From the NCBI GenBank assembly GCA_036679645.1, contig JAZDCY010000018.1, positions 1 through 37,515 on the forward strand: a stretch of DNA of 37,515 bases, in the 5' to 3' direction. The notes under the pieces were generated by a model. That model saw nothing but the letters and a program-made list of their open reading frames with translations, searched no databases and had not been told where the DNA came from. This document shows positions 1 through 37,515 of this stretch, in pieces (positions within the stretch are counted from its first letter, which is position 1; each line of letters starts with the position of its first letter). Position numbers and translations under genes: made by a program. This stretch comes from Gemmatimonadota bacterium. Its GTDB lineage: Bacteria; Gemmatimonadota; Gemmatimonadetes; Gemmatimonadales; GWC2-71-9.

Positions 1-131
1 GTCGCGCGACCAAACCCCGGGCGTGAGCCCGGGGTTAAGGGCGATGAGAGGGGGCGATGAGAGACGATGCTTAGTCACGCGACCAAACCCCGGGGCGTGA
101 GCCCGGGGTGAAGGGCGATGAAAGGGCGATG
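1..131. repeat. Two imperfect direct copies (~55 nt) of a REP-like GC hairpin element followed by GGGCGATGA short repeats
   Basis: GTC(G/A)CGCGACCAAACCCCGGG(G)CGTGAGCCCGGGGT(T/G)AAGGGCGATGA at 1-47 and 74-121; core AACCCCGGGC-GTGA-GCCCGGGGTT (13-36) is a 10-bp stem with a GNRA loop. Confidence 0.75.
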
Positions 132-1310
132 AAGTTTCAGAGCGAGCGATTGCGAGCGCTGCCGGCATATGCCGCCGCTGGTATTGCGGCGCGCAAGCGC
201 GAGCTGACGGCTGCTGGCCGCGACGTGATCGACGTCAGTATCGGTGATACCGATCATGCGCCACCTGCTGTCGCGGTCGATGCGCTGCTGGAGGCCTTGC
301 GCGACCCGACGATGAGTCGCTATCCGCATCAAGTGGGGCTCGTCGCGTTTCGGGAAGCGGTGGCTCGTTATATGGATCGGCGGTTTGGTGTGCTGATCGA
401 CCCCATGACCGAAGTGCTGCCGCTGGTAGGGTCCAAAGAGGGCCTCGCACATCTGGCCCTCGCGGTGCTCGATCCGGGTGACGTGTGCGTGGTTCCGGAG
501 CCGGGCTACCCCGCGTACCTGGGTGGGGCGCGCCTGGCGAACGCGGATCCCGAGATCGTGCCGTTGCGACGCGACCGAGACTTCCTGGTGGAGTTGGGCG
601 AGATCCCGTCCAGGCGCCGCTCGCGCGCGGGCCTCGTGTATCTCAACTATCCCAACAACCCGACAGGCGCGATCGCACCTGTCGAGTACCTCACGCGCAC
701 ACTCGAATGTTGTCGCGAAAACCAGATCGTGCTCGCCTACGACAACCCGTACTGCGAGATCACGTTCGATGGCTATCGCGCACCGAGCATTCTCGAGCTG
801 GAGGGTGCGCGCGATCTAACGATCGAATTCCATTCGCTGTCTAAGAGTGCGGGGATGACCGGCTGGCGTGTGGGTTGGGCGGTCGGGAGCTCCACGCTGA
901 TCGCGGCGCTTGCCAAGACGAAGAGCTGGATCGACACAGGGGTGTTTCTGGGTGTGCAGCAGGCGGCGGCAGCCGTGCTCGATGCCAGCGACGACGTGTT
1001 CCCGCCGGTGCGGGAGCGTTATGCGCGCAGGCGCGACGCCTTGGTGTCGGCCTTCGAGGAAGCCGGAATGGAGGTGGACGCGCCGCGTGCGGGGATGTAT
1101 TTGTGGATCTCCCTTCCCGACGGGGTGTCTGACACGGAGTTCACCGCGCGCGCGCTCGAAGAAGAGTCGTTGGCCGTACTTCCCGGATCCGCGTTGGGGC
1201 CCGGTGGTGCTGGGTACGTCCGGCTAGCGCTAGCGGTGGAGGAAGAACGGTTACGTGAGGTGTCGCGACGTGTCGTACGAACCCTCGATTCCATGAGCGT
1301 GCGGCGGTGA
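129..1310 (+). CDS. PLP-dependent class I/II aminotransferase (LL-diaminopimelate aminotransferase-like)
   Basis: GSKEGLAH, LNYPNNPTG, DNPYCEI, HSLSKSAGMTGWRVG (PLP lysine); ATG at 129 preferred over GTG 108, which lies inside the repeat. Confidence 0.85.
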   Translation: MKFQSERLRALPAYAAAGIAARKRELTAAGRDVIDVSIGDTDHAPPAVAVDALLEALRDPTMSRYPHQVGLVAFREAVARYMDRRFGVLIDPMTEVLPLVGSKEGLAHLALAVLDPGDVCVVPEPGYPAYLGGARLANADPEIVPLRRDRDFLVELGEIPSRRRSRAGLVYLNYPNNPTGAIAPVEYLTRTLECCRENQIVLAYDNPYCEITFDGYRAPSILELEGARDLTIEFHSLSKSAGMTGWRVGWAVGSSTLIAALAKTKSWIDTGVFLGVQQAAAAVLDASDDVFPPVRERYARRRDALVSAFEEAGMEVDAPRAGMYLWISLPDGVSDTEFTARALEEESLAVLPGSALGPGGAGYVRLALAVEEERLREVSRRVVRTLDSMSVRR

Positions 1311-2221
1311 AACCGCGCCTCCGCTTCGCGTTCCCCCCGGGCGAGCGTGCGCACCCCGCGTGGGCGGTGGTGAGCGGTCTTCTCCACGTCGTGGTGATCG
1401 TACTGCTGGTCGTCTATTCTGGTCCGACCTTCGGGCGGGTGACGGTGACGTTCGTCGCGATCGGCGGCGGAGCGGAGGTGCGCGAGATCGAGCTGCCCCC
1501 GGTGGGTGGAAGGGTGGTGGCGCGGGCTGGCGGACGGGCGGACGGAGACCTGGCACCACGAGAGGTGGCGCTCGTCCCGCCCACCGAAACACCGTCTGCC
1601 CTTCCGCCGGTTCGGCCCGACGAGGCGATGCCGCGTGAGGGTCCGCCCGGCGAGGAGCCACCCGGAGCCGAAGAACCGGTCACCGCGGGACGCCTGGGCT
1701 TTGGGCCGGGCCGTCGTATCCTCGGGCCGCGTCTTGGAGACGGACGGTTATGGGTTCGCCCGCGTGACGCGATTCTCGCAGCCATCGCCGAGGCGCTGGG
1801 CGAGGGTCCCTTCGATGCGGAGACCCATTTCGAGCGCCTCGACAGCGCGATCGCCGCGCGCATTCTCGCCTTTGTCGACACGCTGGCCCGCGACTCGCTC
1901 GAAGCTCCCAAGCCGCCCAGCTGGACGACCGAGATTGCCGGCCAGACGTGGGGCGTCGACGGGAGCTGGATATACCTCGGCGGGCTCAAGCTCCCCACCA
2001 TGATTCTCGCCCTGCTCCCGCTGCCTCAGGGCAACTACGAACAGGCCCAGCAGGCCGCCGAGCTGGCCCGCATTCGGCAGGACATCATGCGTGCAGCCCA
2101 GCGAGCACAGGACATGGCGCAGTTCAAGCGGTATGTCGCAGAGACGCGGCGCCGTCGAGAAGGGGAGCGTGAGCGCGACCGCAACCGGGGCATCGTCCCA
2201 AAGGATTCGGTGAAGACGTAG
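1307..2221 (+). CDS. Hypothetical membrane-anchored protein (N-terminal TM, Pro-rich linker, C-terminal helical region)
   Basis: GTGA overlap with the upstream stop; hydrophobic segment VSGLLHVVVIVLLVV similar to TonB-type anchors; Pro/Glu-rich linker. Confidence 0.7.
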   Translation: MKPRLRFAFPPGERAHPAWAVVSGLLHVVVIVLLVVYSGPTFGRVTVTFVAIGGGAEVREIELPPVGGRVVARAGGRADGDLAPREVALVPPTETPSALPPVRPDEAMPREGPPGEEPPGAEEPVTAGRLGFGPGRRILGPRLGDGRLWVRPRDAILAAIAEALGEGPFDAETHFERLDSAIAARILAFVDTLARDSLEAPKPPSWTTEIAGQTWGVDGSWIYLGGLKLPTMILALLPLPQGNYEQAQQAAELARIRQDIMRAAQRAQDMAQFKRYVAETRRRREGERERDRNRGIVPKDSVKT

Positions 2222-2251
2222 AGCGGTGCGCGGTTGGCGGTACTGCTTGGC

Positions 2252-3565
2252 TCACCGCGCGCCGTCACTCATTCTCGCGAGGCTCTCGTCTCTTCCCACC
2301 ACTGCTAACAGCACGTTCACCGGCTCCGAGACCGTCGTACCGGTTATCGCAATCCGGATGGGCTGCATGATCTTGCCGAGCCCCACCCCACGTGCCTCGG
2401 CGAGCGTGCGTAGCGCGCCGTCGAGCGTGTCCGCGTTCCAATCGGCGTCGGGAATGGTCTCGAGTTTTTCTCGTGCGGCCTCGAGCGCCGCGCGAAAACC
2501 GTCGGGATCCTTCGCAACGTACTTCTGCGTTTTGGGGTCGTCCCGCACGATGCGTGAGCGGTCGGTGCGCACTCCAATCATCCATGCCATGTCGTGCGCC
2601 GTACGTGCCCGCTCGCGAACGATCGCCAGTAGTTGGTGCAACCGCGGCGTGCTGAACGCTGCACGATCGATCCGTGCCTCAGCCAGCGCCGGTTCCACAA
2701 TCGGAACTAGGTCCTCCGGCGATGTCCGACTAAGGTACTGACCGTTCATCCACTCCAGCTTCGTCGTGTCGAAGATCGCTTTGGTCTTCTGAATGCGCTC
2801 GAGCGAGAAGGCGTCGACCAGTTCCTGCATCTCGAAGAACAACTCCCGTTCGTCACCCGGATTCCAGCCGAGCAGTACCAGGAAGTTGCGCAGGGCACCG
2901 GGCAGGATTCCCAATTCGCGGTAGTCGCCCACCGCGGTGGCTCCGTGCCGCTTGGAGAGCTTCTTCCCGTCCGTCCCGTGAAGCATTGGCAGGTGAACGA
3001 AGATCGGCGTATCGGCACCCAGTGCGCGATAGACCGCGATCTGCTTGGGCGTGTTCGAGACGTGATCCTCGCCGCGGAGTACGTGGGTGATGCGCATCTC
3101 GATGTCATCTGCGACCACGACGAAATTGTATGTTGGTGTCTTGTCCGAGCGCAGGATTACCCAATCCTTGATGTCGGCTCCCTTGAATGACACCGGCCCG
3201 TAGACGACGTCGTCCCACACGATCTCGTCCTGCGGCATCTTGAACCGCACCGCGCCGTCGTCTTCGTAGGCGTGCCCGTCGGCGAGCAACCGATTTGCCA
3301 GCACCTGATGCCGCGCGAGACCCGCACCCTGAAACACGACCTCTTCATCCCAGTCGAGGCCGAGCCATGTCAGTCCGTCCAGGATGATCTGGGTGTGCTC
3401 GTCGGACGATCGTTCGCGATCGGTGTCCTCGATGCGCAACAGGCAGGCCCCACCGTTCTTTCGTGCGAAGAGCCAGTTGAACAGCGCGGTGCGTGCTCCA
3501 CCGACGTGGAGGTAGCCTGTTGGGGATGGTGCGAAACGCACACGTGGCGCGGACGTCACGGGCAC
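2252..3565 (-). CDS. gltX: Glutamate--tRNA ligase
   Basis: RFAPSPTGYLHVGG (HIGH), LRIEDTD, RGEDH, KLSKR (KMSKS), C-terminal anticodon-binding domain (MQPIRIAITG). Confidence 0.96.
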   Translation of the reverse strand: MPVTSAPRVRFAPSPTGYLHVGGARTALFNWLFARKNGGACLLRIEDTDRERSSDEHTQIILDGLTWLGLDWDEEVVFQGAGLARHQVLANRLLADGHAYEDDGAVRFKMPQDEIVWDDVVYGPVSFKGADIKDWVILRSDKTPTYNFVVVADDIEMRITHVLRGEDHVSNTPKQIAVYRALGADTPIFVHLPMLHGTDGKKLSKRHGATAVGDYRELGILPGALRNFLVLLGWNPGDERELFFEMQELVDAFSLERIQKTKAIFDTTKLEWMNGQYLSRTSPEDLVPIVEPALAEARIDRAAFSTPRLHQLLAIVRERARTAHDMAWMIGVRTDRSRIVRDDPKTQKYVAKDPDGFRAALEAAREKLETIPDADWNADTLDGALRTLAEARGVGLGKIMQPIRIAITGTTVSEPVNVLLAVVGRDESLARMSDGAR

Positions 3566-3698
3566 TCCACCGTCTCGCCGCGCGCTTCGAGATCCGCCGG
3601 CTGGTTATTCATGCACCTAATCTAATGATGCGGTAACCGATCCCGTCTGCCGACGCGTGCCCGCGCCTGCTCGCAATATGCCGGCAGGGAGGCTAGCG

Positions 3699-3890
3699 TC
3701 ACCGTCCCCGCCCTCCACCAGACCGTCCTTGCGTCTGTTCCCGCTCCAGGTCCAGTTCGACGATGTTCGTGTTATTCCGTTCGTCGTCCAGCAGGTGTCG
3801 AAGCGTTGCCGACGTCGTTGTGGTCCTTGTCGTCGTTGCCCGAGGACGACACCGCACTTCGAAGAATGGGGTCTGAACATGGAGCAAACG
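3699..3890 (-). pseudogene. Deleted relic of the 3' end of an S9 peptidase paralog
   Basis: 3733-3796 matches 5199-5262 at 54/64 nt by hand (LLDDERNNTNIVELDLEREQT vs LLGDERDHTNIVELDLEREQT); about 3811-3885 resembles the FFDVAVSSSGNHDNDV region, with a frameshift. Confidence 0.8.
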
Positions 3891-4041
3891 ACTCCCTTTT
3901 TTTCGCCCATGTTGCGCACCTGCAACTCTTGCTTCCGCGGGGATTCGGTCGCTAGTTGGGGCGGGAATACCACCGCGTGGGCGTGGTGTGTGTACGGGAA
4001 CGCCTTGACGCGACAATCAGGCCACAACAGGAGCCAGCGAG

Positions 4042-5139
4042 ATGACGAACATCAAAGCCCGCGCTGCGTCCATGACCATCCCCGTCGCCGCGATCTTCTG
4101 TGCCGTCGCGATCGCCGCCGCTGCCGGCGCGATGGTTCCCACGGCCGCGACGGCCCAGGAGCCGATAAGGTTCGCTGAGCCGGACCCCAATCGGTTCCCA
4201 CCCAACACGCTGGTGGCGCGCTACCAGATCGATCCCGCGGTGCTGGAGAGCGTGACGAACACCGCCGAGCTCGTGGCGGCATTGAGAGAGCACCTCATGG
4301 TCGAGGCCAGCATGCCGCTGGATGAGCCGCTGAATGTGTCCCTGGTCTCAAACGTCCACGGTCACGCCAGCGGCCTCTACAATCTCCAGAGCCGCCGGTT
4401 GGGCTTCGCCCTCGTGGCGGGTACGGCCGTGTCGTCACATCTCGCATCGGTGGTCCGCGCCTCTCAAGAGGCTAAGACTTTCTCGGATTGGGATGAGGAG
4501 GAGGCGTGGGCCTGGCTCCTGCAGGGTCTGGAAGATGCCCTGGCGAAGCCCAGCTCCATGGTGGTGCAAGCGAGCGGCCCGCGCGCACGAGACGACGCGG
4601 GGCACGTGTCCCTTCGCATCGCCGCCGTTCACTCGGTGCAGTACGGGGACGAGGCATGGGAGTTGGCAGAGAGCTTCGAGCGCGACTACATCGAGCTAAG
4701 CCCGCGTCCGAGCTTCGGCTCCTCGAGTCTGGCCGGCTGGGAGCCGCCGGAGGGCTTCACCTACGACACACAGCTGCTGTACCTGGAGCTAGAGCCTGCC
4801 GGGGAGACCGAGCGGGCCGCCGCCGGGCCGGCCGGCGTCGAAGCTGAGCTGACCGCGATCGAGCTTTCGCCCGATGCGCTGGACCGCTTCGCGGGCAACT
4901 ACGAGATGCGGCCCGGCGTCATCCTCGAGGTCTGGCGCGAGGGCAACGTGCTGATGGCCGCGCCCCGGGACCAGAAGACCGACCTGGTCACCCTGACCCC
5001 CTTCTCGGAAACGGGATTCTGGGCCGACGCAAGGGGCGAGCGCATGACCTTCACGTTCAACCTGGACGGCGACGGCGCGGTAAATAGCATGACCATGGAT
5101 CAGGCCGGATCCAGCACGACGCTGCCGCTGGTTCCTTGA
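4042..5139 (+). CDS. Exported protein with C-terminal DUF3471-like domain
   Basis: Signal-peptide-like N-terminus (ATA-QE); C-terminal IELSPDALDRFAGNYEM...LTPFSETGFW...FTFNLDGDGAVNSMTM matches the DUF3471/Pab87 C-terminal pattern; AGGAG RBS upstream. Confidence 0.7.
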   Translation: MTNIKARAASMTIPVAAIFCAVAIAAAAGAMVPTAATAQEPIRFAEPDPNRFPPNTLVARYQIDPAVLESVTNTAELVAALREHLMVEASMPLDEPLNVSLVSNVHGHASGLYNLQSRRLGFALVAGTAVSSHLASVVRASQEAKTFSDWDEEEAWAWLLQGLEDALAKPSSMVVQASGPRARDDAGHVSLRIAAVHSVQYGDEAWELAESFERDYIELSPRPSFGSSSLAGWEPPEGFTYDTQLLYLELEPAGETERAAAGPAGVEAELTAIELSPDALDRFAGNYEMRPGVILEVWREGNVLMAAPRDQKTDLVTLTPFSETGFWADARGERMTFTFNLDGDGAVNSMTMDQAGSSTTLPLVP

Positions 5140-5155
5140 CCGGGGTCGTGCCTGA

Positions 5156-7822
5156 TCAGTTGCGGCCGCGTCCTCCACTCCCGCCACCCCGACCGCCGGT
5201 CTGCTCTCGCTCTAGATCCAGCTCGACGATGTTCGTGTGGTCCCGTTCGTCGCCCAACAGGTAACGCGCGAAGTACTCCGCCCGCAGCCAGAACCAGTAC
5301 TCCCCGCTGTGGCCCCGATAACCGTGCCGCTGGCTCGGGAAGACGAAGAAATCGAAACGTTTGTTCGCGTTGATCAGCGCTTCGGCCATGCGGTATGTGT
5401 TCGCGTGGTGCACGTTGTTGTCGATCCCACCGGTGGTGAGCAGCAGGTGTCCCTTCAGGTTCGCTGCGAGAGCGGAATTGCGCTCGATGCTGTACTCGAA
5501 CGTGATCGTGTCGCCGTGCTCGATTTCCCTGATGCCGTTGTGCTTTTCCGACCAGTTCGCGTTGTACACGTCGTTGTCGTGATTGCCCGATGACGACACC
5601 GCGACATCGAAGAAGTCCGGATAGACTAGCATCGCGGCGGTCGACATGAAACCGCCACCAGAGTGGCCGTAGATCCCCACCCGATCGATATCGATGTAGG
5701 AGTGCCGATTCGAGAGCTGCTCGATCGCCGTCTTCTTGTCGGCCAGTCCGTAGTCCCGCAGGTTTCCGTAGCCGTAGTTGTGATACCACTTGGACCGGGA
5801 CGGGTGACCGCCGCGGTTCCCCACCGTGATCACGATGATCCCCAGCTGCGCGATGCCGACCTCGTGAGGTCGCGTGCTGAACGATTGCGACACCGCTTCC
5901 GTCTGCGGTCCCGGATAGACGTAGGCTACGACGGGGTACTGTCGCGTCGAGTCGAAGTCGAACGGCCGGTACATCACGCCCGACAGGTCGGTGACGCCGT
6001 CGGCGGCTTTCACGGTGTACGGAATGGGAAACTGGTACCCGGCTGCGAACAACGTCGAGAAATCGGCTTGCTCGAGGTCCATGATCTTCCGTCCGGTCGC
6101 ACCGTCGTACAGCGCTGATGCGGGAGTGGTGTTCACCCGCGAGTAGTTGTCGACGAAGTAGCGGGTGCCCGGGCTCAGGCCGGGCCGGTTACTGAAACCG
6201 CCGTAGGAATTGCGCCTCACACCTGCAATCTGGTGATCGAAGTTCCCCGGGTTGAGTAGCGTGAGGCCGCTGCCGTCCAGGCCCACGCGGTAGTGATGCA
6301 GGTAGTAGGTGTCCTCGCCACGCTCCCGCCGGTTGCCCCCGAAATAGACGAGTCCGCGGCCCTCATCGATTCCGGTGATGCCCTCGACACGCCATGGGCC
6401 CTCGGTGAGCCGGCCCTGCAACGTACCGTCCGGGCCGTACCGGTAGAGGTGACCCCACCCGTCCCGCTCCGACCACCACAGCATGTCGCCGTTGGAGAGC
6501 AACTCCAGCGCTTGATGCTCGACGTAGGTGTTGAGCCGCTCCTCGATGAGCACGGTCACCTCGCCGGTCGCGGCATTGGCCCGGACGACGTCGATCTTGT
6601 GCTGGTCGCGACTGCGACGCCAGAAGTAGACGTCGTTGGAGTTGGGCGACAACCAGAGCGAGCGCCGCGGCTCGTCGCTGTCTGGATAGACGTGTTGTCT
6701 CAGGCTGAACGTGCCGATCCGTTGATCCTTGAAGCGATCGACCTGCACGGTGACCATGTTGCGCGCCTCGAGGTCGTAGACCAGCAGCTCGACTTGAGCC
6801 ACGGTGGTATCGCCAGGCAGGTCGTAGGTATAGGTCTCGAGCTGCGGCCGCTTGTTGCCGACGGAGTGGATCACCCACAGCTCGCCGGACTGGCGCTGGT
6901 CTCGCCGCACGAGTGTGAAGCGCCGCGAGTCGCGGGACCACGAGATGTTGGCACGTTTGCGCCGGTCAGCGCTCTCCTCGCGCTCGTCGTCGGTGTCGCC
7001 GCGGTCGAACCCGCCGTAGCTGTAGCGAAACTCGCCATCGGTCGTGAGCTGCGTTTCTTCGACCTCGACCTTCCAGCCGGCACTGTCAGCGGCCGTGCTG
7101 TCTTTCCCACGACGTGCGTCGAGTACCTGCTGGTAGGCGTCGGCGTCCATCATGTAGAGATTGAACTGACGCGCGAAGATGATTGTCTGGCCGTCCGGGG
7201 AGACGCTGGCCCAGGACGGGTGGTTGTCGGGCTCTTCGAAATCCTCCAGCTCGCGCAGCGTCTGGGTGCGGATGTCGAACTCGAAGTGAAAGACCTGCTT
7301 GTTGGCCTTCTGGCGCCCCCGGCCCCGTTCCTGTCGCTCGTCCTGCTGTTGCTCTTGCTCTTCCTCCCCCTCGACCTCCTCTGGCTCCTCGTCCTGCGAT
7401 GACTCGACCTCGAACTGGAGCGTGTTGCCGTCGACGAACTTGATGGCGCGGATTGGGAGATGCTGCCCATCCCAGGGATCTCTCGTGATACGAGTCAGCT
7501 CGGCGGCGATGCGGTCGTTATCGAAGATCTGCCGCTTGGTACCGGCTACCGGATCGACGACATAGAAGAACTTGCCGTCCGACGTTTCCCACTCGTACCA
7601 GAACCGCTCGGTACCCTCGATCCAGCGAGGGCTGACCCTCGTGCTGTGGACCAGATCCCTCATGCGGTAGGGAGCGAACCTGGCCGCGAGCTGAAAGTTG
7701 GCCGCCGTGACCGACGGATGGTCGGTCGTCGGATGCGCGGTTTGGGCGGCCACGGGGCCGGCCGCGGCCACCGTTGCGAGAATGCCAAGCCACAGGGTTC
7801 GAGTCGTCGTTCTCGGTGCCAC
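5156..7822 (-). CDS. S9 family serine peptidase, DPP IV-like (beta-propeller plus alpha/beta hydrolase), secreted
   Basis: Signal peptide; YPGPQ, GIYGHSGGG (Ser), DNNVH (Asp), QRHG (His); GGAGG RBS before GTG. Confidence 0.93.
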   Translation of the reverse strand: MAPRTTTRTLWLGILATVAAAGPVAAQTAHPTTDHPSVTAANFQLAARFAPYRMRDLVHSTRVSPRWIEGTERFWYEWETSDGKFFYVVDPVAGTKRQIFDNDRIAAELTRITRDPWDGQHLPIRAIKFVDGNTLQFEVESSQDEEPEEVEGEEEQEQQQDERQERGRGRQKANKQVFHFEFDIRTQTLRELEDFEEPDNHPSWASVSPDGQTIIFARQFNLYMMDADAYQQVLDARRGKDSTAADSAGWKVEVEETQLTTDGEFRYSYGGFDRGDTDDEREESADRRKRANISWSRDSRRFTLVRRDQRQSGELWVIHSVGNKRPQLETYTYDLPGDTTVAQVELLVYDLEARNMVTVQVDRFKDQRIGTFSLRQHVYPDSDEPRRSLWLSPNSNDVYFWRRSRDQHKIDVVRANAATGEVTVLIEERLNTYVEHQALELLSNGDMLWWSERDGWGHLYRYGPDGTLQGRLTEGPWRVEGITGIDEGRGLVYFGGNRRERGEDTYYLHHYRVGLDGSGLTLLNPGNFDHQIAGVRRNSYGGFSNRPGLSPGTRYFVDNYSRVNTTPASALYDGATGRKIMDLEQADFSTLFAAGYQFPIPYTVKAADGVTDLSGVMYRPFDFDSTRQYPVVAYVYPGPQTEAVSQSFSTRPHEVGIAQLGIIVITVGNRGGHPSRSKWYHNYGYGNLRDYGLADKKTAIEQLSNRHSYIDIDRVGIYGHSGGGFMSTAAMLVYPDFFDVAVSSSGNHDNDVYNANWSEKHNGIREIEHGDTITFEYSIERNSALAANLKGHLLLTTGGIDNNVHHANTYRMAEALINANKRFDFFVFPSQRHGYRGHSGEYWFWLRAEYFARYLLGDERDHTNIVELDLEREQTGGRGGGSGGRGRN

Positions 7823-8021
7823 GAGGTGCCTCCGGGATCGTTTCGGTATGTAATGGCTGATCGTACGGACAAACCGGCGCGAGAGGGTAGCGCCTCGCGA
7901 CCGTCGAGCGCAACACCCTGTTTACGGAGCGGGGGGCGGTTTCGTTGCGAGCGAACCGGCGATACGGAGCGAGCCGATATTGGTGGGTTCGGACGGGTAG
8001 CCAGTAACGACGCAGCAGCGA

Positions 8022-8046
8022 CGGGTGGGGGAGGCTCCCCCACCCG
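8022..8046 (-). terminator. Strong hairpin downstream of the Bor-like gene (possible terminator)
   Basis: CGGGTGGGGGA-GGC-TCCCCCACCCG, perfect 11-bp stem; no clear U-tract. Confidence 0.4.
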
Positions 8047-8086
8047 GCTATTGCGGCAGCCCAATATCGTACGAGTACGGTCTTCG

Positions 8087-8518
8087 CTACAGGCGAATCA
8101 GTATCGGCGCCTTCTCACTCAGCGATTTTCCGATAGCCGCTGCGAGCGCGTCTTCGAATCCAGTCGGTGAGTCGCGATCTACCTCGACCACGCCCGCGTG
8201 CCCGCCGGAGTCGCTATCAGCCGAGCCACTAGCCGCGCATGTGACGACGATCTCCATGGGTGCATAGATCCCAAGGGTCAGGAACTGAACGAGCTGATTG
8301 ACGAAGCTCAGCTTTGTCTCGACTCGTGCAACTCCATTGGGACACTGGCTGGCGGTCTCAACGGTACTGGGGGGAACCAGGCCGTATATCCAGCCTGAGG
8401 CGAAGCCTTTCCGAATGACGGTCGAGGACGGGGTAGCCCCCGTCTCGATCGTGGCGTGGTAGCACGCCGAGGTCAGGATGAGTGCGGCACCTAAGGACAG
8501 TAGTCGAAGGCGAGGCAT
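8087..8518 (-). CDS. Bor/Iss family lipoprotein
   Basis: Lipobox LTSAC; WIYGLVP, CPNGVARVETKLSFVNQLVQFLTLGIYAPMEIVVTC matches the lambda Bor family pattern; ATG 8518 with GGGAG RBS. Confidence 0.8.
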   Translation of the reverse strand: MPRLRLLSLGAALILTSACYHATIETGATPSSTVIRKGFASGWIYGLVPPSTVETASQCPNGVARVETKLSFVNQLVQFLTLGIYAPMEIVVTCAASGSADSDSGGHAGVVEVDRDSPTGFEDALAAAIGKSLSEKAPILIRL

Positions 8519-8833
8519 CAGTCGCTCCCAGTAAAGTGTCAACAGCGGAGTCTAATGGCCGAACGTGCACAATCCTACATCGTGGAACGGCGAACCGCGA
8601 GCCCGGGCGAAGAAGCACTCACCGCAGAGTGCGCGGAGCACGCAGAGGTAACAGTGGGGTCAATCAGGACCATCTCCGCGATCTCTGCGGTGCAACATCC
8701 GACCTTGGGGCTCCGGCTGGCAGCGTCCCCAAGATGTGGCTCGCGTCCGCCGGTGGCCAATTTGACGGTCTTCCGGCCAGGCACATGTTTGTTGGCGGTT
8801 GACGCACAGCGACACAGGAGGGAGAGGACGCTC

Positions 8834-10269
8834 ATGACACGTTCGACGGTCGCGGCGGTGCTGGTATGTATCATGATCGGCGCCGAGGCCGGTGCCCAGA
8901 CCAAGGCCCTGATTGGCGGAACGGTCATCGACGGAACCGGCGGTCCGCCGATCGAACGGGCCGTCGTCTTGATCGACGGGGATCGTTTGACATGCGTCGG
9001 CAGCGTGGCGGCATGTCCCATCCCGGCCGGGGCGGAACGCATCGACGTGTCTGGTCGGTTCGTCACACCGGGGCTCGTCGACGCTCACGTGCACTTCAGC
9101 CAAACGGGGTGGCTCGACGGACGGCCCGACGGCATCTCCGCGCCAAATCTGTACCCATACGAACAGACCGCTAGGGCCGCTCGGGCCAACCCGCAACGTT
9201 GGTTCCGGTCGTACCTGTGCTCCGGCATCACGGCGGTGTTCGACGTCGGCGGACATCCGTGGACCACGGCGTTGCCGGCACAAGCCGAAAACGACCCCGC
9301 CGCTCCGCACGTACGGGCCGCCGGTCCGTTGGTCACGCATGCGTCCGTTCCGGCTCTCAACCTCGACGACGAGATCTACACATTTCTTCCGATGTCGACC
9401 TCGGAAGAGGTGCAGCGCAGCGTCGCTGCCCTGGTCGCGATGGGATCTACGGCGGCAAAAGTGTGGTACCTGGCACCGCGACCGGCGCAGCGCGAACAGC
9501 TCGACGCTCGCGTGATGGAGATCGGCGCGGCGGCGCGCGCTGCGGGGCTCGACTTGATCGTCCACGCCACGAGTCTGCGCGAGGCGAAGGTCGCGCTGCG
9601 AGCGGGGGCGAAGCTCCTCGTACACAGCGTGCAGGACACGCTGGTAGACGGCGAGTTTCTGGAGCTGATGGCGGCTAATGACGCCTTCTACGCACCGACG
9701 CTGGTGGTGGGCGGAAACTGGAGTCGCGCCGTATCGTCGGTCGTCTTGAACGCCCCGCTGAGCATCGACGATCCAAACGGATGCGTGGACCCCAATACGG
9801 TTGAAAAAATCGAGGCGACTGAAGCGCTGCAATCATATCTCCCTGCGCGGATGCGGTCGCCGGAGGTCGTGTATCAACGCATGGAGCGAAGCGGCGAGCG
9901 GGTCTGGGTCATGTCCGAAAACCTGCGTCGCGTCCACGGTGCGGGACTGACGGTTGCGGCGGCGACCGATGCCGGCAATCCGATGACGCTGCACGGACCG
10001 TCGATCTACAACGAGCTGGAGGCCATGCAGAGGACAGGACTCTCCCCTGGCGACGTCATCGTTGCTGCGACGCATAACGGTGCGGAAGCGATGGGACGAT
10101 GGGAAGATTTCGGAACGTTGGAGGCGGGTAAGATCGCCGATCTCATCGTGCTGACGGAGACCCGCTCGAGGATGTCAGGACCTTTCGCAGTCTCGTACAA
10201 GTCATGCGTGCTGGGGTCCTCCGGAGCCAGGAATCGCTGCGATACAGGCAAGCAAGTAATGGAAGGTAG
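8834..10269 (+). CDS. Secreted metal-dependent amidohydrolase family protein, apparent 1-nt frameshift near 10159
   Basis: PGLVDAHVH, VHAT, LVHS, ATDAGN, GTLEAGKIADLIVL; canonical tail DPLEDVRTFRSLVQVMRAG continues in the -1 frame to TAG 10267-10269. Confidence 0.85.
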
Positions 10270-10309
10270 GGGGATACTGAGATTGAGCCGGCGCCCGTGA
10301 CCGACGAGA

Positions 10310-11560
10310 TTACTTCGTCCCGCGCACGCCGAGGCTCCATAACGCGGTCATCGGCAGCGCATGCAGATCGGGACCGAAGGCCAGGCGTTCGTTTCCGGTG
10401 TAGAGCACAACACCGCGGTGGAAGCGTTCTCCACATGCCTCGGCGAGGGCTCGCAGGCCCTGGAAGTCCCGCCCGCCTATTGTCGCTCGGGCCTTGACCT
10501 CGATGCCGACGACGTTACGCGCTTCGTCCTCCAATACCAGATCGACCTCGCGACCCGTGGAGGTGCGGAAATGACAGAGCCGGCAGCGCGTGCGGCTCCA
10601 GCCCGCCTGCTTAAGAAGTTCCATCGCGATGAAGTTCTCCAGCAGCGGCCCGGTCGTCTCGGGGTGATGGTCGGCCGCAGGTCGGGTCCAACCGCGCAGG
10701 TAACTCAGGAGACCGGTATCGGTAAAGAGGAGTTTCGGCGATCGCACGAGCCGTTTGGACGGGTTTTTCGTCCAGGCCGGCAGGCGCACGATTAGGAACG
10801 TGTGCTCCAGCAGCGCCAAGTATCGCTTGAGCGTCGTTTGCGGCATACCGGCGCTACGGGAAAGCTCGGCGAAATTGAGGAGCCCGGTTGAGCGGGCCGC
10901 TAGTAACTCGAGTAGTCGCGGCAGGTCTGCCAGTCCTGCGATGCGCGCGAGGTCTCGCACCTCACGCTGGAGGACGGTCGCGACGTACCCGCGGAACCAT
11001 GCCGTCTGGCGCCGTCCGGTGCGTCCTACGGCCTCCGGGTAACCGCCCGCGCGAGCACGTTGCAGGAGCGCGTTCTTGTTCTCCGCTGTTCCACGCCACG
11101 TGGGCAGGCGTGCGCGAAAGACCGCGTTCACGAAGTCGGCCGATTGCCGGTGGATCTCCCCTTGTGAAAGGGGCCATAGCGTCAGGGTTTCCATCCGGCC
11201 GACCAGCGCTTCCGCGAGCCGCGGCGCGGTGAGCACGCTCGCCGAGCCGGTCAACAGGAACCGGCCCGGCTCGCGGCGCCGGTCGACGACCGCCCGGAGG
11301 CTTGGCATCAGAGCTGGAGCCTGCTGCACCTCATCGAGGATGACCGGCCCCTCGAAGTCGGCAAGAAAGGCAGCGGGATCCGACTGCGCGGCCGCCAGGG
11401 TGGCGGGGTCATCGAGGCTGAGATACCGCGCCCGGAACCCCGACTGCGCGAGCGAGCGCACCAGCGTGGTCTTGCCACTCTGCCGCGGCCCGACCAGCAA
11501 TACAACCGGCGTGTCGGCCAGGGCCTCCAGCAGGACGCGGGTGAGGTGCCGCGGGATCAT
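10310..11560 (-). CDS. AAA+ ATPase with DUF4143/PD-(D/E)xK-like C-terminus (COG1373-type)
   Basis: GPRQSGKTT Walker A, ILDEVQ Walker B, LTGS, GGYPE, DTGL, EVDLV...GIEVK. Confidence 0.9.
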   Translation of the reverse strand: MIPRHLTRVLLEALADTPVVLLVGPRQSGKTTLVRSLAQSGFRARYLSLDDPATLAAAQSDPAAFLADFEGPVILDEVQQAPALMPSLRAVVDRRREPGRFLLTGSASVLTAPRLAEALVGRMETLTLWPLSQGEIHRQSADFVNAVFRARLPTWRGTAENKNALLQRARAGGYPEAVGRTGRRQTAWFRGYVATVLQREVRDLARIAGLADLPRLLELLAARSTGLLNFAELSRSAGMPQTTLKRYLALLEHTFLIVRLPAWTKNPSKRLVRSPKLLFTDTGLLSYLRGWTRPAADHHPETTGPLLENFIAMELLKQAGWSRTRCRLCHFRTSTGREVDLVLEDEARNVVGIEVKARATIGGRDFQGLRALAEACGERFHRGVVLYTGNERLAFGPDLHALPMTALWSLGVRGTK

Positions 11561-11565
11561 GGTGG

Positions 11566-11613
11566 AAAATAACCATTACGTGGCTGTTTTTCAACCACTA
11601 TGTGGTTATTTTA
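11566..11613. promoter_or_regulatory. Tandem palindromic operator-like boxes immediately upstream of the DUF4143 ATPase
   Basis: AAAATAACCA-TTACG-TGGCTGTTTT (11566-11590) and AACCAC-TAT-GTGGTT (11593-11607); AT-rich in a GC-rich context. Confidence 0.45.
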
Positions 11614-11670
11614 CACGCCTTCGCTGGCGTCGTCTTCCAAAGACCTCAGGCAGGCGCGCTCCACGCACGG

Positions 11671-11758
11671 GAGTCCGCCGCTAAAGCGGCGACTCGGCTG
11701 ATGTCACTAAAGTGACGCGCGCTTCCCCCACGTCGCTTTAGCGACACCTGCCGAGTCG
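11671..11758. repeat. REP-like hairpin cluster, copy A
   Basis: CGCCGC-TAAA-GCGGCG, GTCAC-TAAA-GTGAC, GTCGC-TTTA-GCGAC; homologous to 13431-13597. Confidence 0.75.
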
Positions 11759-11852
11759 TGTTTTTGGTCGTGACAAGACCGCGCCTCGGTCACGATGTGC
11801 GCCTATTCGGGATCGGGCTGCCGTGAAGATGTGCTCTTGTTTGGTCGTACGG

Positions 11853-12308
11853 CTAGTTCTCCCTCTCCAGCAGGATGTTCTCTGGCTTGATGTCACGATG
11901 TAGCACGTCGTGGCTGTGTGCATACGAGAGCGCGTCAGCGACCTCGCGAGCGGTCTGCACCGCCTCCTCGACGGGCAGTTGCTTCTCGCGGTCGAGCCTG
12001 TCGCGCAGCGACTCGCCTTCCACGTACGGCATGACGTAGAACAGGAAGCCGTCGGCTTCGCCTGAATCGAGCAGCGGCAGAATATGCGGGTGTGTGAGGC
12101 GGGCGGTGATCTTGATCTCGCGCAGGAGCCGCTCGGGGCCGAGCGCGTGGGCGAGTTCGGGCTTCAACACCTTGAGCGCGACGTGGCGCTCGTGGCGGAT
12201 GTCCTCGGCGAGGTAGACGGTGGCCATGCCGCCGCTGCCCAACTCACGCTGGACGGCGTAGCGGTCCGCGAGGGCGGATTCGAGGCGGTCGAGTTGTTCG
12301 TCGGCCAA
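11853..12308 (-). pseudogene. Truncated Hanks-type Ser/Thr protein kinase (N-lobe to catalytic loop only)
   Basis: LGSGGMATVY, VALKVL, HPHIL, HRDIKPENILL, then a stop four codons later; no DFG/APE downstream. Confidence 0.88.
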
Positions 12309-12621
12309 GGGGTACTCCGGTTGGCGACCGGACTAAGATGGGGCGCGAGGGCCGGGGTGGCCAGTTAGTGGGCGCGGGAACGATTGGCGATCGACGATTT
12401 GCGATTTGCGATTGTGGCCGAGGAGCACGGGCTCCGGGCCCGCGTTCGCGCGTTGAAGGCGCGCGCTCGACGCCTCAACGGCGGCAAAGTGGACCCCAAT
12501 GCGCGTTTCTGGTTGGTAGGTGCCAGGCACCGGATGGTATCCTACGGGGCGGTTCGGGCAGTGGGGTCGTTTGCTTCGCGTTCGCCTCTCTAGGCCTACC
12601 ATGCGTGCCACCGTTTAGGGT

Positions 12622-12705
12622 GCTGGCGTGGCGGAACTGGTAGACGCAACAAGCTGACACCTTGTTGAGCGAAAGCTCGTGCCGGTTCGAATCCGGCCGC
12701 CAGCA
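12622..12705 (+). tRNA. Class II (long variable arm) tRNA with tRNA-Leu-type body and GAC (Val) anticodon
   Basis: Acceptor GCTGGCG/CGCCAGC, D arm GCGGAACTGGTAGACGC, anticodon stem ACAAG/CTTGT with loop CT-GAC-AC, variable arm GAGC-GAAA-GCTC, T arm GCCGG-TTCGAAT-CCGGC, discriminator A; CCA not encoded. Confidence 0.93.
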
Positions 12706-12929
12706 CCCACCGCACGATTGACGGGATGTGGCACTGCGCCGTATCTTAGGATCATCAAGGTGTCAGCTTGCGCAGGTGATTTCCGCTGCGTCAGACAGAG
12801 ACCGGGAGGCTCATGGCCTTCCGGTCTCGTGCGTTCCCTGGCGTCTGTTGCTGTACGTCATTGCTCACCGTCCCCGCGCCAACGCTATACCTCGGTATGG
12901 CCGACTCCGCAAGCACTCGCAGACCCCCC

Positions 12930-12960
12930 TTGTCACGGTATGCTATAAATGGCATATTAT
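12930..12960 (+). promoter_or_regulatory. Putative TA-operon promoter with operator palindrome
   Basis: TTGTCA (-35-like), palindrome TATGCTA-TAAA-TGGCATA (12939-12956), and CATATT/TATTAT -10-like hexamers. Confidence 0.5.
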
Positions 12961-12975
12961 TCAGAGCGTCCTTGA

Positions 12976-13080
12976 TCGGTCGAGTGGGTCGGTGGCGCGC
13001 TCCGCGAGCTGCGCGAGCTGCCTGCCCCGGTGCAGGACGTGATGGGCTACGTGATCTACCTCAAGCAATACGGTGAGGAC
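12976..13080 (+). pseudogene. Relic of a RelE/ParE-superfamily (Gp49/HigB-like) toxin N-terminus
   Basis: SVEWVGGALRELRELPAPVQDVMGYVIYLKQYGE resembles the Gp49-type toxin start; in-frame TGA at 12973; remainder of the toxin absent. Confidence 0.65.
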
Positions 13081-13083
13081 ATC

Positions 13084-13419
13084 ATGAGGCGCAGTCGTGT
13101 TTCCAAAGTCACCGCTTCGAGCGGCAACGTTTTTCGCGACATCGGTTTCGCCGATGCCGACCGGCGTGCCGCCAAGGCCGAACTCGTCCGCACGATTGCG
13201 CACCTGATCGGCCAACGTGGCGCTACGCAGCAGGCCGCCGCCGAGTTGCTGGGGATCGACCAGCCAAAGGTCTCGAACCTGTTACGCGGGCGGCTCGCCG
13301 GGTTCTCGACCGAGCGGCTGTTGGGGTTTCTGACCGCGCTCGGCCGCGACGTGCAGATCGTTGTGCGGGCCACACCGCGCGCCCGTCGCCGCGGTCGCGT
13401 GCGTGTCGTGAGTCGGTAG
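13084..13419 (+). CDS. XRE-family HTH antitoxin (HigA2/HTH_37-like)
   Basis: SSGNVFRDIGF...TQQAAAELLGIDQPKVSNLLRGRLAGFSTERLLGFLTALGRDVQIVV; GAGGA RBS before ATG 13084. Confidence 0.88.
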   Translation: MRRSRVSKVTASSGNVFRDIGFADADRRAAKAELVRTIAHLIGQRGATQQAAAELLGIDQPKVSNLLRGRLAGFSTERLLGFLTALGRDVQIVVRATPRARRRGRVRVVSR

Positions 13420-13430
13420 CCGCTGCGAGT

Positions 13431-13597
13431 TCGCCGCTAAAGCGGCGATTGCCGAGTCATCGCTCGTCTGCGACTCGCGATGCTCGGCCTCGCGCCGCTC
13501 GCAAGCTCGCGGATACGATCGGCTGATGTCACTGAAGTGACCCTTGCTGCCCCCACGCCGCTTTAGCGACATCTGCCGAGCCGCGACTTTAGTCGCG
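13431..13597. repeat. REP-like hairpin cluster, copy B
   Basis: TCGCCGC-TAAA-GCGGCGA, GTCAC-TGAA-GTGAC, GCCGC-TTTA-GCGAC, CGCGAC-TTTA-GTCGCG; shares TCGGCTGATGTCACT.AAGTGAC...CCCCCACG.CGCTTTAGCGACA.CTGCCGAG with copy A. Confidence 0.75.
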
Positions 13598-13623
13598 ATA
13601 AACGACGCGAGATACGGTCACGG

Positions 13624-13760
13624 CTACCGCCCCCGCGCCAACTCCTCGAGCGCCGCCCGCGCGTCGGTCACCATCCACACGTACTCGGGATCGGGCTCGG
13701 TGAACGTCTCCAAGAACGTGAGGTAGTGCTCCTCGGCGCGCCGTGGTCTTGCAGCTGGGG
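13624..13760 (-). pseudogene. 3' relic of a TPR-tailed protein, probably the kinase whose 5' end lies at 16014-16085
   Basis: RAEEHYLTFLETFTEPDPEYVWMVTDARAALEELARGR* has high-GC codon usage and resembles the terminal TPR/capping helices of kinase-TPR proteins. Confidence 0.55.
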
Positions 13761-13847
13761 CTAGGTAGAATGTCGAGGCCCGAGGGAGACAAAAGAGGAA
13801 GCTCTTCGGGTGCGGGTGGAGCCGAACTTGTTGGGGCGAGAATTGGC

Positions 13848-14702
13848 CTATCCGTCGATCTCGCGATACCGTTGCACCCATTGCTTCACTATCGCGGGAA
13901 GTCTCTGAACAACCTCAGCCCCAAACAGAATTTCGTCTACATAACCCATATGCAGCATGTCAATCATACGACACAGATAAGAGCGTCCACATTCCCACCA
14001 CGTGTAGTGGGCATCAACAATGAGTAAGTGCTCAACCCAGATGCCCTCGCTGGAGTGCAACTCCTCCAACTCCATCCCGTCCAACAATGTCTCATAAACG
14101 CCGTCAGCCACACGACTCCCAAACGTTGTCGTGTAGTAATACTCCTTGATTTCCCAAACGGCCTGCGGGTTGACCGGGCTCGGGAATGCCCCGTCAACGC
14201 GTCGGGCAAGTGTACGTACTGGCTCACCATCTTGAGTGACCGTGGTTAATTCTCTTGGGTCGTAGTCTACGGGTATCCCTTCTGCCGAAGCCTCTACTAG
14301 CATGTTGACGATGCAAGTCAAGTATGCGGGGCCCGCTTTGCCACCCTTTTGTTTGTTCTTCGGTAGGGGACAACTCGGAGTGAGTTTTCTCTTGAGGGCT
14401 TTGTACAAGGCTGACGCTTTCGTTACATCCATCAGCCTCGGCTCGACGAAAGTATTCAGGACACGCGCTCGGAACTCAAAGTAGTCATGCAGTAGCTCTG
14501 CGTGGTCGGTCGGTTTTCCACTGGCATCTATCAAGTGCTCCGTGCCAAGTTCCAGCTCGTGCATAGACTGAAGCATGTCTCTTACAGAGTGTATCTTGAC
14601 CTGATGTGTTCGACGTTCAGTATATCCGCGGTGTTGACTGATGGTTCGTACGTTGGCCCAGAATCGCTTGGACAGATTGGAGAAACGAGTTTCAGCGCGC
14701 AT
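13848..14702 (-). CDS. Putative type II restriction endonuclease (PD-(D/E)xK)
   Basis: RVDGAFP...WEIKE catalytic-type motif; translationally coupled (TAATG) to a controller gene and divergent from an adenine MTase; visibly lower GC. Confidence 0.75.
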   Translation of the reverse strand: MRAETRFSNLSKRFWANVRTISQHRGYTERRTHQVKIHSVRDMLQSMHELELGTEHLIDASGKPTDHAELLHDYFEFRARVLNTFVEPRLMDVTKASALYKALKRKLTPSCPLPKNKQKGGKAGPAYLTCIVNMLVEASAEGIPVDYDPRELTTVTQDGEPVRTLARRVDGAFPSPVNPQAVWEIKEYYYTTTFGSRVADGVYETLLDGMELEELHSSEGIWVEHLLIVDAHYTWWECGRSYLCRMIDMLHMGYVDEILFGAEVVQRLPAIVKQWVQRYREIDG

Positions 14703-14953
14703 TACTGACCCTCTTGAATTCTTCGCTCGAAGTGAGCAAGGAAATCTGGTAGGCTCACACCAAGAGCCTCACAGACCGATCGCAGTTCCGCCATATCAAG
14801 ACGGCGGTCCCCAGATTCATACTTGCTCACAAACGACTGTGGCAAACCCAGCCGGTCTGCCATGTCTTGCTGTCTTAGATCCGCAGCTTCTCGGTACTCC
14901 CGAAGCATGGTGTTCAGCAATAACCTTTGCACCTGAAGTGTTTTTCTATTCAC
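14702..14953 (-). CDS. XRE HTH protein, probable R-M controller (C) protein
   Basis: LREYREAADLRQQDMADRLGLPQSFVSKYESGDRRLDMAEL; GTG 14953 chosen; directly upstream of the REase. Confidence 0.85.
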   Translation of the reverse strand: MNRKTLQVQRLLLNTMLREYREAADLRQQDMADRLGLPQSFVSKYESGDRRLDMAELRSVCEALGVSLPDFLAHFERRIQEGQ

Positions 14954-15037
14954 GTGCGGCAAGATCTGGTCTAACGCTTGAGCGATTTCGGTGACGTAGA
15001 TTCGGAAAAGGCTGATAACGTTAGGGGTAGGAGTTCG

Positions 15038-15065
15038 TTGACAATATCCCAAAATGGGATATCTT
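15038..15065 (+). promoter_or_regulatory. MTase promoter with operator palindrome between -35 and -10
   Basis: TTGACA (15038-43), 16-nt spacer, TATCTT (15060-65); perfect inverted repeat ATATCCCA-AAA-TGGGATAT (15044-15062). Confidence 0.65.
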
Positions 15066-15114
15066 TCGCTTTGGAGGTAGTCTGACAACCCGACCACCAA
15101 GTCCTCGAGCCTCA

Positions 15115-16008
15115 ATGCAACTTGCACTTCTAGACCTCGAAGGCAACCAGCGCGCAAACGGGCGTCTCTTGAAGCCCTTCAAGACACAATTGTTGAAGTG
15201 GGTAGGCAACAAACAGCGGTTTGCCCACGAAATCGTTTCCTTTTTCCCAGAGAAATCTACTACCTATTACGAACCCTTCCTGGGCAGCGGGGCCGTACTG
15301 GGAACTCTCGCTCCGAGGCAAGCCATTGCTGGAGACGCCCTCGAACCGCTGGTTGAGATTTGGAAGACGCTCGCCGACTGCCCGGAACAACTGAAGGAAT
15401 GGTACGCGGAACGGTGGCGGATGTTGATGTCCGCCGGCAAGGTGGAGGGATATCAGCGAATAAAGGCTGCCTACAACGCCAGCCCCAACGCCGCGGATTT
15501 GCTTTTCATTTCCCGGTCATGCTACGGGGGGGTGGTGCGATTTCGGCAAGCCGACGGTTACATAAGCACCCCGTGCGGTGCCCACAAGCCGGTACCCCCG
15601 GATTCTTTCGCCAAGCGAGTCGATATCTGGCACCAGAGAACGAAGGGTACGAGGTTTCTACATGCCGATTTTCAGCAGCTGATGGACATCGCGGAGCCCG
15701 GGTCGATCGTCTATTGTGACCCGCCATACACTCACACCCAGGCGATTCTGTACGGCGCTCAGAGGTTCTCGTTGCCACGATTGTTCGAGACAATATCCGA
15801 CTGCAAGGAGCGTGGAGTACGTGTCGTCTTGAGTATAGACGGTTCAAAGAAATCCGGTGCCCTGCTTTGCGACGTAGCAGTTCCTCCGGGGTTGTTCGAA
15901 CGTGAGGTAATGGTGCACTGTGGACGTTCGATGCTCCGGCGATTCCAGCGAAGTGGGGAAACGTTGGAGGACGAGGTCGTGAAAGACCGGCTACTACTCA
16001 CCTATTGA
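15115..16008 (+). CDS. DNA adenine methyltransferase, Dam/D12 (alpha) class
   Basis: LKWVGNK, YYEPFLGSGAV (motif I), YCDPPY (motif IV). Confidence 0.92.
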   Translation: MQLALLDLEGNQRANGRLLKPFKTQLLKWVGNKQRFAHEIVSFFPEKSTTYYEPFLGSGAVLGTLAPRQAIAGDALEPLVEIWKTLADCPEQLKEWYAERWRMLMSAGKVEGYQRIKAAYNASPNAADLLFISRSCYGGVVRFRQADGYISTPCGAHKPVPPDSFAKRVDIWHQRTKGTRFLHADFQQLMDIAEPGSIVYCDPPYTHTQAILYGAQRFSLPRLFETISDCKERGVRVVLSIDGSKKSGALLCDVAVPPGLFEREVMVHCGRSMLRRFQRSGETLEDEVVKDRLLLTY

Positions 16009-16013
16009 CGCTC

Positions 16014-16085
16014 ACCCAGCTCGCGACGGACGGCGTAGCGGTCCGCGAGGGCGGCTTTCAGGCAGTCGAGCTGTTCGTCGGCCAA
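16014..16085 (-). pseudogene. 5' relic (24 codons) of a second Ser/Thr kinase gene
   Basis: TTG-ADEQLDCLKAALADRYAVRRELG; 16028-16119 matches 12251-12342 at 85/92 nt by hand; homology ends at the Gly-rich loop, next to the MTase stop. Confidence 0.85.
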
Positions 16086-16154
16086 GGGGTAGTCCGGTTG
16101 GCGACGGGACTAAGATGGGGCGTGTAGGGCGGGAGGGCCAGCTACGGGACCTGG

Positions 16155-16320
16155 ACGATTTGCGATTGCCGATTGGCGATTGGCGATTGAGTCTAAAGGG
16201 TGGGTTTATCGCCGAGAGGTCTTGGCCGTGTTCGAGGAGACGGTCTTGTAGCCGTTGAGGACTGAATCCGGAAGACATGGCGGCTCCCTCAGCAATCGCA
16301 AATCTGCAATCGCCGATCGT
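16155..16320. repeat. Inverted arrays of GCGATT(G/T) heptamer repeats flanking a tiny gene relic; the same heptamers occur at 12381-12415
   Basis: GATTTGCGATTGCCGATTGGCGATTGGCGATTG at about 16158-16190 and CAATCGCAAATCTGCAATCGCCGATCG at about 16293-16319. Confidence 0.7.
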
Positions 16321-16387
16321 TCTACCGCCACGTATGCTCAAAATCACGCACCGGGCACATCACCCGCCCGCTGCGCAAAGCAAACAA

Positions 16388-16477
16388 CGGAGAGGGGGGG
16401 ATTCGAACCCCCGGTAGAGCTTTAAACCCTACAACGGTTTAGCAAACCGGCGCCTTCAGCCACTCGGCCACCTCTCC
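16388..16477 (-). tRNA. tRNA-Ser(GCT)
   Basis: GGAGAGG/CCTCTCC acceptor, D arm GCCGAGTGGCTGAAGGC, loop TT-GCT-AA, long variable arm, GGGGG-TTCGAAT-CCCCC, G73; one C:U mismatch at the top of the anticodon stem. Confidence 0.95.
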
Positions 16478-16485
16478 AAACTGCT

Positions 16486-16515
16486 AGACGCTCAGACGCT
16501 CAGACGCTCAGACGC
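16486..16515. repeat. Tandem 8-mer AGACGCTC x3.75 in the tRNA-Ser leader
   Basis: AGACGCTC AGACGCTC AGACGCTC AGACGC. Confidence 0.85.
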
Positions 16516-16587
16516 GCCAGGGCACGTCCGGCTCCGGTCGTTGAGGCCGAACGACAATGTCGCCACGCAAAGATGGTTTTACAAGCG

Positions 16588-17271
16588 CTACATCCCCGCC
16601 AGGATCGCCGGGAAGTTCAACGTCACCTTCTTCTTCCCGTCGCCCGAGATGGGGTGTTCCCCTAAGTACACGTCGAACAGCGCCCAACAGAGCGCCGGAG
16701 ACTCGAGGTCAGGCTCTTCGCGATCCCGGATGTGCGTCGAGAGGGTCCCTTCGGGCGTGCACGTGAAGATCAGCTCCGACTCCTTCACCATCTCCTCGAC
16801 CGAGAAGTAGTTGCGGAACGTGTCCAGCGCCTCCACACCGCCCGGCATGCTCATCTCCGCCGCCGCCCGCTCGACCCGTGGTCGCAGCGCCCCGTCGAAC
16901 GCATCGGCCATCCGTTCGGCGCCGACGTCGCGGGTCATGACCAGCCGCAGCGTCATGCCAAAGTCCATCTCCAGGATCGCGTCGTAGAACTCGTCCGAAC
17001 GCTCGAGGTCGCGGTGACTCTGTCCGTTGAAGCTCGAGAGCTTCTCGACCGCCCCCGCCGAATCGACGTACAGGCCGAACGCGTAGACTTTGATCTTGAG
17101 GAACGTGCGGGTGCGTATGCCGGTCCCCGTGAGGATGTGTTGCCCGGCGGGCGTGTCGAGCCACATGGGGAACGGAACGCCGCTCTTCGGCTCCTCGACG
17201 GTGGCGACTTCCTGTGCCGCAAGCGGCAAGGCGAGCGCCAAGGCTGTCAGGCCCATCAACGTTGCGCGCAT
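16588..17271 (-). CDS. Exported chalcone-isomerase-fold protein
   Basis: Signal peptide; VEEPKSGVPFP...LTGTGIRTRTFLKIKVYAFGLYVD, ALFDVYLGEHPIS; GGAGAG RBS. Confidence 0.85.
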   Translation of the reverse strand: MRATLMGLTALALALPLAAQEVATVEEPKSGVPFPMWLDTPAGQHILTGTGIRTRTFLKIKVYAFGLYVDSAGAVEKLSSFNGQSHRDLERSDEFYDAILEMDFGMTLRLVMTRDVGAERMADAFDGALRPRVERAAAEMSMPGGVEALDTFRNYFSVEEMVKESELIFTCTPEGTLSTHIRDREEPDLESPALCWALFDVYLGEHPISGDGKKKVTLNFPAILAGM

Positions 17272-17393
17272 GATCTCTCCATTTGGGTGCTCCTCGAATC
17301 TCGCTCGCGAGACGAACCCTCGCTAGAGGCGTGATGGTTCGGGCCGCCTGCCATTATGACGTCCCGTTGTCCCCTGGCTATACTTCGACCCCG

Positions 17394-19457
17394 ATGTCCG
17401 ACACCTCCACTTCCGATCAGGGCGTCCGCGCGCCCGCCGACCTCAATCCCCGCACCGAGCCGGCGCTCGACTTTCCCGACGCCGATTTCGGCGCGATGAC
17501 ACCGGCCGACTACGACTCCATCGGGTTCCTGGGCGGGCTCGAGGTCCATCAGCAACTCCTCACCCGCTCGAAGCTCTTCTGCCGCTGCCCGGCAGGGCGC
17601 ACCGCTCACACCCACGACGCAGAAGTCCTGCGCCACATGCGCCCCACGTTGAGCGAGTTGGGCGAATACGACGGCACGGCGCTGATGGAGTTCAAGACGC
17701 GCAAGGACATCGTGTACCGGCTGGAGCGCAGCTCCGTCTGCACGTACGAGATCGATGACACGCCACCCTTCGAGATCGACGACGATGCGGTCCGCATTGC
17801 CATCGAGCTCGCCGCGCTGCTGAACCTCAATCTCGTCTCCGAGCTGCACGTGATGCGCAAACAGTATCTCGACGGGTCTATCCCGACCGGGTTCCAGCGC
17901 ACCGCAATGGTCGGCCTCGACGGTGCCATTCCGTTCGTCGTTCCCGAGTTGGGCGTGAGTCGCGACCTGCGCATCCGGCAGCTCTCGCTCGAGGAGGATT
18001 CCTGCCGCGAGGTGAGCGATGTCGGTCACCGGATCACATTCAAGACCGATCGGCTCGGGATGCCACTCAGTGAGGCGGTGACCGAGCCCGAATTACTGAC
18101 GCCACTCGAAATGCAGGCAGCCGGCCGGCTGCTGGCGGTGGTGGCACGCGCAACCAAGAAGATCCGCCGCGGGGCAGGGGCTGCGCGGCAGGACGTGAAC
18201 GTGTCCATCGCGGGCGGACGGCGCGTCGAGATCAAGGGCGTACACTACCATCGCCGCCTGCCGCAACTCGTGCACATAGAGGCGTTCCGCCAACTGAACC
18301 TGCTACGGGTGCGAGCCGAGTTGCGCCGCCGTGGCATGACCAAGGAAATGCTCGCGATTCCTGCGGTGGGCGTTCCATGGGAGGTGTCGCCGTTGGTTGC
18401 CGACGTTACACGTCTACTCTCGGGTGCCAAGGTACAAGCGATGCGGGAGGCAGCGGAACGGGGCGACACTGCCTGCGCGGTCCGGTTGCCCGGGTTCAGC
18501 GGGTTGCTTGCCCATAAGACGCAACCGGGCGTCAACTTCGCGCAGGAATTCAGCGAACGTGTACGGGTGATTGCCTGTCCCGAGCACGCGCCGTTCATGA
18601 CGCACTCCGATGCCGAGTCGGGACTGCGCGCAGATGAATGGCGAGAGATACGCCAACAGGTCGGTGCCGAGCGTGATGACGCCATCGTCATCGTCTGGGC
18701 TCCGCGCGACGACGCGGCCACGGCCGCCCGAGAGATCCTGATACGCGCTCAGGATGCGTTGGCGGGCGTGCCGGCGGAGACACGACAGGCGCGGCGCGAT
18801 GGCACGACGGGTTTCGAGCGCATTCTCCCAGGGGCCGACCGCATGTATCCCGACACCGACACACCGCCATTGCCAATTGCGGACACGGTCGTGAAACGGA
18901 TCCGGGCGCATCTGCCGGAGACGCCGTGGGCGCGTGAAGCGCGTTACGTGACACTGGGACTGGAGGAAGATTTGGCGCGCCGCCTCGTACGTTCGCCATG
19001 GGCGGATCTGTTCGACGCGGTGAACCCACCGGCGACTCTCGCCGGACGAACCGCGACCACGATACTGGAGAGGCTTTCCTATCATAGTCGGCGCGCGGGA
19101 TCGCGGCCGATTGTCGAGCCGACGCGCGTCACGGCGATTGTCCAGGCGATCGCAGGCGGCGAGGTGCGCGTCGAAGCGTTCGCGCGCATGATTGACGCGA
19201 TCACCACCGAACCCGATACGCCGGTCCAGGCCATCCTTGATCGGTATCGCAAGCGCGACAACGACGACGAGGCGCTGCGGGACGCGATCGACACTGCCGT
19301 CACCGGCGCGCGCACACTACGGGGCCATGAGCCCGATCCTTCGCTGCGTTGGGCGATGGGACAGGTGATGGCGTCTCTGCTCGGTCGCGTCGATCCGCAT
19401 CGTGTGCGCACTATGCTACGCGAGCACCTCGCCGGCGTCACACCGGAGGCCGCGTGA
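17394..19457 (+). CDS. gatE: Glu-tRNA(Gln) amidotransferase subunit E (archaeal type)
   Basis: GLEVHQQL..SKLFCRCP, LRHMRPTLSELGEYD, CTYEIDDTPP, MRKQYLDGSIPTGFQRT, LEEDSCR, DRLGMPLSE, RQDVNVSI, EIKGV, GAD-like insertion (THSD), LPGADRMYPDTDTPP. Confidence 0.93.
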   Translation: MSDTSTSDQGVRAPADLNPRTEPALDFPDADFGAMTPADYDSIGFLGGLEVHQQLLTRSKLFCRCPAGRTAHTHDAEVLRHMRPTLSELGEYDGTALMEFKTRKDIVYRLERSSVCTYEIDDTPPFEIDDDAVRIAIELAALLNLNLVSELHVMRKQYLDGSIPTGFQRTAMVGLDGAIPFVVPELGVSRDLRIRQLSLEEDSCREVSDVGHRITFKTDRLGMPLSEAVTEPELLTPLEMQAAGRLLAVVARATKKIRRGAGAARQDVNVSIAGGRRVEIKGVHYHRRLPQLVHIEAFRQLNLLRVRAELRRRGMTKEMLAIPAVGVPWEVSPLVADVTRLLSGAKVQAMREAAERGDTACAVRLPGFSGLLAHKTQPGVNFAQEFSERVRVIACPEHAPFMTHSDAESGLRADEWREIRQQVGAERDDAIVIVWAPRDDAATAAREILIRAQDALAGVPAETRQARRDGTTGFERILPGADRMYPDTDTPPLPIADTVVKRIRAHLPETPWAREARYVTLGLEEDLARRLVRSPWADLFDAVNPPATLAGRTATTILERLSYHSRRAGSRPIVEPTRVTAIVQAIAGGEVRVEAFARMIDAITTEPDTPVQAILDRYRKRDNDDEALRDAIDTAVTGARTLRGHEPDPSLRWAMGQVMASLLGRVDPHRVRTMLREHLAGVTPEAA

Positions 19458-20791
19458 GCGACACCGCCACCGACAAATACCGCGGCTACCGCGGGCCGTG
19501 TCTGGAATTGATGAAGCGGTTCGACGTGACCGTGTGGAGCGAGGTCAAGCTCGACACGTCGCGCGGCGCGTTCGCCGGGCTGCTCCTGCCGCGGTCCGAG
19601 ACGAGCGACGAACTCCACCTCGTGCTCAAGCTCGTGTCGGGCTACAACATTGGGGTGCGGTACGACACCGTCACGGCGATCGAGCAGACCGGGTACAGGG
19701 AAGCGCACTACCAGATTCCGGAGAAGGCATTTCCCACGAGTCCGGACAAACCGAACGTCAAGTTGTTCGGCACGGGCGGTACCATCGCTTCGCGTCTCGA
19801 CTACCGCACGGGTGCGGTGATCCCCGCGTTCACACCCGGTGAGCTGTACGGGTCCGTGCCGGAGCTGGCGGACATCTGCAACCTCGAGACCGAGAAGCTG
19901 TTCGGGATCTTCTCCGAGAAATACCACGGGGTCATGGTGGGGCACGGCACGGACACGATGCACCACACGGCCTCGGCGTTGAGTTTCATGGTGCAGCGAC
20001 CACCCATCCCGATCGTTATGGTGGGGAGCCAACGGTCGTCCGACCGCCCGTCTTCCGATGCCGCACGCAACCTCATCAACGCCGCGTGGACGGCGGCGCA
20101 CGGGTCCATTGCCGAGGTGATGGTCTGTATGTTCGGCCCGACGTCCGATCGGTACAACCTGCTGCACCGCGGCACGCGTGTGCGCAAGATGCACAGCTCC
20201 TACCGCAGCACGTTCCGCACGCTGGGCGACATCCCGTTGGCGATGGTCGAGGACGGTACGCTCACGTTGCTCAAGGACGACTGCCTGCCACGACGTGACG
20301 ATCGGTCGGTCGATATCCGTGCCGCATTCGACGACCGGGTCACGCTGCTCTACTACTACCCCGGCATGCGCGCCGACGTGCTCGAGGCGCTCGTCGATCG
20401 CGGATATCGCGGGGTCGTAATCGCCGGGACCGGGCTGGGTCACGTGAACCGACAGACCTACCCGGCGCTCGAGCGAGCGCGCGATGCGGGGGTGCACGTA
20501 TACATGACGCTCCAGACGCTCTGGGGCTTCGTACAGATGAACGTGTACGAGACCGGCCGAGAGATCCTGGAGTTGGGGGTAGTGCCGCTCGCCAACATGT
20601 TGCCCGAGGTAGCCTACATCAAACTCGGTTGGGCACTCGGTCTCCATCCGGATGATCCAGCCGCGGTGCGAGAACTCATGGCATCGTGCGTTGCCGGGGA
20701 AACCACGGATCGTGAACCCCACGACGGTTACCTCGTCCTGCAGGGTGGTGTACCCGAGGTCAGGGAGTTCTTCGCAAAGGCCTGGAAATAG
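19454..20791 (+). CDS. gatD: Glu-tRNA(Gln) amidotransferase subunit D (archaeal type), with an apparent ~20-aa in-frame deletion
   Basis: GatD N-domain (LKLVSGYNIG), TGGTIASRLDYRTGAV, HGTDT, GSQRSSDRPSSD, RGTRVRKMHSSYRSTF, GTGLGHV, MLPEVAYIKLGW; GTGA overlap with gatE. Confidence 0.93.
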   Translation: MSDTATDKYRGYRGPCLELMKRFDVTVWSEVKLDTSRGAFAGLLLPRSETSDELHLVLKLVSGYNIGVRYDTVTAIEQTGYREAHYQIPEKAFPTSPDKPNVKLFGTGGTIASRLDYRTGAVIPAFTPGELYGSVPELADICNLETEKLFGIFSEKYHGVMVGHGTDTMHHTASALSFMVQRPPIPIVMVGSQRSSDRPSSDAARNLINAAWTAAHGSIAEVMVCMFGPTSDRYNLLHRGTRVRKMHSSYRSTFRTLGDIPLAMVEDGTLTLLKDDCLPRRDDRSVDIRAAFDDRVTLLYYYPGMRADVLEALVDRGYRGVVIAGTGLGHVNRQTYPALERARDAGVHVYMTLQTLWGFVQMNVYETGREILELGVVPLANMLPEVAYIKLGWALGLHPDDPAAVRELMASCVAGETTDREPHDGYLVLQGGVPEVREFFAKAWK

Positions 20792-21996
20792 CCAGCGCGC
20801 CGCCCGCTCCCGCCGCGGACCGTCCGGTCCTTCGGGATCCCAATCTCCATGTCATCTTTGGCGTGACGCTCATGGCGGTGCTGGGTGTCGCGAGCATTAC
20901 GCCAACGCTGCCCCGTATCGCTACCGTGTTCGACTTGACCCCCGAACGGGCCGGTCTCGTGGTCTCGATGTTCACGCTGCCGGGTGTCATACTCACCCCC
21001 GTCTTCGGTGTGCTGAGCGATCGGATTGGGCGGATCCGCGTACTCATTCCGTCGCTCCTCCTGTTTGCCGTTGCGGGCACGGCGTGCGCGTTCGCACGGG
21101 ATTTTGGCGTGCTGCTCGCACTCCGTTTCGTTCAGGGTATCGGGGTCGCGGCACTGGGCGTCATCAACCTCACGCTGCTCGGCGATCTTTTTCGCGGGAA
21201 TCGGTTGCCGACCGCGATGGGCTACAACGCCAGCGTGCTGAGTATTGGGACGGGCGTATACCCGGCCCTCGGCGGGGCGCTCGCACTCACGGCCTGGTAC
21301 TACCCGTTTGCGCTGCCGTTGCTCGCCGTCCCTGTCGCGGGGTTCGTGTGGTGGCGGCTGCGCGTGCCACACGTGCCGAGCGATGAGCGGTTTACTACGT
21401 ACCTGCGCGGCGCCGCCGGCGAGGTGGGACGGCCCGCCGTGATAGGGTGCTTCCTGGCAGGACTCGTGACGTTCATCCTGATCTACGGCGCGTTTCTCAC
21501 CTACCTCCCCTTCCTGCTGGCCGAGCGATTCGAGGCATCGCCGGCGAGGATCGGGTTGCTCATCTCGGCCGCCTCTGTCAGCACGGCGATCGTGTCCGCG
21601 CGACTCGGTCGGCTCGTGGCGCGGTTTGGTGAACGACGTCTCATGCTCGTCGGTTTCGCGATCTACGTGATCTCGTTGCTTGCGCTTCCGGTGGCAGGCA
21701 GCACGTGGACTCTTCTTGCGGCCATCCTGCTCTTCGGCGCGGCGAATGGGATCAACATTCCGAGCATGTTGAGCTTGCTCATGTCGTTGGCGCCGGCGCA
21801 GTACCGGGCTGCGTTCATGGCGGTGAATGGGTCGCTGTTCCGGCTGGGCCAGACAGTCGGCCCCTTGCTCGCGGCACTCGCGCTGAGGTGGTGGGGTCTC
21901 GATGGCGTGTACCTCGCGAGCGCCGGAGCGGCGGCTGTCACGCTGGCGGTTGTTGCGGGGCTGACGCGCCGACCCCAGCCTGCGGAGTCCCCGTAG
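20788..21996 (+). CDS. MFS transporter (start uncertain: ATA 20788 or GTG 20863)
   Basis: About 12 TM segments; motif A GVLSDRIGRIRV; LRFVQGIG; the open frame extends upstream of 20863 as RPVLRDPNLHVIFG. Confidence 0.88.
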   Translation: MASAPPAPAADRPVLRDPNLHVIFGVTLMAVLGVASITPTLPRIATVFDLTPERAGLVVSMFTLPGVILTPVFGVLSDRIGRIRVLIPSLLLFAVAGTACAFARDFGVLLALRFVQGIGVAALGVINLTLLGDLFRGNRLPTAMGYNASVLSIGTGVYPALGGALALTAWYYPFALPLLAVPVAGFVWWRLRVPHVPSDERFTTYLRGAAGEVGRPAVIGCFLAGLVTFILIYGAFLTYLPFLLAERFEASPARIGLLISAASVSTAIVSARLGRLVARFGERRLMLVGFAIYVISLLALPVAGSTWTLLAAILLFGAANGINIPSMLSLLMSLAPAQYRAAFMAVNGSLFRLGQTVGPLLAALALRWWGLDGVYLASAGAAAVTLAVVAGLTRRPQPAESP

Positions 21997-22106
21997 TCTA
22001 ATGAACTCTTCATAGGTCCTTTCCCCGCGATTCACGCAATCGCTCGCAGAATAGGCTCCAGAACAATTCGGGTCCGATTTATCCTCCAATCGACCGATGT
22101 GAGCCT

Positions 22107-22547
22107 GTGAACCTGACTCGGGAAAGTGAATACGCGCTGCGAGGGCTGGTCCGTCTTGCCACGTATCCGCCCGGGTCCATGGTGTCCCACTCCGAAATCG
22201 CCAAGGCGGCGGAACTGCCCGCAGCGTTCCTGGCCAAGATCTTCCAGAAGTTGGCCCGGCACGGCGTGCTCGAGGTTGAGCGAGGTCGCGGGAGCGGGTA
22301 CGCGCTCAAGCGAGCGCCCGAGCGGACGCCCGTGAGCGAGGTGTTCGAGGCAATCGAGGGTCCGCAGGCGCTGAAACGCTGTCTGATCTGGGGCGGCCAC
22401 TGTAGCGAGACGGCGCCGTGTCCCCTTCATGAACGGTTCGAGCATCTCCACGCGGAATTGGATGAGATGCTGTGCACGATCACGTTGGCCGATTTCGCCA
22501 ACGAGTTGCCGATCTTCCCTCCACCCCGGGTTGCGAGAGTGACGTGA
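22107..22547 (+). CDS. Rrf2 family transcriptional regulator with three Cys (Fe-S binding)
   Basis: SEYALRGL, FLAKIFQKL, RGRGSGY, C-LIWGGH-C-SETAP-C-PLH. Confidence 0.92.
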   Translation: MNLTRESEYALRGLVRLATYPPGSMVSHSEIAKAAELPAAFLAKIFQKLARHGVLEVERGRGSGYALKRAPERTPVSEVFEAIEGPQALKRCLIWGGHCSETAPCPLHERFEHLHAELDEMLCTITLADFANELPIFPPPRVARVT

Positions 22548-23377
22548 TGACCAGACTGCTTTTGCTTGGCTGTGCACTGGCGGCGTGGCTGGGGACGATC
22601 ACCTCGGTCGCGGCCGCCCAGACGAGCCAGGAACTGTTTCAGACACGCTGCGCGGTGTGCCATACCGTTGGCGGCGGCAAGCTCGTGGGGCCCGATCTCC
22701 AGGGGGTCGCCGAGCGCCGCAGCGAGGACTGGATCATCCGGTTCGTGCAACACTCCCAGCAACTCGTGCAGTCGGGCGATTCCACCGCCGTAGCGCTGTT
22801 CGCGGAGTTCAATGGAATCCCGATGCCCGACCAACCGCTGTCCGATCAAGAGATCCGCGGGATCATGGCGTACATCCGCGGTTCCGGCTCCACCGCACCC
22901 GCCGCGCCGCCGCCGGTCGAGCAGGCGACGGCAGAGCAGATCCTTCTTGGGCAGGCGCTGTTCCAGGGGACCACGAGGCTCGCTAACGCCGGACCCACGT
23001 GCAACTCGTGCCACGACGTGACCAATGACGCCGTGATCGGCGGCGGGGTGCTCGCGCGCGAGCTGACGACGGTGTTCTCCCGGCTGGGTGGACCGGGCGT
23101 CCGCGCGATTCTGGGAAGCCCGCCGTTCCCCGTGATGCAACGGGCCTACGAGGACAAGCCGCTGACCGATGACGAGGTCGTCGCGCTGGTGGGTTTCCTT
23201 CAGCAGGCCGACGAAGAGCAGTCCCTGCATCAGCCGCGCGACTACGGCATGGGACTCCTCGTCGCCGGAGCGGTCGGCACGGTCCTGCTCCTCGGTCTCT
23301 ACTCGCTGATTTGGCGTGGACGACTGAGAGGGTCCGTCAACCAATCGATCTACGACCGACAGATCAAGTCCATCTGA
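22547..23377 (+). CDS. Periplasmic diheme c-type cytochrome with C-terminal membrane anchor (NarC-like)
   Basis: Signal peptide, CAVCH and CNSCH heme motifs, C-terminal TM helix, directly upstream of narG; TGATG coupling with rrf2. Confidence 0.85.
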   Translation: MTRLLLLGCALAAWLGTITSVAAAQTSQELFQTRCAVCHTVGGGKLVGPDLQGVAERRSEDWIIRFVQHSQQLVQSGDSTAVALFAEFNGIPMPDQPLSDQEIRGIMAYIRGSGSTAPAAPPPVEQATAEQILLGQALFQGTTRLANAGPTCNSCHDVTNDAVIGGGVLARELTTVFSRLGGPGVRAILGSPPFPVMQRAYEDKPLTDDEVVALVGFLQQADEEQSLHQPRDYGMGLLVAGAVGTVLLLGLYSLIWRGRLRGSVNQSIYDRQIKSI

Positions 23378-23410
23378 ATCATCCATGAGCAACGAAACCG
23401 GGTAACGACC

Positions 23411-26400
23411 ATGGGTTGGATCAAAGACATCGTCTCGCCGCAAACCAGGAAGTGGGAGGAGTTCTACCGCAACCGCTTCCAACACGATCGCATCGTGCGC
23501 AGCACGCACGGTGTGAACTGCACCGGCGGGTGCTCCTGGCAGATCCACGTGAAGGACGGCATCGTGACGTGGGAAACGCAGCAGCTCGACTACCCGCTGC
23601 TCGAGGACTCTCTCCCGCCGTATGAGCCGCGTGGCTGCCAACGGGGCATCTCGTTCTCGTGGTACCTCTACAGCCCGTTACGGATCAAGTATCCGCTGAT
23701 TCGCAGCGCGCTGCTCGATGCCTATCGCGCAAAGAAGCGCGAAACCGGCGACCCCCTGAAGGCGTGGAAGGCGTTGCAGGCGGACGAGACCGCGCGCAAA
23801 ACGTACCAACAAGCCCGTGGCAAAGGGGGATTCCGCCGCTCGACGTGGGACGAGGTCATGGAGATCATGGCCGTCGCCAACATCTACACCGCTGAGCGGT
23901 ACGGCCCCGACCGCGTGATCGGGTTCAGCCCGATACCGGCGATGTCCATGATGAGCTACGCAGCGGGCGGAAGGTTCTTGCAGCTCTTCGGCGGCGTCAA
24001 CCTCAGCTTCTACGATTGGTATTGCGATCTACCCACCGCGTTCCCCGAAATCTGGGGTGAGCAGACGGATGTCTGCGAGAGTGCCGACTGGTACAACGCG
24101 AAGATGATCGCCGACATGGGCGCGTGCCTCAACATGACCCGCACGCCCGACTGCCACTTTTTTGCGGAGTCACGGCACAACGGCACGAAGGCAGTCGTGT
24201 TCTCGCCCGACTTCAGTCAGGTGTGCAAGTACGCGGACCAGTGGGTGCCGCTCCACGCGGGAAGTGACGGCGCGTTCTGGATGGCTACGACTCACGTCAT
24301 CCTCAAAGAGTTTCACCACGAGAAACAAACGCCGTACTTCATCGACTACGCCAAGCAGTACACCGACAGTCCGTACCTGGTGAAGCTCGAGCGCGACGGC
24401 GACTCGTACAAACCAGGCCGGCTGCTTCGTGCGGCCGAGGTTTCCGAGTACAGGGACATCACGAACGGGGATTGGAAGTTCCTCAACATCGACGCGAACA
24501 CAGATAGGCTCGTGGTCCCCAAGGGTAGCTCCGGATCTCGCTGGGACGAACGCCAGGGCAACTGGAACATGAAGGCCGAGAACGCCGTCGATGATCGGCC
24601 GTACGATCCGGTGCTCACGCTGCTGGGGAGATCGACCGAAGTTGTTCAGACAAGCTTTACGGAGTTCGGACTCGACAGGTCAGTGAAACGTGGCGTGCCG
24701 GCGATGCGCGTCGAGACGATCGACGGCCCGGTTATGGTCACGACGGTATACGATCTCATCATGGCCCAGTACGGTGTGGATCGTGGGCTCCCCGGCGATT
24801 ACCCCAGCGACTATAGCGACAAGGACGCGGCATACACGCCTGCCTGGCAGGAGCTGTTTACCGGGGTCGCGTCCGACACGGTCCTGCAGTTCGCCCGCGA
24901 GTGGGCCAATACCGCAGAGGCTACCGGTGGCAAGTGCATGATCATCATTGGCGCGGGTATCAACCACTGGTACCACGCCAACCTCATGTATCGTGCTGGA
25001 GCGATGGCCCTCATGCTGACCGGTTGTGTCGGCAAGAACGGTGGCGGGCTCAATCACTATGTGGGCCAGGAGAAGCTGGCGCCGGTGGACTCCTGGTCGG
25101 CGATCGCGTTCGGCAAGGACTGGCATTCGGCGGTCCGTCTCCAGCAGGCGCCGATCTGGCATTACATCAACACGTGCCAGTATCGCTACGACGGCCAGTT
25201 CTCGAGATACAACACGGTCCCCGACAACGAGCTGACGCGGCAGCACACGGCAGACCAGATCTACCGGTCGGTTCGCATGGGGTGGATGCCGTTCTATCCG
25301 CAGTTTGAACAGAATACCCTGGAGCTGTGCCGGGAGGCGCTGGACAACGGTGCCACGGACGATGCCGGCATCACGCAGTACGTGTTGAACAAACTCAAGA
25401 GCAAGGAACTCAAGTACTCGGTAAGCGACCCGGAGGCAGAGGCCAACTTCCCCCGCGTGTGGTACATCTGGCGTGGCAACGCGATCATGGGAAGCATGAA
25501 GGGGCACGAGTACTGCCTGAAGCACTATCTGGGCACGCACTCGAACACGATCGCGCAGGACTCAGAAGATCACACGACCGAGGTGAACTGGCGGGACGTG
25601 GCGCCGGTGGGGAAGATGGATCTCATCGTCGACCTGAACTTCCGCATGGACTCGTCGGCTCTGTACTCCGACATGGTGCTGCCAGCGGCCTCATGGTACG
25701 AGAAGGCCGACCTGAACAGCACGGATCTCCACTCGTTCATCCATCCGCTGTCAGCGGCGATCGCCCCGGTGTGGGAGTCCAAGACGGATTGGCAGATCTT
25801 CCGCAACCTCGCGAAGGCGACGAGCGAAGCGGCGGCGAAGTATTTCCCCGAGCCGCAGAAGGACATCATTGCAACTCCCATAGCGCACGACTCGGCGGGT
25901 GAGATCTCCCAGCCGGTCATCAAGGACTGGTACAGAGGCGAGTGCGAGGCTGTGCCGGGAAAGACGATGCATGGGTTAGCTGTTGTCGACCGAGACTACA
26001 CCAAGCTCTACGACAAGTACATCAGCCTGGGAGATCGTATTCGGTCGACAGGCCTGGGAGCGCATGGCAACCACTACCATTGCGACGATGCGTACGACGA
26101 GATGGTCGCGTCCCGTCATTTCCCGGTCGAGCGGCAAAACGGGAACATCTACCCGTCGCTGAAGGAGGACGAGTGGGCGTGCAACACCGTCCTGCACCTT
26201 TCGAGCTTGACCAACGGGGTGCTCAACGTTCGCGCGTACGAGGACGCCGAGAAGAGGACGGGTCTGGATCTGGTCGATCTGGGTGCCGGCAGCGAGGACG
26301 TGCTCATTCGGTACGCCGATCTCCAGGCGCAACCGCGACGGTACAACACCTCTCCGTTGTGGTCGGGCGTGATGAAGGGCGGAAGGGCCTACGCTCCCTA

Positions 26401-27025
26401 CACGTACAACGTCGAGAAGCTGGTCCCGTGGCGGACGTTGACGGGGCGCCAGCACTTCTACCTGGACCACGAGATGTATCTGGCCTACGGCGAGAACCTC
26501 CCCACCTACAAGCCGTCTCCCAAACCGGAAGCGTACGGCGACCTCAAGCAAACGTTGAAGGACGGGGACGCGAGGATCCTGAACTGCCTCACCCCGCACG
26601 GGAAGTGGCACATCCACTCCACGTACATGGAAAACCTCCGCATGCTGACGCTTTCGCGGGGCTGCGAGCCGGTGTGGATGAGCGAGATCGACGCGGCGGA
26701 GCTGGGGATCCAGGACAACGACTGGGTCGAGGTCTACAACGACCACGGAGTCTACTGCTCCCGCGCCTGCGTCAGCGCTCGCATCCCCAAGGGCGTGTGC
26801 ATCGTGTACCACGTCCCGGAGCGCACGGTTGGGATTCCCAAGTCACAGGTGCGCGGCGGCAAGCGGGCAGGTGGGCACAACAGCTTCACGCGCATCCACC
26901 TCAAGCCGAATTTCCTCGCCGGCGGATACGGACAATTCACGTACCACTTCAACTATTGGGGGCCCATCGCTCCCAATCGGGACACCCACGTCGTCGTCAA
27001 GCGAATGGACAAGGTGGTGTTTTGA
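23411..27025 (+). CDS. narG: Respiratory nitrate reductase alpha subunit
   Basis: [63 protein letters not shown]; no Tat signal. Confidence 0.95.
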
Positions 27026-27061
27026 TGGCTGCACGATTGGGCAAAGGACGGGAGATATAAG

Positions 27062-28615
27062 ATGGACGTTCGTTCACAGATTTCGATGGTGTTTCATCTC
27101 GACAAGTGCATTGGTTGTCACACGTGCTCGGTCGCCTGCAAGAACATCTGGACCGACCGCAAAGGCGCCGAGTACATGTGGTGGAACAACGTCGAGACGA
27201 AGCCCGGGACGGGCTATCCGGGTAAGTGGGAAGATCAGGGAATCTACAAAGGTGGCTGGGAGAAGAACGGTGATGGGATTCGTCTCAAGGGGGCTGGGAA
27301 GCCGAAGAGCCTCACCAACATCTTCCACAACCCGCACTTGCCGGTGATCGACGACTACTACGAGCCGTTCACCTACAAGTACCTGGACCTGATAGAGTCC
27401 AAGGCCGGAGACGACCAACCCACTGCGCGTCCCATCTCGATGATCACGGGCGAACCGATGGACATCAAGATGGGACCGAACTGGGACGACGATCTCAGCG
27501 GGTCACCGGACTACGCGCGCAACGACCCCAATCTCAAGAAGCTCACGCCGGCCGAGCAGGAAGCCATGTTCCAGCTGGAGCGCATGGCGTTCTTCTATCT
27601 CCCGCGGATCTGCAACCACTGTCTCAATCCGGCCTGTGTCGCCTCGTGTCCGTCAGGGGCGATCTACAAGCGTGGCGAAGACGGGGTGGTCCTCATCAAT
27701 CAGGATGTCTGTCGTGGATGGCGCATGTGCGTCACGGCATGTCCCTACAAGAAGACGTACTACAACTGGAGTACCGGCAAATCAGAAAAGTGTATCCTGT
27801 GCTACCCGCGGATCGAGGCAGGGCATGCGCCCGCGTGCATGCACTCGTGTGTGGGTCGCATCCGCTACCTCGGCGTCATGCTCTATGACGCGGACCAGAT
27901 CGAGGCGGTGGCGTCTGCTGATGAGGCGGATGTCATACGCCGCCAGATGGACATGATTCTCGATCCGTTCGATCCGGCGGTGATTGCCGCCGCGCAGGCG
28001 AACGGCGTCGCGGACTCTACCATCGACGCCGCGCAGGCCTCGCCGGCGTACAAGTTCGTGAAGGTATGGAACCTCGCGCTGCCGCTGCATCCCGAGTACC
28101 GCACGCTGCCAATGCTCTTCTACGTCCCGCCGTTGTTGCCGGTGATGGCGTCGGTGACACCGGTCGATAACCGCGAGCAGTCAGAAAAAATGAACGACAT
28201 CGCCAAACAGTGGCCGGACAGCTGGCTCTACGACACGAGCACGAAAGAGCTGTTCGGGACCATCGACGATGCACGCTTCCCGCTCCAATACATGGCGAAC
28301 CTGTTCAGCGCGGGCGACCCGGCTCCGGTCGGGGATCGGCTGAAGAAGCTCATGGCGGTTCGGCTCTATCGACGGCGCGAGACGGTAGGAGACGTCGCAC
28401 AGGAAACGGTCGATGCGGCGCTCGCCGACACGGGCCTGACGCCACAGCTGGCTGAGGACATCTACTACCTGACCTCACTCGCACAGTTCAACGACCGGTT
28501 CGTGATCCCCGCGGCCCACCGGGAACAGGCCATCGAGATGATGGAGTTCACGGGTGACGTGAAGGGGAGTACCGGGTTCGGATTCCAGGCCGGATCGGCG
28601 CGGAGGGGATCATGA
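27062..28615 (+). CDS. narH: Respiratory nitrate reductase beta subunit
   Basis: DKCIGCHTCSVACK, CNHCLNPACVASCP, CRGWRMCVTACPY, KCILCYPR...CMHSCVGRIRY. Confidence 0.96.
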   Translation: MDVRSQISMVFHLDKCIGCHTCSVACKNIWTDRKGAEYMWWNNVETKPGTGYPGKWEDQGIYKGGWEKNGDGIRLKGAGKPKSLTNIFHNPHLPVIDDYYEPFTYKYLDLIESKAGDDQPTARPISMITGEPMDIKMGPNWDDDLSGSPDYARNDPNLKKLTPAEQEAMFQLERMAFFYLPRICNHCLNPACVASCPSGAIYKRGEDGVVLINQDVCRGWRMCVTACPYKKTYYNWSTGKSEKCILCYPRIEAGHAPACMHSCVGRIRYLGVMLYDADQIEAVASADEADVIRRQMDMILDPFDPAVIAAAQANGVADSTIDAAQASPAYKFVKVWNLALPLHPEYRTLPMLFYVPPLLPVMASVTPVDNREQSEKMNDIAKQWPDSWLYDTSTKELFGTIDDARFPLQYMANLFSAGDPAPVGDRLKKLMAVRLYRRRETVGDVAQETVDAALADTGLTPQLAEDIYYLTSLAQFNDRFVIPAAHREQAIEMMEFTGDVKGSTGFGFQAGSARRGS

Positions 28616-29334
28616 CGGCACTCATCCGTGCCCACTACGAGCAACTCGCAGCGCTCTTCGAGTACCCTGGACCAGACTATCCCGCACGCGTCCGCCTGGC
28701 GCGTGAGTGCCTTGGGAACCGATACCCGCTCGCGGTTGCCGAGTTGGACGCCTTTGCGCGGGCTCTGCCCTCGGAAACGGACACGTTCTCTCCGGAAGCG
28801 CTCAACGACATGCAGGAGGTCTTCACGCGCTCTTTCGATGTGCAGTCGATCACCACGCTCGGGGTCGGTTACGTGATGTTCGGTGACGATTACAAGCGGG
28901 GTGAGGTACTCGTCAACCTGAATCGGGAGCACCGTGCGGCCGGTGTTGATTGCGGGACCGAACTGCCGGACCATTTGCCGCTCGTGCTGCGCCTGCTGGC
29001 CAGGTGGCAGGATCCGGAGATCGTTGCGGAGTTCGTCGAGGAGATGCTGTATCCCGCGCTCGAGAAAATGATTGGTGAATTCGGGTCCGAGCGCATGGAA
29101 CAACGTAGCCGGCTTTACGAGAAACATTTCAAGACGTTGATCGCCTCGTCCGAGGAGCGCGGCACGATCTTCCGCGCGCCGCTGGCCGCTGTCTACGCGG
29201 TGCTCGCGGAGGACTTCGACCCATCCCCTCGGGAACTGTCGGAGCGGGGAAGTGATTTCCTGCACGCTGTCGGTCGCGAATTGGATATCGAGGCTAGCGA
29301 TGGGCGCCCGGCTCCGTCGGGGAGGATGCTATGA
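28612..29334 (+). CDS. narJ: Nitrate reductase Mo-cofactor assembly chaperone
   Basis: LFEYP, FTRSFD, ELPDHLPLVL; position between narH and narI. Confidence 0.9.
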   Translation: MTALIRAHYEQLAALFEYPGPDYPARVRLARECLGNRYPLAVAELDAFARALPSETDTFSPEALNDMQEVFTRSFDVQSITTLGVGYVMFGDDYKRGEVLVNLNREHRAAGVDCGTELPDHLPLVLRLLARWQDPEIVAEFVEEMLYPALEKMIGEFGSERMEQRSRLYEKHFKTLIASSEERGTIFRAPLAAVYAVLAEDFDPSPRELSERGSDFLHAVGRELDIEASDGRPAPSGRML

Positions 29335-30059
29335 ACACGCTCAATACCTTTCTGTTCGTTGCGTTTCCCTACGTTGCGCTCATTGTATTCGTGGTCGGGG
29401 TCATCTACCGGTATCGGCAGAAGGGGTTCACGGTATCGTCGCTCTCCTCGCAGTTCCTCGAGGGGAAGAAGCTCTTCTGGGGCACGATCCCGTTTCACAT
29501 TGGGATTCTGGTCGTCTTCTTCGGGCATCTCACCGCATTTCTGCTCCCCCGCGCGACCCTCGCCTGGAACAGTATCCCTGTGCGTCTGATCGTTCTCGAG
29601 GTCACCGCGTTCGTGTTTGGCGCGACGGTGTTGGTGGGCCTCGCGGGGCTCATGCTGCGGCGGATTACCAGTGCGCGCATTCGTGCTGTGACGACCAGGA
29701 TGGACATCGTGATCGAGTTGCTGCTGCTCACGCAGGTGGTGTTGGGGCTGTGGATTGCACTTGGCTACCGGTGGGGAGCCTCGTGGTTCGCGGCGGACCT
29801 TTCGCCATACTTGATGTCGCTCGTGACCTTGCGCCCCGAGACCGAAGCGGTGTTTGCGCTCCCGTGGGTGATCAAGCTCCACATAACTGGCGCATTTGCG
29901 ATCCTTTTCATGGTGCCGTTCACGCGCCTCGTACACTTCGTTGTTGCACCCCTGCATTACATCGTGCGTCCGTATCAGCAGGTGATTTGGAATTGGGATC
30001 GGCGGGCAATCCGGAACCCGAGGACCGCCTGGAGCAAGATGCGCCCGGGTAACAACTGA
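29331..30059 (+). CDS. narI: Respiratory nitrate reductase gamma subunit (cytochrome b)
   Basis: AFPYVAL, SSLSSQFLE, FHIGILVVFFGH, KLHI, PFTRLVH. Confidence 0.95.
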   Translation: MNTLNTFLFVAFPYVALIVFVVGVIYRYRQKGFTVSSLSSQFLEGKKLFWGTIPFHIGILVVFFGHLTAFLLPRATLAWNSIPVRLIVLEVTAFVFGATVLVGLAGLMLRRITSARIRAVTTRMDIVIELLLLTQVVLGLWIALGYRWGASWFAADLSPYLMSLVTLRPETEAVFALPWVIKLHITGAFAILFMVPFTRLVHFVVAPLHYIVRPYQQVIWNWDRRAIRNPRTAWSKMRPGNN

Positions 30060-30086
30060 GCCGAGATACTGTTCCGAGAGCCAACT

Positions 30087-31547
30087 GTGACTGACAAAGC
30101 AAGAGCGAATACAACACTAGCACTCAATACGATCGCGTTCACCGTCTGTTTTGCTGCGTGGATGTTGAATGGCGTTCTCGTCACCTACCTGGTCGACAAT
30201 CAGGTCTTCGAGTGGACGCCCAGCCAGATGGGCGTGTTGATCGGCATTCCCGTGCTCACGGGATCGCTGGTCCGGCTGCCCTTGGGCATGTTGACGGACA
30301 AGTTCGGTGGCAAGCCGGTGTACGCGCTGCTGATGTTGGCCGCGGCCGTACCAATGTATCTCTTGAGTTACGTCGACTCGTATCTCGGTTATGCGCTGGC
30401 CAGTCTTGGGTTCGGGCTGACGGGCGGCTCGTTCGCCGTCGGCATCGCGTTTACGGCGGTGTGGTACGCACGCGAACGCCAGGGTACCGCGCTTGGCATC
30501 TTCGGAGCGGGGAACGCCGGGGCCGCCGCCACGACCCTCGGCGCCCCGTCGCTGTTGCGCTACCTCACCGAGAACGGCGCCAACCTCGACGGGTGGCGAA
30601 CACTGCCCAAGATCTATGCAGCGTTGCTGGTGGTCATGGCCATCGTGTTCTTCATGGGAACGCACAACAAGACGCCGGAAGGGGCGAAGACCAAGACGAT
30701 TGCTCAGTTGCTCAGCCCGCTCAAGCACGTGCGCGTGTGGCGGTTCGGCTTGTACTACTTCCTCGTATTCGGTGGGTTTGTCGCACTCGCCCAGTGGCTT
30801 GTGCCGTATTACCTGAACGTGTACGGCATGACGATCGTCATGGCCGGTCTCATGGCTTCGGTCTTCTCGCTGCCGTCCGGATTGATCCGCGCGCTTGGGG
30901 GATGGATGTCGGATTTCTGGGGACCGCGACGCGTACTGTACGCCGTCCTCATGGTGACGGGCCTTTGCTGCTTCTTGCTGATCTTCCCGAAGATGGACAT
31001 CGAGAGTCCCGGCCGTGGGGTGATGTCGCGACGTGCCGGCACCGTAACGGCGGTTTCAGCAACGGCAATCCGCGTCGACGAACAAGAGTATGCGTTGAGG
31101 GTCCGCGACACAGTGGCGGCGCAGGCTTTCGACGAGAGCCAGGTGCTGCTGTTACCGCTCGTGCAAACGTGGCACGAACCGGCAGTTGAAGTTGGGGAGG
31201 GCGTCAACAAGCGTGAAGTCATCGCCCGCGGTGTGACGCACATCTATTTCCAGGCCAACGTGTGGGTGTTCACGATCCTCGTCTTCATCATCGGGATCGC
31301 GATGGGGATAGGAAAGGCGGCCGTCTACAAGTACATCCCGGACTACTTCCCCAATGACATTGGTGTGGTCGGCGGGATCGTCGGGGTCCTCGGCGGCCTG
31401 GGTGGTTTTGTCTCTCCCATCGTGTTCGGCTACCTGCTCGATGGTCTTGGGCTGTGGACCACGACATGGATGTTCCTGTTCGGCGTCACGGCGGCATGCA
31501 TGTTGTGGCTCAGCATCGTCGTACGCCAGATGTCGCGGCAGTTCTGA
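30087..31547 (+). CDS. narK: NarK1-type nitrate/nitrite MFS transporter with a ~90-aa extramembrane insertion
   Basis: PVLTGSLVRLPLG, QGTALGIFGAGNAG, YFLVFGGFVA, GIGKAAVYKYIPDYFP, GGLGGF. Confidence 0.9.
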   Translation: MTDKARANTTLALNTIAFTVCFAAWMLNGVLVTYLVDNQVFEWTPSQMGVLIGIPVLTGSLVRLPLGMLTDKFGGKPVYALLMLAAAVPMYLLSYVDSYLGYALASLGFGLTGGSFAVGIAFTAVWYARERQGTALGIFGAGNAGAAATTLGAPSLLRYLTENGANLDGWRTLPKIYAALLVVMAIVFFMGTHNKTPEGAKTKTIAQLLSPLKHVRVWRFGLYYFLVFGGFVALAQWLVPYYLNVYGMTIVMAGLMASVFSLPSGLIRALGGWMSDFWGPRRVLYAVLMVTGLCCFLLIFPKMDIESPGRGVMSRRAGTVTAVSATAIRVDEQEYALRVRDTVAAQAFDESQVLLLPLVQTWHEPAVEVGEGVNKREVIARGVTHIYFQANVWVFTILVFIIGIAMGIGKAAVYKYIPDYFPNDIGVVGGIVGVLGGLGGFVSPIVFGYLLDGLGLWTTTWMFLFGVTAACMLWLSIVVRQMSRQF

Positions 31548-31596
31548 ACGAATTGGAGAATCCAACAAGCGCCCCACCTGTGGGCCGGAGGCAGCG

Positions 31597-33147
31597 GTGA
31601 CGAGGATTGCCGATTGGCAGGTCGAAGGTGCTGGGTTCTGGGAGAGCACAGGTAAGAGGATCGCCACACGGAATCTTTTGATATCGATCCCGTGCCTGCT
31701 GCTCGCCTTTGCCATATGGTTGTACTGGTCGATCATCATCGTGCAGATGCAGAACCTCGGTTTCACATTCTCTTCCACTCAGCTATACACGCTTCCGGCC
31801 ATCGCGGGACTCGCGGGCGCGACGCTGCGCATTCCCAATTCGTTCATGATCGCCATTTCCGGAGGACGGAACGTCATCGCCATCACCACGGCGCTGCTGA
31901 TCGTTCCCGCCGCCGGCGTCGGGGTGGCGCTGCAGAATCCGGATACGGGGTACCTGACGTTTGCGATTCTGGCGGGACTCAGCGGCGTGGGTGGTGGAGC
32001 ATTCGCGTCGTCGATGTCGAACATCAGTTTCTTCTTCCCAAAGCGGATGCAAGGTCTGTCGCTGGGACTGAACGCCGGTCTGGGGAATCTGGGTGTCAGT
32101 GTCATGCAGGTGCTCATCCCGTGGGCCACGACACTTGCGGTGTTCGGTGGCCTGAGCGGCGATGGCCGGCCGTTACCTGCCGAACGTGGCGGTGAGTTGA
32201 TCTGGATTCAGAACGGGGGATTGATCTGGGTGCCAGCGCTCGTGGTGCTCGCGATCCTCGGGTTCACGTTGATGAACAACCTGCCAATGCACAAGGTGGG
32301 CTCGACGCTGGTGGCATCGGCCAAGATGCTCTGGCTGGAGCTACTCGGGCTGGCGGGTGCTGGTGTCGGCATCGGTCTCTTGTTGGGAGTGGATCTCGGA
32401 CTGCCCGATCTGGCACACGTATTCATCGTCCTGGCAATCACCGTCGTCCTGACACTGCTGTTCATGCGGTATCTGACGCCGGGGCCTGTGCGAGCCAGCC
32501 TTGCGAGCCAATTCGTCATCTTCCGGCGCAAGCACAACTGGGTGATGACGTGGCTCTACACGATGACGTTTGGGTCGTTCATCGGGTACTCCGCGGCGTT
32601 TCCCAAACTCATTCAAGATGTGTTCGGTACGCTTCCCGATGGCGCGACGAACCTCAATGCGCCGAACCCGCTGCACTACGCGTGGCTGGGGCCGCTCGTC
32701 GGTTCACTCGTTCGTCCGGTGGGGGGCTGGATCTCGGACAAGCTCGGCGGCGCACGAGTGACGCATTGGAACACGGTCGTGATGATCGGGTCTGCGCTCG
32801 GGGTGGCCTACTACGTCAAGGTCGCGGGCGCAGCCGGAACACCGGAGTCGTACTGGTGGCCGTTCTTTGGATTGTTCATGCTCCTCTTCATCACGACGGG
32901 CATTGGCAACGGGTCCACGTTTCGCATGATCCCGATCATCTTCAAGCCAGAGCTTGCAGGCCCGGTGCTTGGCTGGACCTCCGCCGTGGCAGCCTACGGA
33001 GCGTTTCTTATTCCGCGGATTTTTGGGGGGCAGATCGAGACGGGCACACCTGAGTACGCGCTGTACGGGTTCGCCGGCTACTACGTGAGTTGTCTGTTCG
33101 TGAACTGGTGGTTTTACGCTCGGAAGAACGCGGAGGTCCCCTGTTGA
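31597..33147 (+). CDS. narK: NarK2-type nitrate/nitrite antiporter
   Basis: FW..TGKRIATRNLLIS, FASSMSNISFFFPK, GLNAGLGNLG, TFGSFIGYS, GIGNGSTFRMIP; GGAGG RBS before GTG 31597. Confidence 0.92.
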   Translation: MTRIADWQVEGAGFWESTGKRIATRNLLISIPCLLLAFAIWLYWSIIIVQMQNLGFTFSSTQLYTLPAIAGLAGATLRIPNSFMIAISGGRNVIAITTALLIVPAAGVGVALQNPDTGYLTFAILAGLSGVGGGAFASSMSNISFFFPKRMQGLSLGLNAGLGNLGVSVMQVLIPWATTLAVFGGLSGDGRPLPAERGGELIWIQNGGLIWVPALVVLAILGFTLMNNLPMHKVGSTLVASAKMLWLELLGLAGAGVGIGLLLGVDLGLPDLAHVFIVLAITVVLTLLFMRYLTPGPVRASLASQFVIFRRKHNWVMTWLYTMTFGSFIGYSAAFPKLIQDVFGTLPDGATNLNAPNPLHYAWLGPLVGSLVRPVGGWISDKLGGARVTHWNTVVMIGSALGVAYYVKVAGAAGTPESYWWPFFGLFMLLFITTGIGNGSTFRMIPIIFKPELAGPVLGWTSAVAAYGAFLIPRIFGGQIETGTPEYALYGFAGYYVSCLFVNWWFYARKNAEVPC

Positions 33148-33620
33148 CAGAGCACGCTCGGAGGATCGTACGGGAAGGCGTAGCCGTCGGCTTGATCGGA
33201 GCAGGTGCGGTGGGCGCCTGGTTCTTCCTGGTCGACCTCATTGCGGGCCGGCCGTTCTTCACACCGGCAATTCTGGGGTCCGCCGTGTTCTTTGGCCTTC
33301 GTGATCCCGCGACCGTGACGATCGGCGTACAGCCGGTGCTTGCCTACACGGCGGTGCACATCGTGGCGTTCGTCGTAGTGGGCCTGATCATCGCGGCCAT
33401 CTTGGCAGAGGCGCGCAAGACGCCACACGTGCTGTGGCTGCTCGTCGAGTTCTTCATCGTGTTCGAGTTCGGTTTCCTCGCGGCGGTGGGCATCTTCTTC
33501 ACACCTCTGCTGGAAGAGCTGGCGTGGATCAACGTCGCGGTCGGAAACTTGATCGCAGCCGGGGGCATGGGATTCTACATGTGGCGCGAACACAACCAAT
33601 CTTCAGAGAGACCCTCATGA
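33144..33620 (+). CDS. Hypothetical membrane protein (about 4 TM)
   Basis: TTGA overlap with the narK2 stop and ATGA overlap with ric; hydrophobic helices, YTAVH. Confidence 0.75.
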   Translation: MTEHARRIVREGVAVGLIGAGAVGAWFFLVDLIAGRPFFTPAILGSAVFFGLRDPATVTIGVQPVLAYTAVHIVAFVVVGLIIAAILAEARKTPHVLWLLVEFFIVFEFGFLAAVGIFFTPLLEELAWINVAVGNLIAAGGMGFYMWREHNQSSERPS

Positions 33621-34351
33621 CCGACATACAAGTTGATATGCAGGTTGGCCGCATCGTTGCGAACAGACCGGCGCGCTCCCGGATCTTCGAGCGCCACGGG
33701 ATTGACTACTGCTGCGGCGGGAAGCGCTCCCTCCAGGACGCCTGCCGTGATCGCGGCGTGGATGCGGCTGCGGTGCTCGCGGAACTGCAGACGGTCGCCA
33801 CGGACACAACGCAGGACGATGTGAATCCGAGCGACATGACGATGACAGAGCTGGCCGATCACATAGAGGCAACCCATCACGTGTATCTGCGGGAAGAGTT
33901 GCCGCGGTTGCAGGGTTTGGTGGACAAGCTCACGACGGCACACGGCGAGCGTTACCCGTGGCTCGAGGATGTCCGGTCGACCTACGGCGACCTCGTGGCG
34001 GAATTGAACCCGCACATGCTGAAGGAGGAACAGATCCTCTTCCCCATGATCCGCGAACTCGATTCCGCGACGGTCGCGCCGTCTCTCCACTGTGGCACGA
34101 TCAGCAATCCGATCAGCGTCATGGAACATGAGCACGCCAACGCCGGCGCTGCGCTGTTGCGTCTCCGGGAGCTCACCAGCGGGTTCGAGGTGCCTCAAGG
34201 GGGATGCAACTCGTTCCGGGCGATGGTGGACGGACTGCGCCAGCTCGAGGCGGATACCCACGCGCACATTCACAAGGAGAACAACGTGCTGTTCGTGCGC
34301 GCCGCAGAAGCGGAAGAGAAAATGCGTGGGAGCCAGAAGGGAAGTCCATAG
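33617..34351 (+). CDS. ric: Iron-sulfur cluster repair di-iron protein (YtfE/ScdA)
   Basis: GIDYCCGG, HHVYLREELP, HMLKEEQILFP, MEHEH, HIHKENNVLF. Confidence 0.95.
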   Translation: MTDIQVDMQVGRIVANRPARSRIFERHGIDYCCGGKRSLQDACRDRGVDAAAVLAELQTVATDTTQDDVNPSDMTMTELADHIEATHHVYLREELPRLQGLVDKLTTAHGERYPWLEDVRSTYGDLVAELNPHMLKEEQILFPMIRELDSATVAPSLHCGTISNPISVMEHEHANAGAALLRLRELTSGFEVPQGGCNSFRAMVDGLRQLEADTHAHIHKENNVLFVRAAEAEEKMRGSQKGSP

Positions 34352-34534
34352 GCGTTGCTGCTGGGCGCTTGACGCTGCGTGAACACGCGGCGCGAATGTG
34401 GGAGTGGCCCCAGCCGACCTCACTCCGCCCAATAACTGAGAGAATGGGAAGGGGACCGCTCGCCCGTGACGCGGGGGAGGGGGCTGAGTATGTTCCTGCC
34501 TTGCGGTGAGCGGTCAACCACATTGTGAGGTGCT

Positions 34535-36229
34535 GTGGCAGCTGCCGGGCCCCGGGAGACCGGGAGGGACTTCATTCGGGCGATGATCGATCGGGACGTG
34601 GCCGCCGGAAAGTGGGACGGCCGTGTCGCGACGCGTTTTCCCCCCGAGCCAAATGGTTACTTGCACATCGGCCACGCGCAGTCCATCTGTCTGAACTTCG
34701 GGATTGCGGAAGAGTATGACGGCACCTGCAACCTGCGTTTTGACGACACCAATCCGCTCAAAGAAGACCAGAAGTACGTCGAGGCAATCAAGGACGATGT
34801 CCGCTGGCTCGGTTTTGATTGGGACGACCGCGAATTCTATGCGTCCGACTACTTCGAGCAGCTCTATGACTTCGCGGTGCTGCTGGTCAAGAAGAGAAAG
34901 GCGTATGTCGACTCGCAGTCTGAGGAGGAGATCCGCGAGAACCGCGGTACGGTCACCAGCCCAGGAACGCCGGGCGCGTACCGCGAGCGGAGCGTCGAAG
35001 AGAACCTTGACCTGCTCGGCCGCATGCGAGGATGCGAGTTCCCGGACGGCGCGCACGTGCTACGCGCGAAGATCGATCTGGCGCATCCCAACATGATCAT
35101 GCGCGATCCGGTGCTCTACCGGATCCGGCACGCGTCACACTATCGCCGTGGCGACGCGTGGTGTCTCTACCCGCTGTATGATTTCACCCACTGCCTCTCC
35201 GATGCGATCGAGGGAATCACCCACTCATTGTGCACGCTGGAATTCAAGGACAACCGCGACATTTACGACTGGCTGGTACGCGAGCTGGGATTTGCGGCAC
35301 CACCCGAGCAGACGGAGTTTGCGCGGACCAACATCGAACATACGGTCCTGAGCAAGCGCAAACTCGTGCGCCTTGTGGAGGATGGTCACGTTGACGGGTG
35401 GGACGATCCACGCCTGCCGACCATTGCCGGTTTGCGACGACGTGGGGTGACGCCGGAGGCGATCCGCGCGTTTGCCGCGACGGTGGGACTGTCCCGGACG
35501 GACGGGATGGTCGAGTACGCCAAACTCGAGCACATCATTCGCGACGACCTGAACATGCGTGTACCGCGCGTGCTCTGTGTTCTGGATCCGTTGAAGGTCG
35601 TCATCACGAACTACCCCGAAGGTGAGAGCGAGGAGCTCGAGGCGCCATATTACCCGCGCGACGTTCCCAAGGAGGGGACGCGTGCGCTGCCGTTCTCGCG
35701 GGAGTTGTTCATAGATCGCGATGATTTCATGGAAGACCCGCCGCGGAAGTTCTTCCGGCTAGCGCCGGGTCGTGAGGTCCGCCTGCGGTACGGGTACTTC
35801 ATAACGTGCACGGACATCGTGAAGAACGACGACGGTGACATAGTCGAGGTGCACTGTACCTATGACCCCGCGACAAAGGGCGGTGATGCGCCCGACGGCC
35901 GCAAGGTGAAGGGGACTATACACTGGGTGTCCGCGGCTCACGCCCTCCGCGCAGAGGCGCGGCTTTACGATCGGCTCTTTACCGTGCCCAACCCCGACGA
36001 CGTCGCAGAGGGCGGCGATTTCACCGATCACCTGAACCCCACCTCGGTCGTCGTCATGCGGGACGCCCGCATCGAGCCCAGTGTCGCGGACGACCCGCCT
36101 GGGACAAGGTACCAGTTCGAGCGGCGCGGTTACTTCATGAGCGATCCCGTCGATTCGCAACCCGGCAGGCTTGTGTTCAATCGAACCGTAGCGTTGCGGG
36201 ATAGTTGGGCGAGGATCTCGCGAAAGTGA
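34535..36229 (+). CDS. glnS: Glutamine--tRNA ligase (no C-terminal Yqey extension)
   Basis: TRFPPEPNGYLHIGHA, RFDDTNP, YPLYDF, THSLCTLEF, LSKRKL, GWDDPRLPT, KGTIHWVS, QFERRGYF, FNRTVAL. Confidence 0.96.
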   Translation: MAAAGPRETGRDFIRAMIDRDVAAGKWDGRVATRFPPEPNGYLHIGHAQSICLNFGIAEEYDGTCNLRFDDTNPLKEDQKYVEAIKDDVRWLGFDWDDREFYASDYFEQLYDFAVLLVKKRKAYVDSQSEEEIRENRGTVTSPGTPGAYRERSVEENLDLLGRMRGCEFPDGAHVLRAKIDLAHPNMIMRDPVLYRIRHASHYRRGDAWCLYPLYDFTHCLSDAIEGITHSLCTLEFKDNRDIYDWLVRELGFAAPPEQTEFARTNIEHTVLSKRKLVRLVEDGHVDGWDDPRLPTIAGLRRRGVTPEAIRAFAATVGLSRTDGMVEYAKLEHIIRDDLNMRVPRVLCVLDPLKVVITNYPEGESEELEAPYYPRDVPKEGTRALPFSRELFIDRDDFMEDPPRKFFRLAPGREVRLRYGYFITCTDIVKNDDGDIVEVHCTYDPATKGGDAPDGRKVKGTIHWVSAAHALRAEARLYDRLFTVPNPDDVAEGGDFTDHLNPTSVVVMRDARIEPSVADDPPGTRYQFERRGYFMSDPVDSQPGRLVFNRTVALRDSWARISRK

Positions 36230-36246
36230 CCTCGAGAGGCTAACAG

Positions 36247-37086
36247 ATGCCAGACATCGGTGTTTATCACCCGCAGATTGTGCACTTCGTGGTGGCGCTC
36301 TTGTTCATCGGCGTACCGGCGCGGATTCTCGCATTCCTGCGCAAACCAAAGTTTCTCAGTCCCATGGCGACGACGCTGATCCTCATCGGCGCGGCCGCGT
36401 CCGTCGTGGCAGCGAAGTCCGGCGAAGATGCGCACGGCCCTTCAGAGCGCATTCCGGGGGCGCGCGACGCCGTACACACCCATGAGGAGCTTGGCGAACG
36501 CGCGCGAAACGTGTTCCTCCTGGTTGCCGCTCTCGAGATAGCGGGTCTCGTGCTGCGCGAGCGGAAGAAGGCACAGACGGGACTCTTGATTGGGTCGAGC
36601 GTTATCGGTGTGATCGGCCTGTTCGTGCTCGCGGAGACGGCGGAGCACGGTGGGGAGATCGTGTACGAGTATGCCGGTGGGGTGGGGACGCGCTCGGGTG
36701 AGGCGGACGACATTGAGCGGCTGCTGCTCGCCGGATTGTATTACCAGGCGCGACAGGATCGAGATGCGGGCCGCGCGGAGAGCGCAGCGGAATTGACGGA
36801 ACTCATGGGTCGGCGCTTTGCCGATGACCCTGCCATTCAGATGCTCGTCGCGGAGTCACTGTTGCGGGACCGGAATGACCCACGCGCCGCGCTCGACCTG
36901 CTTGCGGCCATTCCACTCATCGACGCAAGCGATCGCCTGATCTTCCAGCACGGTATGATGGCCGCGGATGCGCTCGAGGCCGCCGGGATCGCGGACACCG
37001 CTCGTATGGTGCTTGAGGGACTGCGCATGTGGTTCCCGGAGAGCGAACGCATCGCGCGGCGCCTGCAGGAGCTTGGCGGCGGGTAG
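36247..37086 (+). CDS. DUF2231-like membrane protein with C-terminal TPR-like helices
   Basis: [30 protein letters not shown]. Confidence 0.75.
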
Positions 37087-37099
37087 GGTCCCGCGCTCC

Positions 37100-37515
37100 A
37101 TGGCCGGGAGCTACGATTCGCCGGGCGCGCAGCTCTACCGAACCTGGCGTCGTTTGCACGCGCTGCCCGCCGGCTCGTGGATATTCTCGCGCCTTGTCGG
37201 GCGGATGGTTCCGTATACGGGCGCGCTCCGCTGCCATGTGCGCGAGCTGCGACCGGGGTACGCGCGGGTCACGCTCAGAGACCGACGGGGCGTGCGAAAT
37301 CATCTGCGCTCCGTGCACGCCACCGCTCTGGCCACGCTGGGCGAATTCACCAGCGGCATCGCGATGCTCACCGGGCTTCCGCCCACAATTCGCGGAATCG
37401 TGCGCGGGCTGTCGGTCGAGTATCTCAAGAAAGCGCGCGGCCTACTCGTTGCCGAGTGCAACGCCGATATCCCAATCGTCAATACCGAGACCGAGCACCT
37501 GGTTCGTGCTGAGAT
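37100..37515 (+). CDS. Hotdog-fold thioesterase-like (DUF4442/PaaI-type) protein, runs off the window end
   Basis: Hand translation from ATG 37100: ...VPYTGAL...[28 protein letters not shown]...VEYLKKARG; absent from the ORF track because no stop lies within the window. Confidence 0.85.

Follow-up and report, generated by a model that had tools for sequence, protein, structure and literature searches.

In the type I system hok/Sok, a toxic RNA is kept inactive by folding back on itself, and an antisense RNA made from a stronger promoter attacks it by its 5' end. The nev-tRNAs of nematodes join a Leu-type, long-armed body to a non-Leu anticodon and are charged with leucine in vitro; we know of no antisense partner for them. 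In type VIII toxin-antitoxin systems, both partners are RNAs and the two genes are neighbors; two loci of this type have been validated, SdsR-RyeA and CreTA (PMC10767807). Bacterial tRNAs that combine a body and an anticodon of different identities have also been described. The allo-tRNAs and irregular G-1 tRNAs of Mukai et al. have a long variable arm and diverse noncognate anticodons; missense suppression by allo-tRNAs kills Escherichia coli, and their genes were reported near toxin-antitoxin genes (PMC5389517). The tRNA-ProX/ProRSx pair of Streptomyces and Kitasatospora includes a tRNA with mismatched body and anticodon, which causes mistranslation in E. coli and is toxic to it (PMC10404621, PMC11415595). 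Expressed in E. coli, mistranslating allo-tRNAs and tRNA-ProX kill the cells or slow their growth (PMC5389517, PMC10404621). The word “antisense” is absent from the main texts of PMC10404621 and PMC11415595, and no antisense partner was found in the accessible part of PMC5389517, whose supplement has no match to “antisense,” “complementary,” “Gemmatimonad,” or “Planctomyc.”

The locus described here lies in a 37,515-nucleotide stretch of Gemmatimonadota DNA, which was analyzed as a whole and is called the window below. A sequence-only reading of the window had treated one of its tRNA genes as a lone oddity and overlooked the cassette around it, which includes an antisense element that co-evolves with the tRNA and has a promoter of its own. 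With this dedicated element and its promoter, the gene is better read as one half of a controlled system, likely a toxin-antitoxin, than as an odd tRNA. The parts of the cassette are as follows.

12535 to 12543, + strand: predicted weak promoter of the tRNA, proposed from the sequence, with an extended -10 (TG-n-TATCCT) and no good -35.
12549 to 12621, + strand: conserved 5' leader of about 73 nt, seen in fold and alignment and predicted to slow maturation.
12622 to 12705, + strand: tRNA with a tRNA-Leu body (class II, 7/5) and a GAC anticodon at 12656 to 12658, the predicted toxin; CCA is not encoded.
12706 to 12713, + strand: 3' trailer CCC-ACCGC, complement of the 5' end of the leader (fold, alignment).
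12718 to 12747, + strand: predicted sigma-70-type promoter of the small RNA, with -35 TTGACG, an 18-bp spacer, and -10 TATCTT (promoter scan).
12756 to 12770, + strand: 5' seed of the predicted small RNA, an exact 15-nt complement of tRNA positions 28 to 42 (12650 to 12664) that holds the codon GUC (sequence, inverted repeat).
12771 to 12794, + strand: small-RNA hairpin with additional complementarity to the D arm and the acceptor 5' strand (tRNA positions of about 2 to 25; cofold).
12798 to 12828, + strand: 12-bp GC-rich, terminator-like hairpin that ends the predicted small RNA (fold).

The tRNA gene was recognized by ARAGORN as tRNA-Val(GAC) at 12621-12709 and by Rfam model RF00005 at 12622-12705, with 57.5 bits and zero nonstandard pairs. 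Watson-Crick pairing is complete in the acceptor stem (7/7), the anticodon stem (5/5), the variable stem (GAGC/GCTC, 4/4), and the T stem (5/5), which bears out the claim of the sequence-only reading that the stems are fully paired and the gene is undecayed. The Leu-type D arm, A15:U48 pair, GAGC/GCTC variable arm, and A73 named in that reading are all present in the window sequence, where the gene bears A14-A15, G18G19, U20-A20a, U48, and A73. The cloverleaf was not the minimum in single-sequence folding and was recovered by the alignment consensus.

The anticodon loop, CU-GAC-AC at 12654-12660, had been judged unlikely to be a single sequencing error, and the assembled contigs agree. In sequencing run X1, probably the source, a single contig covered 12300-13100 at a depth of 99 with 0 other letters. 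A contig from run X2, which belongs to a different study, spanned 12317-12884 with 39 other letters and 16 gaps; among the differences listed for it, the anticodon loop and 12756-12770 were unchanged. Other letters at 12653-12661 were confined to the depths of short, partly fitting contigs, which in our reading represent other tRNA genes. Only short pieces were obtained from runs X3 and X5.

We compared the tRNA with identity elements described for the two synthetases. According to PMC9976931, E. coli LeuRS requires A73, A15-U48, G18G19, A20a, and D/T-loop contacts and ignores the anticodon, and ValRS uses A35, C36, and A73 as major elements and G20, G45, G3-C70, and U4-A69 as minor ones. Every listed E. 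coli Leu determinant is present in the tRNA, including the G18:U55, G19-C56, and U54:A58 contacts. The major Val determinants A35, C36, and A73 are present as well; the minor Val elements G20, G3-C70, and U4-A69 are missing, and the tRNA instead has U20, U3-A70, G4-C69, and a long variable arm. When the anticodon loop was masked, the nearest canonical host tRNA was Leu(CAG) with a score of 23.5, compared with -0.5 for the best Val and 1.0 for the best Ser tRNA; this ranking comes from pairwise alignment rather than from tRNAscan-SE isotype models. Some valylation of the window copy via A35, C36, and A73 may nevertheless occur.

The genome does hold a separate canonical tRNA-Val(GAC), a point that the sequence-only reading had raised as a question, together with Val(CAC), Val(TAC), five Leu, and three Ala tRNAs. 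Given these full canonical Val, Ala, and Leu sets, the tRNA at 12622-12705 is therefore an extra. Reassignment of the GUC codon was considered and is disfavored because the canonical Val(GAC) gene is present. There are four class Ia synthetase genes and one alaS; no extra class Ia synthetase or AlaRS gene was found in the genome. The proposal that this is a Leu-charged, mistranslating tRNA is thus far well supported by its identity elements and by the family described below, and the alternative offered beside it, a class II tRNA-Val, is unlikely, given the canonical Val tRNAs of the genome and the spread of anticodons in the family.

Four further genes with a Leu body occur in the same genome, with GAC, CGC, GGC, and GGC anticodons, making five cassettes in total. 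Searching 15 of the 64 parts of the GTDB contigs by pattern gave at least 121 loci (about 520 stretches estimated), 49 of them in Gemmatimonadota. In a sample of 401 genomes of the phylum, some of them incomplete, 23 had between 1 and 6 matches with C or U at position 36, and 12 had matches with a Pro or Arg anticodon. We pooled 86 distinct Gemmatimonadota copies, Phe anticodons lying outside both search patterns. Excluded from this set were four duplicate loci, L300 (identical to L009), L287 (a gene with a 6-nt loop), L301, and seven genes with Pro anticodons; neither L301 nor the seven Pro-anticodon genes had an antisense match. The L005 copy derives from the unpublished genome G016, and no claim depends on it.

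Conserved relatives were a stated check of the sequence-only reading; with the loop masked, 86/86 copies are closest to a host tRNA-Leu. The anticodons correspond to Ala (42 copies), Val (27), Gly (5), Arg (5), Glu (4), Asp (2), and Thr (1), and most of them read the most used codons of the host (GCG, rank 1; GCC, rank 4; GTG, rank 7; GTC, rank 11). A14A15 is found in 86/86 copies, A37 in 85/86, A73 in 84/86, U48 in 83/86, C36 in 80/86, and C33 in 21/86, with atypical bases at 32/33 in some copies. G3:U70 occurs in 0/86 copies and so is absent from all 42 with an Ala anticodon. Compensatory changes were seen at 15 of 26 pairs of the cloverleaf stems. Some of the genes that annotation by anticodon labels tRNA-Val or tRNA-Ala in these genomes fall outside the ordinary tRNAs.

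Each of the five Leu-bodied copies in the genome has its own version of the antisense element and prefers its own partner. Across the 62 family copies with sufficient flank, the binding energy between anticodon arm and downstream region was -26.6 kcal/mol for a copy's own region, -14.1 kcal/mol for those of other copies, and -15.7 kcal/mol for those of other copies that share its anticodon. A copy's own region ranked first in 53/62 and among the top three in 61/62, and 0 of 100,000 permutations did as well, a count that overstates significance because the copies are kin. Kinship inflates such statistics, yet it is insufficient to account for a private partner for each copy. Positions 34 to 38 are paired in 60/60 registers, and the stem positions tolerate mismatches.

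The match is preceded by a TTG..A...T promoter in 59/60 family copies, compared with 113 of 5,000 random windows, and in 45/60 the -10 box ends 6 to 7 nt ahead of the base that pairs with position 40. This fixed spacing suggests that the seed would be the 5' end of the small RNA. A promoter-anchored test, which avoids picking the register by the match, gave the same picture: of 85 copies examined, 3 lacked such a promoter, and 78 of the other 82 had the complement of their own positions 34 to 38 within 22 nt of the -10 box (shuffled null, mean of 7.8 and maximum of 20). G-U combinations outnumber A-C ones in the transcribed sense (47 versus 19), an excess that points to RNA pairing. On a tree from which arm and seed were left out, the anticodon changes about 40 times (minimum, 11) across 77 copies, every time together with a matching seed; the rows of this tree had been chosen beforehand for a match, and many branches are poorly supported.

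As a control, we scored 49 host tRNA genes. The five family copies scored 12 to 14 of 14; among the 44 others, 42 scored 9 or less, one Ala gene scored 11, and one gene of a His-type cassette (see below) scored 13. Damaged copies were found as well. In an orphan unit at about 2785 to 2950 of contig C47 of genome G000, the tRNA has lost its 5' two-thirds, leaving the T arm and the acceptor 3' strand; the promoter, the antisense to a GGC anticodon, and the terminator are all intact. Among the full-length copies, L009 has the weakest match of the 86, and its variable and T arms are damaged. The small RNA had no match near a gathering score in Rfam.

The 5' end of the leader (GCGGT) pairs with the 3' trailer, and the last bases of the leader lengthen the acceptor stem in the predicted fold; leaders of the family additionally hold partial complements of the D arm. 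Among 39 sequences, two leader-trailer columns are G-C in 35/39 and C-G in 36/39, one pair switches between G-C (23) and C-G (12), and two more pairs are weak. Leader duplex energies for own versus other partners were -9.8 versus -8.5 and -32.6 versus -28.4 kcal/mol, differences inflated by kinship. Small leader ORFs that end in the D loop were also considered; they probably reflect no more than fixed spacing and were set aside. The promoter scan of the window copy found 3 sites, including 12718-12747, compared with 0.3 in shuffled sequences. In 77 copies, the mean promoter score was 5.8 of 12 upstream of the leader and 8.1 for the small RNA, and the small-RNA promoter had the higher score in 67/77. 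The terminator-like hairpin is more stable than -15 kcal/mol in 77/78 family copies; in the window copy its U tract is weak, and the terminator scan gave it no score.

The window small RNA and its tRNA are predicted to cofold with -19.9 kcal/mol, net of the separate folds. Among 50 host genes, the canonical Val(GAC) was outside the ten best targets of the small RNA (weaker than -4.7). Mean predicted binding over 78 copies was -22.8 kcal/mol to the own partner and -6.9 kcal/mol to other partners. The antisense is thus specific for its cognate tRNA in silico. In read-through transcripts, the predicted folds no longer contain the acceptor, D, and anticodon stems, and in precursors that bear the leader the same stems are predicted to be weaker (for the acceptor, 0.87 to 0.48). 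The seed is only partly unpaired in the predicted folds (about 0.3 to 0.6).

We next consider the surroundings of the cassette. No protein family was a constant neighbor across the family loci examined, no linked protein partner was found at them, and no Cas family appeared among the neighbors scanned. Toxin-antitoxin, nuclease, or mobile (transposase) genes were among the nearest genes at 17/50 and 2/23 family loci, and the same classes lay near 6/20 ordinary tRNA genes of this genome, with own-genome loci given more neighbors and E-value limits of 1e-4 and 1e-5. Because ordinary tRNA genes are similar in this respect, there is no enrichment, and the context lends no support. No match was found in the plasmid and phage collections.

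Other features of the window were recorded around the locus. Direct repeats of 130 nt (86%) at 12238-12367 and 16015-16144, both of which are 5' ends of Ser/Thr kinase genes, enclose the cassette together with a HigA-like HTH_37 gene (13030-13419) and a low-GC module (51 to 58% GC) with DUF7687/DUF7690, XRE, and Dam-type methylase genes. Kinase genes also lie beside L039, L051, L076, L079, L285, L286, and L288. Palindromic repeats of two families (12 and 14 BLAST hits in the genome) lie at 11671-11776 and 13427-13601 and at 12379-12414, 16154-16189, and 16293-16329. A tie between cassettes and the palindromic repeat at 13427-13601 was rejected, as just 2/6 cassettes lie within 1 kb of one.

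The same logic appears on another tRNA body. At C28:57346-57418 of genome G000 (L146:7220-7420), on the minus strand, a tRNA with G-1 and C73 in its acceptor, which we take to be His-type identity, bears a Gly GCC anticodon; behind it lie TTGCTA-17-TACCTT, a 17-nt complement of the anticodon arm, and a terminator. A strict pattern recovered 0 relatives of this His-type cassette in metagenome contigs. Other layouts occur in other lineages. In Patescibacteria, Leu-bodied Gly(ACC) tRNAs at L103 and L120, and less perfectly at L021, face a convergent promoter on the opposite strand, from which an antisense partner is predicted to run toward a shared terminator. In five loci of Planctomycetota (L044, L065, L111, L112, and L141) and in four genes on viral contigs (L174, L184 [twice], and L230), the partner is a downstream RNA predicted to pair with the variable arm, and the codon lies mostly in a hairpin loop. 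Such cases are a minority: z was below -4 for 7/67 non-Gemmatimonadota and 4/62 viral genes, and most Leu-like bodies in both groups have no antisense within 200 nt. Within the phylum, seven Leu-bodied Pro-anticodon genes and one Gly gene also have none within 200 nt.

Several further tRNA-like genes were noted in the course of these searches. The L067 locus carries a tandem pair of small-RNA units. Pro (UGG/CGG) anticodons on Leu-like bodies occur at L148 to L151, L155, L157, and L159, and another Leu-like body with a Pro anticodon, with a very long variable arm, lies at about 56340-56443 of C28 in G000 (L146, minus strand). At C7:130360-130443 of G000 (minus strand) lies a copy like tRNA-Leu(CAA) that lacks an antisense match and whose anticodon loop has 6 or 8 nt. 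Leu-bodied Gly(GCC) genes at L045, L054, L096, and L101 (Clostridia, Bacteroidota) have an acceptor stem of just 5 pairs. A long arm and a Leu-like D arm with an Asn GUU anticodon, mostly with G73, are seen at L029, L038, L050, and L063 and in 35/124 viral matches; these tRNAs, from Alphaproteobacteria, Planctomycetota, and viral contigs, had no antisense in sight and are possibly faithful class II-like tRNA-Asn.

An intact Leu-type body with a non-Leu anticodon, an adjacent complement, and co-variation of the two across dozens of copies are shown by these comparisons. Our preferred explanation, which we hold with confidence somewhat above even, is that the cassette is an RNA-only toxin-antitoxin system in which a Leu-inserting missense tRNA is silenced by an anti-anticodon small RNA. 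The tRNA precursor would be made from a weak promoter and mature slowly. LeuRS would charge the GAC tRNA with leucine, and the charged tRNA would insert Leu at GUC/GUU codons, with other copies acting at Ala, Gly, Glu, Asp, Arg, or Thr codons. The small RNA, of about 80 nt and more strongly transcribed, would bind the anticodon loop via its 5' end and unzip the anticodon, D, and acceptor arms, so that the tRNA is blocked or destroyed; read-through transcripts would inactivate themselves in cis by the same pairing. Should the small RNA be the shorter-lived of the two, mistranslation would set in and growth would cease once the cassette is lost or host transcription is shut off. Such a growth stop would retain the cassette in the genome and could abort phage infection.

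The cassette has two adjacent predicted RNA units with separate predicted promoters, no linked protein, and putative roles for each unit. The patchy, multicopy distribution, the orphan antisense unit, and the other layouts with the same RNA pairing speak for a toxin-antitoxin system. Against it stand the mostly mild Val-to-Leu or Ala-to-Leu changes and C33 (21/86), which should weaken decoding; both suit tolerated mistranslation too. The missing enrichment of defense genes, the lack of plasmid or phage matches, the only partly unpaired seed, the possible valylation of the window copy, and the Leu-like bodies with no antisense within 200 nt also count against it. More broadly, we consider the evidence evenly balanced on whether the cassettes are all-RNA modules of a kind not described before, serving addiction or abortive infection, in which a missense-tRNA toxin on an anticodon-blind body (Leu, and His once) is paired with a small-RNA antitoxin that reads the anticodon arm, new specificities arise via paired changes, and the arrangement recurs in several layouts in Gemmatimonadota, Planctomycetota, Patescibacteria, and viral contigs.

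The main rival keeps the switch and changes its purpose: mistranslation would be regulated and released under stress to the benefit of the cell, through proteome variety or stress priming. That most changes are conservative (Val or Ala to Leu in 69/86), that 21/86 copies have C33, that defense genes are not enriched near cassettes, and that tRNA-ProN raised carbenicillin tolerance in E. coli, according to PMC10404621, would all fit such a role. We nevertheless consider it unlikely, since the cassettes are patchy and multicopy, each copy has a private antisense, anticodons switch frequently, an orphan antisense unit exists, and inspection by eye of the upstream regions showed no clear shared regulator box. 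Still less probable is that the silenced, tRNA-shaped RNA acts without decoding, for example by titrating LeuRS or EF-Tu or by stalling ribosomes. Non-random anticodons (C36 in 80/86 and A37 in 85/86, mostly reading the host's most used codons) and an antisense that is strictest at positions 34 to 38 argue for decoding, although some copies have atypical 32/33 bases and certain irregular tRNAs are charged and unused in translation, as reported in PMC5389517.

Three other explanations are far less probable. The tRNA could be an unusual, faithful class II tRNA-Val charged by ValRS, as A35, C36, and A73 would allow. We think this very improbable: the tRNA is without G20, G3-C70, and U4-A69, canonical Val tRNAs exist in the genome, 59/86 relatives carry other anticodons on the same body (the Ala type without G3:U70), a faithful spare would need no silencer, and the genome has no extra synthetase gene beyond four class Ia genes and one alaS. 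A DNA-level origin has a similarly small probability in our estimate. Here, the two parts would be a selfish, tRNA-derived repeat or an inverted repeat matched by template switching, with no RNA function; in Gemmatimonadota they do form an inverted repeat, an arrangement that could explain their joint change. However, the G-U excess in one sense, the fixed distance between promoter and seed, and the compensatory cloverleaf changes speak against it. Moreover, the partner in Patescibacteria is a direct repeat behind a promoter on the opposite strand, and the codon in Planctomycetota is located in a hairpin loop. We assign the lowest probability to reversed roles, in which the small RNA would play the toxin by sequestering a host tRNA in the manner of CreT, with the tRNA-like RNA serving as decoy antitoxin. 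The small RNA shows a Val codon, and tRNA-sequestering RNA toxins exist (PMC8501985), but the small RNA is predicted to prefer its own tRNA (-20.1 kcal/mol) over the canonical Val(GAC) (weaker than -4.7), and an orphan small-RNA unit persists in the genome.

Returning to the toxin-antitoxin explanation, we asked how the cassette relates to what has been described. The conserved two-RNA cassette is real, and an earlier description was not found in the literature searched. In that literature, mostly open papers searched by word match, so that an earlier mention is possible, neither a tRNA with an antisense RNA dedicated to it nor a Gemmatimonadota family of Leu-bodied tRNAs was found; the accessible parts of PMC7609411 and PMC8450103 showed nothing resembling the Leu-bodied family. 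If the explanation is true, a tRNA gene has its own antisense repressor, and the adaptor of the genetic code serves as a toxin. It would also give a testable answer to how bacteria tolerate lethal missense tRNAs such as allo-tRNAs, and the cassette of about 300 bp would offer natural, mutually specific tRNA/small-RNA pairs for codon switching in synthetic biology.

The cassette would share with hok/Sok a fold-back toxic RNA and a small antisense that is made from a stronger promoter and attacks by its 5' end. Hok, however, is a protein encoded by an mRNA; the window cassette encodes none, and its antisense lies downstream on the same strand. The nev-tRNAs, which are eukaryotic, resemble it in joining a Leu-type, long-armed body to a non-Leu anticodon. 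The allo-tRNAs described in PMC5389517 have 8/4 or 9/3 folds and Ser/Ala identity, in contrast to the canonical 7/5 Leu bodies of the window family; in place of an 8/4 or 9/3 branch, a tRNA-Sec-like D arm, and G73/U73, the window tRNA has 7/5, a Leu D arm, and A73. Like tRNA-ProX, the tRNAs of the window family join a body and an anticodon that belong to different amino acids, are patchily distributed, and in some copies have an atypical base 33. They differ in that tRNA-ProX has a Pro body and a dedicated synthetase, whereas the window cassette has a Leu body and a linked small RNA and no linked synthetase.

In type VIII systems, both partners are RNAs from neighboring genes; the cassette has two adjacent predicted RNA units with putative roles and no linked protein. 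In SdsR-RyeA, the two RNAs are encoded on opposite strands; the window cassette has both units on the same strand, and its putative toxin is itself a tRNA. In CreTA, CRISPR-Cas represses an RNA that sequesters a tRNA, whereas the candidate antitoxin of the window pairs directly with the anticodon arm; the small RNA is the complement of a tRNA, and no Cas or other protein gene is linked to it. If toxicity is shown, the cassette would be filed under type VIII, with a mechanism unlike those of both validated members.

Follow-up and report, generated by a model that had tools for sequence, protein, structure and literature searches.

GatDE genes of archaeal type beside an intact GlnRS in a Gemmatimonadota bacterium: a candidate second-line amidotransferase

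GatDE is the archaeal Glu-tRNA(Gln) amidotransferase and, in the parts of the sources available to us, is treated as confined to archaea or as an archaeal signature protein (PMC2811023, PMC2330236, PMC8762117, PMC9499178, PMC8007984). Within the same limited portions of the literature, the archaeal enzyme is described as rejecting Asp-tRNA(Asn) through the first base pair and the D-loop (PMC2330236), a GXXAXGX motif within GatE's tail domain is tied to that rejection (PMC2811023), and the GatE insertion domain is reported to bind GluRS and to exclude AspRS (PMC2943598). The archaeal pathway operates in hosts that lack GlnRS and so have no other way to Gln-tRNA(Gln); its tRNA-Gln carries A1-U72, a non-discriminating GluRS provides the Glu-tRNA(Gln), and the enzyme is an alpha2-beta2 complex whose ATPase and glutaminase activities require aminoacyl-tRNA. 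The nearest bacterial analogy is GatCAB in Bdellovibrio, Thermus, and Deinococcus, where an amidotransferase acting on U1-A72 substrates is kept despite the presence of both direct synthetases, GlnRS and AsnRS; with this gene set, GatCAB serves asparagine synthesis in Bdellovibrio (PMC4206432, available part). No paper describing a bacterial GatDE was found in the literature, and databases already label proteins of the bacterial clade considered here as GatE.

We analyzed 37,515 nucleotides of a Gemmatimonadota contig (this whole stretch is called the window; Table 1), for which an earlier note had proposed a coupled gatE-gatD pair with family signatures and host-like high-GC codon usage, accompanied by glnS and gltX. 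Each of these proposals held: the pair and both synthetase genes pass curated cut-offs, catalytic residues are invariant, and GC3 is host-like in gatE (0.78), gatD (0.84), glnS (0.77), and gltX (0.77), with a nearby dam-like gene at 0.65. The start codon of gatD overlaps the gatE stop by 4 bases. A promoter scan (2 sites found against 0.9 expected) placed one sigma-70-like site 5' of gatE and gave no evidence for a promoter.

Table 1. Features of the window
Feature	Coordinates	Strand	Remarks
gltX (GluRS)	2252..3565	-	short form without 44-residue segment; TIGR00464 452 bits (cut-off 290)
Chalcone-isomerase-like gene	16588..17271	-	PF16035; cluster member common to some relatives
gatE	17394..19457	+	687 aa; kinase/transamidase subunit; cradle, AspRS-like insertion, helical, and tail domains
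gatD	19454..20791	+	GTG start; asparaginase-type ammonia donor subunit; GatD N-terminal domain
MFS transporter gene	20863..21996	+	PF07690; neighbor only, outside the system
Nitrate-respiration block	22107..34351	+	between gatD-MFS and glnS
glnS (GlnRS)	34535..36229	+	without YqeY tail; TIGR00440 725 bits (cut-off 426)
DUF2231 membrane protein gene	36247..37086	+	3' of glnS; same position in related genome G002

GatE scored 502 bits against NF003107 (cut-off 456) and 435 against TIGR00134 (cut-off 320), and matched the structures of Pyrococcus abyssi (1ZQ1_C, E=2e-94) and Methanothermobacter thermautotrophicus GatE (2D6F_C, E=2e-90); gatB models gave only 128 to 153 bits, far below cut-offs of more than 314. 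In the 2D6F_C alignment, the conserved residues H52, E200, and E227 correspond to His15, Glu157, and Glu184, the Mg-binding residues of the M. thermautotrophicus enzyme (PMC2330236, available part). The AspRS-like insertion domain, which is absent from GatB, aligns to 1ZQ1 and 2D6F across the insert (PF02938 at residues 351-444 scores 23.3, marginally below its cut-off of 23.4) and is present in 74/74 bacterial GatE sequences. In place of the 3-10 turn of GatB, the protein carries a basic loop that is 2 residues shorter and of archaeal GatE length, a GatE trait according to the part of PMC2811023 available to us. GatD likewise passed TIGR02153 (441 bits, cut-off 324) and NF003217 (435, cut-off 310) and contains the GatD_N domain (PF18195), with the catalytic Thr and Thr-Asp-Lys motifs in place; its GTGGT, HGTD, and RKMH motifs are invariant in 64/64 relatives. 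GatDE differs from bacterial GatCAB in using GatD instead of the amidase GatA and in having no GatC. The pair consists of genuine GatDE genes, and catalytic residues and all four domains are kept in 71 to 74 of the 74 bacterial GatE sequences.

The earlier note had named contig chimerism across 17-21 kb as grounds for abandoning its reading. A single contig assembled from run X1, which may be the sample behind the window, spans positions 17000-21500 at a uniform depth (103) with 0 differing letters; together with the host-like GC3 and the grouping of GatE with sequences of the same genus and phylum, this rules out a chimera or contaminant. The window GatD lacks 20 residues that 64/64 relatives possess, and this gap is an assembly error because 60 extra bases stand between positions 19920 and 19921 in the X1 contig and likewise in one from a related strain (X3). 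GatD is therefore not a pseudogene.

Bacterial GatE forms a large clade covering at least 8 phyla. Its sister is a Heimdallarchaeota-labeled cluster (support 98 in FastTree, 99 in SH-aLRT), a position that depends on a single cluster labeled from a metagenome bin, and the nearest relatives overall are clusters labeled Heimdallarchaeota (TET29438.1), Thorarchaeota (MFW9855810.1), and Odinarchaeota (MFW9990517.1). A placement outside all archaea was dropped because wider sampling put bacterial GatE among Asgard-labeled sequences; it had been an artefact of picking archaeal sequences by one motif. The bacterial branch was likely acquired once from Asgard archaea, in line with the earlier suggestion of an old horizontally acquired module. 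The Heimdallarchaeota-labeled cluster and the bacterial clade share RHMRPT, QYLDGSIPTGFQ, and RMYPDTD, so that active-site residues which seemed specific to bacteria do not indicate new chemistry. Asgard GatE differs in its archaeal host and in retaining KG[VI]Q (KGVQ in the sister cluster), whereas in the bacterial clade the Gln that follows KGV throughout archaea has been replaced, as has the acceptor-loop L-G-T-I. Because the active-site motifs are common to a sister that keeps KGVQ, the chemistry appears unchanged and the tRNA contacts appear changed.

The tRNA-contacting parts have also drifted faster. Across phyla, the catalytic core is 0.68 identical, against 0.29 for the helical domain and 0.21 for the tail, the latter two near background; at matched core identity, tail identity is 0.16 compared with 0.34 in archaea. 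The insertion domain drifts faster than in archaeal GatDE as well. The bacterial sequences have lost the GXXAXGX tail motif: the window reads DPSLRWA where 2D6F reads GMGAMGP, at a position that varies within the bacterial clade. The basic acceptor loop is kept.

The host encodes GlnRS, AsnRS, and one GluRS, with no second gltX found in its genome. Both of its tRNA-Gln genes carry U1-A72, as does tRNA-Gln in 15/15 other carriers, and none of these genomes yielded an A1-U72 or extra tRNA-Gln. The GlnRS pocket carries a canonical motif that is similar whether or not a genome has gatE, ruling out conversion of GlnRS to a Glu-charging enzyme. Hence, the claim that GatDE is redundant for its textbook job withstood the other objection raised in advance, a non-discriminating GluRS combined with an A1-U72 tRNA-Gln and an inactive GlnRS, in that no A1-U72 tRNA-Gln was found. 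No gatB was found in the host genome, and gatA yielded weak amidase matches only. The GluRS is a short-form bacterial-type enzyme shared with the GlnRS-less relatives G012, G043, G064, and G069. Its anticodon-recognizing Arg, which we take to be Arg358, occurs in 30/30 sequences and is not diagnostic of mischarging because 11 of these come from GlnRS-less genomes. The host AspRS, like all Gemmatimonadota read, has Leu rather than His at a motif position where His is presumably a mark of non-discriminating enzymes; no paper supporting this signature was found in the literature. Within the host phylum, neither signature tells gatE carriers apart from other genomes.

gatE is patchily distributed and dispensable, being present in 16/251 genomes of the host phylum, and gatDE has been lost repeatedly among relatives. 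Of 40 distinct gatE-bearing genomes, 39 yielded GlnRS and the 40th has an assembly gap at that site; the figure for gatE-negative genomes of the host family is 9/35. In that family, gatB is present in 100/104 gatE-negative but 2/11 gatE-positive genomes; among family genomes with GlnRS, it is kept in 7/9 without gatE and 2/12 with it. An AspRS tree groups every gatE-positive genome of the family in a single subclade, leaving only 4 independent pairs, so raw counts point strongly to GatCAB loss in carriers but the effect is not significant once kinship is counted. gatB accompanies gatE in 31/66 gatE-bearing records, and in G126 and G159 GlnRS occurs without either amidotransferase. No carrier relying on GatDE alone was found; candidates G001, G164, and G190 were ruled out by glnS fragments or assembly gaps. 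An asnS match was present in 80/80 genomes, and carriers thus have both GlnRS and AsnRS.

In Gemmatimonadales, a conserved gene order places gltX divergent from gatE-gatD-glnS. glnS lies directly 3' of gatD in 7 loci (L026, L034-L038, L072) and is adjacent in G081, G082, G219, and G002 as well, gltX adjoins gatE divergently in 4 (L034, L036, L037, L038), and glnS overlaps the gatE start in Planctomycetota record L063. The window glnS is ~13.7 kb away from gatD, and insertions split the cluster here; judged by gene order in relatives, glnS and gltX are parts of one ancestral cluster with gatDE, not chance neighbors. Homologues of the chalcone-isomerase-like gene occur in L035 and L072 and adjoin gltX in G001. 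The intervening block encodes an Rrf2 regulator, a cytochrome c, narGH-I, two NarK-type transporters, and a RIC protein, and in 25 loci from relatives, neither gatDE nor glnS had a narG or RIC homologue as a neighbor. The MFS gene, which the earlier note had called coupled to gatD and taken as a hint of a small-molecule role, begins 72 bases past the gatD stop, adjacent without translational coupling. No homologue was found in 86 related loci (one unrelated MFS gene lies 3' of gatD in L068, among 48 downstream neighbors scanned), and the gene is ruled out as a system partner. Elsewhere, glnA lies directly upstream of gatE-gatD in L074 and L092.

From among the roles listed in the earlier note, a backup or proofreading route is our best reading, and the MFS gene lends no support to a small-molecule role. 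Because the host already has direct glutaminylation by GlnRS, GatDE may repair wrongly loaded tRNA-Gln by turning the misattached glutamate into glutamine, serving in GatCAB's stead as a GatCAB-like second-line amidotransferase retuned to bacterial tRNA; we hold this tentatively, at somewhat below even confidence. Some Glu-tRNA(Gln) would still be made, since the host GluRS belongs to a lineage in which the enzyme of GlnRS-less relatives must charge tRNA-Gln with Glu. The acceptor-loop changes and the relaxed helical and tail domains would then let GatDE accept U1-A72 tRNA as GatCAB does, and some activity on Asp-tRNA(Asn) is conceivable because tRNA-Asn carries the same pair. The gltX/gatE-gatD-glnS linkage, upstream glnA, GlnRS in carriers, the short GluRS, the retained insertion domain, the kept catalytic residues and GatE domains, the active-site motifs held in common with the Asgard sister, and the gatB counts suggest repair of Glu-tRNA(Gln). 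Against it, the available part of PMC4206432 knows of no bacterium using both routes to Gln-tRNA(Gln), the gatE-positive genomes behind the gatB counts form one AspRS-tree subclade, two genomes do with neither amidotransferase, gatDE is repeatedly lost, and a rescue enzyme would be redundant in the many records that also have gatB. The lack of carriers on GatDE alone also fits an enzyme poor at making Gln-tRNA, and the gatDE-glnS linkage may reflect co-transfer only. Indeed, repeated loss, co-location with glnS, and the apparent GatD deletion would suit genes with no current function, whether carried along in a glnS cassette, brought in by contamination, or decaying. That view is very improbable given that the deletion is an assembly error in a uniformly covered region, GatD is 58-80% identical across phyla, catalytic residues are invariant, GC3 is host-like, and GatE groups with its own genus and phylum.

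A close rival to repair, which we judge possible though unlikely, is asparagine supply, in which GatDE would amidate the Asp-tRNA(Asn) that the only AspRS produces and so take the role of GatCAB in bacteria with GlnRS and AsnRS, the gene set of the carriers. No clear asparagine source is left in the host, because asnA and gatB were not found and its two AsnB-like genes sit in glycan contexts, one adjoining a PMT-type glycosyltransferase gene and the other in a polysaccharide cluster. The host tRNA-Asn is U1-A72, the tail has lost its motif and much of its identity, the gene directly upstream of gatE is asnA in L089 and aspS in L101, five gatB-less carriers (G272, G286, G291, G297, G300) have the AspRS His that presumably marks non-discriminating enzymes, and asnA was found in 0/5 further gatB-less carriers. 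The scenario in which GatDE passed a single time from Asgard archaea into bacteria, shifted to bacterial U1-A72 tRNA, and has Asp-tRNA(Asn) as its present substrate is correspondingly doubtful. The insertion domain that blocks AspRS persists in 74/74 sequences, the host AspRS has Leu, Gln-side neighbors outnumber Asn-side ones, and an AsnB-like gene occurs in 5/5 carriers tested, uninformatively matched by 5/5 in the comparison set. Nor was a swap with AsnA seen: in one Bacteroidales family, asnA is present in 22/38 gatE-positive and 3/11 gatE-negative genomes (p=0.10, wrong direction), while the host phylum, with asnA in 9/251 genomes, none of them carriers, is uninformative. This weakens asparagine supply without excluding it, because AsnA requires free ammonia. 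Less probable still is a GatDE that no longer acts on tRNA and instead amidates some free amino acid or other carboxylate, which could make it, for example, a Gln-dependent Asn synthetase or an Asn-dependent Gln synthetase; its tRNA-binding domains would then be vestiges. The contrast between core and helical or tail identity, the patchy distribution, and neighbors that include glnA, glutamine synthetase-like genes, asnA, and dicarboxylate symporters are consistent with such a departure. The helical and tail domains are nevertheless kept in 73/74 and 71/74 sequences along with the basic loop, the active-site motifs are those of the archaeal sister, the genes are linked to two aminoacyl-tRNA synthetase genes, the host has glnA, and the MFS gene is not conserved.

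A bacterial clade in at least 8 phyla contradicts the archaea-only view of GatDE, removes it as a domain marker, and would record an old Asgard-to-bacteria transfer. If repair of Glu-tRNA(Gln) is its function, the carriers would possess the direct and the indirect route to Gln-tRNA(Gln) side by side. If it supplies asparagine, the clade would represent a specificity switch and a third tRNA-dependent asparagine route over many phyla, a natural experiment in rewriting the specificity of an amidotransferase whose archaeal form is built to refuse Asp-tRNA(Asn). Either function would open to testing the way in which GatE recognizes the first base pair and the D-loop.

The gatE-gatD pair in the window is real and intact, and its products belong to the GatE and GatD protein families. 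Under curated models, GatE scored 502 bits against a cut-off of 456 and 435 against 320, GatD scored 441 against 324 and 435 against 310, and both aligned end to end with the archaeal subunit structures 1ZQ1 and 2D6F. H52, E200, and E227 of GatE correspond to Mg ligands identified in PMC2330236; the motifs of GatD are invariant. GC and GC3 of the region resemble those of the host, and best homologues carry Gemmatimonadales labels. Window GatD lacks 20 residues present in 64/64 relatives, while 60 extra bases between 19920 and 19921 were found in a contig from sequencing run X1 and in that of a related strain from run X3; the in-frame gap in gatD is an assembly error. Because X1 may be the source sample, its contig corrects the assembly and is not an independent organism. 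Contig chimerism, raised in the earlier note as a possible refutation, was not borne out: one X1 contig spans 17000-21500 with no other letters changed, and therefore the region is not chimeric.

Features of the window and of the host genome (G000)
Feature	Position	Strand	Remarks
GluRS (gltX)	2252-3565	-	44-residue segment with zinc-type cysteines absent
DUF7687/DUF7690 protein, low-GC island	13848-14702		
dam-like methyltransferase, low-GC island	15115-16008		
HTH genes, low-GC island			
gatE	17394-19457	+	passes curated cut-offs; matches 1ZQ1 and 2D6F
gatD	19454-20791	+	4-base overlap with gatE; passes curated cut-offs; matches 1ZQ1 and 2D6F
nitrate-respiration block	22107-34351		between gatD and glnS; Rrf2 regulator, dihaem-type cytochrome c, two NarK-type transporters, RIC protein
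host tRNA-Gln	G000:C28:30368-30440		A73 at end
host tRNA-Gln	G000:C67:59033-59103		A73 at end

The host genome (92.7% complete) encodes AsnRS, a single GluRS, glnA, and a GlnRS with canonical motifs (YDF-H-LSD, SLCTLEF). At that completeness, neither gatB nor asnA was found, and gatA searches gave weak amidase matches only. Of two AsnB-like genes, one lies in a polysaccharide cluster and the other directly follows a PMT-type glycosyltransferase (G000:C5:704-4262), an order kept in 8/8 relatives' loci of that orthologue, gatE present or not. Both host tRNA-Gln genes and tRNA-Asn have U1-A72, as did all 15 tRNA-Gln(CTG) recovered from 33 gatE-bearing genomes (carriers); the window pair lies outside the archaeal A1-U72 pathway. 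A73, a discriminator attributed to archaea in parts of PMC9499178, also occurs in tRNA-Gln of gatE-negative relatives. The tRNA-Gln of three such relatives is nearly identical to that of carriers: the tRNA has not adapted, which leaves the enzyme as the adapted partner should its substrate be a tRNA. In genomes G275 and G276, tRNA-Gln(CTG) directly follows glnS.

GatDE is described as archaeal only in the portions consulted of PMC2811023, PMC8762117, PMC2330236, PMC9499178, and PMC8007984, and no paper describing bacterial GatDE was found in a search that covered subscription journals thinly; supplementary genome surveys could list it, and GatE names are already assigned to bacterial proteins in NCBI and JGI. 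A homologue search (E<=1e-50) returned at least 8000 matches. Genome scanning yielded 80 loci in Gemmatimonadota, Eisenbacteria, Krumholzibacteriota, Bacteroidota, Ignavibacteriota, Planctomycetota, Acidobacteriota, Myxococcota, and others, nearly all with gatE followed by gatD. Distribution is patchy, with gatE in 16/251 genomes of the host phylum and 38/49 of one Bacteroidales family; host-phylum tallies include genomes flagged unpublished (G016, G079, G171, G196), on which other claims do not depend. Locus L040 (7782-11447, +) holds both genes in one 1221-residue frame, a possible GatE-GatD fusion or sequencing error; they are separate in its close relative L069. In L049 (1353-4782), the two genes converge, gatD being encoded on the other strand, and genome G278 has two gatE matches (C7, C155).

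Bacterial GatE (n=74) forms a single clade (support 99). Its placement outside archaeal sequences was seen only with a first archaeal set chosen by one motif; once cluster representatives were added, P0284, representing a cluster that includes a Heimdallarchaeota-labelled protein, became its sister (support 98 and 99 in two trees). Thor- and Odinarchaeota-labelled sequences branch next, with weaker support (91, 83). The Asgard link is supported, the sister position being that of one bin-labelled cluster in quick trees without bootstrap. Phylum-level groups are visible but mixed within the bacterial clade, as expected from further transfer.

RHMRPT, CTYE, QYLDGSIP, and YPDTD were rejected as bacteria-specific, being common to P0284 (with CSYE for CTYE). 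Three features changed on the bacterial stem: the residue following KGV, which is Gln at a frequency of 0.95 among 43 archaeal-type sequences but Pro, His, Asp, or others in bacteria; L-G-T-I of the basic loop; and the GXXAXGX tail motif. The archaeal set in these motif and domain comparisons was picked by GLGTIRQD, so conservation of that motif is built in. At matched core identity (0.60-0.65), identity in the insertion, helical, and tail domains was 0.35, 0.21, and 0.16 for bacterial pairs versus 0.47, 0.37, and 0.34 for archaeal pairs, and these domains are retained in 71-74 of 74 bacterial proteins.

The positions of glnS and gltX in the earlier note were confirmed. Elsewhere, glnS lies directly 3' of gatD in 7 loci and overlaps the gatE start in L063, and in 4 loci gltX sits immediately beside gatE in divergent orientation; the window holds the same gltX/gatE-gatD-glnS cluster, split by insertions including the nitrate-respiration block. 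In gatE-negative G063, gltX adjoins glnS with no gatDE there. GlnRS of G063, G087, G126, and G159, all gatE-negative, nests within a gatE-positive group (support 96), so gatDE was lost more than once. Beyond the host family, neighbours are mostly unrelated genes: scans of 56 upstream neighbours (67 picked) and 48 downstream ones (56 picked), omitting repeats and those already identified but adding L027, turned up two glnA, two GS-like genes, one asnA, one aspS, and two dicarboxylate symporters. L101 (2589-6447, +) has aspS directly upstream of gatE, and its 14 kb contain no gatD. The adjacent MFS gene, which the earlier note called coupled and offered as a hint of a small-molecule role, had no homologue in 86 related loci, some short or duplicate. 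A low-GC island (13000-16478) adjoining tRNA-Ser(GCT) looks like a restriction-modification unit, and an 89-base tRNA-Val(GAC) called by ARAGORN at 12621-12709 has an atypical length and may be a remnant or a false call.

GlnRS occurs in 39/40 distinct carriers versus 9/35 host-family non-carriers; the former count combines 13/16 and 25/25 handles (two of the 25 duplicates) with the host, includes G001 and G190 via glnS fragments at contig ends, and treats G164 as an assembly gap. An asnS match was present in 80/80 genomes. Within the host family, gatB was found in 100/104 non-carriers versus 2/11 carriers (p=5e-9), but all of these carriers fall in one subclade of an AspRS tree, and the only four independent pairs gave no significant trend; across phyla, 31/66 carrier handles keep gatB. 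Standing in for GatCAB is partly supported. All three routes were absent from G009 and G230, so misses occur in these searches.

The catalytic machinery is shown to be intact, linked to gltX and glnS, and coexisting with GlnRS. For bacterial GatCAB, sections of PMC2811023 state that the mischarging synthetase decides the cellular role. Host GluRS has the same short form as in GlnRS-less relatives using GatCAB, so residual Glu-tRNA(Gln) is plausible. This form occurs in 19/30 aligned sequences; PMC4381286 reportedly deals with dispensability of the zinc-type domain. Genome G074 carries two GluRS genes (C23, C36) plus GlnRS and GatDE. The GatE insertion domain, which in archaea binds GluRS and excludes AspRS (PMC2943598, in part), is retained in the bacterial clade.

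Our tentative preference is for repair of Glu-tRNA(Gln). Asparagine supply is a somewhat less likely but close rival. In its favour, no clear source of Asn is seen in the host, features by which archaea reject Asp-tRNA(Asn) are relaxed in bacterial GatDE, and AspRS is of the His type in five gatB-lacking carriers, the His being presumably a type signature; against it, an asnA/gatE swap was not supported in one Bacteroidales family (asnA in 22/38 carriers versus 3/11 non-carriers). Action on a tRNA-free substrate is improbable, and absence of any function highly so. Bacterial GatDE probably carries out ATP-dependent amidation on aminoacyl-tRNA as an enzyme retuned to U1-A72.
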